This document shows, piece by piece, positions 1 to 64,000 of a stretch of DNA of 64,000 nt. A model generated the notes under the pieces. The model worked only from the letters and a program-made list of their open reading frames with translations, did no database searches and was not told where the DNA came from. The DNA comes from an uncultured Muribaculaceae bacterium (GTDB lineage: Bacteria; Bacillota_I; Bacilli_A; RF39; UBA660): contig CAYJFJ010000001.1 in NCBI GenBank assembly GCA_964369845.1, positions 42,044-106,043 on the forward strand. The letters are read 5' to 3'. Position 1 is the stretch's first letter, and each line of letters opens with the position of its first letter. Made by a program: the position numbers and the translations under genes.

Positions 1-12
1 TGTAAAGTCAGT

Positions 13-1032
13 GTGGGTATGGAGGAATATGATGAAACTTTCGAATACATTGATATAGAATGTACGCCTAATTTTTCAAATTTATCTGAAATCACTGAGG
101 AACGTGAATTTTATAATAGAATTTCAAGTGTTATGGCTCATGATTTAGAAGAAAATTTGAAGGATATTAGAGTGATTAAGTCCAATAAAAAAGAAAATCC
201 TATTTCTGATGAAATGTTTGCTATAATTTTAAGTAACATATATTCAGCACTCGACTTTAAAAATTCAGACTATAAAAATGTTATTTTATCAGGAGATAGA
301 GGATTACTAAACATACTTTCAAGCAAATTTGGAAATAAAACAGTGAGTGCAGGTGATATAGATATAAGTCAAATATCAATCCGAATGTATGAGGTAGGAT
401 TAAATATTAAAGATGCTAAAAGATTGTATAATATTGCAAATAGTAATCGTATTGCAAGCGATGCTACGAGAGAATTATTCTTAAAAATTTATTGTGACGA
501 TGAGAAAAATATAAGTTATTCTGATGAAATAAAAAAATTAGCCGAAGAATGCATGTTTTCTGTACAACCAGAAGATGAAAATGATATTCTTCCAGCTTGG
601 GGAATTTGTGTGAAATTCGGTTTTGATAAGAAAAAAATCAATAAAAATCGAGATAAAATAATAAAATTGATTGAAGCAACAAATATTGGTTATCCAATGA
701 GTTCACTTGAATTATTAATGCAAACTAAAACTGGTGAGTGTTGGAATAATTTATCTACATTTGAAGAATTTGAAATTCTAGAAAAATTGTTGGCTTTGGG
801 AACTGCTTCTGGTAAATTAAGTAATAGTGAAGAAGAAAGAAGAGTAAACATAGCAGAATTAAATGAAGATTCATTATTACTAAGTCCTTTTGTATATGTT
901 GATTTTAAAGATCAAGAACAAGTAACTTCTTGGTTGAGTGGTATGAAAAGGATTTCAAATAAGTTTTTGTTTCTAACTAAAGCTAATTTGAATGAAATCG
1001 ATACACCAACAGAGTTTACCAAAAAGAGATAA
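13..1032 (+). CDS. Hypothetical protein of 339 aa. The frame is open to the window edge, so it may be 5'-truncated.
   Basis: Long ORF with a GTG start at position 13 and no upstream stop within the window. I recognise no motif. It ends 2 nt from the stop of a convergent gene. Confidence 0.45.
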   Translation: MGMEEYDETFEYIDIECTPNFSNLSEITEEREFYNRISSVMAHDLEENLKDIRVIKSNKKENPISDEMFAIILSNIYSALDFKNSDYKNVILSGDRGLLNILSSKFGNKTVSAGDIDISQISIRMYEVGLNIKDAKRLYNIANSNRIASDATRELFLKIYCDDEKNISYSDEIKKLAEECMFSVQPEDENDILPAWGICVKFGFDKKKINKNRDKIIKLIEATNIGYPMSSLELLMQTKTGECWNNLSTFEEFEILEKLLALGTASGKLSNSEEERRVNIAELNEDSLLLSPFVYVDFKDQEQVTSWLSGMKRISNKFLFLTKANLNEIDTPTEFTKKR

Positions 1033-1034
1033 CT

Positions 1035-1661
1035 TTATCTTTCAAAGTCATCTCTTTTTTTGTCTTTATATTCGGAATTTTCATATACCTCTTTTATGTC
1101 ATTATATTTATCACGAGATAAAATATCATACTTAAATAAATCTTTAGCAAACTCGAAATATTTTTTTCTATCGTTAGTAAAGAATTTATCTTGGATAAGG
1201 TTTACTAGATTATTAAATATTGATTTTAAAACATCTACTGTTCTTTTTAGGTATTTATTTTCAGATTTTAAATTGCTTATTTCTTCATTTTTCTTATCTA
1301 CTTGTTTTGATAAAGTATTTACTCTAAGGTTTAATGCTTCATTATTTTCAGTTAGTGTTTTAATTTGTTCGCTCTTAGACTTTAAAGTATCATCCACATT
1401 GGTAAATGTTAAAGATAGATTATGAATATTTTCATATTCTTCATTTGATTTACTAACTGAAGAAATATACTTATCAATAGTTTCTTTATCTTCAGTAGTT
1501 ATAATATAATTATTTTTGTTTAATTTAGATAATTTAAGGTTATCTATTTTTTGTTTTAAAATATTAGTTTCAGTATCTAGATTTTTAGAGTTATTATTGA
1601 TGTTTTCTAAGTTAGTTTTATTTTTAATAATTTCATCTTTTAACTCTTGGTAGTTAGTCAT
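1035..1661 (-). CDS. Coiled-coil protein of 208 aa, rich in N, K and E.
   Basis: Heptad-like, low-complexity coiled-coil composition. Convergent with 13..1032. The overlapping + ORF 1060..1425 is an antisense artefact. Confidence 0.45.
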   Translation of the reverse strand: MTNYQELKDEIIKNKTNLENINNNSKNLDTETNILKQKIDNLKLSKLNKNNYIITTEDKETIDKYISSVSKSNEEYENIHNLSLTFTNVDDTLKSKSEQIKTLTENNEALNLRVNTLSKQVDKKNEEISNLKSENKYLKRTVDVLKSIFNNLVNLIQDKFFTNDRKKYFEFAKDLFKYDILSRDKYNDIKEVYENSEYKDKKRDDFER

Positions 1662-1823
1662 ATCAGATACATGAATATCTATATTTCTTCCTTTTTGTTT
1701 TTCTTTTAAATGAAATGGAGCTTAATAAATTTCTCTACTAATTTCATCCTGAAAACAAAAAAAAACCAATCTTACGATTGATTTATATCTAAATGCCCGG
1801 TACATTCCGAACAGAATCGTCAT

Positions 1824-1898
1824 TGGAGCAAGTGACCGGGATCGAACCGGCATCCTAGCCTTGGCAAGGCCATATACTAACCATTGTACTACACCTGC
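1824..1898 (-). tRNA. tRNA-Gly (anticodon GCC)
   Basis: Folded by hand from the reverse complement. Acceptor stem GCAGGTG/CACTTGC. D-arm GTAC-AATGGTTA-GTAT. Anticodon arm TGGCC-TTGCCAA-GGCTA with U33 and anticodon GCC. T-arm GCCGG-TTCGATC-CCGGT. Discriminator T plus CCA. Confidence 0.8.
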
Positions 1899-1945
1899 AG
1901 TTGCAATAAGATTTTACCAAATTTTTGTAAAATAATCAAGATTAT

Positions 1946-1974
1946 TTGAAAAAAAAATTAAAATTTGTTATAAT
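1946..1974 (+). promoter_or_regulatory. Sigma-A-type promoter upstream of the LtaS-like gene
   Basis: TTGAAA at 1946-1951, a 17-nt spacer, then TGtTATAAT (extended -10, TATAAT at 1969-1974). It lies 12 nt upstream of the gene. Confidence 0.55.
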
Positions 1975-1986
1975 TGTATACGTGAG

Positions 1987-4014
1987 ATGAATAATATGAA
2001 GGAAAAAATTTTAAATTATATAAATAATGTAAGAAGATTAATAATAGAATACGTTGTAACCAATAGACTTTTCGTTACATACGTTCTTATATCTTTGATT
2101 GGAATGATGATTACAAGATTCTCGACTTTAGGAGAATTTTTCACATTCAGGTCATTAGTAGCAAACTTAGCTTTAATACTAATGATAGGATCTCTTAGTT
2201 ATGTTTTAAAACCTAAGAATAGATTTAAATATTTATTTTTTTGGATATTAGTATTTACATTGATGGGTTTAGTAAATACAATTTACTATAAATTCTATGC
2301 ATCATTTGCATCGTTTGGAGAACTAGCAATGTTAGGTCAAGCTGAAACAGTTACAGGTTCAATATATGACAAATTACATGTACTCGATTTTATTTACATA
2401 TTTATGCCTATTATTTTTTACGGGTATCATAAAAAGATTAAAAAGACTTCGTACTATAACTTTATAACAAAATTTGAAAGAAAAAAAACAAAATTTACAA
2501 GTACTTTAGCTGTAGGTGGAACAATGTTGTTTTTTATATTATCTACATCAACAGCAACAGATTTTAGTAGACTTGGAAACCAGTGGAATAGATTATCTAA
2601 CATGGAAAGATTTGGTTTAATATTTTATCAGTTTAATGATTTAGTACAAACTTTAAAACCTCAGTTTTCTTCGCTATTTGGATATGAAGAAGCAGCTGAG
2701 GCATTTAATGAATACTTCGCTGAAGAAAATGTAATTCCAGATAACAAATATACAGGTGTTTTAGAAGGCAAAAATATAGTGTTTATTCACATGGAAAGTA
2801 TACAAACATTCTTGATGGATTTAAGTTATAATGGGGTAGAAGTAACACCTAACTTAAATAAATTAGCAGATGAAGGAATGTTCTTCACTAATTTCTTTCC
2901 ACAAATTTCAACTGGAACGTCAAGTGATGCAGAGTTTACATTATTATCGAGTATGTATCCTGCATCAACTGGAACAGTATTTGTAAGTTACTATGATAGA
3001 AATTACATAACAATACCGAAAGTCTTGAGTGAAAAAGGTTATACAACATTTAGTATGCATGGAAATAACTTTACAATGTGGAATAGAAGTAATGCGCATC
3101 CTTCTCTAGGATATGAAGAATTTTACTACAAAGATAAATATGACTTTACAGAAGAAGATGAAATAGGTCTTGGAATAAATGATTCACTATTTTTTGAGCA
3201 GTCTATAGCATATTTAGAAGAAATAGAATCAAGTTCAACAAATTACATGGGAACAGTTATAACATTATCTAATCATTCTCCATTTGAAAGTGTAGATAAA
3301 TACGTTGAATATGATTTATCGACAACATTTGAAGTTGAAAATGAAGATGGAATAACTGAAACAGTAACTACAGATTATTTAAGTAAAAAATCTATAGGTA
3401 GATATTTAAAAAGCAGTCATTTTGCAGATTTAGCTATGGGTGAGTTTATTGACATGGTAAATGAAAGTGAATATTTTAACGATACCGTATTTGTTTTCTA
3501 TGGAGATCATGATGCAAAATTCTCTCAATCAGAAATGAATTATTTAATAAATTACGATTATATGACAGGTGATTTAAAAGAAGAAAGCGACCCGACATAT
3601 GTTGAATATGATTCATTTGATCATGAGTTAGATAAAAATACACCGTTAATAATATGGTCTAAAAATGAAGAAATAAGAGAAACTATAAATGGTGAGTTTG
3701 ATTACCCAATGGGTACAGTAGATGTAGCTCCAACACTTTACAATATGTTAGGTGTGTATAATGAATATTCTTTCGGGAATGATATATTTACAGCAAAAGA
3801 TGACAACTATGTAGTATTTCCAAATGCAAATTTCTTAACAGCAGATATTTATTATAATAATTCAAAAAGTGAATATAAAGCTTTAAGAGAAGATGTAATT
3901 TTAACAGAAAATTATATAGAAGATTACCTAGCAAAAACAGAAGAAAAATTAACAGTATCAAATTCTATAATAGTTCATAATTTGATTGAAAAAGAAGTTT
4001 TAGATAAGGAGTAA
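1987..4014 (+). CDS. LtaS-family lipoteichoic-acid synthase-like protein (polytopic N-terminus plus extracellular sulfatase-type domain)
   Basis: Five N-terminal hydrophobic helices are followed by a sulfatase-like domain. Motifs seen: MESIQTF...NFFPQISTGTSSDAEFTLLSSMYP and FYGDHD. Confidence 0.75.
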   Translation: MNNMKEKILNYINNVRRLIIEYVVTNRLFVTYVLISLIGMMITRFSTLGEFFTFRSLVANLALILMIGSLSYVLKPKNRFKYLFFWILVFTLMGLVNTIYYKFYASFASFGELAMLGQAETVTGSIYDKLHVLDFIYIFMPIIFYGYHKKIKKTSYYNFITKFERKKTKFTSTLAVGGTMLFFILSTSTATDFSRLGNQWNRLSNMERFGLIFYQFNDLVQTLKPQFSSLFGYEEAAEAFNEYFAEENVIPDNKYTGVLEGKNIVFIHMESIQTFLMDLSYNGVEVTPNLNKLADEGMFFTNFFPQISTGTSSDAEFTLLSSMYPASTGTVFVSYYDRNYITIPKVLSEKGYTTFSMHGNNFTMWNRSNAHPSLGYEEFYYKDKYDFTEEDEIGLGINDSLFFEQSIAYLEEIESSSTNYMGTVITLSNHSPFESVDKYVEYDLSTTFEVENEDGITETVTTDYLSKKSIGRYLKSSHFADLAMGEFIDMVNESEYFNDTVFVFYGDHDAKFSQSEMNYLINYDYMTGDLKEESDPTYVEYDSFDHELDKNTPLIIWSKNEEIRETINGEFDYPMGTVDVAPTLYNMLGVYNEYSFGNDIFTAKDDNYVVFPNANFLTADIYYNNSKSEYKALREDVILTENYIEDYLAKTEEKLTVSNSIIVHNLIEKEVLDKE

Positions 4015-4015
4015 A

Positions 4016-4642
4016 ATGAAAAAAAGATATAAAATAATTTTAGTGCTAATTGTACTTTTGATAATAATAGCAGTTATAGTAAGTGCACTAAATGCATTTA
4101 CTCCTAAAACAGAAGTTAAAATATTAGAAACAATAGAAGGATTTAGTTATAATTTATCTGATGCAGATACAAAGTTATATAAAGAAAATTATGACTTACT
4201 TAAAGAGGAATTAAAAAAAGAAGAGGTTGATCAAGAAATTTATGCAAAGTTAATTGCTAAACTATTTATAATCGATCTGTATACAATAAATAATAAAATT
4301 AATAAATATGATGTTGGTGGAACAGAATTCGTTTACACAGATATTGTTGATAATTACAAATTAAAAGTAAGTGATACAATCTATAAATATATTTCAAATG
4401 AAGCAAAAAAAGATTTGCCTGAAGTTACTAGTGTAACTATTGAAAGTATTGAAGAAACAGAGTATGAATTAATAATTAACGAAGAAGAAATATTATTTGA
4501 TGGATATGTAATAAAAGCAAACTGGGATTATGAAGAAGATTACGGTTATGATGAAGAGGCTACAATTATAATTGTCTCAAAAGAAGAAAGAATGGAAATA
4601 GTTGAATTTACTAGCGGAGATTTAGATGAAGAAAATAATTAG
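4016..4642 (+). CDS. Signal-anchored extracytoplasmic protein of 208 aa. Translationally coupled downstream of the LtaS-like gene.
   Basis: N-terminal TM segment IILVLIVLLIIIAVIVSAL followed by an acidic domain. Its start is 2 nt after the upstream stop. Confidence 0.45.
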   Translation: MKKRYKIILVLIVLLIIIAVIVSALNAFTPKTEVKILETIEGFSYNLSDADTKLYKENYDLLKEELKKEEVDQEIYAKLIAKLFIIDLYTINNKINKYDVGGTEFVYTDIVDNYKLKVSDTIYKYISNEAKKDLPEVTSVTIESIEETEYELIINEEEILFDGYVIKANWDYEEDYGYDEEATIIIVSKEERMEIVEFTSGDLDEENN

Positions 4643-6620
4643 AAAATTATCTAAAAGAAATAAATTTACAGTTGTTTTATATTTACTAACAATACTAGCT
4701 TATATTGTTAGTTTTTCCATATTTACTAAAAACGTATTAAGTTTAAAAGATATAGAGACGCTTGTAAGATATATTATATTAGCTTTATTCGCAGTGTATT
4801 TTATAAACTTTGTACTAGCAAATTTATTAAGAATTATAGAAAGAAGATATAAGAAATTTTATATATCGTTTAGTATAAGTTTATTTTTTATAATTATATT
4901 TATATTAGGTAGCCTTGCAATTAATTTTGTATATTCGGGAATATCAAGTTTTGGAGAAAGTGAAACAATAGTATATTCGCAACACTTAATAACTTTAACA
5001 GATGATGAATTAGAAGAAGAAGATAATATAGGTATAATATCATCAGATGACGATAATCATGGAAATGATTTGTCTACAAAACTTATAGAAGCAGAAAGAT
5101 TGAGTAATAAAATATTAACTTATGATGATTATGTTCATATGTTAACGCAGCTTTATGAAGGTAAAATTGATGCAGCTTTAGTACCTGGAACATATTTGAC
5201 ATTATATAGTAATGAAGAAGGATTTGAAAATATTGCAAGTGAAACAGAAATCATTGCAACGTATAGTGAAGAACAAGAGAATAAAGATATAACAATTACA
5301 TCAACTAAAGATTTTGATGAACCACTTACATTTCTTATAATGGGAGTAGACTCAGAAACTGATGGTTTAAATGCAAATGCTGCCTTCAATGGTGATACTT
5401 TAATGATGGTAACATTTAATCCTAAAACACTAAATGCTACAATGTTTAGTATTCCAAGAGATACTTTAGTTCCAATAGCGTGTAGATCAAATACATTAAA
5501 TAAAATAAATTCATCAGCAGCATATGGTACTGAGTGTGTTATAGATACAGTAGAAAATTTTACAGGTATTACAGTTGATTATTATGTAAAAATAAATTTC
5601 AAAGGTGTAGTAGATTTAGTAGATGCTATTGGAGGAATAACAGTAGATGTTGAAGAGCCGGATATAGATACATATGATGGTCAAGTATGTGAGCAAAATT
5701 CAGATAGACAGTTCGGAGATGAACTTATATGTATGGATTCAGGAATTCAACATTTAGATGGTGAGCAAGCACTTGCTTATGCTCGTAATAGAAAATTATA
5801 TTTAACATCTGATTTAGCAAGAACACAACATCAGCAACAAGTAGTAGAAGCAATAGCAAATCAATTACTTACACTGAGTAGTATTGAAGATTTTGAAAAA
5901 GTATTTGATACAGTTGATAAAAATATAGTTTCAAATATGCAACCAGAACAAATATTTTCAGCATATAATGTTATGAAGGATATTGTATTTAATTCAATAA
6001 GTGGAAATGGATTCGTATCAATTGAAAAAAGTTATTTAGAAGTTTATAGCTTAAGAGTATGGATTGAGTCAAGCCAAAGAGAAAGTGAAACTTTAGGATA
6101 TTATAAAGATTCGCTAGAAGATATAAAACAAATGATGGAAATAAACTTAGGCTTAAAAGAAGATGAAAGTACAAAAACATTCTCATTTTCTGCTAATGAA
6201 TATTATGAACCAGTAGTAGCAGGAGATGGATATGTTAAAGAACGAACTGAAGAAGTATTATCAAATTATGTAGGTTCAAATAAATCAGATGCCCAAAGTT
6301 TTTGTACAAAAAATGGAATAAGTTGTACATTCGAAACAGTTGATTCAGACGATGAAAATTATAATATGTATGTAAGTGAAGGATTAATAGGAGCACAAAG
6401 TGTACACGAAAAAGTACTGTTATCTACAATAGATAAAATAACATTTTATTTAGTAGGAGAGAACTTAAATAAAGAAGATGAAGAAGACGAACCAACTGAA
6501 AATAATGAAGAAAAGCCAGAAGAAGAAAAACCAGAAGAAGAAAAACCAGAAGAAGATTTAGAACCAGAAAAAGAACCTGAGTCAGATGTATCATCATCAG
6601 ACAATGATTCATTAGAATAA
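4626..6620 (+). CDS. LCP (LytR-CpsA-Psr) family glycopolymer-peptidoglycan ligase with an N-terminal TM anchor, an extra juxtamembrane domain and an acidic PEEEK-repeat tail
   Basis: LCP core FLIMGVDSETDG...MFSIPRDTLV...KINSSAAYG...YYVKINFKGVVDLVDAIGG. C-terminal tail EEKPEEEKPEEEKPEE encoded by 15-bp tandem repeats at 6516..6557. Confidence 0.8.
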   Translation: MKKIIRKLSKRNKFTVVLYLLTILAYIVSFSIFTKNVLSLKDIETLVRYIILALFAVYFINFVLANLLRIIERRYKKFYISFSISLFFIIIFILGSLAINFVYSGISSFGESETIVYSQHLITLTDDELEEEDNIGIISSDDDNHGNDLSTKLIEAERLSNKILTYDDYVHMLTQLYEGKIDAALVPGTYLTLYSNEEGFENIASETEIIATYSEEQENKDITITSTKDFDEPLTFLIMGVDSETDGLNANAAFNGDTLMMVTFNPKTLNATMFSIPRDTLVPIACRSNTLNKINSSAAYGTECVIDTVENFTGITVDYYVKINFKGVVDLVDAIGGITVDVEEPDIDTYDGQVCEQNSDRQFGDELICMDSGIQHLDGEQALAYARNRKLYLTSDLARTQHQQQVVEAIANQLLTLSSIEDFEKVFDTVDKNIVSNMQPEQIFSAYNVMKDIVFNSISGNGFVSIEKSYLEVYSLRVWIESSQRESETLGYYKDSLEDIKQMMEINLGLKEDESTKTFSFSANEYYEPVVAGDGYVKERTEEVLSNYVGSNKSDAQSFCTKNGISCTFETVDSDDENYNMYVSEGLIGAQSVHEKVLLSTIDKITFYLVGENLNKEDEEDEPTENNEEKPEEEKPEEEKPEEDLEPEKEPESDVSSSDNDSLE

Positions 6621-6623
6621 AAA

Positions 6624-6654
6624 AGAAATAATTTGAAATTATTTCTTTTTTTTT
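6624..6654. terminator. Bidirectional rho-independent terminator between convergent genes
   Basis: Perfect inverted repeat AGAAATAATTT/AAATTATTTCT. A T-run (6647-6654) lies on the + side and an A-run (6621-6624) on the other side. Confidence 0.6.
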
Positions 6655-6682
6655 GCAAGAAAAAAACATATATATATATGCT

Positions 6683-7513
6683 TTATTTCTTTTTCTTATT
6701 TCCTAATTGTTTATTAATTGCATCTACTTTACTTTTTTTAGTGTTAGTATTATTTTTCTTCTTAGTAGAAGAGTTTTTAGATTTAGCACTAGTTTTCTTC
6801 TTAGTAGAAGCATTTTTGTTTTTAGTATTAGTATTTTTAGAAGTAGTTTCTTTTTTACTTGTAACTTTAATTTCTGATTTATTATTTTCAGCAGCAGGTT
6901 TATCTTTTGTTTTCTTAGTTTTATTTTGCTTGTTATCTTTAACGTTAGTCTTTTTAACTTCTTCTTTTTTCTTAACTTTAGTATTAGGTTTAACTTTATC
7001 TTTCTTAACTTTTTTAACAGTACTTACTTTACTCTTAACTTTTTTACTATTTTTAAGGTCTACATTTTTAAGTTTATTAAATAAGTTAGAAAATTTATTT
7101 TTAATACCTGTAAACATTGTTTTAGGATTAAATTTACTATTTTGGGTAACCTTTTTAGTTAATGAAGTAACTTTTAATTTTAAGTCATGAGCGTAATCTT
7201 TAAATGTAGGTTTATCACTTTTATCGTTTTTACGTTTTAAGCGATAATTGTTAAAATTAATTTTAATATCTGTAATATAATCTTTAAATTTGATTTTATC
7301 TTTTTGATCTGTTTTCTTTTTAATATCTTTAGTAGAATTAATTTTAACAACTTTCTTATTAGTGTTTTTCTTAATAGTCTTACTTTGAATTTCTTCTTCA
7401 GTAGGTTTAAGAAGTAAAAATAATATAAGAACGGTTAAAGTTAATAAATATAAACAGATCAAACATATAAAAATTATGTCAATTTGATCAAAAGTTTTTG
7501 TCATTTGTATCAC
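6683..7513 (-). CDS. Membrane-anchored, extremely lysine-rich low-complexity protein (276 aa)
   Basis: N-terminal TM segment IIFICLICLYLLTLTVLILFLLL followed by about 230 aa with more than 30% Lys. The overlapping + ORF 6633..7190 is its poly-Phe/Leu mirror image. That ORF starts on TTG inside the terminator, so I reject it. Confidence 0.5.
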   Translation of the reverse strand: MIQMTKTFDQIDIIFICLICLYLLTLTVLILFLLLKPTEEEIQSKTIKKNTNKKVVKINSTKDIKKKTDQKDKIKFKDYITDIKINFNNYRLKRKNDKSDKPTFKDYAHDLKLKVTSLTKKVTQNSKFNPKTMFTGIKNKFSNLFNKLKNVDLKNSKKVKSKVSTVKKVKKDKVKPNTKVKKKEEVKKTNVKDNKQNKTKKTKDKPAAENNKSEIKVTSKKETTSKNTNTKNKNASTKKKTSAKSKNSSTKKKNNTNTKKSKVDAINKQLGNKKKK

Positions 7514-7554
7514 CGATTTTATTATATTATAAAGTTTATTAAAAAACTAGTGTA

Positions 7555-7586
7555 AATTTGACACTTTTAAATAAAAATGTCAAATT
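7555..7586. promoter_or_regulatory. Palindromic operator-like site in a divergent promoter region
   Basis: Perfect 9-bp inverted repeat AATTTGACA (7555-7563) and TGTCAAATT (7578-7586), separated by 14 bp. It overlaps a putative -35 of a downstream promoter: TGGAAA, 17-nt spacer, TGaTATAAT at 7610-7618. Confidence 0.45.
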
Positions 7587-7638
7587 GAATGGAAAAAGTA
7601 TACTCAAAATGATATAATGTATAAAGATAGGAGGCATA

Positions 7639-9342
7639 ATGAAAAAAGTAGTATTTATATTTATAATGATAATAACTTTCATAATGCCTGAAATAGTATC
7701 AGCTAAAACCTACAATGTTAGAATAGTTGACGAATATGTAAACTTAAGATCAGCACCTTCGACTAGTGGAACATTAATTGAAAGATTAGAAGTTGATACT
7801 ATCCACACTTTAATTGAATTAGAAAAAACAAATAACTGGTATAAAATAACAAGTGCATCAGGAAATATAGGATATATTTCTGCTAACTATGCAGCTGCAT
7901 TTATTGATTATCAAACAGAAAGTAGTGAAGCAGTAACAGAGTGCGAAATAGCAATGAAAAATGCTGGTTTCACAGATTCATCTTACTGGCCATATTTATG
8001 TTTTATGAAAGAAACAAATCCAAACTGGAATTTTGTACCAATCATTACAAATTTAGAATGGCAAGATGCAGTAGAAAACGAAAGTATATGTGGTAGAAGT
8101 TATATAATGACTAGTGATGCCAATTACATAGATTCTAGTTGTGTTAATCAGTATGAACATACTTGGTACCCAGCGAGTAAAAAAGCAGTTTCTTATTACA
8201 TGGATCCGCGTAACTTTTTAGCAGAAAATTTTATTTTTCAATTTGAATATTTAAAATATGACACTTCACTTGAAAGTAGTTATGTACCAGTTATAACAAG
8301 TACACTTTCATCGTCAAATTTTTATAATTATCATCTTGCACTAGGTAATGATTTTTCATCAGTACTTAATACAGCTGCAAAAGATGCTAATGTAAGTCCT
8401 ACATTCTTAGCGGCTAGAATTCTTCAAGAACTAGGTAGTAAAGATTCTTTATACGGTTTATTTAGTGGTATTGAAGAAGGATATGTAGGATATTATAATT
8501 TTTATAATTATGGAGTTACAGATTACTGTGCTACTACACAAGGGGCAGTAAAATGTGGTCTTGATTCAGCTGTTAGGTATGGCTGGAATACATTATATAA
8601 TGCGTTAAAAGGCGGAGCAGTCTTCATTGGTGATTATTATGTAAATGTAGGGCAGTATACAACATATTTACAAAAATTTAACGTAGTGCCAACTGACTCT
8701 TCAAAGTTATATGTACATCAATATCAAACTAATATTATGGCTCCAATGACAGAAGCAAGAACTGTATATAGTAGTATAGATTCAAAAGGTTTGTTAGATA
8801 ATGCATATACGTTTTATATACCTGTTTACAATAATATGGATAAAATAGTTGACAATACAGGCTCAGGTGCTACTGGAGAAGAAGAAGATGCAGTAGATCC
8901 AAGTGTTATTGAGATAAGTACAATTGTAACGACAAGTGGTTATAGATACCAAACAGGTTATATAAGTAATTTTGAAGTAGGCACTTTAGTTAGTGATGTT
9001 TTAACAAAACTTGAATCAGTAGCGGGAAAATCAAATGTAACAATTACAAATAAAGATGGTTTTACTATAACAGATGGACTTATAAAAACAGGTGATAAAA
9101 TAACAATAAAAAATTCGCTTACAACTGAGTCTTTAGTTGTAATAGTTTATGGTGATACATCAGGTGATGGAAAAATAGATGCACTTGATTTATTGCAAGT
9201 TCAAAAAAATATATTAGGAACATATAATTTAGTTAATGAATATGCTCTAGCAGCAGACACATCAAAAGATGGAAAAATAGATGCACTTGATTTATTACAA
9301 GTTCAAAAAAACTTGTTAGAAACATATAAAATAGAACAATAA
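7639..9342 (+). CDS. Secreted peptidoglycan hydrolase carrying SH3b, a glucosaminidase-like domain and a C-terminal tandem type-I dockerin
   Basis: - Signal peptide FIFIMIITFIMPEIVSA.
- SH3b-like segment YNVRIV...NWYKITSASGNIGYISANY.
- Glucosaminidase-like segment FLAARILQELGSKDSLYGLF...YYNFYNYG.
- C-terminus GDTSGDGKIDALDLLQVQKNIL...ADTSKDGKIDALDLLQVQKNLL. Both halves follow the Ca-binding pattern D-x-S-x-D-G-K-I-D-x-x-D. Confidence 0.7.
   Translation: MKKVVFIFIMIITFIMPEIVSAKTYNVRIVDEYVNLRSAPSTSGTLIERLEVDTIHTLIELEKTNNWYKITSASGNIGYISANYAAAFIDYQTESSEAVTECEIAMKNAGFTDSSYWPYLCFMKETNPNWNFVPIITNLEWQDAVENESICGRSYIMTSDANYIDSSCVNQYEHTWYPASKKAVSYYMDPRNFLAENFIFQFEYLKYDTSLESSYVPVITSTLSSSNFYNYHLALGNDFSSVLNTAAKDANVSPTFLAARILQELGSKDSLYGLFSGIEEGYVGYYNFYNYGVTDYCATTQGAVKCGLDSAVRYGWNTLYNALKGGAVFIGDYYVNVGQYTTYLQKFNVVPTDSSKLYVHQYQTNIMAPMTEARTVYSSIDSKGLLDNAYTFYIPVYNNMDKIVDNTGSGATGEEEDAVDPSVIEISTIVTTSGYRYQTGYISNFEVGTLVSDVLTKLESVAGKSNVTITNKDGFTITDGLIKTGDKITIKNSLTTESLVVIVYGDTSGDGKIDALDLLQVQKNILGTYNLVNEYALAADTSKDGKIDALDLLQVQKNLLETYKIEQ
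9166..9311 (+). repeat. 45-bp direct repeat (one mismatch) encoding the two dockerin halves
   Basis: gatggaaaaatagatgcacttgatttatt[g/a]caagttcaaaaaaa occurs at 9166-9210 and again at 9268-9311. Confidence 0.8.
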
Positions 9343-9353
9343 AAAGGAGTAAA

Positions 9354-10859
9354 ATGAAGAATATAAAATATATAGTAGCTGCACTGTTGTGCATCTTTAT
9401 CTTACCAGGGTCAGTAAATGCTGCAAGTGGTAATATATCAGTAACAAGTTCATCAACGATAGTTCTTGGTAATACGGTAACAGTTACAGTAAAGTTATCA
9501 AGTTCAGTAGCAATTGGATCTTGGGAAATGAATTTATCATATGACAAAAGTTATTTAGAGCTTACTAGTTCAACGGGTGAAGCTGGTGGAGTTGGAATGG
9601 TTAATTCATCAGCAGGAGTTTCAGGAATTACAAGTAAAACATACACATTTAAATTTAGAACTTTAAAAACTGGTTCAACAAAAGTATCAGTATCAAGTTA
9701 TGATGTGTATGCAAATGACTTTACACCAATGACTATTAGTTCATCAAGCAAAACAATAACAATAAAAACGCAAGAAGAAATCGAAGCAAGTTATTCAAAA
9801 GACAATGATTTAAAATCTTTATCAGTAGATGGTTTTGAATTAAATCAAACATTTGACAAAGACATACTTGAATACACAGTAGATGTGCCAGAAGACACAA
9901 AGGAAATAAAAATAAATGCTAGTAAAAATGATTCTACAGCAAGTATTAGTGGAACAGGAACATTTCCGGTTACAAGTGGAACTAATACCTTTGAAATTGT
10001 TGTAAGGGCGCAAAATGGTAGTGAGCAAACATACAAAGTAGTAGTAAATGTAATAGATAAAAATCCAATAAATATTGAAATTGAAGGAAACACTTTATCA
10101 GTGGTTAAAATAAAAGAAGATTTAACAGTTCCAGATTTATATGAAGAAGTAACTATTAAAATAGATTCATATGATATTCCTGCATTTTACAATAAATATT
10201 TAGATTACACATTAGTAGGATTAAAAGATACAAGCGGCAATATATATTTATACATATATGATGAAGAGGTAAACTCTTATGAGTTATATAATGAAATTAA
10301 ATTTTCAAATCTTACAATTATACCAATTAAAAGTGAAGAGCTTTTAGAAGGTTACGAAAAATTTAGCGAGAGTGTAAATGGAGTAGAAAGTGAAGTTTAT
10401 AAGTTAGAAAAAGATTCTAGATATTCAGTATTTTACGGTAAAAATGTAGAAACTGGAGAAGAAGGTTTTTATAAATATGATAATGTAGATAATACACTTA
10501 TGAAGTTTGATGAAGAAGAACATGAAGAATATACACTGTTAAGCCAAAATATGAAATTATATACATATATAATTTTTGGTTTTTCAGGAATGTTTATAAT
10601 ATTATTTATAATTATAATAGTTTTAATAGTTAAAGTTAATAAAAGAAAAGTACAAAACAAAAATATTTCTAAAAAAGAACCTACGAGTAAACCGGTTAAT
10701 AAGCCTGTGAAAGAAGAAGTTAAAGAAGAAATAAAAGAAGATAAAAAAACAAGGGAAGAAAAACCTAAAGAAGAAACAAATAAAAAAGATGCTGAAGAAA
10801 AAGAAGAAACAAATAAAAAAGATTCTGAAGAAAAAGAAGAAGAGTTTGCACAGTTATAG
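9354..10859 (+). CDS. Type-I membrane protein with an N-terminal cohesin-like domain, a cadherin-like beta-sandwich domain, a C-proximal TM helix and a K/E-rich cytoplasmic tail
   Basis: - Signal peptide ending VNA.
- Cohesin-like segment GNISVTSSSTIVLGNTVTVTVKLSSSVAIGSWEMNLSYDKSYLELTSS.
- PF12733-like segment DNDLKSLSVDGFELNQTFDKDILEYTVDVPEDTKEIKINA...TFEIVVRAQNGSEQTYKVVV.
- TM helix LYTYIIFGFSGMFIILFIIIIVLIV.
- Tail with a 33-bp tandem repeat (10770..10835) encoding EETNKKD[A/S]EEK. Confidence 0.55.
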   Translation: MKNIKYIVAALLCIFILPGSVNAASGNISVTSSSTIVLGNTVTVTVKLSSSVAIGSWEMNLSYDKSYLELTSSTGEAGGVGMVNSSAGVSGITSKTYTFKFRTLKTGSTKVSVSSYDVYANDFTPMTISSSSKTITIKTQEEIEASYSKDNDLKSLSVDGFELNQTFDKDILEYTVDVPEDTKEIKINASKNDSTASISGTGTFPVTSGTNTFEIVVRAQNGSEQTYKVVVNVIDKNPINIEIEGNTLSVVKIKEDLTVPDLYEEVTIKIDSYDIPAFYNKYLDYTLVGLKDTSGNIYLYIYDEEVNSYELYNEIKFSNLTIIPIKSEELLEGYEKFSESVNGVESEVYKLEKDSRYSVFYGKNVETGEEGFYKYDNVDNTLMKFDEEEHEEYTLLSQNMKLYTYIIFGFSGMFIILFIIIIVLIVKVNKRKVQNKNISKKEPTSKPVNKPVKEEVKEEIKEDKKTREEKPKEETNKKDAEEKEETNKKDSEEKEEEFAQL

Positions 10860-10906
10860 TCAAATTCTTCTTTTTTATTGAAATAAAAATTCAAATAAAT
10901 TATAAT
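10846..10906 (+). promoter_or_regulatory. Promoter cassette copy 1: conserved 46-nt element plus a consensus sigma-A promoter
   Basis: ttgcacagttatagtcaaattcttcttttttattgaaataaaaa, then TTGAAA (10878-10883), a 17-nt spacer and TATAAT (10901-10906). The cassette overlaps the stop codon of the cohesin-like gene. It lies upstream of the 10926 gene. Confidence 0.6.
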
Positions 10907-10925
10907 AAAGTCAGGAAGTGATAAA

Positions 10926-11702
10926 ATGGCGTTAATAAAGTGTCCAAAGTGTAATAAGGACGTAAGTGATACTATAAAAAAATGTGTACATTGCGATGTT
11001 AATATCAAATCTGAGTTAAATCGCCAAAAAAAAATTAAGTTGAAACTACTAGAAGAAAAAAAAGAAAAAATAGAAGATAAGTTAATAAAAAGAAAAGAAA
11101 AAATAAAAAAGGAAATTAAAAAAGAAATAACAAAAGCGAAGGTGACCAAAGAAAAAAAGACTGTAAAAGTGTTTTTCGATACATTGTTAATTTTATTAAC
11201 GGGAGTATTACTAGGTATTGGTTTAATGTTCAGTTATTACAATTTTTTCTTTAAAGATGGATTTCAACAGAATGATTGTGATGCACAAACTAACTATGAA
11301 TATTTAAATGAAGAAATGAATTACTATGTAGGTGGTATGAAAGAGATTATTAACCCTCATGAAGTGAATTCAATAATTTTTGCAGATAATGAAACATATT
11401 TTATGGATTTGGTGTTGAATACAAGAGATGTTGTTACATTCGAGTATGACATATATTTATATGAAGAACAAGAAGTTGAAATAAGACCTGAAGCAAGCGC
11501 TTTGTGTGGTACTAATGAAAATGATTGTTCAAGCATGATACATTTTGAAATGAAATATAATAGTGTGCAAAATGTTTATGATGATATAAACGGAATTAGA
11601 TATAAACAAACTATAATAGTTAATATAATACCTGATGAAAAATATGCAAACGATAAAGGTTATATCGATATAAAACTTACACTTAGTGCAGATTTATATT
11701 AA
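10926..11702 (+). CDS. Zinc-ribbon (CPxC...CxxC) single-pass membrane protein with an extracytoplasmic domain
   Basis: N-terminus MALIKCPKCNKDVSDTIKKCVHCDV, then a K-rich linker, TM segment TLLILLTGVLLGIGLMF and an extracellular domain of about 150 aa. Confidence 0.55.
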   Translation: MALIKCPKCNKDVSDTIKKCVHCDVNIKSELNRQKKIKLKLLEEKKEKIEDKLIKRKEKIKKEIKKEITKAKVTKEKKTVKVFFDTLLILLTGVLLGIGLMFSYYNFFFKDGFQQNDCDAQTNYEYLNEEMNYYVGGMKEIINPHEVNSIIFADNETYFMDLVLNTRDVVTFEYDIYLYEEQEVEIRPEASALCGTNENDCSSMIHFEMKYNSVQNVYDDINGIRYKQTIIVNIIPDEKYANDKGYIDIKLTLSADLY

Positions 11703-11717
11703 AAAAGAGGAGTAGTT

Positions 11718-13118
11718 ATGAAAAAAGAGTGTCCAGAATGTAAAAAAAATGTAGATTATAATTTGAAAAGATGTTCAAATTGTGGTTTTAAATTACCTAG
11801 AGAAAAAAAATCTTTAAAAGATTATGATTATTCTAAATTGTTAAATAAAAAAATAGGATTTGCTTTTGTGGGTATTGTACTGGTAGTGTTTATATTTAAT
11901 GTAATAAATAATGATAAAAAAGAAATTGAAAACACTGTTAATGAGTATTTTAGTTTAATAAAAGAAGACAAAAATGAGTTAGCGAATAAACTTTTAACTA
12001 ATGAATTATATTTAATAGATAATGCCATGTTCAATGAAGAAAATACTAAGTTATATTTAAGTAAATTAGATGTTAAAGTGACTAATGTAAAAATTGAAGG
12101 AGCTAGAGCTATTGTAGAATTAGAAAGAAAGGCTCCAGATTTATCGTACCTATTTGATAGATTCAAAGAAGAAGTAGACAAAGTTTCGTTAAATAATATG
12201 CCAACAGCAGATGAAGTTTATAATGTAGAGTTAAAGTCGAAAAATTTAGAATATACAACTAAAACATTTGATATTAGTTTAGTGAAAAATAAAAACAACT
12301 GGGAAATTGAAAACAATGAATATCTAACTAATTCAATATTTACAAATATAAGTACGTCTATAAATTTTGACGATGTTATTGATGATAGTGAGCAAGAAAG
12401 TAAAGAAGAAAAGTACTTACAATATGTTCAGTTAGTAAACTATAATTTGGATTATTTTGATAGTTATTCAAGTAACAACGTACCTGGTATATCAGACATA
12501 GAAATAAAAAATAATGGAGACCACGAAATTACTGAAATTAAATTGAAGTTAGAGTTTAAAGATGATAATGGAAAAGTTATTTCTGAAAAAATAATTTCTG
12601 TTATGGATTTATTTACACCAGAAATAAAACCAAATTATAGTTTTAAACAAGAAGAAGATAAATTTTTTGAAGTAGAAAATTTGTCAAGTGAAATTAGTTT
12701 AGAAAATGTGAGTGTGACTGTTCACTCAGTTAAAATAGTTGAATATTTAGGTGAAAAAGAATCGGAAGAAGAAATATATATCAGAGAATATATGGATCTA
12801 CTAGATTATAATGTAAAAATACATACAAAATATAATAATGATAGAATTCCTGGGATAAGTGAAATAGAAATTAAAAACAGGGGAGAAAAAAACTTGAATG
12901 AAGTTACTATAACAGTTTATTTCCAAGATGAAAATTATAATGATATTGCAGAAAATAGTATTCTAGTAATAGGAAATATATATGACTATAATGATGGACT
13001 TAAATCTAATTATAGTTGGAAAATGGATAATGATAAATTTTACGAATTAGAAAATTTATCAGAAGAAGTTTCCCTTAGTAGATACAGAGTAGAAATATCA
13101 GAAATAGAATTTGAATAA
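11718..13118 (+). CDS. Zinc-ribbon single-pass membrane protein whose extracytoplasmic domain is internally duplicated
   Basis: N-terminus MKKECPECKKNVDYNLKRCSNCGF and TM segment IGFAFVGIVLVVFIF. Two homologous modules of about 100 aa: ...VPGISDIEIKNNGDHEITEIKLKLEF... and ...IPGISEIEIKNRGEKNLNEVTITVYF... Confidence 0.55.
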   Translation: MKKECPECKKNVDYNLKRCSNCGFKLPREKKSLKDYDYSKLLNKKIGFAFVGIVLVVFIFNVINNDKKEIENTVNEYFSLIKEDKNELANKLLTNELYLIDNAMFNEENTKLYLSKLDVKVTNVKIEGARAIVELERKAPDLSYLFDRFKEEVDKVSLNNMPTADEVYNVELKSKNLEYTTKTFDISLVKNKNNWEIENNEYLTNSIFTNISTSINFDDVIDDSEQESKEEKYLQYVQLVNYNLDYFDSYSSNNVPGISDIEIKNNGDHEITEIKLKLEFKDDNGKVISEKIISVMDLFTPEIKPNYSFKQEEDKFFEVENLSSEISLENVSVTVHSVKIVEYLGEKESEEEIYIREYMDLLDYNVKIHTKYNNDRIPGISEIEIKNRGEKNLNEVTITVYFQDENYNDIAENSILVIGNIYDYNDGLKSNYSWKMDNDKFYELENLSEEVSLSRYRVEISEIEFE

Positions 13119-13137
13119 ACTGTAAAAATTGAATATT

Positions 13138-13198
13138 TGCACAGTTATAGTCAAATTCTTCTTTTTTATTGAAATAAAAAGTTATTTAAACTATAATA
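13138..13198 (+). promoter_or_regulatory. Promoter cassette copy 2, near-identical to 10846..10906
   Basis: The same 44-nt element is followed by TTGAAA (13170-13175), a 17-nt spacer and TATAAT (13193-13198). It lies upstream of the Wzx-like gene. Confidence 0.6.
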
Positions 13199-13229
13199 AA
13201 TAAAGGGAAACCTTTAGAAAGAAGATAAT

Positions 13230-14645
13230 ATGACGAAGAAAAAAGAACTAGTAAAAAACACAGCTATAATATTTATAGGAAGAATGTTTACACAGTTATT
13301 AACAATATTAATGCTTCCTCTTTACACATCTTACTTAATTACAGCAGAATATGGATATGTAGATTTAGTACTAAGTTATATAACGTTAGTAGTGCCTATA
13401 GTTATTTTACAGCTAGATGCTGGAGTTTTTAGATTTTTAATTAGTAACAGAGGAAAAGAAGAAGAAACAAATAAAGTTATAAGTTCAACAGTTAGTGTGC
13501 TTTTAAAAACTGTATTAACTGCAAGTTTAGTTTATATAGCTTTAATGCAGTTTATTAATATTGACTTTAAGTATTATATATTAGTGTGCGCTATAACTAG
13601 TTTAACTTCAAGTTGTATGCAACAAATTTCTAGAGGTCTTGGTAACAATTTACAATTTTCTATTGCAAGTGTATTAACAGGTATAACAACAATAGGATTA
13701 AATATATATTTTATAGTATTTTTAAATATGGGTGCTTTAGGTATGATTTTAGCACTTACTTTAGCAAATCTTTTATGTACAGTATATTTATTTTTCATAC
13801 TAAAAACTCATAAAAAAATAAAGTTAAAATATATAGATAAAAAAATGACAAAAGATTTATTAAGTTATTCAATGCCACTTATACCAAATAGTATTTCATG
13901 GTGGATTGTAAATATAAGTGATAGAACAATAATAACGGCATTTTTAAGTGTAAGTGCCAATGGTATATACGCTATTGCAAATAAATTTCCATCAATATTA
14001 AATTCTATATTAGGTATATTTTCAATGTCATGGACAGAATCAGCGTCACTTCATATAGATGCAGAAGACAAAGATGAATTTTTTACAGCAACAGTAAATA
14101 CTTCGATTAGATTTTTTGGTTGTATGGCGCTTGGTATAATTACATGTTTACCATTTGTATTTCCAATATTAATTGATAGTGCATATTCTGATGCATACAA
14201 CTATGTTCCAATACTTATTTTAGCAGCACTTTTCAATATGTTTGTAATAAATTACAGTGCAATATATATAGCAAAAAAATTAACAAAGCAAGTAATGTAT
14301 ACTTCAATAGTATCAGCTGCTATTAATATAATACTAAATTTACTTTTTATAAATTTAATAGGTCTGTATGCAGCAAGTATTTCAACTGCAGTATCGTATG
14401 CGTTGATGGCTTTATATAGAGCAAAAGATGTTAAAAAATATGTTAATATAAAGTATGAATATAAATATATATTATTGATATTAATTATGTTTGTAGTTTC
14501 AACAACTATATTTTATTTCAAAATTACAGCACTAGATATTATAAATTTAATAATGGTAGTAATAATTAGTTACTTACTTAATAAAGATATGGCTTTAAAA
14601 GTATTAAATAAATTTTTAAATAAATTTCTAAGAAAGAAAGTGTAA
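13230..14645 (+). CDS. Wzx-type polysaccharide flippase (MOP/PST superfamily)
   Basis: 471 aa with about 12-14 predicted TM helices. Sits within the glycopolymer locus. Confidence 0.7.
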   Translation: MTKKKELVKNTAIIFIGRMFTQLLTILMLPLYTSYLITAEYGYVDLVLSYITLVVPIVILQLDAGVFRFLISNRGKEEETNKVISSTVSVLLKTVLTASLVYIALMQFINIDFKYYILVCAITSLTSSCMQQISRGLGNNLQFSIASVLTGITTIGLNIYFIVFLNMGALGMILALTLANLLCTVYLFFILKTHKKIKLKYIDKKMTKDLLSYSMPLIPNSISWWIVNISDRTIITAFLSVSANGIYAIANKFPSILNSILGIFSMSWTESASLHIDAEDKDEFFTATVNTSIRFFGCMALGIITCLPFVFPILIDSAYSDAYNYVPILILAALFNMFVINYSAIYIAKKLTKQVMYTSIVSAAINIILNLLFINLIGLYAASISTAVSYALMALYRAKDVKKYVNIKYEYKYILLILIMFVVSTTIFYFKITALDIINLIMVVIISYLLNKDMALKVLNKFLNKFLRKKV

Positions 14646-14649
14646 AAAA

Positions 14650-15081
14650 ATGAAAAGGGTTTTATTGATTAGTGTGTTACTTATATATATGGGGATTATT
14701 TTTTATTTTTCACATCAAACAGGAGTTTCTTCACAAAGTAGCAGTGATATTTTAGTAGATGGTTATGTTAATATACTAAATAGTAATTTAGATTTAGAAG
14801 TAGTATCTTTAGTAATAAGAAAATCTGCTCACTTTATATCATTTGGAATTTTAGCAAGTGTAATGTTTTTTACATTAAAAAGTTTTAAAGTAAATATTTT
14901 AAAAAACATAATAATAAGTTTTATATTTACTGCTTTTTATGCTGCAACTGATGAATTTCATCAAACTTTTATAATAGGTAGAAGTGGAGAAGTAAAAGAT
15001 GTATTAATTGATTCAATGGGAGCAATATTTTTCTTACTAGTATTATATTTAATTTACAGGAGAAGATATGATAAATGTTAG
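14650..15081 (+). CDS. VanZ-like family membrane protein
   Basis: 143 aa with four TM segments. Motifs RKSAHFISFGILA and ATDEFHQ (VanZ DExxQ motif). Confidence 0.6.
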   Translation: MKRVLLISVLLIYMGIIFYFSHQTGVSSQSSSDILVDGYVNILNSNLDLEVVSLVIRKSAHFISFGILASVMFFTLKSFKVNILKNIIISFIFTAFYAATDEFHQTFIIGRSGEVKDVLIDSMGAIFFLLVLYLIYRRRYDKC

Positions 15082-16447
15082 TTATTTTAATATGGTAGTG
15101 ACAACACTACTAAGTATATATGCATTTTTCTTATTAAAATCAATAATTCCAATATATTATTTAATTATATTTTTAATTATAGTTTTAATTATACTGGTAG
15201 TAAATTATAAGTTAATACATAAGTATAAGAAAAAAAGATGGATGAGATTACTTCTTATTTTTCCAACAGTAATAATTATAGCCTTAGAGTTTTATGTGTT
15301 AGTTCAGCTAGATAATTTGACTACATTTTTAGATTTCATTACAAATGATCACGTTGAAATAGATAATTTTAATTTATTAACTTTAAAAAGTAATGATGAA
15401 GAAATGGACTCGGGAGATAAAATTGGTATATATGTATCAAAAAAAGAAACATATACAGAAGCAATAAAATCACTATCGAGAAAATACAATCAAACTCTAA
15501 AAATGTATTATTCATACGACGATTTATTTGCAGATTTATATTCAGGAGAAATAAATTATGTTTATGCAAATGAAGGTGAGTGGCAAATAGTAATTTCTAG
15601 TGAAGAAGCAAGATATTTTGATTTAAAAATAATAGATGAATTTGTAGTAGAAACAAAAATAGATGTAGTTCCAAGAGAATTTGATATTACGAGTGAATCA
15701 TTTATAGTATATTTAAGTGGAATAGATAGTTCAGGAGAAATTTTAACAAATACACCAAGTGATTTAAATATGCTTTTAGTAATAAATCCAAATACTAAAG
15801 AAATATTAACAGTAAGTATTCCTCAAAACTATTTTGTACTTTTGCCTACATATAAAGCAAAAGATAAATTAACTAATGTTGGAGTATATGGAATAAATGA
15901 AAGTATGTTAGCAATAGAAAATTTGCTTGATACTGAAATAGATTATTTTTTAAGAGTAAATTTTAGTGGATTAGTTTCGCTAGTTGATACTCTAGGTGGA
16001 ATTGATGTTTATTCAGAATATAGTTTTAAAACAGATAATTATAAATTTAGTACTGGAATAAATCATTTAACTGGCTTAGAAGCTTTAGAATTCAGTAGAG
16101 AAATAGATAGTTTTAGCACAGAAGATAGACAGCGTGTTAAAAATATGCAGGCAGTAGTAGAAGCAGTAGTAAATAAGTTATCATCAAGTTTTGTATATTT
16201 AAATTCATATGATGAAATATTATCATCTCTTGAAGAAAATATAAGTACAAATATGCCAAGTGAAAATATAATAAAATTAATAAACATGCAGCTAAGTGAA
16301 TTAAGTTCGTGGCAAATAGAAAGTTATAGTTTAAATGGATCTGACTCAGGCCAAAGTACATTTTTGACTAATCAAATAAAAGAAGTAATACTTCCAAGTG
16401 TAGATACAATCATTATAGCAAAAGATAAAATAAAAAATGCTTCTTAA
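15068..16447 (+). CDS. Second LCP (LytR-CpsA-Psr) family ligase, membrane-anchored
   Basis: N-terminal TM segments. LCP core LLVINPNTKEILTVSIPQNYF...GINESM...YFLRVNFSGLVSLVDTLGGIDV...GINHLTGLEALEFSR. Confidence 0.75.
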   Translation: MINVSYFNMVVTTLLSIYAFFLLKSIIPIYYLIIFLIIVLIILVVNYKLIHKYKKKRWMRLLLIFPTVIIIALEFYVLVQLDNLTTFLDFITNDHVEIDNFNLLTLKSNDEEMDSGDKIGIYVSKKETYTEAIKSLSRKYNQTLKMYYSYDDLFADLYSGEINYVYANEGEWQIVISSEEARYFDLKIIDEFVVETKIDVVPREFDITSESFIVYLSGIDSSGEILTNTPSDLNMLLVINPNTKEILTVSIPQNYFVLLPTYKAKDKLTNVGVYGINESMLAIENLLDTEIDYFLRVNFSGLVSLVDTLGGIDVYSEYSFKTDNYKFSTGINHLTGLEALEFSREIDSFSTEDRQRVKNMQAVVEAVVNKLSSSFVYLNSYDEILSSLEENISTNMPSENIIKLINMQLSELSSWQIESYSLNGSDSGQSTFLTNQIKEVILPSVDTIIIAKDKIKNAS

Positions 16448-16624
16448 AATTTAATAAAAGATAAATAAGCATATAATATACATTGCAAAGAAATTAATAG
16501 TGTTTATAACATTAACTAAAGTAGATAATATAAGTAATTATGATGTAATTAGTGCATTAGTTACAGATAAAACGGCACTGATCAGAAAAACGAATCATGT
16601 TTTAATGGAATAATTCAGTAAAAT

Positions 16625-16665
16625 AAGCTCTATATTACAAATGTAATATGGAGCTTTTAAAATTG
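16625..16665 (+). terminator. Rho-independent terminator
   Basis: Hairpin AAGCTCtATATTACA-aatg-TGTAATATgGAGCTT followed by TTTTAAAATT. Confidence 0.55.
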
Positions 16666-16743
16666 TAAAGTATTAATAACTTATATATTTTACTTTTTTT
16701 TTACAATTATATAAGTTATAATAACTATAAGGAGTAAAAAAAG

Positions 16744-17805
16744 ATGAATATATTAAACAACGAATCATTAGTTTTGATTTTTATAATAACACTTACATTC
16801 AGTTTTTTATTTACATTTGTAGTTAAAAAATTGGCATTTCATGTGGGGGCACTTGACATGCCAAATGAAAGAAAAGTGCATAAAAAGCCTATGCCTAGAT
16901 TAGGAGGCTTAGCAATATTCTCATCATTTTTACTAGGACTTTTAATACATGGTAATTTATCAGAAGAGATAGTAGCAATTTTAATAGGTGCTTTTATAAT
17001 AGTAATAGTAGGTATTTTTGATGATATAAAACCTGTAAAAGCAAGATATAAAATAATATTTCAAGTAATAGCATCATTTATAGTAATATATTTTGGTAAT
17101 ATATATATTGACGAAATAAGTTTACTAGGTTGGGTTATGACTTTTAATTATTTCTGGTCATTTGTAATATCTATGGCATTTATGCTAGGTATAACAAACT
17201 CAATAAACTTAATAGATGGACTTGATGGACTAGCAGCTGGAGTATCTACAATTTATTTTGGAACGATTTTAGTTATTGCTACAATACTTAATATGTTTGG
17301 AGGATTAGATATATTAATATGTGTAATAATGCTTGGAGCAACACTAGGATTTTTAGTACATAATTTCCCGCCGGCGAAAATATTTATGGGAGACGTAGGA
17401 AGTTTATTTCTAGGTTACATCATTTCAGTAGTAGCACTTTTAGGATTTAAAATTACTACAATAACAACTTTATTTATACCAATTTTAATTTTAGCAATTC
17501 CAATATTCGATACACTTTTAGCAATTTTCAGAAGACTTTTAAATCATAAAAGTTTAGGAGAGGCAGATAAAGAACATTTTCATCATCAATTATTAAAATT
17601 GAAATTTACTAACAAAGCAAGTATTTTAATTATATATGCAATTAATATTATGTTTGCATCAGTTTCAGTATTTTATATACTAGGTGATGGAGAAATAGCA
17701 ATGAGCATTTATATAATATTAATGATATTATTACTATTTGTAGTTTTAAAAACTAACATATTATTTGCAAAAAAAGAAAATAAAATAAAAAAAATCAAAA
17801 AGTGA
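16744..17805 (+). CDS. Polyprenyl-phosphate sugar-1-phosphate transferase (GT4 MraY/WecA/TagO family). Likely the initiating enzyme of the glycopolymer pathway.
   Basis: Polytopic membrane protein with motifs NERKVHKKPMPRLGG, NLIDGLDGLAAG and HNFPPAKIFMGDVGSLFLGY. Confidence 0.8.
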   Translation: MNILNNESLVLIFIITLTFSFLFTFVVKKLAFHVGALDMPNERKVHKKPMPRLGGLAIFSSFLLGLLIHGNLSEEIVAILIGAFIIVIVGIFDDIKPVKARYKIIFQVIASFIVIYFGNIYIDEISLLGWVMTFNYFWSFVISMAFMLGITNSINLIDGLDGLAAGVSTIYFGTILVIATILNMFGGLDILICVIMLGATLGFLVHNFPPAKIFMGDVGSLFLGYIISVVALLGFKITTITTLFIPILILAIPIFDTLLAIFRRLLNHKSLGEADKEHFHHQLLKLKFTNKASILIIYAINIMFASVSVFYILGDGEIAMSIYIILMILLLFVVLKTNILFAKKENKIKKIKK

Positions 17806-18244
17806 AGATACTATGACTAACTATAATTTCATATTTAATGACATAGTTAAGTATGGACAAGAAGTATTATATTCGAAAGAAAAAAATGTGATATTTCCTG
17901 TCTATGAATATTGTGAAAATTCTGAGTTTGAAAAATTTATTTTTGAAAAAGAATTTGAAGCAAAAGAAAGAGAGTAATATTACAAATGGAAAATGCAGTT
18001 ATGTCAAAAGAAGATAAAGAACTACAAACATTTGAAGAATATGAGCAAAAAGAAAAATTAAAACATGAAGATAGTAGTTATACAAGAAAAAGAGTTTAAA
18101 TAATTAATCCATTAATAAAAATGGGTTTTTATTTTGATAAAAAAATATTTTTTTATTGAAAAACAAAAATAAATTTAGTATTATTTATATATGTAGTCAA
18201 ATATAGTTAGTTTATTTGATTATAAATATATACGAGGGTGGAAA

Positions 18245-18562
18245 ATGGAGAAAGTAGTAAAGTTATTGTATTTAAGAAATGAAGCTAAAGAAAATTTAGT
18301 AGAAATGAAAAAAATGCAAAACGAAGGATATTTAAATATATTTTCTTTTGATATAAAGAATTTTAATTTAAGTGATAGTCCTTCAGAAGCTGAGTTATTA
18401 ACAGTAGAGTATATAGTTAATAAATTAGTAAGTTATAATCCTGATTTTATTTATAGAGCAGGAGAGATGATTGAAGTAAATAAAGAAACTATTAAAAGCG
18501 ATATTTTATGGTCAATTTATTTAGAAAGAAATCAAAATATTAATTCAGGGAAGGAAAGATAA
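18245..18562 (+). CDS. Hypothetical protein of 105 aa
   Basis: ORF with no recognisable motif, immediately upstream of rfbC. Confidence 0.35.
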   Translation: MEKVVKLLYLRNEAKENLVEMKKMQNEGYLNIFSFDIKNFNLSDSPSEAELLTVEYIVNKLVSYNPDFIYRAGEMIEVNKETIKSDILWSIYLERNQNINSGKER

Positions 18563-18566
18563 AAAA

Positions 18567-19175
18567 ATGAATGTAATAGAAACAGGTTTAAAAGATTGTT
18601 ATATAATAGAACCAAAAGTATTTGGAGACCATAGAGGGTACTTTATGGAAACATATAATGAAAAAACGTTAAAAGAAAATAATTTAAAATATCATTTCGT
18701 ACAAGGAAATGAATCATTTACAGAAAAAAAAGGAACATTTAGAGGTTTACATTTTCAAAAAGATCCTCATTCACAAGCTAAACTTGTAAGAGCTACTAGT
18801 GGTGAGGCTATGGTAATAATAGTAGACTTAAGAAAAGATAGTCCAACATATAAAGGTGTAAAAAAAGTAGTAGTTACTGCTGAAAATAAAAGACAAGTAA
18901 TTGTACCTAGAGGATTTGCTCACGGATTTTTAACATTAACAGATAATGTAACATATTCTTATCAAGTTGATAATGCATATAACTATGAAGCTGACAGTGG
19001 TATAAATGTTAATTCTGAAGAGTTAGATTTAGGTTTTGATTTTGAAAATCTAATATTATCAGAAAAAGATATAAATTCACAATCACTAAAAGATTATGAT
19101 GAAAACTATTATGGATTTACTATGGGAAGTGTATATCCAGTATCTACAGCATGTTATGTAAGAGCGAGAAAATAA
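18567..19175 (+). CDS. rfbC: dTDP-4-dehydrorhamnose 3,5-epimerase
   Basis: Segments [40 protein letters not shown] and GFAHGFLTL (RmlC cupin). Confidence 0.8.
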
Positions 19176-19176
19176 G

Positions 19177-20070
19177 ATGAAAGGTATAGTATTAGCTGGG
19201 GGTAGCGGAACGAGATTATATCCCATAACAGAAGGAGTAAGTAAACAATTATTACCAGTTTATGATAAGCCAATGATATATTATCCTATTTCTACTTTGA
19301 TGTTAGCAGGAATAAAAGATATACTAATTATAACAACACCGGAAGACCAAAATTCATTCGTAAGATTACTTGGAGATGGAAGTAAATATGGTATAAATTT
19401 AAAATACGAAGTGCAACCGGAACCAAAAGGATTGGCTCAAGCATTTACTATTGGAGAAAGTTTCATTGGTAATGACACATGTGCTATGGTACTGGGAGAT
19501 AATTTATTTTACGGAGCAGGATTTTCAGGTATAATGAAAAATGCAGTTTTATCAGCGGAAAATAACAAATCAACAGTATTTGGGTTTGATGTTAAGGATC
19601 CACAAAGATTTGGAATTATGGAAGTTGATGAAAATAAAAATATAATTTCAGTAGAAGAAAAACCCAAAAATCCTAAATCGAATCTTGCAATAGTGGGATT
19701 ATATTTTTATCCAAAAGATGTAGCATATATGGCAAAAAATGTAGAACCTTCAGCAAGAGGAGAGGTGGAAATTACTACTTTAAATGATATGTATCTTCAA
19801 GAGCAAAAGTTAAAAGGAGAAATATTACCAGAAGGATTTTCGTGGTATGATACTGGAACATTTGACAGTCTGATTGAAGCAGGTCAAGCAGTGAAGGCAA
19901 TTCAAGATAATAGAGGTAAGGTAATTTCATGTTTAGAAGAAATAGCTTATAATAATAATTGGCTATCAAAAGAAGATTTAGAAATAAGAGCAGAACTTTT
20001 AAAGAAAAATAGTTATGGTCAATATTTAGAAACAATTACAAATAATAAATATCAAAGAATCAGAAAATAA
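19177..20070 (+). CDS. rfbA: Glucose-1-phosphate thymidylyltransferase
   Basis: Segments [18 protein letters not shown]...[16 protein letters not shown] and VLGDNLFYG. Confidence 0.85.
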
Positions 20071-20157
20071 TTAATATAAGCACTTTAAAGTGCTTTTTAT
20101 TTGATTAAAGAAAGTGAATTATGATATAATTATTAAGAGAAATAAGGAGATAATGTA

Positions 20158-20895
20158 ATGGTTTCAGATAAAAATGCAATAGAAGTAAAAGATATGACTA
20201 AAGACTTTAAATTGTATTCAGATAAACCTCAAACTTTGAAAGAAAAGATAGTAAGAGGATTTAAAAATAAAACAGAAATAAGAACAGTTTTAAAAAATAT
20301 AAATTTAAATATAAAAAAAGGTGAAACAGTAGCTTTAATTGGAGTAAATGGTAGTGGTAAATCTACACTTTTAAAATTAATGACAAAAATTATTTATCCA
20401 AATAAAGGAACTTTGAAAACTTATGGTAAATTAACAAGTTTACTAGAACTTGGTGCTGGTTTTCATCCAGACTTTACAGGAAGAGAAAATATATATTTTA
20501 ACGCTTCGATTTTTGGTTTAACAAGAAGTGAGATTGAAAGTAGAATAAATGACATTATAGAGTTTAGTGAATTAGGTAATTTTATAGATTCACCGATCAG
20601 AACATATTCATCAGGAATGTATATGAGACTTGCTTTTAGTGTAGCGATAAATGTAGATGCAGAAATACTTTTGATAGATGAAATTTTAGCAGTGGGAGAT
20701 CAACATTTCCAAGATAAATGTTTTCAAAAATTAGAAGATTTATCAAAAAGTGATAAAACTATTGTAATTGTATCTCATAGTTTAGCAGCAATGGAAAAAT
20801 TATGCGATAGAGCAATTTGGATTAACAATGGAGAAGTGGCTCAAGATGGGAATTTCAAAAAAGTTGTTGATGCTTATCTTAAGGAGTGTGCATAA
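20158..20895 (+). CDS. ABC transporter ATP-binding protein of a polysaccharide/teichoic-acid exporter (TagH/Wzt-like, short form)
   Basis: Walker A GVNGSGKSTL, signature SSGMYMRLAF, Walker B LLIDEILAVGD. Confidence 0.8.
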   Translation: MVSDKNAIEVKDMTKDFKLYSDKPQTLKEKIVRGFKNKTEIRTVLKNINLNIKKGETVALIGVNGSGKSTLLKLMTKIIYPNKGTLKTYGKLTSLLELGAGFHPDFTGRENIYFNASIFGLTRSEIESRINDIIEFSELGNFIDSPIRTYSSGMYMRLAFSVAINVDAEILLIDEILAVGDQHFQDKCFQKLEDLSKSDKTIVIVSHSLAAMEKLCDRAIWINNGEVAQDGNFKKVVDAYLKECA

Positions 20896-21668
20896 TGAAA
20901 ATATTTAAAGAATTATTTCAATATAGAGAATTATTTAAAACAAATGTAAAAAAAGAAATTAGAGGAAAATATAAAGGGTCATTTTTAGGTGTATTATGGT
21001 CATTTATTAATCCACTTTTAATGGTTCTAGTTTACGCAATAGTATTTCCGTATATCATGAGAATAGAAACAGAAAATTATTTAATATTCTTAATATGTGG
21101 GGTAATACCGTGGAGTTTTTTTACACTTAGTTTATCACAAGGAACAACAACCATTACTAATAATGGGAATTTAATTAAGAAAGTTTATTTTCCAAGAGAA
21201 ATATTACCAATTTCAGTAGTGAGTAGTACTGTTATTAATTTTTTGATATCGTGTATAATAATTTTATTGTTTGTTATATTTGGTGGTATTGGACTTTCAT
21301 GGCATTTAGCCTTCTTACCACTTATAGTAATAGTTCAATACATTCTTACATTGGGAATTGTATTTGTACTAAGTGCTATTAACGTTTATGTAAAAGATGT
21401 AGAATATATAGTAATGTTTATAATAAACTTAATGTTCTATGCAACTCCTGTGTTGTATACTACAGATACATTTAGTGGACCGATACTTTGGATATTTAAG
21501 CTTAATCCAATGGCACATTTAATAAATGCATATAGAGATATATTTTATTTACATCAAGTGCCGGAGTTATTAAATTTAGGAATTTTATTCATAATATCAA
21601 TAGTAATTTTATTGATAGGTTATAATATATTCAAAAAATTAGAAAAAAGATTTGCAGAAGAAATTTAG
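20886..21668 (+). CDS. ABC-2 type permease (TagG/Wzm-like)
   Basis: Six TM helices. Translationally coupled, overlapping the upstream ATPase gene. Confidence 0.75.
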   Translation: MCIMKIFKELFQYRELFKTNVKKEIRGKYKGSFLGVLWSFINPLLMVLVYAIVFPYIMRIETENYLIFLICGVIPWSFFTLSLSQGTTTITNNGNLIKKVYFPREILPISVVSSTVINFLISCIIILLFVIFGGIGLSWHLAFLPLIVIVQYILTLGIVFVLSAINVYVKDVEYIVMFIINLMFYATPVLYTTDTFSGPILWIFKLNPMAHLINAYRDIFYLHQVPELLNLGILFIISIVILLIGYNIFKKLEKRFAEEI

Positions 21669-21676
21669 GAGGAAAC

Positions 21677-23677
21677 ATGAAAAAATGCGATATAATAATA
21701 CCAGTATATAATGCACCACAGTGGGTAAAACTATGTGTATTTGCTTTATTTGAAAACACTAATAACGATCTAATTAATAAAGTTATTATGGTTGATGATT
21801 GTTCAAATAACAAAACAAAAAGTTTATTACAAAATTTAAAAAATAAATATTCTAAGATAGAAGTTATTACAAATGAAAAAAATTTAGGATTTGTAAAAAA
21901 TTGTAATTTAGCTTTTAAAAAAAGTAAAGCTGATTACGCCTTACTTTTAAATACTGATTGTTTAGTTTCAAAAGGAACAATAGAAAAATTAATTGGTCAT
22001 TGTGAGGAAAATAAAGAAATTGGATTAATTTGCCCAATATCTTCAAACGCTGCGAATTTAACGTTAGATATTTTTCCAGGCTTTAATTATTCACAAATGA
22101 ATGAGTTACTTGAAAGAAAATTCAAAGGTAAAACTTTTGATGCATGTACAGTAGTAGGTAATTGTTTGTTAATAACAAAAAAATGTTTAGAAGAAGTAGG
22201 ATATCTTGATGAAATATACGGAACTGGATATGGAGAAGAGACAGATTATCAATTTAAAGCTATGAGTAAAGGTTTTGAAGCGAAGGTAGCAGTTGATACA
22301 TACGTATTCCATAAATCAGAAGTATCATTTGGTACAAGTAAAGAAAAGCAAGAAAAATTAAATAAAAATAGAGAAATATTCTTTTCTAGATATGGTGAAG
22401 AATATAATCAATTAAGTAAAATTTATGAAAAAAATGATCCAATAAAATTCATACTAGAAAATATTACTGAAGAAGATAGAAAACCAAATGTCGAAACAGC
22501 ATTTTACCTTACTGATTTAGTTCAAAATGCTGGTGGAGTACATATAATAGTAGATTTAATAAATTATTTAGCAATTAAAAATGTGTCAGCCAATATTATA
22601 TGTAATAATGTAACTAATTATAAAGAAATAATGTTGTTTTCTCCTTTAGATATAAAAAAATACAAAGACTATGACATGGGGAAAATAGTAGCAACTATTT
22701 TTGCCTCAGTATTCTTAGCTAAAAAGATATCTAAAGAAAAAAATATACCTCTATTATATTTTGTACAAGGTTATGAAACATTATTCGAAAATGGATATGT
22801 ATATGGTAATGTAGAATTAACATATAAAGTAGCCGACAATATTTTAACAATATCCGATTATTTGAAAAATGAAATGAAAGAAAATTTCATGGTAGAATCC
22901 GAAGTAATAAGTAATGGTATAAACTATGATTTATTATACGAAAAAAGAAGTAATAAAAAAGTTAATAAGATAGCGTTAATTTTAAGAAACAATGTTATGA
23001 AAGGTGACTGGATATTGCTTGATGTAATAAAAAAACTTACTAATCAAATAAAAAATGTTGAAATTAACATAATATATATGAGTGAATTCATTGAATTCCC
23101 GTATAATTTAAACGAATCAATCAAAGTTAATTTACACAAAGGACCTCTTACACGAGAAGAAATTTCAAATATATTAAGTGAAAGTGATATTTTCTTAGAT
23201 GCGAGTTTAAATGAAGGATTTGGTTTACTTCCATTAGAAGCAATGGCATCAGGATGTGTTCCTATTATATCTAATTCATTCGGAATAAATGAATATTTAA
23301 AAGATGGTGAGAATGGATTTATTATTAATGAAGTAAATCAACCAAATAAGTATGTAGAAAAGGTTAAATATTTAATCGATAATTCTTCAGAGTTTAAAAC
23401 AATAAGGGATAAATCACAAGAGACTGCAAAAGAGTTTGATTATGATACAAGAGTGTCAAAATATGCAAAGTATTTTTCTGGAAAATTTAAAATGAACAGT
23501 AAAGATATAAAATTAACAAAAGAAGAAAAAAGTAAAATAGAATATAAAGAAAAAGAAGAAATTTTAGTAAATAATACAAATAGAAAAATTAAATTTATTG
23601 CTAAATTAATACCTAATAGATTTAAAAATTTATTAAAGAGAGTTATAACAAAATTATATAATATGTATAGTCATTAA
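21677..23677 (+). CDS. Bifunctional glycosyltransferase (GT2 N-terminal domain plus GT1/GT4 C-terminal domain)
   Basis: N-terminal CDIIIPVYNAPQW...VDDCSNN (GT2 DxD context). C-terminal EGFGLLPLEAMASGCVPI (GT4 E-x7-E region). Confidence 0.7.
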   Translation: MKKCDIIIPVYNAPQWVKLCVFALFENTNNDLINKVIMVDDCSNNKTKSLLQNLKNKYSKIEVITNEKNLGFVKNCNLAFKKSKADYALLLNTDCLVSKGTIEKLIGHCEENKEIGLICPISSNAANLTLDIFPGFNYSQMNELLERKFKGKTFDACTVVGNCLLITKKCLEEVGYLDEIYGTGYGEETDYQFKAMSKGFEAKVAVDTYVFHKSEVSFGTSKEKQEKLNKNREIFFSRYGEEYNQLSKIYEKNDPIKFILENITEEDRKPNVETAFYLTDLVQNAGGVHIIVDLINYLAIKNVSANIICNNVTNYKEIMLFSPLDIKKYKDYDMGKIVATIFASVFLAKKISKEKNIPLLYFVQGYETLFENGYVYGNVELTYKVADNILTISDYLKNEMKENFMVESEVISNGINYDLLYEKRSNKKVNKIALILRNNVMKGDWILLDVIKKLTNQIKNVEINIIYMSEFIEFPYNLNESIKVNLHKGPLTREEISNILSESDIFLDASLNEGFGLLPLEAMASGCVPIISNSFGINEYLKDGENGFIINEVNQPNKYVEKVKYLIDNSSEFKTIRDKSQETAKEFDYDTRVSKYAKYFSGKFKMNSKDIKLTKEEKSKIEYKEKEEILVNNTNRKIKFIAKLIPNRFKNLLKRVITKLYNMYSH

Positions 23678-23696
23678 GGGGAGTTAGAGAGGAAAT

Positions 23697-25697
23697 ATGA
23701 AAAGTAGTTATCAAGAATTAATAAAAATAACAAATAAAATAGTTAATAGTAAAAAAATGCAAAATATTTTACTTGTTGATTTTGAAAATTCAAAAGAAAT
23801 AAAAAAAGAATTAGAAGGCAAAAATATAGAAGAAATTACGACTTTAGAAATTGTAAAAAACAAAAAAAGTTCTAAAGTAGATCTAATTATAATCAATGAT
23901 GAAAATGGTGATTATTTATTAGATTCAAAAGAAATATACGATGAATTAAACAAAGTTACTGAAAACATTTTAATAATTAAAAGTGATAAACAAATTAAGG
24001 AATCTGAAGTATATAATTTAAGTGAAATACTAAAATATTTAGGAAAGTTAAAATTTTTCATTAATCATAAATATGCCGAAGGAGATTCAAATAAAAGAAT
24101 AATGTACTTTTCAAAAAGTACATCTATAGAAAATGCGATTATAGAAAATGAAATCAATCTTTTTACTAAAGAAGTAAAAGATAATAATTTAGTTAATAGT
24201 AATTCAACAGATTTAGAATTAGCTAAAGTGAAGATAATCAAACAAGAAAAAATGCTAGAAAGTAAAGAAAATGAAGCAATAGATAAGAGTAATGTAATAA
24301 AACTTTTAGAAAATACACTTCATAATGAAAGATACAATGCTAATTTGTTACAAGTGAATTTAAATAATATAATAAATTCAGCATCATGGAAGATAACTAG
24401 ACCTTTAAGGGTATCATCAAGAATTGTTAGAAAATTTTTCGGAATGAACACATATAAGAAAAAATTTATTAAGTATGATGGCCATGTTAGTAACGAAGTG
24501 AGTATTAATAATTTAAACAAAGAGAAAACAGTAGATAGCTTAATAGAAGAAATGATAGGTCATCCAACAGACCTTATTAAAAGTTTGTTTTTGCCTAATC
24601 TAAAAGAAAAAAGATTGAATATAGTAATAGATTCTTTAAATAAAAACAGTCTTTTGGGAGGAGTAGCAACTGCACTTGTTGTGGCTACTGAATTTGCAAA
24701 AAAAGAAAATATAACTTTAAGAATTATTACAAGAAATGAAAACATTAATCCAATGGACTATGTAAATATAATGAGTATATTAGATGTTAAAACGCCTAAT
24801 AAAGTTGAATATTTTTCAGATTACAACAGAAAAAATGAAGAAAATACAAAAAAACTAGAAATAGGAAACAATGATATTTTTATGGCGACTAGTTGGTGGA
24901 GTGCAAAAGCAATTAAAAAAACATCAATAAGAAAAAAATTCTACTATATAATACAAGAAATAGAAACATATTTTTATCCACATGGAGATAATCATTTAGA
25001 AGTGAAAAAAATAATGAATGATACAGATATTGATTTTATAGTTAATAGTAAATATTTATGGGATTACTTTTGTGCAAATGAGCCAAATATCACAAATAAC
25101 GGAGTTTACTTTAATCCTGTATTCAGTAAAAAACTGTACTCTCCTGCGAGGATGGTTGAAAAAGGTAAAAAAACTTTATTCTTTTATGCAAGAATTCAAA
25201 ATCCAAGAAACTTATTCTTAACAGGTATTAAACTTTTAGATGAAGGAATAAAAAGAGGTATTATAAATACAAAAGAATGGGATATCTGTTTTGCTGGTCA
25301 AGATACACCAAGTTTTACTTTTTGTGATGGTTCAAGTCCAAAACAACTGGGGCTTATGGATTGGAAAGCGTATGGTGAATTTTTGAAAACAGTGGATGTA
25401 GCCTTAAGTTTAATGTACACTCCACATCCGAGTTACCCTCCGTTTGACGTAGCTGCTAGCGGTGGTGTTGTATTATCAAACAAATGTGCTAATAAGCAGA
25501 AATTTATCGAAAGTGATAATGTTATACTTAGTGAACTTGATATAGAATCTTTAGTGGAAAATCTTGAAAAAGCAATGAAATTAGCATTAAATGATAAAGA
25601 AAGACAAATTAATTTTGAAAATAACAAAATTTGTACAAATTGGGATGAAAGTTTAAAGGATACTTTGAACTTTATGGAGAATAAGTACAATGTATAA
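23697..25697 (+). CDS. Large polysaccharide-biosynthesis protein (666 aa): coiled-coil N-terminal half containing an SWKITRPLR motif, plus a C-terminal putative glycosyltransferase-like domain
   Basis: Shares the motif NSxSWKIT[RK]PLR with the 26890..27939 protein. The C-terminal domain is unassigned. Confidence 0.45.
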   Translation: MKSSYQELIKITNKIVNSKKMQNILLVDFENSKEIKKELEGKNIEEITTLEIVKNKKSSKVDLIIINDENGDYLLDSKEIYDELNKVTENILIIKSDKQIKESEVYNLSEILKYLGKLKFFINHKYAEGDSNKRIMYFSKSTSIENAIIENEINLFTKEVKDNNLVNSNSTDLELAKVKIIKQEKMLESKENEAIDKSNVIKLLENTLHNERYNANLLQVNLNNIINSASWKITRPLRVSSRIVRKFFGMNTYKKKFIKYDGHVSNEVSINNLNKEKTVDSLIEEMIGHPTDLIKSLFLPNLKEKRLNIVIDSLNKNSLLGGVATALVVATEFAKKENITLRIITRNENINPMDYVNIMSILDVKTPNKVEYFSDYNRKNEENTKKLEIGNNDIFMATSWWSAKAIKKTSIRKKFYYIIQEIETYFYPHGDNHLEVKKIMNDTDIDFIVNSKYLWDYFCANEPNITNNGVYFNPVFSKKLYSPARMVEKGKKTLFFYARIQNPRNLFLTGIKLLDEGIKRGIINTKEWDICFAGQDTPSFTFCDGSSPKQLGLMDWKAYGEFLKTVDVALSLMYTPHPSYPPFDVAASGGVVLSNKCANKQKFIESDNVILSELDIESLVENLEKAMKLALNDKERQINFENNKICTNWDESLKDTLNFMENKYNV

Positions 25698-26871
25698 AAT
25701 AAATATTGATAAAGATTATAACTCTGAACCTTGGAATGTTGATGCTATAAAAAGATTTAGTTCGGTATTAAATGAATTGAAATGGGGTAAAAAGATATCA
25801 ATAACATTATACGATGAACCTGATACATCTACATTTAGATATCGAGGATATAATATAATGCAATATAGTAAGTTAAGTGAAAAATGGCATTCTGATTATT
25901 TTTTTGCAAGTGAACTAGAATACGTTTATGATTTATTAGATAAAATTTCAAATATCAAAATCACAAGAATGAAATGGACAAATCAGTTAAATAATTTAAT
26001 AGCAGTAGCAAAATCTAAAGGTGTAAAAATTTTGTTTGATGTTGATGATAGAGTTTTTGATGTGGAATATCTTCCTATTTTAGCGAATTCACTTTCGTTA
26101 AATTTTGAAAATGAATCTACAAGAGATATATGGTTTGCAAACGTGGCTAGAATAGGATTAAGTGCATCCCTAGCGGATGGATTTATTACAACAAATGATT
26201 TTTTAGGGAGAGCACTTGAGCAAAAGTATAATAAACCATATAAATGTATAATTAACTCTTTAAATAAAGAACAAATCGAAATATCTGAAAAATTATGTCA
26301 GATTAAGAAGTTATCGGAAAAAAATGGAAAATTCACAATTGGATATTTCAGTGGATCACCATCCCATAAACAAGATTTTTTAGTTGTGCATAAAGAAATT
26401 GAAAAAATATTAGAAAAGTATACACAAATAGAATTAGTAGTAGTGGGTTTTATGGAGTTTCCACCATATTTTCAAAAATACTTAGATAATGGACAAATTA
26501 GATTTATACCATTAGTAGATTTTATTGAACTACAAAAATTAGTGGCAGAAGTAGATTTGAATATCGTGCCATTAGAAGTTAATGACTTTACTAATTGCAA
26601 ATCAGAATTAAAATTCTTTGAAGCAGCTATAGTAGATACTGTTACAATAGCTGCTCCTATTTTTACTTATTCAAATATAATTAGAAATGAAGAAAATGGT
26701 TTTATATGTAACCCAGGGGAATGGTTTGAAACAATAGAAAATATATTCTTAAACAAATACGATTTAAAAAGTATAATTTTAGAAGCAAAAAAGGATTCCA
26801 TAACTAAATATAGTGGAATTAATTTTATAAATCAAATAGAAGAAGCATACAATTTCTTTGATGAGTTATAA
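25690..26871 (+). CDS. Putative glycosyl- or glycerophosphotransferase (393 aa)
   Basis: Overlapping start. Lies in the glycopolymer operon. No decisive motif. Confidence 0.4.
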   Translation: MYKINIDKDYNSEPWNVDAIKRFSSVLNELKWGKKISITLYDEPDTSTFRYRGYNIMQYSKLSEKWHSDYFFASELEYVYDLLDKISNIKITRMKWTNQLNNLIAVAKSKGVKILFDVDDRVFDVEYLPILANSLSLNFENESTRDIWFANVARIGLSASLADGFITTNDFLGRALEQKYNKPYKCIINSLNKEQIEISEKLCQIKKLSEKNGKFTIGYFSGSPSHKQDFLVVHKEIEKILEKYTQIELVVVGFMEFPPYFQKYLDNGQIRFIPLVDFIELQKLVAEVDLNIVPLEVNDFTNCKSELKFFEAAIVDTVTIAAPIFTYSNIIRNEENGFICNPGEWFETIENIFLNKYDLKSIILEAKKDSITKYSGINFINQIEEAYNFFDEL

Positions 26872-26889
26872 AATCATATAGGAGAAAAA

Positions 26890-27939
26890 ATGGCTATAGC
26901 TAATGACCTTAATAACAAATTAAGTTTAATAAATAAAGAAAATGCATATTGTGTTGGAGAAAATACAATAGATTTAAATGTGAAAAACAATTCACATACA
27001 ATGATAGTAGAAAATATAAAAAAAGGTTCAGTAGTGCTTGATGTAGGATGTGCTGCAGGCATATTAGGTAAATATCTAGGTAAAGAACATGAATGTACCA
27101 TTGATGGAATAGACTTCGATAATAAAGCACTAGAGGTAGCAAAAAATGGTGGAGGTTATGATAACCTCTACAATAAAAACATAGAAAATGAAGAAGATTT
27201 TAAGTATTTAAAAAGCAAAAAAAGAATTTACGATTATATAATCTTTGCAGATGTATTAGAGCATACAATCAACCCAATAAACTTAATATATAAATTCGGA
27301 GAATTTCTAAGGATGGATGGCGAAATATTAGTTAGTTTACCAAATTTTGCGCATTACGATGTTTTGTTAAATTTATTAAATGGAACATTTAATTATTCAG
27401 AAAATGGAATTTTAGATAATACACATTTAAGATTTTTCACCAATGATTCATTTATAGATTATATAAAAAATTCTAAAAGAAAAGAAAATTTTGTATTTGA
27501 AATAAAAAATATTGGTAAAAATTATTTAAGCAATACTGAACTAGATGATAAATATCCAGAACTAATAAAATATCTGTCAGATAATAAAGATTATAATGCA
27601 TTTCAAAATCTTTTTGTTTTAACCAAAGTTAATAAAACAAAAAAAGTTATAGAAAAAAAAGAAAGAAAAAAAGATTATGTGTTAAAGTTAAATGAAGTCA
27701 TTAAAAATTATGAAAGAATCTTAACAGACTTAGAAGCCGAAAAATCTGAAAATATTCTTTTAAAAGAAAATATAGATGTTTTAAATGATAAATTAAAACA
27801 ATCGGAAAAATCATTTGAAAAGTTACAAAAGTTGAATGAAAAAATAGAAGAAGATATTACTAAAATATATAATTCGAAAAGCTGGAAAATTACCAAACCG
27901 TTAAGAAAATTTATAGATATTTTTAGAAAAACAAAATAA
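26890..27939 (+). CDS. Class I SAM-dependent methyltransferase with a C-terminal coiled coil ending in SWKITKPLR
   Basis: Motif I VLDVGCAAGILG. C-terminal coiled coil, then NSKSWKITKPLRKF. Confidence 0.65.
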   Translation: MAIANDLNNKLSLINKENAYCVGENTIDLNVKNNSHTMIVENIKKGSVVLDVGCAAGILGKYLGKEHECTIDGIDFDNKALEVAKNGGGYDNLYNKNIENEEDFKYLKSKKRIYDYIIFADVLEHTINPINLIYKFGEFLRMDGEILVSLPNFAHYDVLLNLLNGTFNYSENGILDNTHLRFFTNDSFIDYIKNSKRKENFVFEIKNIGKNYLSNTELDDKYPELIKYLSDNKDYNAFQNLFVLTKVNKTKKVIEKKERKKDYVLKLNEVIKNYERILTDLEAEKSENILLKENIDVLNDKLKQSEKSFEKLQKLNEKIEEDITKIYNSKSWKITKPLRKFIDIFRKTK

Positions 27940-28024
27940 GCAAATTCAGTTAATCTGAATTTTTTTGTTGAAATAACTTGAAATGTAAAAGAATATATAG
28001 TAATCTTAAAAAAAGGAGTATATT

Positions 28025-29410
28025 ATGTTATTTTCGACAACAATATTTATTTATATATTTTTACCAATAGTATTAATAGGATACTATTTAATAAATCCTA
28101 AGTTTAGAAATTTATTTTTATTGATTTCATCATTAGTATTTTATGCATATGGGGAACCTAAATTTGTGTTTATAATGATAACATCTATTTTAATAAACTA
28201 CATTATGGGATTAATTATAAACTATTTTTCCAATAGTAAAAATTATATAAGAAGAATAGTATTATTCATTTCATTAGCACTTAATATAGGTTTATTAGTT
28301 TATTATAAATATATAGATTTCATAATAGTTAATTTTAATGAATTATTTAATAGTAATTTTAATTTGTTAAATATTATTTTGCCCATAGGAATTTCTTTTT
28401 TTACATTCCAAGGAATGTCTTATTTAATAGATTTGCACTGGAAAAAATATGATGTTCAAAAAAACATTGTAAATTTAGCTTTATATATAGCTTTATTTCC
28501 TCAATTAATTGCAGGACCTATAGTAAGATATAAAGATGTAAATGAACAAATAGTAAAAAGAAAGCATACAATAGATAAATTTTCTGTAGGTATTAAAAGA
28601 TTTATTATAGGTTTAAGTAAAAAAATAATAATAGCTAACACTTTTGCTATTATTGCAGATAATGTATTTAATAATCCAGTAAATGAAACATCACTTGCGT
28701 GGATCGGTATATTAGCATACGCTATTCAAATATATTTTGACTTTTCAGGGTATTCAGACATGGCAATTGGACTAGGGAAAATGTTTGGTTTTGACTTTTT
28801 AGAAAATTTTAATTACCCTTATATCTCAACATCTATCACAAACTTTTGGAGAAGGTGGCATATTTCATTATCTTCTTGGTTTAAAGACTACATTTACATA
28901 CCACTTGGAGGTAGTAAAAAAGGCAATGTGTATTTTAATTTGAGCATAGTTTTTTTAGTTACAGGACTGTGGCACGGAGCTTCTTGGACATTTATTTTAT
29001 GGGGTATATGGCACGGAATGTTTATAATAATAGAAAGATTATTGAAAAAATTCAAGTTTAAAATTTTTACACCTATAAAATTATTTTATACTTTAATTAT
29101 AGTATTAATAGGATGGGTATTATTTAGATCTAGCTCGCTAGAGTACGCAGTGAACTATATAAAATTAATGTTTGATATAAGTAGTTTTTCTCCGGATACA
29201 AATACATTATTAATTATGAAAGAAAACATTACTATATTTATAATAGCAATATTAAGTGCTACTCCTATAATTAAAAAAATATCAGATAAATTTAGTGGAA
29301 AAGACATTTTATATGGAATTGAGACGTTTATATATATAATTTTGTTTATAATAAATATAACATTTATAGTAACAAGTCAGTATAATCCATTTATATATTT
29401 CAATTTTTAG
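28025..29410 (+). CDS. MBOAT-family membrane-bound O-acyltransferase (AlgI/DltB-like)
   Basis: Polytopic membrane protein. Conserved His region FLVTGLWHGASWTFILWG and motif FWRRWHISLSSWFKDYIYIPLGG. Confidence 0.8.
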   Translation: MLFSTTIFIYIFLPIVLIGYYLINPKFRNLFLLISSLVFYAYGEPKFVFIMITSILINYIMGLIINYFSNSKNYIRRIVLFISLALNIGLLVYYKYIDFIIVNFNELFNSNFNLLNIILPIGISFFTFQGMSYLIDLHWKKYDVQKNIVNLALYIALFPQLIAGPIVRYKDVNEQIVKRKHTIDKFSVGIKRFIIGLSKKIIIANTFAIIADNVFNNPVNETSLAWIGILAYAIQIYFDFSGYSDMAIGLGKMFGFDFLENFNYPYISTSITNFWRRWHISLSSWFKDYIYIPLGGSKKGNVYFNLSIVFLVTGLWHGASWTFILWGIWHGMFIIIERLLKKFKFKIFTPIKLFYTLIIVLIGWVLFRSSSLEYAVNYIKLMFDISSFSPDTNTLLIMKENITIFIIAILSATPIIKKISDKFSGKDILYGIETFIYIILFIINITFIVTSQYNPFIYFNF

Positions 29411-29422
29411 AAAGGAAAACTT

Positions 29423-30520
29423 ATGATAAAAAGAATATGTAATATTTTTCTAATTTTTTCATTTTTTATGATTATGATAGTACCAATGGTTTATGTAAAC
29501 AGAGTAAATGGTGAAGTATTAGAATACGAACAAAGAGTATCAACAGATTTTCCTGTTATTTTTAATGAAGCAGGAGAATTCGTATTTGAATTTCATGATT
29601 TAGAACTGTGGCTTAATGATAATTTAGGTTTTAGAAATGAGTTTGTAAAAATGAATTCATTTCTTCAAACAGAAATTCTGAAAAAGTCTCCGGTAGATTT
29701 AGTATATATAGGGCTTGATGGTTGGTTATTTTACACAGGAGATAATAATCTATTATTAAACGATCCCAAAAATAATATAACTGAAGAAGAACTAAATGTT
29801 ATAGAAAAAAATCAACTTGAATTAATAAAATATTTTGAGTCTAAAGATATTGAATATTATTTATTAGTTCCACCTAGTAAAGTATCTGTTTATCCCGAAT
29901 ACATTTTTCCAAATGAAAAAATAAAGAAAACAAACACAGATATAATTTATAATTACTTAAACGAAGCTGATATAAAAAATATGATTGATTTAAAATCTTC
30001 GTTAATAGATGAAAAAAACAACGAACAATTATATTTCAAAACAGATACACACTGGACATATTATGCTTCATATATAGCGTATACTGATATACATGATCGA
30101 TTTGTGGAAGATAAAATTATAGATTCTGATGTTAAACAAATCGAACTTTATTCGGATACTTACCTAGGTGATATGAATTATATGTTAAGTAAAAATGAAA
30201 CAAAAGATTTAGAAGAATTTAATAATGTAAAAATATTAAATTCAAAGGCAGACGTAAATGAAGAATATGAAAAAAAATATGAATTAGATATACAATATTT
30301 AAATAATGATAAAAAGTTAGATAACATATTATTATATGGTGATAGTTTTATATACTCCTCTAAATTAGGAACCTTACTAGCGGAACATTTTTATGAAACA
30401 ACGATATTAACTGAATACATAATAACCGATGAAGTTATAAATGAATATGACCCTGATGTTGTAATAATAGAAACTACAGAAAGACTATACGGAAGGCTAC
30501 TTAATATCATGCCACAATAG
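29423..30520 (+). CDS. DHHW/AlgJ-AlgX-like extracytoplasmic O-acetyltransferase partner of the MBOAT protein
   Basis: Signal anchor. Motif FKTDTHWTYYASY (DTHW). Confidence 0.6.
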   Translation: MIKRICNIFLIFSFFMIMIVPMVYVNRVNGEVLEYEQRVSTDFPVIFNEAGEFVFEFHDLELWLNDNLGFRNEFVKMNSFLQTEILKKSPVDLVYIGLDGWLFYTGDNNLLLNDPKNNITEEELNVIEKNQLELIKYFESKDIEYYLLVPPSKVSVYPEYIFPNEKIKKTNTDIIYNYLNEADIKNMIDLKSSLIDEKNNEQLYFKTDTHWTYYASYIAYTDIHDRFVEDKIIDSDVKQIELYSDTYLGDMNYMLSKNETKDLEEFNNVKILNSKADVNEEYEKKYELDIQYLNNDKKLDNILLYGDSFIYSSKLGTLLAEHFYETTILTEYIITDEVINEYDPDVVIIETTERLYGRLLNIMPQ

Positions 30521-30543
30521 AAAAATATGCTTCTCTATTTTTA

Positions 30544-30571
30544 TTGACAATAAATAAAATGGTAGTATAAT
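30544..30571 (+). promoter_or_regulatory. Consensus sigma-A promoter dedicated to the UDG-like gene
   Basis: TTGACA (30544-30549), a 16-nt spacer, then TATAAT (30566-30571). Confidence 0.5.
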
Positions 30572-30592
30572 ATCCTTGAAAAAGGAGAAAAT

Positions 30593-31372
30593 ATGAAGAA
30601 TATTTATAACGAGATGGTGTTCGAAGGAGTACCTAGAAAGCAAAGAGAAGAAATATTAAATTATATAAAAAATAGATATGAAGAGAATAAGATAATTTCA
30701 CCGTATATTGAAGATGTTTTTAAGTCTTATGAAATGATAGCATTAGAAGATGTAGATTTTATGCTTATGGGCAAAGACCCATTTAAAAGTTCTGATCTCG
30801 CAACTGGAAATGCATTTTCAGTTAAAGAAGGAGTGTATGAAACACCAGAGTATATTTTGAAAAAAATATGTGAAAACTTACCAGAGGATTATTTGGGTGA
30901 ATTGGGAATTTCTAAAAGAAAAACTGTAAATTTTAATAAAGTAATAAGTACAGATTTAGACTATTTAAATCAACAAGGAGTTTTACTAACAAATCTTGCT
31001 TTAACATTAAGAAATAACGCGAAAAGAAAAAATACAGAAAAAGATTTAAGAATATGGTATGAAAATTTCACGAAATTTAAATTAGAAAAATTACTAAGTA
31101 GTGATAAACCATTTGCTTCAATAGTATGTGGAAGAGAAGCTAACGAATATTTAAATATGTTTTTAGAAAATCATAAATTAAGAGATGATAAATTAATAAT
31201 ACAAGCTTCTCATCCTGCTTCAAATGGTAAACTTAAAAATTTAAATTGTGGAATACAATCATTTGACTCAACCGATTTTTCAGTACTACATGAATTTATG
31301 TATGAGCATTTAGGGAGATATATAGATTTTACAAAGTCATTTGAAACTAAAAATGTAAGAACTAGAAAGTAA
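30593..31372 (+). CDS. Family-1 uracil-DNA glycosylase-like protein with a variant active-site motif (GKDPFK in place of GQDPYH)
   Basis: Segments LMGKDPFKSSDLATGNAFSV, QGVLLTNLALTLR and QASHPASNG align with the UNG motifs GQDPYH...AHGLAFSV, GVLLLNTVLTVR and HPSPLS. Confidence 0.55.
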   Translation: MKNIYNEMVFEGVPRKQREEILNYIKNRYEENKIISPYIEDVFKSYEMIALEDVDFMLMGKDPFKSSDLATGNAFSVKEGVYETPEYILKKICENLPEDYLGELGISKRKTVNFNKVISTDLDYLNQQGVLLTNLALTLRNNAKRKNTEKDLRIWYENFTKFKLEKLLSSDKPFASIVCGREANEYLNMFLENHKLRDDKLIIQASHPASNGKLKNLNCGIQSFDSTDFSVLHEFMYEHLGRYIDFTKSFETKNVRTRK

Positions 31373-31432
31373 TTAAATCAATTACTTTTTTATATTGCAT
31401 AATAATGTTATAATATCTTTAGGAGAATAAGT

Positions 31433-32575
31433 ATGAAAAAAATTACAATAATAGCTTCACACTTAGAACATGGTGGAATAGAGCAAGCAATAGCAAGCGT
31501 TACATCAATGCTTATAAAAAAAGTAGATATTGAAGTAGTAGCGTTATATAAAACAAGTGAAAAACCAGCTTTTAAAATAGATGACAAAGTAAAAATAAAA
31601 TATTTAATAGATTCAAGTATACCTAGAGATATAAAAACAAAAGGTATTAAATATTTTATAAAAAACTTTAAGTTTTTAACTATTTTAAAAGCTATATACA
31701 TTAAATGTTTTTTAAGAAATAAAGTATTAAAAAACTATGTTAGTAAATCTTCATCTGACATAGTTATATCCACACATCTGTTTATGAATAAAAGTATAAA
31801 GAATTTCAAAGGTTATAAAGTATGTTGGGAACATAATCATCATAATAATGATTATAAGTTTATTAATAAAGTAAAAAGTAGTTCAAAATATATTAATGAA
31901 TTAGTAGTAGTAAATGATAATATAAGAAAATTTTACGAAGATATTTTTAAAGAAGATAATATAAATGTAAAGGTAACCTTTATACCTAATTTTATTGAAA
32001 TAAATAATACAAAATATTCAAAATTAAATACTAAAAATTTACTTGCAGTAGGTAGATTAGAAGAAGAAAAAGGCTTTTTAGATTTAATAGATATTATGAA
32101 TATTTTAGTAAAAAAAGATAATGAAATAACTTTGAATTTAGTAGGAGATGGCTCTTTATATAATGAGATAAAAACAAAGATAAAAACACTTAATTTAGAA
32201 AAAAATATTATAATGCATGGCTTTTTATCTAGAGAAAAAATAAATGATTTAACTTTAGTTAGTAGTTTATATTTAATGACAAGTTTTAAAGAAAGTTTTG
32301 GATTAGTAGTACTTGAAGCAGCTTCTTTTAAAGTGCCTACGATAACTTTTGATTCTGCTAAAGGTGTAGTAGATTTAATTGAAAATAAAAAAAATGGATA
32401 TGTTATTAAGTCAAGAAATAAAGAAAAATACGCATCACAAGTTATGAATCTTTTAAATAATAAAGAAGAGTTAGAATTATTGGGAGAAGAAGCTAATAAA
32501 ATAATATTTATATACTCAAAAGAAGAAAATGAAAAGTATTGGTTAAATCTAATAAATGGAGTAGTAAATGAATAA
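31433..32575 (+). CDS. GT1/GT4-family glycosyltransferase
   Basis: C-terminal motif FKESFGLVVLEAASFKVPTITFD. Confidence 0.75.
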   Translation: MKKITIIASHLEHGGIEQAIASVTSMLIKKVDIEVVALYKTSEKPAFKIDDKVKIKYLIDSSIPRDIKTKGIKYFIKNFKFLTILKAIYIKCFLRNKVLKNYVSKSSSDIVISTHLFMNKSIKNFKGYKVCWEHNHHNNDYKFINKVKSSSKYINELVVVNDNIRKFYEDIFKEDNINVKVTFIPNFIEINNTKYSKLNTKNLLAVGRLEEEKGFLDLIDIMNILVKKDNEITLNLVGDGSLYNEIKTKIKTLNLEKNIIMHGFLSREKINDLTLVSSLYLMTSFKESFGLVVLEAASFKVPTITFDSAKGVVDLIENKKNGYVIKSRNKEKYASQVMNLLNNKEELELLGEEANKIIFIYSKEENEKYWLNLINGVVNE

Positions 32576-33755
32576 AATAATAGAAAAATATTGGAATAGT
32601 ATAGTAATTATATTTTTATTTATGCAGCCACTTTTAGATTTACTAACAAGTTTATTTATAAATGTATTAGAAATAAACTTTACGATTGGAATAATTTTTA
32701 GAGTAATATTTTTACTCTTAGTAATCTACTATGGATTATTTATAAATAGAGTTTATTTAAAAAAGAAAATAATATATTTAATTATTTTAGGTATATACAG
32801 TATAATTTATTTAAGTGTAAATTATATATCAGTAACATCTTCATTTATTGAAATTCAAAATTTAGTTAAAGTATTATATTTACCACTTCTTATATTGTTT
32901 ATAGATAATATTAAAATTAAAGATAAATATTTAGTTTATATAACAGTTATATATTCATTACTAATAATAGTGCCTAGCATACTTGGAATAAATTTTAATG
33001 CATATACGCAAGGGAAAATAGGAACAGTAGGACTATTTAATTCTGCTAATGAAATAAGTGCAATTTTAACAATATTATTTCCTATATTATTTGTTTATAG
33101 TTTTAAAAAAGATTTAAAGAAAATAATATTTTTACTATGTATATTACCAATGTTTATGATAGGAAGTAAGATAGTAGTAGGAGCAGTGCTTGCAACTATT
33201 TTACTTATATTACCAACATATTTAAAGAAAAATAAAGTTAGTAAAAAAACTATTGGATTAACAAGTGTAATAGTTATATTATTAATAATTACATCTATTG
33301 TATTAGTGCCAAGAACAAACTTTTATAAAAATATAATTATCCATGCACAGTTTTTAGAGATAAATGAAGTAACAGATTTATTTTCTTACGAGTCTATTGA
33401 TAGATTTATATTTTCAGACAGATTAACATTTTTAGAAAATACACATGATTATTATATGTCTAGTAATATAGAAAATCAAATATTTGGAATAGGTTATATA
33501 TCTCAAGAAAAATTGATCGAAATGGATGTTTTTGATATATTTTATAGATTTGGATTAATAGGATTTCTAATTATATTTTATCCTTTAATTAGTAAATTGA
33601 AAAAAATAAATATTAAATCAAAAATAGAATATTTAGTATCTCTATTAATGATAATAATTTTAGCATTTATAGTAGGACATACTTTAGTAGCTCCGGCAGT
33701 ATCAATATACATATTTATAATTTTAAATAAATTAACAGAAAAACAAAGTTCTTGA
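32568..33755 (+). CDS. O-antigen polymerase/ligase-like (Wzy/WaaL family) polytopic membrane protein
   Basis: 395 aa with about 10-11 TM helices and a larger loop near the C-terminus. Located in a Wzx-containing locus. Confidence 0.55.
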   Translation: MNKIIEKYWNSIVIIFLFMQPLLDLLTSLFINVLEINFTIGIIFRVIFLLLVIYYGLFINRVYLKKKIIYLIILGIYSIIYLSVNYISVTSSFIEIQNLVKVLYLPLLILFIDNIKIKDKYLVYITVIYSLLIIVPSILGINFNAYTQGKIGTVGLFNSANEISAILTILFPILFVYSFKKDLKKIIFLLCILPMFMIGSKIVVGAVLATILLILPTYLKKNKVSKKTIGLTSVIVILLIITSIVLVPRTNFYKNIIIHAQFLEINEVTDLFSYESIDRFIFSDRLTFLENTHDYYMSSNIENQIFGIGYISQEKLIEMDVFDIFYRFGLIGFLIIFYPLISKLKKINIKSKIEYLVSLLMIIILAFIVGHTLVAPAVSIYIFIILNKLTEKQSS

Positions 33756-33969
33756 TTTTACAAACTAATAAATGTATAATGAAAAAGAAGAAAGATGGTA
33801 GTGATGAGTAAGAGAAAAAAAATAGTATATTCAATTTTAATATCAGTGTTAAGTGTTATAGCCATACTAGTATCAATTGATTAACAACAACTTTAAAAGC
33901 CTTTAAGGGCTTTTTTTATTACATAATAGACAACGAGTGAAGTTTTTGATAAAATGTATTTAAAGAAGG

Positions 33970-34827
33970 ATGTGTAAAATGAAAACGACATTTTTAATAG
34001 TAAACTATAATGATTATTTAACTACGATAGAATTAATTAATAATATTAAAGATTATAAATTAATAACAGAAATAGTAGTAGTAGATAATAATTCGACAGA
34101 TGCATCTTTTGAAAAACTTAGTGAACTTAAAATAAAAAAATTAACAGTTATTAAAAGTGAAAAAAATGGTGGATATTCATATGCACTAAATATAGGAAGC
34201 AGATATTTAATTGATAAATATGAAAGATGTAATATATTTATTAGTAATTCAGATATTATAATAAAGTCTGAAGAAGATTTAGAAAAATTAGTTGAAAAAA
34301 TTAATGAAAGAACAGTAGTAGTAGCACCTAAAATAAATACTCATGGAGTTATAAGTTATGGATGGAGATTACCACGTCCTATGGATGAAGTCTTATTTAA
34401 TATTCCAGGTATACAAAATAAGGTAAAAGAAAAAATGGACTATGATGAATTTTATTTTGACAAAAAAAATAAAACAGTAGATGCTGTTTCGGGATGTTTT
34501 TTTCTTATAGATTCAAGGCATTTAGAAAAAACAAAATATTTTGATGATAAAGTATTTTTATATTATGAAGAAAATATACTTGCTACTAAAACAAAAAAAT
34601 CTAATAAAAGAACATTATTAGTATTTGATGTTGAAGTACTTCATAATCACTCAGTAACTATTAATAAACATGTAAAGAAAATTAATAAAGTTAAAATTCA
34701 AAAAAAATCACAATTATATTTTGAAAAAAAATATAATAATGCTAATTTTTATGAAATATTATTACTGCGATTAACAGCATTTTTAGCAATAATTTTATTA
34801 AGTATTAAATATAAAGTAGGTAAATAA
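33970..34827 (+). CDS. GT2-family glycosyltransferase
   Basis: Segments FLIVNYNDY...VVVDNNSTD and GGYSYALN. Confidence 0.7.
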   Translation: MCKMKTTFLIVNYNDYLTTIELINNIKDYKLITEIVVVDNNSTDASFEKLSELKIKKLTVIKSEKNGGYSYALNIGSRYLIDKYERCNIFISNSDIIIKSEEDLEKLVEKINERTVVVAPKINTHGVISYGWRLPRPMDEVLFNIPGIQNKVKEKMDYDEFYFDKKNKTVDAVSGCFFLIDSRHLEKTKYFDDKVFLYYEENILATKTKKSNKRTLLVFDVEVLHNHSVTINKHVKKINKVKIQKKSQLYFEKKYNNANFYEILLLRLTAFLAIILLSIKYKVGK

Positions 34828-34828
34828 T

Positions 34829-35296
34829 ATGAAAAAAGTAATGTTTATAGCAAGTGCGGGCGGGCATTTAGATGAATTAATGCAGTTAAAACCAATATTT
34901 AAAAAGTATAAATATAGTTTGATTACAGAAAAAATTAAAAGTAATGATTCATTAAAAGAAAAGTTTGATAATGTACATTTTTTAGTGTTTGGAAGTAAAA
35001 GTAAAATATTTACATATTTGTTTAAATTCACTTTTAATTGTTTTAAATCATTATTCTTGTATATCAAGATAAGACCTAAAGTTATAGTTACAACTGGAAC
35101 ACATACAGCAGTTCCTATGTGTTATATAGGTAAACTTTTTGGCAGTAAAATAATATTCATTGAAACATTTGCTAATCAAAATACTAAAACTATGGCGGGT
35201 AGACTAGTATATCCAATAGCGAATGTATTTATAGTGCAGTGGGCAAGTATGTTAGAGTTATATCCTAAAGCTGTATATGAAGGGTGGATTTATTAA
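34829..35296 (+). CDS. Alg14-like membrane-anchoring subunit of a split UDP-GlcNAc transferase
   Basis: 155 aa. Motif FIASAGGHLDELMQL typical of Alg14/EpsF/Cps14F. Confidence 0.65.
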   Translation: MKKVMFIASAGGHLDELMQLKPIFKKYKYSLITEKIKSNDSLKEKFDNVHFLVFGSKSKIFTYLFKFTFNCFKSLFLYIKIRPKVIVTTGTHTAVPMCYIGKLFGSKIIFIETFANQNTKTMAGRLVYPIANVFIVQWASMLELYPKAVYEGWIY

Positions 35297-35775
35297 TGAT
35301 TTTGGTAACACTAGGAACTCAAGATAAAAGTTTTGTAAGGCTTTTAAATCAAATAGAAGAAGAAATAAAAAAAGGGAATATTGTAGATAAAGTAGTAGTT
35401 CAAGCTGGTAATACAAAATTTACCTCAGAAAATATAGAAGTTTTAGATTTTGTTGAATATGAAAAGTTTAATAAATTAATCAAATCATGTGATTTGTTAA
35501 TTACTCATGGCGGAGTAGGATCAATTATAACAGGTCTTAAGAATAATAAAAAAGTAATAGGAGTCGCAAGACTTAAAAAATATCATGAACATGAAAATGA
35601 TCATCAAGAACAAATTTTAAAATCATTCAAAGAAAAAAATTTCATATTAGTTTGTGATGAATTGGAGAATTTAAACGAAGTTTTAAAAAAAGTAGATACA
35701 TTTAAACCTACGAAATATATTAGTAATACTAGTGGGATGAGAAGTGCAGTTAAAATGTATATTGACAGTTTTTAA
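35284..35775 (+). CDS. Alg13-like catalytic subunit (Glyco_tran_28_C) of a split UDP-GlcNAc transferase
   Basis: Segments ILVTLGTQDKSF and ITHGGVGSI. Overlaps the Alg14-like gene. Confidence 0.65.
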   Translation: MDLLMILVTLGTQDKSFVRLLNQIEEEIKKGNIVDKVVVQAGNTKFTSENIEVLDFVEYEKFNKLIKSCDLLITHGGVGSIITGLKNNKKVIGVARLKKYHEHENDHQEQILKSFKEKNFILVCDELENLNEVLKKVDTFKPTKYISNTSGMRSAVKMYIDSF

Positions 35776-35847
35776 AAAAAAGTTTTAAAAATACCTTGCA
35801 AAATTAGCAGATTTATAATAAAATCATTAAAGCGTGAGGTAAAAAAG

Positions 35848-35919
35848 ATGACAGTAACAGCAAAATTAACATGTGTATTATTATCAATCATGGTTTTATG
35901 TATAATTTTGACAATATAA
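35848..35919 (+). CDS. Possible 23-aa hydrophobic peptide (MTVTAKLTCVLLSIMVLCIILTI). Absent from the ORF track.
   Basis: ATG preceded by GAGGT 8 nt upstream. Entirely a TM-like peptide. Sits between the glycopolymer locus and the SipW-signal gene cluster. Confidence 0.25.
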   Translation: MTVTAKLTCVLLSIMVLCIILTI

Positions 35920-36015
35920 AATAAAGGATGCAAGTGTAAATGCATTCTTTTTTTTCTTTATGATTGTTTACTTAAAAAAATTATGATAATATATATATAA
36001 GATAGGTGAAAAAAT

Positions 36016-37155
36016 ATGTGGATTATAAATAAATTTAAATCAATGAAAAAAGAAACAGCAATTATTATGGTAAGTGTTATTGCTTTAACAATATCTACTC
36101 TAGGCTTTTCATACGCAGCATTTTTTGACATCAGTACATCAAGTGGAAGTAATGTAATAACTACTGGAGACTTATCAGTTACATTTGGTAATTCATCGTC
36201 AACTATTATAAATAATGAAATGGTTCCACAAGCTGACGCTGTAGGGCTAGCAAGTTCTAGTTTAAGCACACTTTATTTACAAAATGATGGAATATACAAT
36301 GCAAGTTTCATTATGAGTATTGGTTATGATAGTGATGCATTTATTTCAAGTACTGGATATACTTCTGGTGATGAAATGGTACCACTTGAATTTTTAAAAG
36401 CAGCAGTTTTTGCTTATGATAATGAAACTAAGCAAATGATTCAAGTAAGCGACGTTATTAAATTATCGGATTTACCAGTAAATAGTTATGATTCTAGCAA
36501 TACATTAAATAATGAATATGTTTTGTTTGAAGATGAAATAGGAAAGACATCATCTGGAAATAATAATAAGACTTATGCTATAAAAGTATGGCTTGATGAA
36601 TTTACGCCAGATACTTATACAAATCATAAATTGTATTTAAAGTTAAATGTTATTTCAACTGTTACAGAATCTAGAATGAATTACAATGTATCTGGAGTTT
36701 TGAAAGATGAAACTGGGAGCGTATTACCAAATGCAGAAATAAATCTTCAAAATGGTTCATTTAAAACAACGACTGATTCATCTGGTAATTATACATTAAA
36801 TGATTTAAGAGAAGGTGTTTATGATATTCAAATTACAACGCAGTCAAGTGAAGTAATTAATGGAACATTTAAAGTTGTAGAATCAACAGAAGAAAAAATT
36901 CAAAAATATCAAACATCACATACTATTACATCTGGTGATAACTTAAGTAAAATAGCTTATATATATTCAAGTACGACAGATCAAATCAGAGGAGTAAATG
37001 AAATATATCATACATCTAATAATGTGACTTTAGTAAATGGTGATAGTTTAATAATCCCGAACGTATATATAATAAATGGTGGAACTAATGCAAACATGGC
37101 TAATGTAACTATAGAAGTTAGTGGTGGAAGTATTAGCAAGATAAGTAAAAATTAG
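36016..37155 (+). CDS. Secreted TasA/camelysin-family protein with a SipW-cognate-type signal peptide, fused to a CarboxypepD_reg-like domain and a LysM domain
   Basis: - Signal and cleavage region ...LTISTLGFSYAAFFDISTSSGSNVITTGDLSV. Compare TasA ...AFNDIKS..ATFASGTLDLS and camelysin FFSDKE..FAAGTLDL.
- CarboxypepD_reg-like segment SGVLKDETGSVLPNAEINLQNGSFKTTTDSSGNYTLNDLREGVYDIQI.
- LysM segment HTITSGDNLSKIAYIY...DQIRGVNEI...VTLVNGDSLIIP. Confidence 0.55.
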   Translation: MWIINKFKSMKKETAIIMVSVIALTISTLGFSYAAFFDISTSSGSNVITTGDLSVTFGNSSSTIINNEMVPQADAVGLASSSLSTLYLQNDGIYNASFIMSIGYDSDAFISSTGYTSGDEMVPLEFLKAAVFAYDNETKQMIQVSDVIKLSDLPVNSYDSSNTLNNEYVLFEDEIGKTSSGNNNKTYAIKVWLDEFTPDTYTNHKLYLKLNVISTVTESRMNYNVSGVLKDETGSVLPNAEINLQNGSFKTTTDSSGNYTLNDLREGVYDIQITTQSSEVINGTFKVVESTEEKIQKYQTSHTITSGDNLSKIAYIYSSTTDQIRGVNEIYHTSNNVTLVNGDSLIIPNVYIINGGTNANMANVTIEVSGGSISKISKN

Positions 37156-37164
37156 GAGAAAAGA

Positions 37165-37803
37165 ATGAAAAAGGAAAAAAGAAACAAATTAACATTAATA
37201 ATTTTGACAATATTAATATTATTATTTACTTCTATTACAGCTACATTTGCATACTTTACTGCAACAGGAACAAGTAATGTAATAAATAGATATAAAATTT
37301 CAACACCTGTTTATGGAAGGGCTTATACTTCATCAGGAGGAAATATAAATTTAGAAGTATCTGGAGAATTGATGCACGCATCATCAGCAAGCTCTGTTAC
37401 ACCTGCTGCTGTTGCAAAGATAGATGATGCATTATCAATAACAGTTGAAACATCTAGTGAGGGTGGAACAACTACATGTAATTATGATATAGTCTATGAG
37501 CCGAACGTTGCATATATGGCTAGTGCAGAAAATGTATCAAATTCGAAAGAATTTACAATAAAAATTGAATCAAATTTACAAAAAGATATAACTGGTGAAG
37601 TTAATTTAAATAACGTTACTGAAAAAATAGTTTTAGCAGATAATTTAGAAGTTGAAGCAACTGGTATTTCGTTATCTAAAACAGAAGTTATAAGTGCAGA
37701 AGTATCATTTTACAATCAAATATTTAATCAAGATGACAATAAAGATATCACATTTGGTGGAAGGCTTTACATCGAAGATTTAACTTGTGAAACAATTAAT
37801 TAA
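37165..37803 (+). CDS. Small secreted protein with a SipW-cognate-type signal peptide (ATFAYFTA)
   Basis: RBS AGGAGAA. N-terminus MKKEKRNKLTLIILTILILLFTSITATFAYFTATGTS. Shares TCNYDIVYEP and C-terminal GG...C motifs with the next gene. Confidence 0.5.
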   Translation: MKKEKRNKLTLIILTILILLFTSITATFAYFTATGTSNVINRYKISTPVYGRAYTSSGGNINLEVSGELMHASSASSVTPAAVAKIDDALSITVETSSEGGTTTCNYDIVYEPNVAYMASAENVSNSKEFTIKIESNLQKDITGEVNLNNVTEKIVLADNLEVEATGISLSKTEVISAEVSFYNQIFNQDDNKDITFGGRLYIEDLTCETIN

Positions 37804-37810
37804 AAAATGC

Positions 37811-37839
37811 TTGCAAAATAAAAAAAAAAGTGATAATAT
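37811..37839 (+). promoter_or_regulatory. Strong promoter for the third SipW-signal gene
   Basis: TTGCAA (37811-37816), a 17-nt spacer, then TGaTAATAT (extended -10, 37831-37839). Confidence 0.5.
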
Positions 37840-37865
37840 TTTATTATAGTAGAGAGGAAAAAGTC

Positions 37866-38543
37866 ATGGAAAATAAAAAAAACACAATGCTATTAACAGT
37901 AATCGCAATAGCAACATTATTAGTAGCAGTAGTAGGAGCAACATTCGCTTACTTTACAGCTGCTAACTCAAACAGTGCTGCATCTGATGTTCAAGTACAA
38001 ACTAAATCAGTAGATACAGTGAGTTCAAGTTCAACTGATACTGATTTAACAATTGAACCTGAAGATATGCTACAAACTGCGGGAAATAATAATTTCAGCG
38101 TATACAAAAGTAGTAATACTGCATCAGTAACTATGGAAAATGAAGTAGGTACTGGTGGAGGTACAAATACTTGTACTTATGATGTTGTTTATACTCCAAA
38201 AGTTGACGGTGCATTCGTTTACGCTTTAGGTAATACTTCAAACCTTAAAGAATTTACTCTTCAAGGAACTGGAGCTATAACTGGAGCTACTGCATCTGCA
38301 ACTTCATCAACTGTAGCTATTCCAGAAGCTGATTTAGCTGGAGCAACTAATGCTACTCCTGTAACATTATTAGATAACGCTACGTTTGCTGTAACTGGTG
38401 CTGTAAATGTTGAAACTTCTGCAACATTAACTTGGACAATGGAAGTAAGATTCTATAACTTAGCTGTTGATCAAAGTTCAAATGCTGGTAAAACTTATGG
38501 TGGAACTATTTCATTTGAAAACGTTAACTGCGTAAATAGTTAA
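37866..38543 (+). CDS. Small secreted protein with a SipW-cognate-type signal peptide (ATFAYFTA). Probably the abundant major subunit. The true start is the ATG at 37866, not the track's 37830.
   Basis: RBS GAGAGG precedes the ATG at 37866. The track start at 37830 lies inside the promoter. N-terminus MENKKNTMLLTVIAIATLLVAVVGATFAYFTAANS. Codon usage is shifted towards gct/act/ggt/gta, typical of highly expressed genes. A strong terminator follows. Confidence 0.5.
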   Translation: MENKKNTMLLTVIAIATLLVAVVGATFAYFTAANSNSAASDVQVQTKSVDTVSSSSTDTDLTIEPEDMLQTAGNNNFSVYKSSNTASVTMENEVGTGGGTNTCTYDVVYTPKVDGAFVYALGNTSNLKEFTLQGTGAITGATASATSSTVAIPEADLAGATNATPVTLLDNATFAVTGAVNVETSATLTWTMEVRFYNLAVDQSSNAGKTYGGTISFENVNCVNS

Positions 38544-38557
38544 TTTGAAATTATAAG

Positions 38558-38582
38558 AAAAGACAATTTGTCTTTTTTTTTG
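38558..38582 (+). terminator. Strong rho-independent terminator
   Basis: Hairpin AAAGACAAtttGTCTTT followed by a T9 run. Confidence 0.65.
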
Positions 38583-38636
38583 TTTTCTAAAATTAATTGA
38601 TATGATATAATTATTTTATAGAAAAGAGTGGTATAA

Positions 38637-39566
38637 ATGAAGAAGGTATTAGTAATAGGAGCAGCTGGAACAGTAGGTTTAGAGTTGTTAAAACATTTAC
38701 TAACTGAGGGTAAATATAATATTACTGCACTTGATTTAAAAAACAGTAATGTTCATAACAAACTTAAAAAATATAAAAAAAGAATGAATATTATATATGC
38801 AGATGCATGTGATAGAATATTAATTGAATCAGTAGTAAAAGATCATGATTATATAATAAATTTAGCTACTGTTTTGCCACCATTTGGATTAATAAAAAAA
38901 ACTTTAACAAAAACTATAGAATTTGATATAGTAGAAAATTTATGTAGAGCAATATCATATTATAATCCTAATTGTCACCTAGTTGAGGCATCATCAACAT
39001 CGTTATATGCTTCTTCAGATAAATTAAAAAAAGTTACATCTGAAATTAAAATAGATAAATACGATTACTATTCTATGTTTAAAAATAAAGCAGAAAAACT
39101 AATAAGAGAGAAAGTGAAAAAGTATACAATAGTAAGAGTGCCGCTTGTACTAGATAACGATCCAGATAAACCTTTTATTTTAGGAGTTAAAGAGGGAGAA
39201 AACTTTTCATGTATTACTAAAAAAGATGCAGCATATGCATTTTGTAAAGTATTAGAGCATTTAGACGAGTTAAATAAGAAAGAAATTAACATAGCAGGAG
39301 CAGAAGAATTCAATTTACCATATAAAGAGTTATATAACAAATTAATTAAATATAGAGGTATTGGAATGGATATGTTATTTCAAACATTATTTTTCGAAAA
39401 AAAATATAAATCACCAGTATGTGAAGATGTAAGTAAATTTAATGATATATTAGATTATCAAACTGATAATTTAGAAAATTATTTTTCTAGATTGAAGTAT
39501 AGTAGTAGACATAGAAAGCTTCAATTATTATTAGGAAAACTTCATAATAAAATTTGGAGAAAGTAA
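38637..39566 (+). CDS. NAD(P)-dependent epimerase/dehydratase-family (Rossmann) protein
   Basis: N-terminus MKKVLVIGAAGTVGLELLKHLL. Confidence 0.55.
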   Translation: MKKVLVIGAAGTVGLELLKHLLTEGKYNITALDLKNSNVHNKLKKYKKRMNIIYADACDRILIESVVKDHDYIINLATVLPPFGLIKKTLTKTIEFDIVENLCRAISYYNPNCHLVEASSTSLYASSDKLKKVTSEIKIDKYDYYSMFKNKAEKLIREKVKKYTIVRVPLVLDNDPDKPFILGVKEGENFSCITKKDAAYAFCKVLEHLDELNKKEINIAGAEEFNLPYKELYNKLIKYRGIGMDMLFQTLFFEKKYKSPVCEDVSKFNDILDYQTDNLENYFSRLKYSSRHRKLQLLLGKLHNKIWRK

Positions 39567-40603
39567 TGGTAGGACTTGTACTTGAAGGTGGGGGAACAAA
39601 AGGAGCTTATCAAGTCGGAGCTTATCAAGCATTTTTAGATTGTAACATAAAAATAGATGGCGTGGTAGGAACATCTATAGGATCGTTCAATGCTGCTATG
39701 ATAGCTGCAGGTGAATTTGAAAAATTAAAAAGTTTTTGGTTAAAAGAAAATATGGGATTATTACTTGGATTTAATGAATTAAGTAAAATTAACAGAAGTC
39801 ATCCACTGGCAAATTTACAGGAAATGTTAGTACCTTTAAATAAATATATCGAAACTAAAGGTATACCTATAACTATACTTAAAAACAAAATATATTTATT
39901 ATTAGATGAAGAAAAGGTTAGAACTAGTACGATTGATTATGGTCTAGTAACATATAGATTAAATGACCAGAGGTTATTATATTTATTTAAAGAAGATATA
40001 CCAAAACATAAATTAGTAGATTACATATGTGCTAGTTGTTTCTTACCAGTATTTAAATTTGAAAAATTAGATGGTGAAAACTATTATATTGATGGTGGTT
40101 TTTACGATAATTCACCATCTAATATGTTAGATGAAAAAGGTTATGAAAAAATATACATAATATCATTAAAAGCACCGGGAGTAAGTGCTAAAAAAAATGA
40201 TAAAAGCAAAATAGTAACAATAAGTCCATCGCGTTATTTAGGTAGTATTTTAAATACAAATTTACAAAATATAGAAAAGAATATTGAAATGGGTTACTAT
40301 GATACATTAAAAGTACTAAAAAATTATGATGGATATAAGTTTTTATTTGCAAAAAGACCAAAGTGGTTTTATAATATAATGGTGAGAAAAGTTTCTTCAA
40401 GAACTTTAAGAAGAATAGAATCCTATTTTTTTACACGCAATAAAAAAACTTTAATATTAAAGTCTATTGAATATGTTTTACTTAAAGAAAAAGTAAAGTA
40501 TGGGAAAATATATAATCCAGAAGAAGAAATTCGTAGAATTAAAAAAATAGATAATGATATGATAGTATATAAATTTTTGAAGGAACTAAAAATATTTTTA
40601 TAA
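39554..40603 (+). CDS. Patatin-like phospholipase
   Basis: Oxyanion motif LVLEGGGTKGAYQVG. Nucleophile elbow GTSIGSFNAA (GxSxG). Dyad Asp region YYIDGGFYDNSP. Confidence 0.75.
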   Translation: MEKVMVGLVLEGGGTKGAYQVGAYQAFLDCNIKIDGVVGTSIGSFNAAMIAAGEFEKLKSFWLKENMGLLLGFNELSKINRSHPLANLQEMLVPLNKYIETKGIPITILKNKIYLLLDEEKVRTSTIDYGLVTYRLNDQRLLYLFKEDIPKHKLVDYICASCFLPVFKFEKLDGENYYIDGGFYDNSPSNMLDEKGYEKIYIISLKAPGVSAKKNDKSKIVTISPSRYLGSILNTNLQNIEKNIEMGYYDTLKVLKNYDGYKFLFAKRPKWFYNIMVRKVSSRTLRRIESYFFTRNKKTLILKSIEYVLLKEKVKYGKIYNPEEEIRRIKKIDNDMIVYKFLKELKIFL

Positions 40604-40621
40604 AAGAAAGAAGGAGAAAAT

Positions 40622-41338
40622 ATGGGAAGAGCATATGAAGTAAGAAAAGCAAGTATTTTAAAAACTGGAGCAGCTAAGGGTAAAATATATACAACTTATG
40701 CAAAAGAAATATATTTGGTAGCTAAAAAAGGAGCACCTGATCCGGAAGCTAATGATTCTTTAAGAAGAATAATAGAAAAAGCAAAAAAGGAACAAGTGCC
40801 AAATGATATAATTCAAAGGGCTATTGATAAAGCAAAAGGTGCTGGTGGAGACGATTACTCTGAAGTTGTTTATGAAGGATTTGGTCCTGGAGCATCAACG
40901 CTTATAATTAAAACTTTAACAGATAATGTTAATAGAACAGTAGGAATGGTTAGAGCATCATTTAATAAACTTAATAAAAGTTTAGGAGTAAATAACTCAG
41001 TATCATATAACTATGATTATTTGGCTGTAGTATCAGTTAAAGAAGATGAAGAAAAAATATTTAATGCATTAATTGAAAATGATATAGATCCACTTGATAT
41101 GGAAACTGAGGAAGATTTAGTAACTATTAGTGTACATCCAAGAGATTATGATAAATTAAAAGGAGCACTTGAAAGTATTAATTCTGAAGTGAATTATGAA
41201 TATGATGAAGTAGGAATGTTTGCAAAAGATGAAGTAGAACTTGTAGGAGAAGATTTAGAAAATTTCCAAAAGTTATATAGATTACTTGACGAAATAGATG
41301 ATGTAACAAACATTTATCATAATGTAAAAGGTTTATAA
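40622..41338 (+). CDS. YebC/PmpR-family transcriptional regulator
   Basis: N-terminus MGRAYEVRKASILKTGAAKGKIYTTYAKEI. Confidence 0.85.
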   Translation: MGRAYEVRKASILKTGAAKGKIYTTYAKEIYLVAKKGAPDPEANDSLRRIIEKAKKEQVPNDIIQRAIDKAKGAGGDDYSEVVYEGFGPGASTLIIKTLTDNVNRTVGMVRASFNKLNKSLGVNNSVSYNYDYLAVVSVKEDEEKIFNALIENDIDPLDMETEEDLVTISVHPRDYDKLKGALESINSEVNYEYDEVGMFAKDEVELVGEDLENFQKLYRLLDEIDDVTNIYHNVKGL

Positions 41339-41388
41339 AGTTTAGTTAAAGGCTTGAAAAAAATAAATATATTTTATATAATAGATTT

Positions 41389-41540
41389 GTTAGCAAAGAA
41401 GGAATTTACGACTCTGGAGCTAAATCGGTGAAAATCGTTAATATTTTAAGAGTATGTTAAAACATAAATTAAGGTGGTACCGCGGAAAATTATTTCGTCC
41501 TTATCCAAACCTTAATTTATGTTTTTTATTTTAGGAAGGA
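41389..41540 (+). ncRNA. T-box riboswitch leader. The specifier is probably UAC (Tyr).
   Basis: Promoter TTGAAA (41354-41359), 17-nt spacer, TATAAT (41377-41382). T-box consensus AAATTAAGGTGGTACCGCGG at 41466-41485. Terminator stem aaattaagg/ccttaattt plus a T-run at 41510-41527. TAC at 41407-41409. Confidence 0.6.
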
Positions 41541-41544
41541 AAAT

Positions 41545-42165
41545 ATGATAAAAAGAGTAATATTTGATATAGACAGTACACTTTTAGAAAGTGAAAAAGA
41601 TTGGATGAATGCATATCAAAAACACATAGAAAATTCATCTTTTAAATTTTCAGTTATTGATTTATATATAGCGTTAGATAAATTCGACCATACTGAGCTT
41701 GAATTTAATTTAGAAAACATGGCAAAGTTCTTAAGTGAGGAATTAAATGAAGAAATAAGTGTAAGTGATATAGTAAAAATAAATGAAAGTATAAGTAATG
41801 AAGCTACACTTATAAGTAGTAAAACAAATGAAGTTTTAGAGTATTTAAAAGGAAAGTATGAGTTATATAGTTTAACAAATTGGTTAACAAAGTGCCAAGT
41901 TAAAAGATTAGAAAAAGTAAAAATAGATTCTTATTTCGAAAAAATTTATGGAATAGATACACTAGGAAGAAAACCTGATGTTGAAGTATTTAGGAAAATA
42001 TGTGAACCATATAATTATAATGAATGTGTAATGATTGGTGATAGTTTTAGAAACGATATAGAAGTGCCGGATAAATTAGGTATGAAAACATATTATTTAA
42101 GTAATGAAGAAAAAGAAGGATACAAGACAATTAAATCAATAGATGACTTAATGGAAATTTTATAG
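41545..42165 (+). CDS. HAD-superfamily hydrolase
   Basis: Motif I VIFDIDSTL. C-terminal motif MIGDSFRNDIEV. Confidence 0.6.
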   Translation: MIKRVIFDIDSTLLESEKDWMNAYQKHIENSSFKFSVIDLYIALDKFDHTELEFNLENMAKFLSEELNEEISVSDIVKINESISNEATLISSKTNEVLEYLKGKYELYSLTNWLTKCQVKRLEKVKIDSYFEKIYGIDTLGRKPDVEVFRKICEPYNYNECVMIGDSFRNDIEVPDKLGMKTYYLSNEEKEGYKTIKSIDDLMEIL

Positions 42166-42174
42166 GAGGAAAAA

Positions 42175-43410
42175 ATGAATATATTTGAAGATTTAAAATA
42201 CAGGGGAGCAATAAAAGATAGTTCAACTACTGAGCTTGAAAAAAAAATAACAGAAGAAGTAGTAACATTTTACTGGGGAACAGATCCAACAGCAGATAGT
42301 TTACATTTAGGACATTATTCATCATTAGTAACTGCAAAACGTTTAGCAAAAGCTGGGCATAATCCTATATTATTAGTAGGAGGAGCAACTGGGTTAATAG
42401 GAGATCCTAGACCTACGAGTGAAAGAACAATAATATCTAAAGAAGATGTAGCAAAAAATATTGAAGGAATTACAAAACAAGTAAAATTTATAATTGGTGA
42501 AAAGGCAGAAGTTGTAAATAATTATGATTGGTCTAAAGATATAAATTTCATAGATTTCTTAAGAGATTATGGTAAATATTTTAGTGTTAATTACATGTTA
42601 GATAAAGATATTATTAAAAGAAGATTAGAAACAGGAATAACATATACTGAATTTTCTTACATGATAATGCAGGCTCTAGATTTTGAATATTTATACAAAG
42701 AAAAAAACTGTACTATGCAAGTTGCTGGATCTGACCAGTGGGGAAATATAACAGCAGGTATAGAGTTAATTCGTAAAAAAAATGATGCTGAAGCATTTGG
42801 ATTTACAATGCCATTAATATTAGATAAATTTGGAAATAAATTTGGTAAAAGTGAAGGAAATGCATTATGGCTTGATAAAAATAAAACATCATCATATGCA
42901 TTATATCAATATTTAATAAATTTAGATGATGAAATGATTGTTCATTATTTAAAAGTGTTTACGTTCTTAACAAAAGAAGAAATTGAAAATATTGAAAAAG
43001 AACACTTAATAGCACCAGAAAAAAGAATAGCACAAAAAGCACTAGCTAAAGAAGTAATTACAGATATTCATTCGAAAGAAGATTTTGAAAGTGCTGAAAA
43101 AATAAGTGCATCACTTTTTAGTGAAAATATTTTTAATTTAACAGCAGATGAAATTATAAATTCATTAACTGGAGTAAAAAGTATAGAAATAAAAGAAGAA
43201 GAAATTTCTATAAATGAACTTTTAGTAAATTATCAAATTTGTACTAGTAAAAGAGAAGCTAGAGAAATGATTACATCAAATGCTATATCAGTTAATAATA
43301 TAAAAGTAACTGATTATGATAAAATTATAAATAAAAAAGATGCTATTGAAGAAAAAGTAATAGTAATAAAAAAAGGTAAGAAAAATTATTTTATAGGTAA
43401 ATTTAACTAA
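42175..43410 (+). CDS. tyrS: Tyrosine--tRNA ligase
   Basis: HIGH-type motif DSLHLGHY, KFGKSEG (KMSKS-type), and a C-terminal S4-like domain. Confidence 0.85.
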   Translation: MNIFEDLKYRGAIKDSSTTELEKKITEEVVTFYWGTDPTADSLHLGHYSSLVTAKRLAKAGHNPILLVGGATGLIGDPRPTSERTIISKEDVAKNIEGITKQVKFIIGEKAEVVNNYDWSKDINFIDFLRDYGKYFSVNYMLDKDIIKRRLETGITYTEFSYMIMQALDFEYLYKEKNCTMQVAGSDQWGNITAGIELIRKKNDAEAFGFTMPLILDKFGNKFGKSEGNALWLDKNKTSSYALYQYLINLDDEMIVHYLKVFTFLTKEEIENIEKEHLIAPEKRIAQKALAKEVITDIHSKEDFESAEKISASLFSENIFNLTADEIINSLTGVKSIEIKEEEISINELLVNYQICTSKREAREMITSNAISVNNIKVTDYDKIINKKDAIEEKVIVIKKGKKNYFIGKFN

Positions 43411-43457
43411 ATCAAAATCTTTCTTTTCATATAATATATGGAAAGGAGGGTTTTTTT

Positions 43458-43718
43458 ATGTTTTATAAAACAGAATATAAAAGTAGACCAAATGTTTTAC
43501 CACTTAGAAGTTATAACTCTCAATTAAATTACAAAGAGGGAGATAGATTTTTCTTGGCAGCACCATTTTTATTTGGAGCACTAGCAGGTGGCGCAATAGC
43601 GTCAGTTTCAAGACCAAGACCTGTGTATGTAAATCAACCAGTTCCATATTATAATCCAGCATATCCATCAGGAAGCACTAGTTATAATTATTATTACCCA
43701 GCGCCATACCCTAGGTAA
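43458..43718 (+). CDS. Small Tyr/Pro-rich protein (possibly spore-coat associated)
   Basis: 86 aa. C-terminus YYNPAYPSGSTSYNYYYPAPYPR. Confidence 0.35.
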   Translation: MFYKTEYKSRPNVLPLRSYNSQLNYKEGDRFFLAAPFLFGALAGGAIASVSRPRPVYVNQPVPYYNPAYPSGSTSYNYYYPAPYPR

Positions 43719-44808
43719 TTTTGATAAAAATTCCAACAAATATAAAATATATTAATAAAGAAGAACCTCCATATGATAAAAATGGCAGTGGTATACCCAT
43801 GATAGGTAGTAAACCTAAATTCATAAATGTATTATAAAAAAATTGGAAAGTAATTAACGATAAAAGTATTAAAGTAAATAATTTGTTATTTGCTTTTTTT
43901 AATTTTTCAAATAATATTACAAATATAAATAAATAAGAAACTAATACTAAAAGTGCTCCAAAAAAACCGAAATTACCAATGTTAAAAGCAAATATGAAAT
44001 CAGTAGGAGCCTCAGGAACATATAAAGTTATATTATTAAGTCCACTTCCAAAAAAAGAAGAAGAACCAATTAAAGTTAATGCATTTTCAAGTTGATAATT
44101 ATTTGAAAAATTAATTAATCTATCAATTCTATAAAATAAAGATGTACCCAAAACGTTAATTAATGTTTTACTATGAAAAAAATATAAATAGACAAAAAAA
44201 CTTATCAAGATAAATATACAAATTAATAATATAATTATCCATTTTTTGTTTATTTTTGAAGAAAAAATCGAAACAATATATATTATAAAGAAAAAAATTA
44301 TAGCACCAGTATCAGGTTCTATGAATACTAAAAAGGATGGTATTAAAAATAATATAGATAATTTAAGTAAAAAAAGAAAATCACTATTTTTATTTGATGT
44401 ATTATACTCATAAGTATAATAAGAAAAATACAAAGCTAGAGCAAGTTTCATAAACTCACTAGGCTGAAACGATATAAAACCAAAAGAAAACCACGCTTTT
44501 GAGCCATTAATATCTTTTCCAATAAAGAGTACTAAAATTAACAAAAAAATTCCAAATAGGTATATATAAAGACTTTTATTGAAGAAAAAATTTATATTAA
44601 ACTTTTGAATAATAAATATAATAAGAAAACCAGAAGTAAACCACATTAATTGTTTTAAGAAGTGATCATTATATATATCATCAAGTAAAGAAGCATTTAC
44701 CATATTTAGTAAACTAAAAATCATAATAATAGCTATAGGAATTAAAATATTATACTTTTTTATTATCTTCATAATATTATTATGGTACAAAAATCCATAA
44801 ATTAACAT
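43711..44808 (-). CDS. SEDS-family peptidoglycan glycosyltransferase (FtsW/RodA/SpoVE)
   Basis: Segments FQPSEFMKLALALYF and GIPLPFLSYGGSSLL. About 10 TM helices. Confidence 0.75.
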   Translation of the reverse strand: MLIYGFLYHNNIMKIIKKYNILIPIAIIMIFSLLNMVNASLLDDIYNDHFLKQLMWFTSGFLIIFIIQKFNINFFFNKSLYIYLFGIFLLILVLFIGKDINGSKAWFSFGFISFQPSEFMKLALALYFSYYTYEYNTSNKNSDFLFLLKLSILFLIPSFLVFIEPDTGAIIFFFIIYIVSIFSSKINKKWIIILLICIFILISFFVYLYFFHSKTLINVLGTSLFYRIDRLINFSNNYQLENALTLIGSSSFFGSGLNNITLYVPEAPTDFIFAFNIGNFGFFGALLVLVSYLFIFVILFEKLKKANNKLFTLILLSLITFQFFYNTFMNLGLLPIMGIPLPFLSYGGSSLLIYFIFVGIFIKIT

Positions 44809-44830
44809 ATTTTATATTAAAGGTGGAGTT

Positions 44831-45121
44831 ATGAAAGAATTACCAAGGGTATATGTTAACCCAATTGAAAAAGAATTTAGAAATGTTCAAACAAAGACAA
44901 ATGCTAAAGAAAAGTTAAATAAATTAGATGTAAGAAATTTATCAATGAAAATAAAAGATATATTTAATTCAAGTAATTATATTTATAAAAAGAAAGTAAA
45001 AATAACTTTACAAAATACACAGATAGAAGAAGTAATAGTGGGAAAAACAAAAGATTATTTATTAACTTATGAAGGAAAAAAAATAAGAATAAACGACATA
45101 TACGATATAGAATACGCATAA
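44831..45121 (+). CDS. Hypothetical protein of 96 aa
   Basis: ORF with an RBS. No recognisable motif. Confidence 0.4.
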   Translation: MKELPRVYVNPIEKEFRNVQTKTNAKEKLNKLDVRNLSMKIKDIFNSSNYIYKKKVKITLQNTQIEEVIVGKTKDYLLTYEGKKIRINDIYDIEYA

Positions 45122-45131
45122 AAAAAATATA

Positions 45132-45458
45132 TTAAAGTAAGTCTTCAATATATTTTTTTAATGTTCTAGCTTTTTTATCAAAAATAATTTTTAATTGATT
45201 TTCAATTTCTACTACACCTTTAGCACCAAGTTTGGTAATCGCATCTTTATCAGCTTTAGAAATGTCTTTTAAAATGACTTTAAGTCTACTCATATTACAT
45301 TCAGCATTAACGATATTATCTTTACCTCCAAGGTATGTAATAAGTTTATTAGCTTCAACAGAAAAATTCTTTTTGTTTAATTTAGCTATTACTAATACAA
45401 TGATTAATAAAATAAATGCTATTAATCCATATTGTAAAACTATATTCATCTTTATCAC
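45132..45458 (-). CDS. Membrane-anchored stand-alone PTS EIIB(Glc)-like domain protein
   Basis: N-terminal TM helix, then ITYLGGKDNIVNAECNMSRLKVILKD...LGAKGVV. Compare PtsG EIIB FGGKENITNLDACITRLRV...LGAAGVV. The phospho-Cys context is conserved. The + ORF 45232..45492 is antisense. Confidence 0.55.
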   Translation of the reverse strand: MIKMNIVLQYGLIAFILLIIVLVIAKLNKKNFSVEANKLITYLGGKDNIVNAECNMSRLKVILKDISKADKDAITKLGAKGVVEIENQLKIIFDKKARTLKKYIEDLL

Positions 45459-45498
45459 CTATAAAAATTATACTACAAATAAAAAAAAATAACTAGTA

Positions 45499-45861
45499 TT
45501 AGTTAATTTTTTCATTAATTTGACTTAAATGTTCAAGTGTAAGTGCGTACCACAAAATAAACGCTTCGGTAATTAAAGCTGCTATTATCATAAAAATTAT
45601 AAAAACAATAGCAGATAACATTATATAGCCTTCGCCAGAACTAACAGCAGCAATAAACATTACAAATGCAGATATAAAGAATAACCATTTTATAATTGTA
45701 GCATAGCTTTTAATTCTAGAAATGGTATTAGTAGTGCTGTTTCTTAGCTGAGTTGGAACTGAAGATTTTTTTGATTTACTAGCAGTAAGTTTAGTACCAC
45801 AGCTCAAACAAAATTTAGCTTCATTTTCATTTTCGAAATCGCAATTATTACATCTTTTCAT
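45499..45861 (-). CDS. Zinc-ribbon small membrane protein
   Basis: N-terminus MKRCNNCDFENENEAKFCLSCGTKL plus two TM helices. Confidence 0.5.
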   Translation of the reverse strand: MKRCNNCDFENENEAKFCLSCGTKLTASKSKKSSVPTQLRNSTTNTISRIKSYATIIKWLFFISAFVMFIAAVSSGEGYIMLSAIVFIIFMIIAALITEAFILWYALTLEHLSQINEKIN

Positions 45862-45939
45862 ACATACTCCTTTAAAGTATTATACCATGTATAATAAATT
45901 TAAGTAATCACAATTTGCAATATTTAACATAAATTACTA

Positions 45940-46401
45940 ATGAAATACGAAAGGATGAAATATATGAATAATACAAACCAAACTAACTGCATAGTAGACA
46001 TTTTAAATGTAATTTTAGTACTTCAAGATAACGCTTGTCCTGAAAATTGTTTAGATACTTGCGATAGACCAATTTTAGGCGGGGGACCAAACTGTTTAAT
46101 TTGTAATACTAGACCAGTAATGCTATTTACTTGTTCTGGTAATGGAACACCATGGTCTATGCCAATATCAAAAGATGCTATTACTAATTGTTCAGGCGAA
46201 TCAGTAACAGATGATTGTTCAACAGTATTTAGAGTAGAGAAAATTGATTGTGGATGTGTAACATTCAGAGTTCTAGCGGCTAATCCAGATGATACAAGTT
46301 TATATCCATACATCGCAACAAATTCATTTTTCACAATGGATACATCTTGTATATGTGCTCTAAGATGCTTAAATGATACATATGTAGACTGCGTTTGCTA
46401 A
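45940..46401 (+). CDS. CotZ/CotY/ExsY-family cysteine-rich spore coat/exosporium protein
   Basis: Segments NTRPVMLFT...TVFRVEKIDCGCVTFRVL...TSCICALRCLND. Compare CotZ NTRPF...FFRVE...CFCAINCL. Confidence 0.7.
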   Translation: MKYERMKYMNNTNQTNCIVDILNVILVLQDNACPENCLDTCDRPILGGGPNCLICNTRPVMLFTCSGNGTPWSMPISKDAITNCSGESVTDDCSTVFRVEKIDCGCVTFRVLAANPDDTSLYPYIATNSFFTMDTSCICALRCLNDTYVDCVC

Positions 46402-46438
46402 AAAGCTAGTTTTACTAGTTTTTTTTTTGGAATAAATA

Positions 46439-46843
46439 TTGTATAATCATATTAGAGGTATAATTATGAATAGTAAAGGATTTACATTAATAGAGCTACT
46501 AGGTGTGATAGCAGTTCTTGCAATTGTATCAATTATAGGTTTAGTAGGGTATAATGTAGTAAATGATAATTTGAAAGAAACTTCTTACGAAAACTTAATA
46601 CTTCTAATAGAAACAAAAGCAAAAGATTACGCTATGGATAACAATATAGAGTTATCAGCAGTAATAACAGTAGATGATTTAGTAAAAGAAGGATATTTAG
46701 AAACAGAAGCAAATGGCACTGTAATAAATCCAGTTACTAACAAAAAAATAAATTGTAATGAAATTATAATAACTAAAATTAATGGGGATTATATAATAGA
46801 AATTGATATTAAAAGAAGTGAAGAAATAACAAAAGTTTGTTAG
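46439..46843 (+). CDS. Type IV prepilin/pseudopilin (ComGC-like) with an N-terminal methylation motif
   Basis: Motif KGFTLIELLGVIAVLAIVSII. Orphan: no other pilus or competence genes are adjacent. Confidence 0.65.
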   Translation: MYNHIRGIIMNSKGFTLIELLGVIAVLAIVSIIGLVGYNVVNDNLKETSYENLILLIETKAKDYAMDNNIELSAVITVDDLVKEGYLETEANGTVINPVTNKKINCNEIIITKINGDYIIEIDIKRSEEITKVC

Positions 46844-46904
46844 TAGTCACTTCTTTTTATTTTAATATAACATTTATTGGTGTATAATAAATTTAGGAGT
46901 TTTT

Positions 46905-48056
46905 ATGGAAAAAATAATACAAAATATGCTAGCAAAAGAATCTCATTTAAGTGCTTATGCCTGTAAAAGTGAAGATGGAAAAAGATTCAAAGAAGATATG
47001 CCAGACATTAGATCAACGTTTTTTAGAGACACAGACAAAATTATTTATGCGTTATCGTATGCAAGATACATGGATAAAACGCAGGTGTTCACATATAGAA
47101 GAACTGATCATGTAACAAAGCGAATGCTGCATGTCCAGCTTGTTAGTAAAATAGCACGAACAATAGGAAGAGCACTATCACTAAATGAAGATTTAATAGA
47201 AGCTGCAGCACTTGGGCATGACCTTGGGCATGTGCCATTTGGTCATGTTGGAGAAATATATTTAGATGAAATAAGTCAAAAACATAATGAAGGATTTTTT
47301 AAACATAATATTCATAGTGTCAGATTATTAATGAATATTGAAAACTATGGAAAAGGTTTAAATATAACATATCAAGTTTTAGATGCTATTATGTGTCACA
47401 ATGGAGAAATATTAGATAGAAATTATGCTCCAAAAGAAAAAACAATAGAAGAGTTTTTAAATGATTATAACTCATCATATAAGGGGCACGTTGCTTTAGT
47501 TCCAAATACATTAGAAGGATGTGTTGTTAGAATAAGTGATTTCATCGCATACATTGGAAGAGATTTAGATGACGGAATATCACTTGGTTTAATAAACAAA
47601 GAAAGTATACCTGAAGAAATAAAAACACTACTAGGAAATAGTACAAAAGATATTGTAAATAACATAATTATGGATGTAGTAAACAATAGTATAAATAAAC
47701 CATATATTAAAATAAGTGATGAGATATATGAAGCAATTCAAAAATTGAAATCATTTAATTTTGAAAACATTTATTATAAAGCATATACTGATGAAGAAAG
47801 AAAACATATTAAAAGTATGTTTAATACACTATTTGAAAAATATGTTAAAGATATAAAAGAAAATAATGATCAGTCAGTAATACTAAAGAAATATTTAGTT
47901 TCGATGAGTGATGAATATAAAAAAAATACACCAGAAAGAATAGCACTTGATTATATAGCGGGTATGACAGATGATTATTTTTTAAAACAATATAACTTAA
48001 TAAATAAAAATATTATAAAAGATAATACTAAGAAAGAGGTGTTGGATGGAATATAG
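46905..48056 (+). CDS. HD-domain phosphohydrolase (dGTPase-like)
   Basis: Segment AALGHDLGHVPFGHVGE. Confidence 0.65.
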   Translation: MEKIIQNMLAKESHLSAYACKSEDGKRFKEDMPDIRSTFFRDTDKIIYALSYARYMDKTQVFTYRRTDHVTKRMLHVQLVSKIARTIGRALSLNEDLIEAAALGHDLGHVPFGHVGEIYLDEISQKHNEGFFKHNIHSVRLLMNIENYGKGLNITYQVLDAIMCHNGEILDRNYAPKEKTIEEFLNDYNSSYKGHVALVPNTLEGCVVRISDFIAYIGRDLDDGISLGLINKESIPEEIKTLLGNSTKDIVNNIIMDVVNNSINKPYIKISDEIYEAIQKLKSFNFENIYYKAYTDEERKHIKSMFNTLFEKYVKDIKENNDQSVILKKYLVSMSDEYKKNTPERIALDYIAGMTDDYFLKQYNLINKNIIKDNTKKEVLDGI

Positions 48057-49314
48057 AGATTATGATTTAAATTCATACAGATTACATGTAGTAAAATCCG
48101 ATAAAGCAAAGACATGTCACATGGAAGTGCATTTTAGGGATAAAGTAGATAAGAAAAATATACACTATAAATCTTTTTTAAGTGATATATTAACAGATTG
48201 CTCAAAGGAGTATGATACAAGAAAATCAGTAGTAATAAAACTAGAAGAATTATATAAGTCTTCATTTTATGGAACGGTAAGTAAAACAGGCGCAGTAATA
48301 AACACAATGTTTATATATAATTTTATAGCTCCGGAATATATAAGTGAAAAAAATTATTTAGAAGAAGTTTTAGATATGCCTTTTAAAATGATTTTAAATC
48401 CTAAAGTTATAAATAAAGAGTTTGAATTAAAAACATTTAATGTAGTTAAAGAAAGAATGAAACGTGATATAGAAAGTATGAATGAAAATCCTACTAAATT
48501 ATCTATTTCAAGAGCTTTAAATACTATGGATAAAGATAGTGTAACAAGTTATTCAGTACTTGGAACACTTGATACTTTAGAAGATATTACACCAGTAACA
48601 TTATATAAAGAATATGAAAACATGATAAAAAATAATTATTGTGATATATTTATAATAGGTAATTTAGATTTTGATGAAGTATATAAAGTAGTATCTAAAA
48701 AGTTTAAACTTAAAACTATTAAAACTAATAAACTTGAAATGGATGTAAAAAATAAAGTAGCAAAAAAACCGGTTATAAAAGATGATACTTCATTATTTGT
48801 TCAATCTAATTTAAATGTAATTTATAATTTAGATAATTTTACTCAAGAAGAGAAAAATATAACTATGCAAGTATTTAATTATATTTTAGGTTCAGGAGGA
48901 TTATCATCAAAACTATATAAAAAACTTCGTGAAGAAAATTCACTATGTTATGGTGTTTATAGTATGTTCTTAAAGTATGATTCTATTTTATTAGTTCAAG
49001 TATCACTTGATGAAAAAAATAGAGAACTTGCAATTAGTTTAATAAAAGAATGTTTAAAAGAAATGATAAAAGGAAATTTTACCGAAGAAGATTTAACTGA
49101 TGCAAAAAATAATTTGTTATTATCACTACAAATGACATTAGATAACAATGTAGCAACATTATCAAATTACATATTCAGAAAATATTATAATCTTCCTACA
49201 ATTGAAGATAGGATGAAACTACTAAAAGAAGTAACTAAAGAAGATTTAATGAAGTTAGCTAAGAAAATAAAGTTAAATACAATTTATACTTTAAAAGGTG
49301 GTGAAAAATCATGA
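48046..49314 (+). CDS. M16-family peptidase, non-catalytic partner subunit
   Basis: M16-like length and organisation but no HxxEH motif. Overlaps the next gene. Confidence 0.55.
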   Translation: MEYRDYDLNSYRLHVVKSDKAKTCHMEVHFRDKVDKKNIHYKSFLSDILTDCSKEYDTRKSVVIKLEELYKSSFYGTVSKTGAVINTMFIYNFIAPEYISEKNYLEEVLDMPFKMILNPKVINKEFELKTFNVVKERMKRDIESMNENPTKLSISRALNTMDKDSVTSYSVLGTLDTLEDITPVTLYKEYENMIKNNYCDIFIIGNLDFDEVYKVVSKKFKLKTIKTNKLEMDVKNKVAKKPVIKDDTSLFVQSNLNVIYNLDNFTQEEKNITMQVFNYILGSGGLSSKLYKKLREENSLCYGVYSMFLKYDSILLVQVSLDEKNRELAISLIKECLKEMIKGNFTEEDLTDAKNNLLLSLQMTLDNNVATLSNYIFRKYYNLPTIEDRMKLLKEVTKEDLMKLAKKIKLNTIYTLKGGEKS

Positions 49315-50594
49315 AAAAAATTGAAATAAAAGGCTTAAATGAAGTTATTTACAAAGATACATGTGAAAATGGATTAGATGTATACATGTGGATAAATCCT
49401 AAAGTAAAAGCTAATTTTGCAGCTTTAGCAGTCAAATATGGATCTATTCATACTGAGTTTTCAATAAAAAACAAAACTTATAAAGTTCCAAATGGTATAG
49501 CACATTTTCTAGAACATATAAAGTTCAATGAAAAAGATGGAACGCAAGCTCATGATTTTTATTATAAAAATGGAGCAGAAGTAAATGCATTTACTACTTT
49601 TGATTATACAAGTTATCATATGTATTGTTTAAATAAATTTGAAGAAAATTTAGTGCATTTATTAGACTTTGTGCAAGAACCATTTTTTAACAAAACGATG
49701 ATTCAAAAAGAAAAAGGAATTATAATTGAAGAAGAAAAAATGGGAGAAGATGATCCAGATACATTAAATTATTTTGGAATATTTGAAAATTTATTTGAAA
49801 AATGCAAATATAAAAACTTAGTAACAGGAAATGTTGAAGATATAAAAAGTACATCGCTTGATGATATTGAAAAAGTATTTGATAATTTTTATCACCCAGA
49901 AAATATGTTTTTGGTGGTGACGGGAAATTTTAATCCATATGAAATAATGCAAGTTATTAAGGAAAATCAAAATAGTAAAGAATTTAGTAAATTCAAAAAT
50001 CCGAAAGTAATTACACCAAAAGAAAAAAATAAAGTATATAAAGAATATGTTGAAAAAGAGGCTAATGTAGTAATTCCTAAAATAAAAATTGGAGTAAAAG
50101 TCGAAAGAAAAAAATTAAAAGACTTTACTGATTTAGAACTTAGAAATTATTTAAATTTAGCTTTAAATATGAATTTTGGTAGTACAAGTGATTTTAAAGA
50201 TTTCTTAGAAGAAAATCATTTAGCAAGTAATATTAATGCAATGTGTGATATATATGATAATTATTTAGTAATAGTAGTAGCATTCGAATCAAGATTTGCA
50301 AATGAAGTTATTAAATTAGTAAAAGAAAAACTAGCATCCCTAGAAATTTGTGAAAATACTTTAAACAGAAAGAAAAAAGCACGTTTAGCAAGTTTAATTT
50401 TAGGTTATGATGATATAGAGAAAGTTAATTATAACCTGCAAGATATAATAATTAATTATAATGATGTAGTAGATGATCCTAAAGCATTATTTGAAAATAT
50501 AACTGTAGAAAAACTAACGAATATAATTAAATGTATTGATTTTACTAATGTTACAACACATGTATTAAAACCAAAAGAGGCAAGTAATGAATAA
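49311..50594 (+). CDS. M16-family (insulinase-like) zinc peptidase, catalytic subunit
   Basis: HFLEHIKFN (inverted zincin HxxEH). Downstream E in NGAEVNAFT. Confidence 0.7.
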   Translation: MKKIEIKGLNEVIYKDTCENGLDVYMWINPKVKANFAALAVKYGSIHTEFSIKNKTYKVPNGIAHFLEHIKFNEKDGTQAHDFYYKNGAEVNAFTTFDYTSYHMYCLNKFEENLVHLLDFVQEPFFNKTMIQKEKGIIIEEEKMGEDDPDTLNYFGIFENLFEKCKYKNLVTGNVEDIKSTSLDDIEKVFDNFYHPENMFLVVTGNFNPYEIMQVIKENQNSKEFSKFKNPKVITPKEKNKVYKEYVEKEANVVIPKIKIGVKVERKKLKDFTDLELRNYLNLALNMNFGSTSDFKDFLEENHLASNINAMCDIYDNYLVIVVAFESRFANEVIKLVKEKLASLEICENTLNRKKKARLASLILGYDDIEKVNYNLQDIIINYNDVVDDPKALFENITVEKLTNIIKCIDFTNVTTHVLKPKEASNE

Positions 50595-51075
50595 AATTTC
50601 TGAAACTTTAAAGTGGATGGAAAAAAACGCTTTGAATAGTAATGAACCAAAAAGAATAGCAACTGTAGTAGTTCCTATATATGAAAATGATGAAGTTGTT
50701 GCCTATAAATCTTGTGAATGCATTATAGTAAGGGAAAATATAGTTGATCAAAGAAATAAAGATTTAAAAAGTTATGATATAAAACTATATAATGATGAAA
50801 AAGAGACTGTGTACGTAAACGTAAGAGAAATATTTTTAAACTCTATCTCTGGAATTGATGGAGTTATATCTGCACATAAAAAAAATATGTTAATTTTAAA
50901 AAGAGGCGTGGAAAACTTAAATTCTTACGAAAAAGAAATTAAAGAAGCAGAAATTGTAAATAAAATTAACGAGTATGTTAAGTTTAATCCTGATGAAGAC
51001 ATAGAAAAAAAATATGACCCAAAGCCTAAAGTTCACAGATTAGATTTCTCTGAATTAAATAAAAAATATTTTTAA
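50587..51075 (+). CDS. Hypothetical protein of 162 aa. Translationally coupled to the M16 pair.
   Basis: Overlapping start. No recognisable motif. Confidence 0.4.
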   Translation: MNKISETLKWMEKNALNSNEPKRIATVVVPIYENDEVVAYKSCECIIVRENIVDQRNKDLKSYDIKLYNDEKETVYVNVREIFLNSISGIDGVISAHKKNMLILKRGVENLNSYEKEIKEAEIVNKINEYVKFNPDEDIEKKYDPKPKVHRLDFSELNKKYF

Positions 51076-51117
51076 AGTAATAATAAAAAAATCACTCCGT
51101 TAAGGGTGATTTTTGTT

Positions 51118-51930
51118 TTATCTATTTTTACTATTAGTGATATAATGTTCTTCATTAAGAGAACTATTTTTATAATCATCAAGTTGAACTAAATTAGATT
51201 GAATACTTTCTAAGCGTTTTCTTTCTTCATTAATTTTTTCTAAATCTAATTCAGTTTTAGTTTTAGGAACGTGGTCAAGATGTTCAATATTTATAGGAGA
51301 AACAGGGTTATACTTCTTAGAAGAATATTTAACTTTAGATATTTTATTATTCTTAGTAATAACTTCAAAATTATTATCAACAAAGTTAGATATTGAATTT
51401 TCATCAATAACTTTATCAGTTCTCATAAAATCTATTTCATATTTTACGCTTCCCTTTAAAAGTTTTTTATAATTACCTGAACCTAAGTTAATTAATACAT
51501 TACTCAAGTTTTCATATAATTTATTTTTATAACTGGCTTTCGTATAAGTTAAATTTGTAATAAAACCTTTTCTTTCTAAATGTTTTAAAGAAGCAAGAAC
51601 TAAGCTTTGACTATAAGTTTGGTAATTTTCATGTGGTTTCATATCTAAAAATAAGTTAATCATTTCTGTTTTGAAGTATTCACTTTTATGCTTGACTCCC
51701 ATAACTTTAAACATATTAAAACTTATTTTTTGAGAAATAACATTCTCTTTAGAAATACCAAATAATTCAGATTTTCTATTTTTGTATATTAATTTATCTT
51801 TAAGTGCAAACATTGAGGGAAATAACACTGTATATATTAATGTAAGTGGAGGATTGATTGCTAAAAGAGCAGTATATAAACTAGCTGAAATAATAATTGG
51901 TAATTTAGATTTAATTTTCTCTTTCATCAT
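51118..51930 (-). CDS. Hypothetical membrane-associated protein of 270 aa
   Basis: N-terminal hydrophobic segments. Downstream of rpsD on the same strand. Confidence 0.4.
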   Translation of the reverse strand: MMKEKIKSKLPIIISASLYTALLAINPPLTLIYTVLFPSMFALKDKLIYKNRKSELFGISKENVISQKISFNMFKVMGVKHKSEYFKTEMINLFLDMKPHENYQTYSQSLVLASLKHLERKGFITNLTYTKASYKNKLYENLSNVLINLGSGNYKKLLKGSVKYEIDFMRTDKVIDENSISNFVDNNFEVITKNNKISKVKYSSKKYNPVSPINIEHLDHVPKTKTELDLEKINEERKRLESIQSNLVQLDDYKNSSLNEEHYITNSKNR

Positions 51931-51985
51931 ATACTCCTAATATAAAGATTATAACATAAAAAAAACTGCGATGCAGTCTTTTTTA

Positions 51986-52588
51986 TTATCTATTGTAGAA
52001 TTCTACGATTAATTGTTCATTAACTTCTTGGTTAAGTTCACTTCTTTCAGGGAATCTAACATATTTTCCAACTTTTGATTTTTTATCAAATTCAACGAAA
52101 GCTGGAGTAGAAAGATTAACTTCTAAAGCATCAACTACTGCTGGATGATTTAAAGATCTTTCTTTAATAGTTATAACATCTCCTGGTTTACAAGTGTAAG
52201 AAGGAATATCAACTTTGCTACCATTAACTAAAATATGTCCATGGTTAACAATTTGTCTTGAACTTCTTCTTGTTCTAGCCATACCTAATCTATAAACAAC
52301 GTTATCTAATCTTGATTCTAAAAGTATTAAAAGGTTAATACCAGTAATACCATTCATATGAGCAGCTCTATCGAAAGTTTTTCTGAATTGTTTTTCAGTT
52401 AAACCATACATAGTTCTAACTTTTTGTTTTTCTTGTAACTGAACACCGTAGTCACTAAGTTTTCTACGACGATCTTGACCATGAGCACCAGGTGCATAAG
52501 GTCTTTTAGCTAAGTCTTTACCATTTTCAAGAGTAGAAAATCCTAATCTTCTAGATTTTTTATAAGCTGGTCCTGTATATCTTGACAT
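51986..52588 (-). CDS. rpsD: 30S ribosomal protein S4
   Basis: Segments [18 protein letters not shown] and [14 protein letters not shown] (S4 domain). Confidence 0.9.
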
Positions 52589-52852
52589 CTTATTTTCTCC
52601 TTTCTTTTTATTACAAAGCCTTAGTCTTGTTTAATTTTCATTATAGGGAGTTTAATTAATTTCACTAGGGCAGTCCTAGCTACTTTATTTTGAATAAACA
52701 CATTACAATAAAAATGTAAACCCTGCCAAAAGAATTGCACATATATTATATAGTTTTATTACTTATTTGTCAATAAATAAAAAAACTTTTATCAAGAAGT
52801 ACAAAAAGTACTTGTTTTGTGTTAAAATAAAAATAACAAGGGTGAATAAAAT

Positions 52853-54568
52853 ATGAGTAAAGAAACTTTTATACTAATAGCAAGTGCGTATTATATTTTT
52901 TCAATTATGTTAATAATTGGTGTTTTAGTGTTCATAAATCATAAGCAAAAGAAAAAGTTTAAAAAGGAAATAGAAAAACTAGAAAGAGAGAAGAACTTGA
53001 TAATATCAGCTTCGATACTTTCAGAACTAAATAAAGTAGAATCTTTAGCTAATAATGATGATCTTAAAAGTAAATTTGATAATTGGAAAGAAAGATTTAA
53101 TGAAATTAAAGAAGCAGATTTATCAAAGATAACAGATGAAATTAATGATATTGAAACATTATTTATAGAAAAAAACTTTAAAGAACTTAAAAATGTAATA
53201 TTATCCACTGAAGTTAATCTTAACAGAATTAAAACTAAATCGGACTTTTTATTAGAAGAAATAAAAGAAATAACATTATCTGAAGAACGTAATAGAGAAA
53301 CTATAACTAATTTAAAAACTGAATATAGAGATATACAAAGATTGTACAAAGATGATGAACATAGTTTTGATTTGATAAGAACACCTATAGAGCTTCAATT
53401 TGAAAACGTAGATAAACTATTTATAGCTTTTGAAGATTTAATGGAAAAGAATGAATATACTGAAGTTGGAAAAGTTGTTAAAGCAGTAGCAGACTTAGTA
53501 GGTAATTTAAAAGTCGTAGTTACTGAGACAAAACCAATAATAAATTTAGGTAAAAATTTGATTCCTAAAAAAATTGAAGAAGTAATGTTTATTGAAAGTA
53601 GACTTGAAAAAGAAGGTTATAGTTTAGAGTATTTAAATATAGAATATAATAAAAATGAAGCAGAAAAAAAGATAGCAGACGTATTTCAAAGACTAAATGT
53701 GCTTAACTTAGAAGATTCTTTATTTGAACTTAAAACAATGTATGATTATTTTGATTCATTAATAAGTGATTTTGAGAAAGAAAGAATTGCTAAGAAAAAT
53801 TTTGAAGAACATGTAAGAACAGTTATTTTAAAAGCAAGTAAACTTGAAAAATATAATAATGAACTTTTAAGAAAAATAGATGATATAAAATATAGTTATG
53901 ATTTATCTGATGATGATGCAATGATTATATTTGAGCTTCGTGATGAGCTATCTTTAATTAGAGAAACATATGATAGATTAATAGATACACATAGAAATAG
54001 AAATGTACCATATACTAAGTTATCTAAAGAAATGGATAATATTAATTTAAAATTATCTAAAGCAGAAGAAAAACTTAACTTAGCACTTAGAACTTTAGGA
54101 AGTTTAAAAGAAGATGAAAAAAGAGCTAGAGAGCAGCTTGAAGAAATCAAAAAAATATTATTTACTGCTAAAGAAAAAGTAAGGTCATATAAACTACCTA
54201 CGATACCTAAAAATTATTATGTAGAGTTATCTGAGGCTATGCAGGCAATAGATATATTAAGTGATGAACTTGATAAAAGACCTATATCTATAAAAGTGCT
54301 TAATACAAGAGTAGATACAACAAGAGATTTAGTTTTAAAAGTATATAATACGATAAATGAAACTATTAAAACGGCAAAAATGGCAGAATCTGCAATAATA
54401 TATGGAAATAGATATAGATTAACAAATAAAGAAGTGGATTTTGGTTTAACTAAAGCTGAAAATTTATTTTATAAAGGAAGTTTCAAAAATAGTTTAGAAA
54501 ATGCAATAAATGCAATAAACATCATTGAGCCAGGAATACATAAAAGACTATTGGAGGAATATAGATGA
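52853..54568 (+). CDS. ezrA: Septation ring formation regulator EzrA
   Basis: N-terminal TM helix. About 570 aa of coiled coil. C-terminal ...YGNRYR... patch like B. subtilis EzrA. Synteny with rpsD. Confidence 0.75.
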   Translation: MSKETFILIASAYYIFSIMLIIGVLVFINHKQKKKFKKEIEKLEREKNLIISASILSELNKVESLANNDDLKSKFDNWKERFNEIKEADLSKITDEINDIETLFIEKNFKELKNVILSTEVNLNRIKTKSDFLLEEIKEITLSEERNRETITNLKTEYRDIQRLYKDDEHSFDLIRTPIELQFENVDKLFIAFEDLMEKNEYTEVGKVVKAVADLVGNLKVVVTETKPIINLGKNLIPKKIEEVMFIESRLEKEGYSLEYLNIEYNKNEAEKKIADVFQRLNVLNLEDSLFELKTMYDYFDSLISDFEKERIAKKNFEEHVRTVILKASKLEKYNNELLRKIDDIKYSYDLSDDDAMIIFELRDELSLIRETYDRLIDTHRNRNVPYTKLSKEMDNINLKLSKAEEKLNLALRTLGSLKEDEKRAREQLEEIKKILFTAKEKVRSYKLPTIPKNYYVELSEAMQAIDILSDELDKRPISIKVLNTRVDTTRDLVLKVYNTINETIKTAKMAESAIIYGNRYRLTNKEVDFGLTKAENLFYKGSFKNSLENAINAINIIEPGIHKRLLEEYR

Positions 54569-55692
54569 TATATTTAGATTATAGTGCAACAACACCAGTT
54601 TCACTAGAAGTGCAAGATGCAGTTAATAAAGCAACAAATGAGTTTATTGGAAATCCAAATTCGCTAAATGCACTTGGAAAAAAATCAAAAGATTTAATGG
54701 AAAGTGCAATAGAGCAAATATCAGAAATACTAACTTGTCAAAAAGAAGAACTTATATTTACAAGTGGAGCAACTGAATCTAATAACATGGCTTTAATAGG
54801 TTCAGCCCTTGCAAATCATAAGTGGGGAAAACATATAATAACAACAAGACTAGAACATCCTAGTATATATGCTATTTGTGATTATTTACAGTCTATTGGT
54901 TTTGAAATAGATTATGTAGATAATGATGAAGAAGGTTTAGTAGATTTTGAAAAATTAAAAAAACTAATTAGAGAAGATACAATTTTAGTAAGTGTATGCG
55001 GGGTAAACTCAGAGCTTGGTATTAGGCAGCCTCTTAAAATGATTAAACAAATAATCAAAAAAGAAAATCCAAATACATATTTACATTCAGATTTAACGCA
55101 AGGAATTGGTAAATTTCCAATGAATATATATGATGTTGATTTAGCAAGTTTTTCAGCTCATAAAATATATGGACCTAAAGGAATAGGGTTATTTTATAAA
55201 GCAAAAAGTATTAAATCAACACCACTTATGTATGGATCTGGAAAGTTTGAATATTTAAAACCAGGAACTCCAGCACTACCACTTATCGTAGGTTTTTCAA
55301 AAGCTTTAAGATTATCTCAAGTAGAACTTGAAAAAAGAATAAATTTTATTGAAAGATTAAATGAAAAACTAGTATATGAATTCGAAAGCATTGAAGGAAT
55401 AAAAGTTAATAAAACTAAATATTCTATACCACAAATATTAAATATAAGTTTACTTAACATAAGACCTGAAACTTTTATAAGAGCAATGGATGAACATGAA
55501 ATATATTTAAGTACAAATACAGCGTGTGCATCAGGAGAAAAATCTCCATCTATTATGGCTGTTTATAAAGATTCAAAAAGAGCAGAAACATCAATAAGAA
55601 TAAGTATATCTCATTTAACAAGTTTAGATGAAATAAATAGATTTATAAAAACATTTAAAGAAGAATATCAAAAACTAAATACACTGAAATAA
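54565..55692 (+). CDS. Cysteine desulfurase (NifS/IscS class V aminotransferase), the thiI-associated NifZ-like enzyme
   Basis: PLP lysine context SFSAHKIYGPKGIGLFY. Motif LSTNTACASGE. Synteny with thiI. Confidence 0.8.
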   Translation: MIYLDYSATTPVSLEVQDAVNKATNEFIGNPNSLNALGKKSKDLMESAIEQISEILTCQKEELIFTSGATESNNMALIGSALANHKWGKHIITTRLEHPSIYAICDYLQSIGFEIDYVDNDEEGLVDFEKLKKLIREDTILVSVCGVNSELGIRQPLKMIKQIIKKENPNTYLHSDLTQGIGKFPMNIYDVDLASFSAHKIYGPKGIGLFYKAKSIKSTPLMYGSGKFEYLKPGTPALPLIVGFSKALRLSQVELEKRINFIERLNEKLVYEFESIEGIKVNKTKYSIPQILNISLLNIRPETFIRAMDEHEIYLSTNTACASGEKSPSIMAVYKDSKRAETSIRISISHLTSLDEINRFIKTFKEEYQKLNTLK

Positions 55693-55757
55693 ATTTTCGG
55701 TGTTTTTATTTACAAAAAATTTAATTTTTGTTATTATTTATATAGTAAAGAGGATAT

Positions 55758-57458
55758 ATGAAAAAGATAAAAGAAGTTTTAAAAAAATTGAAACCAGATA
55801 CAAAATTCAAAAAATTTATAACTACTCAGTTAGTATTAATAGTTATAGTTTTCTTATTTTTAATATTTACTGGTTCATTTGCATACCTAGGAAATCTAAT
55901 CGGAGATGGAATAAATACAATTACAAATATAAATTCATATAATCCAAGCGAAAGAAGATTCTTCTTTACGCCCCATGATCCAGTTCCTTTTGGAGTAAGT
56001 ACAAGTGGTTTTGCAGATGGAAGTGGATCTATAACTAATGAAAAAGACCAGCTTGCAACTTTAATTAAAGGAGAAGCTGAGTCTAGCGCTACCGAAAACT
56101 ATAGTGTATATGTAGATTTATCAAATAATACATTTATTTATACTACAGCAGCTAAAACAGCAGAGCTTCTACTAAACGTAGTAGATCCAGAAGGAAATGA
56201 AGTTACATCGATTGCTGGACTTACAAGAGTGACAGTAACTGATGCCACTGGTAAAAGTTATACAGGCTTTGATATAACTGAAATAAACAGAATGATTAGA
56301 ATAATAGAAAACAGAAGTATTACAACTACAAGCCAAAAAGAAGAAGAGTGGACAATGTCAGTTACATTTGTAGATTTACCTAGTAGTCAAACGAGTAACG
56401 CAAATAAAGATTTAGATATCGATATACATTTTCAAAAAGAAGCATACCCACATTTAATAGTAAATGCTGAAAATACATATTATATAGGACCTAATGTTAG
56501 TTTTGATTGTGAAGGAGCAGGAGCTAGATGGGATGCTGCTACTAACAGTTTAATAGTGTCTTCACTTAATGCCGTAGGTGAGTGTACACTTACCCAAAAC
56601 AAAAATGAATCAGCAACACCTTTAGATGATTATATAGTATCTTTGTCAGGAACTACTCAAGGAACAGGAGAAGTAGTAAATGAAAATGGCTATAGATATG
56701 AGGGTAAAAATCCTAATAACTATATATGGTTTAATGAAGAGTTGTGGCGAGTAATTGGAGTATTTGATACAGTGCTTGCAGACGGAACAACTACAGAAAG
56801 GCTTACTAAAATTATAAAAGCAGATTCGATAGGCAGTTATGCCTGGGATTCTGAAAATGTAAATAACTGGAATGAATCGACATTAAAAGCACTGCTTAAT
56901 ACAAGTTACTTAAATAGTGAAAATGGAACAGGAACTGAAAACTGTTACGGTTATAGAGCGAGCGTGCCAACTAATTGTGATTATACACAAAATGGAATAA
57001 AAAATGAGTATAAATCGATGATAGAAAACGTAACATGGAATCTTGGAGGTTTTTCATCAAGTAGCACAGCTGCATCAGCAGTATTTGCAGCAGAAAGAGG
57101 TACTACAGTGTACACAGGCAACCCTACTACAGGAACTGGATATATTGGATTAATGTATCCAAGTGATTATATGTATTCAAGTTTAGAAAGTAGCTGCTCA
57201 AGAACTACAACGTTTAATAATTATGATTCTAGTTCATGTGCAGGAGCAAACTGGATGTACGGAGAAGGTTATGAATGGACGTTAGCGCCTGTCTCTTCCA
57301 GCTCTGTGCTTGCGTGGGATCTGAGGAATGGTGGTTACGGCAATGGCACCGATTCGAGAAGCGGGGATGGCGTGCGCCCTGTCTTGTATTTAAACTCTGA
57401 GGTGAAGTACTTGGATGGAGCGGGAAGCGAAGCGGATCCGCTTATCGTAGAAATGTAA
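55758..57458 (+). CDS. Signal-anchored surface protein, paralog A, with a C-terminal conserved lectin-like domain (WTLxP...GVRPVLYL)
   Basis: N-terminal TM helix followed by GSFAYLGN (resembles a SipW-cognate motif). T/S/G-rich extracellular region. The C-terminal ~270 aa are more than 85% identical to paralog B, and stretches of the nucleotide sequence are identical. Confidence 0.5.
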   Translation: MKKIKEVLKKLKPDTKFKKFITTQLVLIVIVFLFLIFTGSFAYLGNLIGDGINTITNINSYNPSERRFFFTPHDPVPFGVSTSGFADGSGSITNEKDQLATLIKGEAESSATENYSVYVDLSNNTFIYTTAAKTAELLLNVVDPEGNEVTSIAGLTRVTVTDATGKSYTGFDITEINRMIRIIENRSITTTSQKEEEWTMSVTFVDLPSSQTSNANKDLDIDIHFQKEAYPHLIVNAENTYYIGPNVSFDCEGAGARWDAATNSLIVSSLNAVGECTLTQNKNESATPLDDYIVSLSGTTQGTGEVVNENGYRYEGKNPNNYIWFNEELWRVIGVFDTVLADGTTTERLTKIIKADSIGSYAWDSENVNNWNESTLKALLNTSYLNSENGTGTENCYGYRASVPTNCDYTQNGIKNEYKSMIENVTWNLGGFSSSSTAASAVFAAERGTTVYTGNPTTGTGYIGLMYPSDYMYSSLESSCSRTTTFNNYDSSSCAGANWMYGEGYEWTLAPVSSSSVLAWDLRNGGYGNGTDSRSGDGVRPVLYLNSEVKYLDGAGSEADPLIVEM

Positions 57459-57467
57459 TTAGGGAAG

Positions 57468-57513
57468 GTGACGAATTTGACGGTCTTTTTGGCCGTCCGT
57501 CACCCGACTTTTG
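57468..57513 (+). terminator. GC-rich 3' hairpin conserved after both paralogs
   Basis: gtgacgaatttGACGGtctttttggCCGTCcgtcacccgacttttg. The near-identical copy is at 59660..59705. Confidence 0.5.
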
Positions 57514-57559
57514 AAATAGAGGATGAGAATGAAAGAAACAAAATGTGAACCGAACGTAA

Positions 57560-57943
57560 ATTCGGGGAGGTACCTTATTTTTAACTTTACATAAAAATAA
57601 AAGCAAATTCATTAGTGTTTACAATGAAGATGCGGTTATAGTCAGTTTTTTGTTAGGTTATAAAATAATAGATAATATAAAATGTGGTTTTCCAGATAAT
57701 GCTCTTGATAAAGTTATAGTAAAACTTGAAAACGCTAATATATCTTATTAAGTTATAGATGAAACAGGATTGATTTTAAAAAGTAAAAATATTAAATTGA
57801 ATAAGTATAATAATGTATATGATAAAGCCAAGAAAAATATAGAAATTATAACTAGAATAAATTTATTCTTAAAAAAACTAGAAAAATTAGAAATTAATAA
57901 TATTGAAAATTTATTAGATAGGTTAGATAAATGTTTGGAGTAA
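57560..57943 (+). pseudogene. Decayed gene fragment: a 127-codon frame with no start codon and an internal TAA at 57749-57751. Weak resemblance to MutS mismatch-recognition domain I.
   Basis: The frame opens straight after a stop codon. Translation: ...KFISVYNEDAVIVSFLLGYKIIDNIKCGFPDNALDKVIVKLENANISY*VIDETG... Compare MutS domain I: FYELF.DDA...LLDI.LT.R...IPMAGIPYHA...YL.KLV..G..VAICEQ. Confidence 0.25.
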
Positions 57944-58194
57944 TAAATAAAGAAATGATTTTAATTACTAAATTAAAGTCATTTATAGAATTTTTAGAAA
58001 ACTCAATTTGCAATATCCCTAGAAAAGATGAATTTTACAAATTAGAAATAAGAAAAAGTTATATTTCAATATATAAAAATGTTAATGTCATCAATTTCGA
58101 ACACTTAGAAATTAAAAAGTATAGATTGTTAATTTTAGCTGATATATCATATTTAATGTATTTGTTAGAGATTATTTTAAAAAAAGATATATAA
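57931..58194 (+). CDS. Small ORF of 87 aa in the AT-rich spacer. Doubtful.
   Basis: About 20% GC region. No RBS evident. Overlaps the end of the decayed frame. Confidence 0.2.
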   Translation: MFGVINKEMILITKLKSFIEFLENSICNIPRKDEFYKLEIRKSYISIYKNVNVINFEHLEIKKYRLLILADISYLMYLLEIILKKDI

Positions 58195-58519
58195 ATGAAA
58201 AAAATGCTGAAAAACTAATTTATAAGTTAACTGAAATTAATAAAATATTTAATAGATGGGTTAAAAGTATAAATAAAAGATAAATATATATTACTAAAAA
58301 GATTATATCCTAATTGTTTATTTTTAATAAAAAAGAAAAGTAAATTATATACATATGAAATTGATAAGAAAATATTTGATAAATATAATTTTTAAAAAAT
58401 AAGTCGTATAATAGAAGAAAATTTCAATTTAAAATTTGAAAATCACAATAATTATAAAATTTATTATTTTAAAATTAATTTAATAAATAATTTAGAAAAA
58501 ATGAAGGAGAAAATAAAAT

Positions 58520-59650
58520 ATGAATAAGAAAATTTTTCTGATTTTAACAGGAATAATACTTACTGTAACTACAATTTTTTTAATTAACTTACCTAAAGAT
58601 AAAACATTTTATATTGATGGAATTAAGTTTGCAGTAAATTTAGATGATACTCCTGTTAATGACTTTCCAGCAAAAGGTAACTACAGAGTAGATGTATCCT
58701 GTTCTAATGCAGTAGGAAGATGGCTTTATGATTCATGGGAATTAAAAGTTGATTCTATAACTGATACTGCTTCTTGTTATATTGATTTTTATACACAAAC
58801 GCAGACTATTATGCTTGATGATCACATAGTATCTTTGTCAGGAACTACACAAGGAACTGGTGAAGTAGTAAATGAAAATGGATATAGATATGAAGGAAAA
58901 AATCCAAATAACTATATATGGTTTAATGAAGAGATGTGGAGAGTAATAGGTGTATTTGATACAACACTTGCAGATGGAACAACTACAGAAAGGCTTACTA
59001 AAATTATAAAAGCAGATTCGATAGGCAGTTATGCCTGGGATTCTGAAAATGTAAATAACTGGAATGAATCGACATTAAAATCACTACTTAATACAAGTTA
59101 TTTAAATAGTGAAAATGGAACAGGAACTGAAAACTGTTATGGTTATAGTACGAGCGTGCCAACTAATTGTGATTATTCGCAAAGTGGAATAAAAAATGAA
59201 TATAAATCAATGATAGAAAATGTAACATGGAACCTTGGAAGTTTTTCATCGGGTATCACAACTGCATCAGCACTCTTTGCAGCAGAAAGAGGTACTACAG
59301 TGTACACAGGCAACCCTACTACAGGAACAGGATATATTGGCTTAATGTATCCAAGTGATTATATGTATTCAAGTTTAGAAAGTAGCTGCTCAAGAACTAC
59401 AACGTTTTCTAGTTATGGTTCTAGTTCATGTGCAGGAGCAAATTGGATGTATGGAGAAGGTTATGAATGGACGTTATCGCCTAACTCTTCCAACTCTTTG
59501 TATACATGGTACCTGAGAAACGGTGGTTTCGGCTCTATCAGCAGTTCGAGTAACGAGAATGGTGCGCGTCCTGTCTTATATCTAAACTCTGAGGTGAAAT
59601 ACTTGGACGGAGCGGGAAGCGAAGCGGATCCGCTAATTGTAGAAATGTAA
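58520..59650 (+). CDS. Signal-anchored surface protein, paralog B, with the same C-terminal lectin-like domain
   Basis: RBS GGAGA. N-terminus MNKKIFLILTGIILTVTTIFLI. The C-terminal 270 aa are paralogous to 55758..57458. Confidence 0.5.
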   Translation: MNKKIFLILTGIILTVTTIFLINLPKDKTFYIDGIKFAVNLDDTPVNDFPAKGNYRVDVSCSNAVGRWLYDSWELKVDSITDTASCYIDFYTQTQTIMLDDHIVSLSGTTQGTGEVVNENGYRYEGKNPNNYIWFNEEMWRVIGVFDTTLADGTTTERLTKIIKADSIGSYAWDSENVNNWNESTLKSLLNTSYLNSENGTGTENCYGYSTSVPTNCDYSQSGIKNEYKSMIENVTWNLGSFSSGITTASALFAAERGTTVYTGNPTTGTGYIGLMYPSDYMYSSLESSCSRTTTFSSYGSSSCAGANWMYGEGYEWTLSPNSSNSLYTWYLRNGGFGSISSSSNENGARPVLYLNSEVKYLDGAGSEADPLIVEM

Positions 59651-60001
59651 TTTGGGAAGATGACAAATTTGACGGGCTTTTTGGCTGTCCGTCACCCGAC
59701 TTTTGTAAAATAATGTTTTGCATACTTTATATGCTATTAGTCAAATAGTGGAAAAAAATTTATAGAGATAAATGAATTCGTAAAGAAGAATTTTTACGCT
59801 GCGGAATGTGATAAATAGTTAGTGATTCAGAGGCTTTTTTATTGATGTCTACCAATTGGGGTTCACATTAATTTATAAGTCTCTTTTTATTAAATAAAAA
59901 GATGAGAGTAAAAAACTTACCACCATCAAAAATTATACAATCTAAATGACCTTGTTATTTATGTTTTTATTTGTTAAAATACATATGAAGTTGGTGAAGT
60001 A

Positions 60002-61180
60002 GTGAAAAAAGTAATAATAATTAAATATGGAGAACTTAGTACTAAGGGTGGTAATTTAAATTTCTTTTTAAAGAAACTAAAGAATAATATAGAAAATCAG
60101 TTAAAAGGTTTAGAATTTAAAATAAATTATGATCATGGAAGAATGTTTATTGAAACATTTGATTTTGATAAAGTAATGGAAAAATTAGTTAAAGTATTTG
60201 GAATACATGAAATAAATGTTGGATATTTACTTGATACTAATAATTTAGATGAAGTAAAATCATTTTTACTTGAAAAAGTAGCAGAAAAGAGTTTTAATAC
60301 ATTTAAAGTCGAAACAAAAAGAAATTATAAACAGTATCCACTTGATAGTATGGCTATTTCTAGAAGTATAGGTGGACATATTCTTAAAAACATAAAAGAT
60401 ATTACTGTTGATGTACACAGTCCAGACCTTAAAATAAATATTGAAGTTAGAAAAGAAGAAACTGTAATATATTTTGATAAAGTAAAAGGTTTAGGTGGTT
60501 ACCCAGTAGGAACGCAGGGAAGAGGTTTACTAATGCTTTCTGGAGGAATAGACTCACCAGTGGCAGGTTACCTTGCAATTAAAAGAGGAATAGCTCTAGA
60601 TGCTGTTTATTTTGATTCTCCGCCACACACAAGTGAAAAAGCAAAAGATAAAGTTAAAAGACTTGCTAAAAAATTAAAAGAATATGATTTAACAACTGGA
60701 ATGTATATTGTGAATTTTACTAAGATGCAAGAAGAAATACTTAAGAATATAGATCATGAATATTTAATAACAATAATGAGAAGAATGATGTATAGAATAA
60801 CTGAAAGAATTTGTTTAAGACATAAAATGCATATAATAGTAAATGGTGAATCTATTGGTCAAGTAGCTAGTCAAACACTTACAAGTATGAAAGCAATTAA
60901 TGAAGTAGTTAAACTTCCTGTAATAAGACCTGTAGCATGTTTAGATAAACTTGAAATAATAGAGCTTGCTAAAAAAATAGGAACTTATGAGACAAGTATA
61001 GAACCATTTGAAGACTGCTGCACGATATTTGTACCAAAGCATCCAGTTATAAATCCTGAAATAAAAAAATGTGTAGAATTTGAAAAACAAATAAATTGGG
61101 AAGAATTAATAAATGAAATAATGAGTAATATTGAATACATTTCTCTAAAAGAAGAAAAAGTATATTCAGATATATTATAA
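60002..61180 (+). CDS. thiI: tRNA 4-thiouridine(8) synthase ThiI
   Basis: THUMP domain and PP-loop motif LMLSGGIDSPVAGY. Confidence 0.85.
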   Translation: MKKVIIIKYGELSTKGGNLNFFLKKLKNNIENQLKGLEFKINYDHGRMFIETFDFDKVMEKLVKVFGIHEINVGYLLDTNNLDEVKSFLLEKVAEKSFNTFKVETKRNYKQYPLDSMAISRSIGGHILKNIKDITVDVHSPDLKINIEVRKEETVIYFDKVKGLGGYPVGTQGRGLLMLSGGIDSPVAGYLAIKRGIALDAVYFDSPPHTSEKAKDKVKRLAKKLKEYDLTTGMYIVNFTKMQEEILKNIDHEYLITIMRRMMYRITERICLRHKMHIIVNGESIGQVASQTLTSMKAINEVVKLPVIRPVACLDKLEIIELAKKIGTYETSIEPFEDCCTIFVPKHPVINPEIKKCVEFEKQINWEELINEIMSNIEYISLKEEKVYSDIL

Positions 61181-61476
61181 ATAAAATAAAATCATCCATA
61201 ATAAAAATGGGTGATTTTTTATGAAAGAAGAAAGTAATTGTTATAAAGGATATGATTTTACTAATACTAACAAGAGTAGTAAATTAAGAGAAGAATATTT
61301 TAATCCTTATGGTTATAACTTAGAATCTACAGGAAGAAATATAGTAGATGTAAATTATAAATGTACACATACTAATCAAAATAATAAAATAAAATAAAAG
61401 TTTTGTCTAGTTTTGTAGAAAATATTGAAAATAAAAATAATGAGTATATAATAACGCCTTAGAAAGGAATATTTAT

Positions 61477-62370
61477 ATGTCATTAACAAGTGATCCAGTG
61501 TTTAAAATATTTTTTAAAAGAGATGTAAAAAGACTAGAATTTATAATAAATGAAATAACAAATTTGAATATATCTAAAGAAGATATAGTATTTAGTGATA
61601 CAGAGGTAATGGGAAGTTTTGATGATACGAAAGTATCTAGACTTGATTTACATGTAACACTTAAGTCTGGAGAAAAAGTATATATTGAAATGCAAAATGT
61701 AAAAGAAAAACATATTGTAGAAAGAATAGGATATTATTCGTCTAAATTAATTACTGATCAAGTAAAGAAGGGGGATAATTATTTAAGAGTAAAAAAAGTT
61801 TATTCGATTTTCTTTATTAATTATAAAAATTCAAGGTATCCAGATTTGTTTACAAAGCTAGTAGTCTATGATAAAATTAACTCAAAAGAAGAAGATGCAC
61901 TTTGGGAAAATAATATAATCAATTTAACTAAGATAAATAGTAATACTTATTTTGGCGAAAAAATGATGGATTTTCTAAAATTTATGGTAGCATCATCTGA
62001 TGAGGAGATGGAAATAATGGCAAGAGATAGTGAAGAATTAGAAGAGATTTATCAAACATATAAAGACATTACAGCAGATGATGAAATAAGAGCATACATT
62101 TGGGCTAGAGATAAATATGAAATAGATAAATCAGCACACTTAGAATATGCACGAATGGATGGACATGAACAAGGTCTTAAAGAAGGGCGAGAAGAAGGTC
62201 TAGAACAAGGAATTGAACAAGGAATTGAACAAGGAATTGAACAAGGAATTGAACAAGGGAAAATAGAAGTTATTAAAAGTATGATACAAAATGGAGTAGA
62301 TGTTGCAGTTATAGAAAAAACAACTAATTATACAATTTCAGAAATAGAAAAGCTAAAAAAAGAAATTTGA
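61477..62370 (+). CDS. Rpn/YhgA-like (PDDEXK_7, TIGR01784-type) recombination-promoting nuclease with a C-terminal GIEQ tandem repeat
   Basis: N-terminus MSLTSDPVFKIFFK (DxxFKxxF signature). C-terminal region EQGIEQGIEQGIEQGIEQG, encoded by a 12-bp repeat x4 at 62209..62256. Confidence 0.7.
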   Translation: MSLTSDPVFKIFFKRDVKRLEFIINEITNLNISKEDIVFSDTEVMGSFDDTKVSRLDLHVTLKSGEKVYIEMQNVKEKHIVERIGYYSSKLITDQVKKGDNYLRVKKVYSIFFINYKNSRYPDLFTKLVVYDKINSKEEDALWENNIINLTKINSNTYFGEKMMDFLKFMVASSDEEMEIMARDSEELEEIYQTYKDITADDEIRAYIWARDKYEIDKSAHLEYARMDGHEQGLKEGREEGLEQGIEQGIEQGIEQGIEQGKIEVIKSMIQNGVDVAVIEKTTNYTISEIEKLKKEI

Positions 62371-62418
62371 AAATAATTTCTTTTTTTATAGATAAATAGA
62401 GGAAAATTTAGTATAATT

Positions 62419-63615
62419 ATGGAAGGAGTGATTATAAAAATGAAAATATTATCAGTAAACGCAGGTAGCTCATCATTTAAGTTTTCTTTAATGGAATTAC
62501 CTGGAGATAAAGTCTTAGCTAGTGGACTTTTTGAAAAAATAGGACTAGAAGGAAGTTTTTATTCGATTAAATTCGGAGAAGACAAAGTAAAAAAAGAAGT
62601 GGACATGAAAGACCATTCAGTAGCAGTAGCTATTCTAATGGAAGAATTAATTGATTTAAATATAATTTCATCATTAGAAGAAATTGAAGGTGTAGGTCAT
62701 AGAATAGTTCACGGAGGAGATAAATTTACTAAATCAGTAGTATTAACAGAAGAAACAATTGCTGAAATAGAAGAATTTACAGATTTAGCACCTTTACACA
62801 ATCCAGCAAATATTATGGGAATTAGAGCATTTATGACTAAATTACCTGGTGTTCTTAATGTAGGTGTATTCGATACGGCTTTCCACCAAACAATGGAAAG
62901 AGAACATTATTTATATCCAGTGCCATATTCTTGGTATGAAGATTTTGGAGTAAGAAGATATGGATTCCATGGAACAAGTCATAAATATATTAATATGGCA
63001 ATTTCTGAAAAATTAGGAAGAAATGATTTAAAGGTAATAGTATGTCACGTAGGAAACGGAGCATCAGTATCTGCTATAAATGCAGGAAATGTTGTTGATA
63101 CTTCTATGGGATTCACACCACTTCCAGGTCTTATGATGGGAACTCGTTCTGGAGATATAGATCCAAGTATTATCGAGTACATGTGTAAAAAAACTGGAAA
63201 AACAGTAGCAGAAATTACAAACGACTTAAACAAAAAAAGTGGTTTACTAGGCGTATCTTGTTTATCAAGTGATGGTAGAGATATCGAAGATGGAGCTGCA
63301 GAAGGAAATGAAAAATGTATTTTAGCTCAAAATATGTTTTCACAAAAAATTGCTAACTATATAGCAATGTATAACAATATGTTAAATGGAGCAGATGTAA
63401 TTTGTTTAACTGCAGGAGTTGGAGAAAATTCTAAACTAATTAGAGAAATGGTTTTAGAAAGAGTAGAATCATTAGGAATTAAAATTGATGAATCTAAAAA
63501 TGACTTCAGAGGTGAATTTAGAGAAATTACAACAGAAGATTCTAAAATACCAGTGTACGTAGTACCAACTAATGAAGAATTAATGATTGCATTAGAAACT
63601 TTAGAATTAAAATAG
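62419..63615 (+). CDS. ackA: Acetate kinase
   Basis: Segments MKILSVNAGSSSFKFSL and VCHVGNGASVSAI. Confidence 0.9.
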   Translation: MEGVIIKMKILSVNAGSSSFKFSLMELPGDKVLASGLFEKIGLEGSFYSIKFGEDKVKKEVDMKDHSVAVAILMEELIDLNIISSLEEIEGVGHRIVHGGDKFTKSVVLTEETIAEIEEFTDLAPLHNPANIMGIRAFMTKLPGVLNVGVFDTAFHQTMEREHYLYPVPYSWYEDFGVRRYGFHGTSHKYINMAISEKLGRNDLKVIVCHVGNGASVSAINAGNVVDTSMGFTPLPGLMMGTRSGDIDPSIIEYMCKKTGKTVAEITNDLNKKSGLLGVSCLSSDGRDIEDGAAEGNEKCILAQNMFSQKIANYIAMYNNMLNGADVICLTAGVGENSKLIREMVLERVESLGIKIDESKNDFRGEFREITTEDSKIPVYVVPTNEELMIALETLELK

Positions 63616-63620
63616 AAAGA

Positions 63621-64000
63621 GTGTTAAAAATAAAAACTTTATATAAAAAAATATTTAAAATAATAAAAAAATATGACAAAATTGTAATAGCAAGACATGT
63701 AGGACCAGATCCTGATGCCTTAGGCTCACAAATAGCCTTAAGAGATTCAATAAGACTAACATTTCCAAATAAAAATGTAGTCGCAGTAGGAGCTGGAGTT
63801 TCTAAATTTAAATATTTAGGTTCTTTAGATAAAGTTGATGATTTTAAAGCATACGAAGGTGCACTACTTATAGTAGTGGATCTTCCGAACTTTGCTAGAT
63901 TAGATGGAATATATGATTTATCATATGATGCAATTTTAAAAATAGACCATCATCCTGCTGAAGATATAATTGGAGATGTTGATTGGACTGATGATAGTAA
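63621..64000 (+). CDS. nrnA: DHH-family NrnA-like oligoribonuclease/pAp phosphatase. Partial: it continues past the window. A GTG start is proposed.
   Basis: Segments IVIARHVGPDPDALGSQ and KIDHHPAED. The only in-frame start candidate is the GTG at 63621. Its SD spacing is poor, so the start is uncertain. Confidence 0.5.
   Translation, partial: MLKIKTLYKKIFKIIKKYDKIVIARHVGPDPDALGSQIALRDSIRLTFPNKNVVAVGAGVSKFKYLGSLDKVDDFKAYEGALLIVVDLPNFARLDGIYDLSYDAILKIDHHPAEDIIGDVDWTDDS

Follow-up and report, generated by a model that had tools for sequence, protein, structure and literature searches.

A probable DGR cassette that lost its engine lies between nifZ and thiI and retains two lectin-like target genes

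The DNA analyzed here, referred to as the window, is a 64-kb stretch of a contig of at least 110 kb. Searches with Pfam and NCBIfam place rpsD (51986-52588, minus strand), ezrA (52853-54568) and nifZ (54565-55692, plus strand) upstream of thiI (60002-61180, plus strand; TIGR00342, E 8e-111, above cutoff). The nifZ gene, encoding an IscS/NifS-type cysteine desulfurase (NCBIfam IscS, NifS and DndA, E 1e-73 to 2e-87), forms the left flank of the locus, and thiI the right; a terminator-like hairpin detected by the terminator scan at 55681-55703 belongs to nifZ. In L002, a genome whose ThiI is 59% identical, only 8 nt separate the end of the desulfurase gene from thiI. Compared with that genome, the window thus carries an insertion of 4309 nt (55693-60001), in agreement with the first-pass annotation, which had described an rpsD-ezrA-nifZ-thiI synteny broken by about 4.3 kb.

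The insertion carries two paralogous genes on the plus strand, A and B, hereafter T1 and T2. T1 (55758-57458, 566 aa) was identified as an open reading frame and by tblastn with T1 of the L007 genome (E 1e-107), and T2 (58520-59650, 376 aa) is supported by 4148 homologues, mostly of about 377 aa, together with an AF2 model and Foldseek matches. Each protein has an N-terminal hydrophobic helix, as the earlier description of two signal-anchored proteins implied. In T1, a TM helix with an SFAYL motif is followed by an N-terminal module of about 285 aa and a 282-aa C-type-lectin-like domain, while T2 is composed of a TM anchor, a small beta module and the same 282-aa domain. The N-terminal half of T1 is 37% identical to T1 of the L003 DGR cassette (E 4e-52). 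Both open reading frames are intact, and the promoter scan assigns a promoter-like site to each, at 55709-55737 for T1 and at 58361-58389 (11/12 matches) upstream of T2. No phage genes were found around the two genes.

The two proteins are 79% identical over 320 aa (BLASTP). At the DNA level, 56625-57516 matches 58817-59708 with 90.5% identity over 892 nt, extending about 58 nt beyond the stop codons, and the longest stretches without a mismatch measure 105, 66 and 53 nt; paralogous C-terminal regions with identical stretches of about 100 nt had indeed been proposed. The motif WTL[SA]P...LRNGG...G[VA]RPVLYLN, noted at the same time, is found in both proteins, and the shared region is GC-richer than the AT-rich spacer between the genes (0.31-0.49 versus 0.13-0.23), as had been observed.

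A SipW-like FAYL motif had also been reported for A. The motif itself is real: it follows the TM helix of A and recurs in the three proteins at 36016-38543, in the form (S/T)(F/Y)A(A/Y)(F/L). The SipW assignment finds no support from the profiles: no SipW-type signal of NCBIfam or Pfam matches A, its orthologues or the proteins at 36-38.5 kb, and no signal peptidase occurs among the ORFs scanned in 33.9-39.6 kb. The basis of the suggested SipW link of A to the fibre cluster is the shared short motif and a 29-residue similarity. The motif resembles the signals of SipW-dependent, TasA-type secreted fibre proteins.

In a diversity-generating retroelement (DGR), a reverse transcriptase (RT) drives the hypermutation of a binding surface with a lectin-like character. 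Among MAG relatives in gut Bacilli, a cassette of this kind has the order T1, MSL (a MutS-like accessory gene, also called X), bAvd (the accessory variability determinant), RT, TR (the template repeat), Y and T2. L007 and L029 contain all of these parts, with an MSL of the MutS_I type and a 354-aa RT bearing YMDD, and L028, within the window's own clade, has an intact cassette in the same order. The RT of these three genomes is 353-354 aa long (RVT_1, E 1.6e-15; PHROG RT, E 1.6e-55), and that of L007 matches known DGR phage RTs including those of Bordetella phage, FP_Lagaffe and nd12. The L007 X protein scores 21.6 bits against Pfam MutS_I (cutoff 20.6), and the L007 Avd protein matches Pfam bAvd (E 4e-6) and the PHROG family 'Avd protein of DGR' (E 3e-12). 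Y is a conserved small ORF of 87-101 aa overlapping the start of T2; it was found in L003, L004, L007 and L029 through ORF listings and tblastn, and a 101-aa ORF occupies the equivalent position in L028. In both targets of L003, L004, L007 and L028, the TR-to-VR differences are adenine-specific, and since they fall at TR adenines, these cassettes are DGRs, with orthologous T1/T2 pairs flanking working DGR parts. The TR/VR homology stops at the G-V/A-R-P codons, where L007 has non-adenine differences. The cassette family has decayed repeatedly: in L003 the RT has a frameshift at YMDD, in L004-L006 (with T2 identical on 57 contigs) it is broken into three ORFs, L027 lacks RT and TR through deletion, and L009 has lost the whole machinery.

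The spacer between A and B (57459-58519, 1.06 kb) is AT-rich and filled with gene debris. The first-pass annotation was right that it has decayed, but tblastn with the L007 genes reveals three pseudogenes on the plus strand rather than a single fragment. The MSL remnant (57587-57940; E 2e-20, 34% identity over 117 aa) is interrupted by a single in-frame stop (ISY*VID) and lacks a usable start. The bAvd remnant (57931-58283; E 3e-9) shows homology in two frames, 57931-58170 and 58176-58262, with a frameshift in an A-run near 58170-58176, and the Y remnant (58291-58539; E 4e-9) lacks a start codon and contains one in-frame stop. The three are collinear with the intact cassette order and lie between the two targets, so that avd and MSL are present in their expected places as pseudogenes. 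The debris had previously been left unrecognised as dead DGR machinery.

Between avd and Y, intact cassettes carry the RT gene (about 1.06 kb) and TR (about 95 nt), both of which are deleted in the window: Avd homology stops at 58283 and Y homology begins at 58291, leaving a junction at 58284-58290. No RT was detected within the 64 kb by tblastn (best E 0.029, inside ezrA), and an RT profile over all six frames gives a best score of only 6.5 bits. By blastn and nhmmer, the window has only two TR/VR-like copies, one per target ORF, and no third. Neither a cassette-encoded DGR-clade RT nor a paired TR is therefore present in the window. In principle, MAG consensus errors might be among the point lesions of the accessory genes (the Avd frameshift is located in an A-run), but such errors cannot account for the RT/TR deletion.

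The two remaining copies are the variable regions of the targets. VR1 comprises codons 510-539 of A (57285-57374, plus strand; TR/VR profile match 57284-57375, E 9.5e-20), and VR2 codons 320-349 of B (59477-59566, plus strand; profile match 59476-59567, E 5e-21). The position of VR1 is homologous to that of the VRs of L003, L004, L007 and L028. VR1 and VR2 differ by 30% in nucleotides, compared with about 8.5% in the flanks, and the codon changes between A and B number 17 non-synonymous and 3 synonymous within the block versus 0 and 7 downstream. When the family is aligned, 16 isolated codons reach an entropy of about 3 bits, and the codons interleaved with them have about 0. These 16 codons coincide one for one with the 15 Asn codons and the single Tyr codon of the L004 TR peptide; hypervariability is limited to codons whose template carries TR adenines (AAY). 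Thirteen of the 17 amino acid differences between A and B in the block fall on these 16 codons, and VR2 retains AAC or AAT at 5/16 of them. In P0002, the closest homologue (80% identical), the greatest divergence falls in the same block. Several of the differences between A and B in this block are at third positions or at non-targeted codons (320, 329, 346 and 349), and therefore ordinary substitution is needed too. Since a TR of the window lineage is not available, adenine specificity is not demonstrable for the window's own VRs.

A two-tier GC-rich hairpin follows T1 (57467-57504, plus strand; -12 kcal/mol, z = -3.5), and a degenerate copy follows T2 (59659-59696, plus strand; -6 kcal/mol, z = -1.0), in which substitutions on both arms have weakened the fold. 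A hairpin after each gene, as previously described, is thus confirmed with this reservation for B. In L003 and L007, the same bipartite hairpin, without a proper T-run, occurs after both targets; that of L003 differs from the window version on both arms of its outer and inner stems, yet folding is retained. The structure lies about 95 nt past the VR end, beyond the stop codon. The hairpins are part of the cassette, and target recognition by the DGR or transcription termination are candidate roles.

The AF2 model of residues 95-376 of B (pLDDT 90.8, pTM 0.92) can confidently be predicted to be an enlarged C-type-lectin-like, DUF6273-type fold, and the VR maps onto beta-hairpins of the model at residues 226-255, i.e. 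within a CLec-type fold near the C-terminus. The lectin-like, DUF6273-type module suggested from the sequence is accordingly supported by the modeled fold and by Foldseek, which returned DUF6273 phage proteins (E 1e-8 to 1e-4) and DUF1566 phage proteins, although TM-scores are modest (0.4-0.5). The best matches among solved structures are the IgAse of Thomasclavelia ramosa (PDB 9QA6; E 3.6e-8 over 293 columns) and the C-terminal domain of Legionella Lcl (8Q4E; E 0.2), both described with a C-type-lectin-like core, and many CTLDs are among the weak matches. The N-terminal domain of the IgAse is described as an enlarged CTLD similar to Lcl-CTD (PMC12237041), about twice the usual CTLD size and comparable to the 282-aa target domain. 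However, sequence identity to the window domain is just 12% with a TM-score of 0.47, the IgAse has an attached peptidase domain that is absent from the window proteins, and, unlike this family, neither solved structure is known as a DGR target. DUF6273 has already been described as a CLec-like DGR target (PMC10743442). The fold matches the DUF6273/C-type-lectin-like DGR targets of gut phages (the tentaclin paper, PMC10743442; Faecalibacterium prophages, PMC11792537), with which the window proteins share a VR on beta-hairpins of a CLec-like domain and the C-terminal ...G[VA]RP motif, but the window proteins are chromosomal and membrane-anchored, and they have no match among 50,697 phage records. 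At the sequence level, B scores 15.1 bits against Pfam DUF6273 (PF19789), below the gathering threshold of 23.5 bits, its match covering the last 40 or so residues (profile positions 130-171), and A has no match; among the relatives, 36/61 match at E <= 0.1 (best 3.5e-5). The DUF6273 relationship is thus supported by the fold and not by the sequence threshold. A and B are plausibly variable surface binders, and both may bind ligands at the cell surface.

The closest described systems are the 'Architecture D' DGRs, which combine an MSL gene with avd and include the Legionella DGR (Wu et al. 2018, NAR 46:11, PMC5758913). As in that class, the relatives have a small MutS_I-like gene adjoining avd and a DGR-type RT, a TR, and adenine-directed changes in a VR near the target C-terminus. 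Unlike that class, two targets flank the machinery, T1 upstream and T2 downstream, the order is avd, RT, TR, and a further conserved small ORF, Y, lies over the T2 start; the window copy moreover lacks both RT and TR, with MSL and avd reduced to pseudogenes. The mechanistic prototype is the DGR of Bordetella phage BPP-1 (mtd, avd, TR, brt), to which the relatives correspond in having RT and Avd, in the A-to-N changes of their TR/VR pair, and in a target of CLec fold whose VR is C-terminal. The GC-rich VR 3' end of L007, with its non-adenine TR/VR differences, resembles IMH versus IMH*. A hairpin also lies downstream, here about 95 nt past the VR end, after the stop, and not directly after IMH. 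Two targets, the additional MSL and Y genes, and a cassette that is not on a phage further distinguish this system.

Taken together, the insertion is very probably a chromosomal DGR cassette of the type with MutS-like and Avd genes that has lost its engine, and the window cassette would be an inactivated member of a known system. By the established DGR mechanism, as judged from the TR/VR pattern, RT and Avd would copy TR RNA, making errors specifically at adenines, and the resulting cDNA would replace the homologous VR of about 95 nt near the 3' end of both flanking targets, randomising 16 Asn/Tyr-templated codons on the C-type-lectin-like, DUF6273-type domain of a membrane-anchored protein. 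In the window, RT and TR have been lost as a single block between avd and Y; MSL, avd and Y carry stops, a frameshift or a missing start, and both targets remain open. Since RT and TR are deleted and the accessory genes broken with the targets open, VR1 and VR2 would now be frozen, as two outcomes of past mutagenic homing. The locus thus appears to have been an active DGR in the past and to be inactive at present.

The targets have also been homogenised, most likely by gene conversion, which is real but of secondary importance. T1 and T2 are 86% identical in the window, 78% in L003, 84% in L004 and 91% in L007 (C-terminal 285 aa), whereas all pairs between these four genomes are 51-75% identical, and a 300-nt tract in L028 reaches 99%. 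Paralogues within a genome are therefore more alike than orthologues between genomes, as in concerted evolution: outside the VR, the lectin domains have been homogenised, probably by recombination between the copies, in every genome examined, which fits the earlier proposal of gene-converted C-terminal domains (78-91% versus 51-75%). The exchange of C-terminal cassettes, which had been put forward, is not supported as the main mechanism: the variability of the family comes from a DGR, as the intact cassettes and the targeted codons indicate. It is accordingly very improbable that no DGR ever existed here and that paralogous adhesins diverged and swapped cassettes by gene conversion alone; concerted evolution, the identical A/B tracts of 53-105 nt and the more distant family members without a nearby DGR (e.g. 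L009-L018) would fit such a history, but the remnants of MSL, Avd and Y in the spacer are collinear with the cassette, at E values that make chance similarity very unlikely (2e-20, 3e-9 and 4e-9), the mismatch cluster coincides with the family's TR-templated codons, and orthologous target pairs flank working DGR parts.

An intact DGR elsewhere in the genome, with an RT and a matching TR, might instead diversify both targets in trans while the redundant local machinery decays. Since the visible DNA is 64 kb of the contig, a second intact cassette is possible, and more than one cassette per genome can occur, as L003 and L027 share one MAG; P0002, the T2 homologue 80% identical to B, sits on a 23.4-kb NCBI contig. 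The intact target ORFs with their promoter-like sites and the well-preserved hairpin after A would also be expected. We nevertheless consider this quite unlikely, as the 64 kb contain neither an RT nor a TR-like sequence, the one genome that allowed a test has no counterpart of the L003 TR in its RT-less L027 cassette, the hairpin after B is degraded, and the background A/B divergence of 8.5%, synonymous VR changes included, suggests a long period without overwriting. That the RT/TR loss is an assembly artefact of the MAG, caused by collapse around repeats, seems extremely improbable: although a repeat of 892 nt with 90% identity is present at the locus and the L001 contig ends 64 nt upstream of thiI, the sequence around the junction at 58283/58291, between avd and Y, is unique and AT-rich and is not part of the repeats, the accessory genes carry three more independent lesions, and L027 is independently devoid of RT and TR with different deletion borders.

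Beyond the inactivated cassette, a broader proposal, which we regard as rather unlikely, is that T1 and T2 still evolve their binding surface, through reciprocal gene conversion or a DGR acting in trans, and that Y is an undescribed accessory gene translationally coupled to T2. If true, the family would represent a lineage of its own among chromosomal DGRs, with two targets and hosts among gut Bacilli of reduced genome, one that repeatedly turns its RT off after a useful specificity becomes fixed.

The gene order rpsD (51986-52588, minus strand), ezrA (52853-54568), an IscS/NifS-type desulfurase gene (54565-55692) and thiI (60002-61180) is also found, with the same four genes, in a related MAG contig, L002, whose ThiI is 59% identical. 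Since the desulfurase gene of L002 ends 8 nt from thiI, the 4309 nt at 55693-60001 of the window represent an insertion relative to this contig. Neither direct nor inverted repeats of the transposon type were found flanking the insertion, there are no terminal repeats at its borders in the window, and an Rfam search of 55000-60500 (E <= 1) gave no match. The contig of the closest ThiI relative (L001, 71% identical) begins only 64 nt upstream of thiI, an assembly break that a repeated cassette could have caused. The source organism is an uncultured gut member of the Bacilli, rich in AT, with 'Candidatus Onthocola' as one named relative; the 'Muribaculaceae' labels on L001 and L002 do not suit a genome in which EzrA is encoded.

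Two paralogous genes lie in the insertion: A, at 55758-57458, encodes 566 aa and B, at 58520-59650, encodes 376 aa, with an N-terminal hydrophobic helix in both products. The proteins are 79% identical across 320 aa. At the DNA level, 56625-57516 and 58817-59708 are 90.5% identical over 892 nt, with longest identical runs of 105, 66 and 53 nt, and the match extends about 58 nt beyond the stop codons, through a GC-rich hairpin. The GC content is 0.31-0.49 in the shared part versus 0.13-0.23 in the 1061-nt spacer between the genes. The description in the first-pass annotation is thus confirmed as a whole: the conserved synteny is interrupted between the desulfurase gene and thiI, the C-termini are paralogous with identical stretches of about 100 nt, and the shared region is richer in GC than the spacer.

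Relatives suggest how this arrangement arose. The databases hold 4148 homologues of B, most of them about 377 aa long and about 55% identical at full length. Directly upstream of the gene for one of them (P0004, at locus L003) lies a gene with a weak RVT_1 match, and an 89-nt repeat of the 3' part of the target gene differs from it almost only at adenines of the upstream copy. This pattern is the signature of a diversity-generating retroelement (DGR). At locus L007 the cassette is intact, in the order T1 (first target, 459 aa), X (121 aa), bAvd, reverse transcriptase (RT), template repeat (TR), Y (98 aa, overlapping the next start codon) and T2 (second target, 378 aa). Against Pfam MutS_I, X scores 21.6 bits (cutoff 20.6), and bAvd (118 aa) has a hit to the PHROG family 'Avd protein of DGR' (E 3e-12). 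The RT (354 aa, YMDD) matches RVT_1 (E 1.6e-15) and a PHROG RT family (E 1.6e-55), and is 28-35% identical to the RTs of known DGR phages, including the Bordetella phage, Faecalibacterium phage FP_Lagaffe and phage nd12. A single TR of 92 nt matches the variable regions (VRs) of T1 and T2 alike, with A-to-N changes. The L029 cassette is a near-identical copy of that of L007, and L028 carries an intact cassette in the clade nearest the window, where the TR/VR differences are likewise A-directed. The rest of the L028 cassette being intact, its TR (5122-5200) is missing 18 nt that both VRs (2887-3026 and 6546-6685) possess; a deletion has shortened the TR, or else the VRs are older than it.

Small MutS-like accessory genes (MSL) co-occurring with avd define a described DGR class, Architecture D (Wu et al. 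2018, PMC5758913), and the L007-type cassettes likewise pair the small MutS_I-like X with avd. The Y ORF (87-101 aa) is located between TR and T2, whose start codon it overlaps in every case (L007, 6730-7026; L003, 7742-8008; L004, 6754-7017; L028, 5359-5664). It has no Pfam or PHROG match, and may be an additional, previously undescribed DGR accessory gene. No match to B turned up in a tblastn search of 50,697 phage records, and the relatives recovered by a metagenome scan were all distant (30-43% identical), most of them lacking DGR parts.

Within the window, A and B differ most in a block of 30 codons (57285-57374 in A; 59477-59566 in B, residues 320-349), where the nucleotide difference is 30% versus about 8.5% in the flanks. 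Changed codons in the block comprise 17 non-synonymous and 3 synonymous ones, versus 0 and 7, respectively, in the 27 codons downstream. In the alignment of 61 T2 homologues, 16 punctate positions (322, 325, 327, 328, 331, 333-335, 337, 339-342, 344, 345 and 347 in B numbering) have an entropy of about 3 bits, and the interleaved ones have an entropy near zero. The peptide encoded by the TR of locus L004, SPNSSNSNNVFNLNNNGNVNNNNANNGYAV, aligns without gaps to B 320-349, and its 15 Asn codons and one Tyr codon coincide exactly with these 16 positions. Thirteen of the 17 amino-acid differences between A and B in the block fall on them, and P0002, the closest homologue of B (80% identical, with a nearly identical N-terminus), diverges most in the same block. 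We therefore regard the mismatch cluster as the DGR variable region; adenine-directed changes are seen in relatives, which, unlike the window, retain a TR. Ordinary substitution is needed to explain some of the differences, namely those at third positions or at codons 320, 329, 346 and 349. The idea that B itself serves as the TR of A was rejected, because the differences run both ways and both copies lie within intact ORFs.

The spacer had been taken to hold one decayed gene fragment. Decay is evident, but a tblastn search of the window with the L007 cassette proteins revealed three remnants in the L007 order. The X/MSL remnant (57587-57940, E 2e-20) has one in-frame stop and lacks a usable start codon. 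The Avd remnant occupies two frames (57931-58170 and 58176-58262), shifted in an A-run, and its shifted reading continues to a stop at 58283. The Y remnant (58291-58539, E 4e-9) lacks a start codon and has one in-frame stop. No tblastn match to the L007 RT was obtained in the window; with the six-frame fragments of the whole 64 kb, a profile of three RT proteins reached no more than 6.5 bits, and a DNA profile of TRs and VRs matched just two copies, within A and B. Avd homology stops at 58283 and Y homology starts at 58291, and in intact cassettes the RT gene (about 1.06 kb) and the TR lie between these points; they are absent from the window as one block. The N-terminal half of A is 37% identical to the L003 T1 (E 4e-52) and orthologous to it; therefore, A corresponds to T1 and B to T2.

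Across nine distinct related loci, one cassette type is seen at every stage of decay. L007, L029 and L028 are intact, and in L003 the RT is frameshifted at the YMDD motif. In L004-L006, three ORFs of 60, 62 and 223 aa stand in place of a single RT gene (5453-6511), with the same split in three independent assemblies. The adjacent T2 is identical on 57 contigs, and the whole has the look of a DGR that is inactive throughout the population and whose VR is fixed. L027 (1-3143), from the same MAG as L003, retains T1, X, the N-terminal part of Avd, a partial Y and T2, adjoins rimP-nusA-infB, and, like the window, lacks RT and TR; its deletion borders differ from those of the window, indicating an independent event. 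In the more distant L009 (4610-7598), nothing lies between a T1 of 602 aa and a T2 split into 232 and 152 aa, 8 nt apart, and the difference in a VR-like segment of the C-terminal blocks remains; either the machinery has been completely lost or this is a pre-DGR state. The targets stay open at most stages, with the L009 T2 as the exception.

The flanks of the cassettes differ case by case: nifZ and thiI in the window, an mraY-type gene and a class-I tRNA synthetase gene in L003, rimP-nusA in L027, a Lon-like gene and rnc-smc in L028, parAB in L004, and IS66, SNF2 and PDDEXK_2 genes in L007 and L029. In the window, Rpn-family PD-(D/E)XK (PDDEXK_2) nuclease/putative transposase genes follow directly on the cassette region (61477-62370), and they occur in two copies in L007 (11518-13447) and L029 (6999-8967). 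Such genes may mark recombination-prone hotspots. In L002, a 492-aa protein encoded directly upstream of rpsD (4108-5586) has an SFALF motif and a family-like C-terminal ...REDPYIIK tail, with no DGR parts nearby.

Gene conversion between the paralogues, as proposed in the first-pass annotation, fits the homogenisation of the C-termini, but not the source of variability, for which a DGR is indicated instead. Over the C-terminal 285 aa, T1 and T2 of one genome are 86% (window), 78% (L003), 84% (L004) and 91% (L007) identical, versus 51-75% in all comparisons between genomes, where T1s do not cluster with T1s; L028 has a 300-nt tract at 99% identity. Because the TR spans only about 95 nt, recombination between the copies must be responsible for the likeness over about 850 nt, and we infer this to be gene conversion.

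Downstream of A, the hairpin consists of two 7-bp stems, outer and inner, with a bulge between them and a 5-nt loop (-12 kcal/mol, z = -3.5), and the copy after B bears substitutions on both arms (-6 kcal/mol, z = -1.0). The same two-tier design follows both targets in L003 and L007, the T-run missing in several cases; in L003, both arms of the outer and inner stems differ from those of the window and the folding is kept. Plain intrinsic terminators are not favoured, as a terminator scan called neither hairpin and relatives lack T-runs. In the Bordetella phage DGR, a hairpin/cruciform downstream of the VR is a known target-recognition element, whereas the hairpin of the window is about 95 nt away from the VR end. 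Target recognition and transcription termination are both candidate roles.

The suggestion of a lectin-like or DUF6273-type C-terminal domain is supported mainly by the predicted fold. Pfam and NCBIfam searches of A and B gave only a sub-threshold DUF6273 match in the tail; the PF19789 match is confined to the last ~40 residues, below threshold, in B and 36 of 61 relatives, so that the sequences hint weakly at this relationship. A profile of the 61 homologues had no match among PDB sequences at E <= 10. AlphaFold2 modelling of full-length B with the alignment of 61 close homologues reached a pLDDT of 53; after a second, more divergent homologue set was added (134 sequences), the 282-aa shared domain was modelled with a pLDDT of 90.8 and a pTM of 0.92, placing the VR on beta-hairpins (model residues 226-255). 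In Foldseek searches of the PDB, the sole strong match was the Thomasclavelia ramosa IgA peptidase structure (E 3.6e-8, 293 columns), followed with weak E-values by the Legionella Lcl C-terminal domain and a series of classical C-type-lectin-like domains (CTLDs). The N-terminal domain of this peptidase has a CTLD core, is twice the usual size and resembles the Lcl domain (PMC12237041). Among predicted viral structures, DUF6273 proteins of gut phages rank at the top (E 1e-8 to 1e-4) and DUF1566 proteins lower; earlier work describes DUF6273 as a CLec-like domain targeted by DGRs (PMC10743442). In some members of the wider lectin-domain family (P0215 and P0217), an N-terminal prepilin-type N-methylation domain (PF07963) replaces the TM anchor, so that one binding module seems to be combined with differing surface-display devices.

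A had also been linked to the proteins at 36-38.5 kb through a SipW-like FAYL motif. The motif itself is shared: A has SFAYL after its TM helix, T1-type relatives have TYAYF, TYALF or SFALF, and three tandem proteins (36016-38543; 379, 212 and 237 aa) have an initial TM helix and then (S/T)(F/Y)A(A/Y)F, i.e. FSYAAF, TFAYF and TFAYF. Residues 198-226 of A, a 29-residue segment, are similar (pairwise E 8e-5) to the C-terminus of the 237-aa protein. No curated SipW-type signal model matched, and no signal peptidase was found among the ORFs scanned around the three genes. The SipW link counts as a lead. The 379-aa protein additionally has CarboxypepD_reg and LysM domains, and the 237-aa protein shows a weak, below-cutoff similarity to the SAG1386/EF1546 surface-protein family (E 8.6e-6). 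Directly upstream (33970-35775) are a glycosyltransferase-like ORF, an Alg14-like protein and a PssE/Cps14G-type glycosyltransferase, of polysaccharide synthesis.

Taken together, the locus is very probably a chromosomal MSL/Avd-type DGR cassette with two CLec/DUF6273-like targets. The RT and TR would have been lost, and MSL, Avd and Y would have decayed to pseudogenes; the two target genes would persist with frozen VRs, and outside the VRs gene conversion would hold them alike. Diversification in trans, by an unseen cassette, is unlikely: the L003 TR has no match in the RT-less L027 cassette of the same MAG, VRs included, which argues against such service in that genome. That gene conversion acts alone is a good deal less probable still; T1 and T2 are more alike within than between genomes, as it would predict, but the variability of the family comes from the DGR. 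Least of all do we credit an assembly artefact.

The inactive cassette of the window is thus an instance of an already known system type, and our understanding of the DGR mechanism is unchanged by it. A textbook mechanism explains an odd locus of hypervariable C-termini, GC-rich islands and a junk spacer, which exemplifies how a dead DGR appears in raw sequence and which RT-centred DGR finders would miss. The family of ~377-aa proteins, with more than 4000 members, can now be annotated as DGR-type CLec/DUF6273-like variable proteins. The series of decay states, with targets open at most of them, suggests episodic diversification in these small-genome gut Bacilli, with selection retaining the fixed binders.
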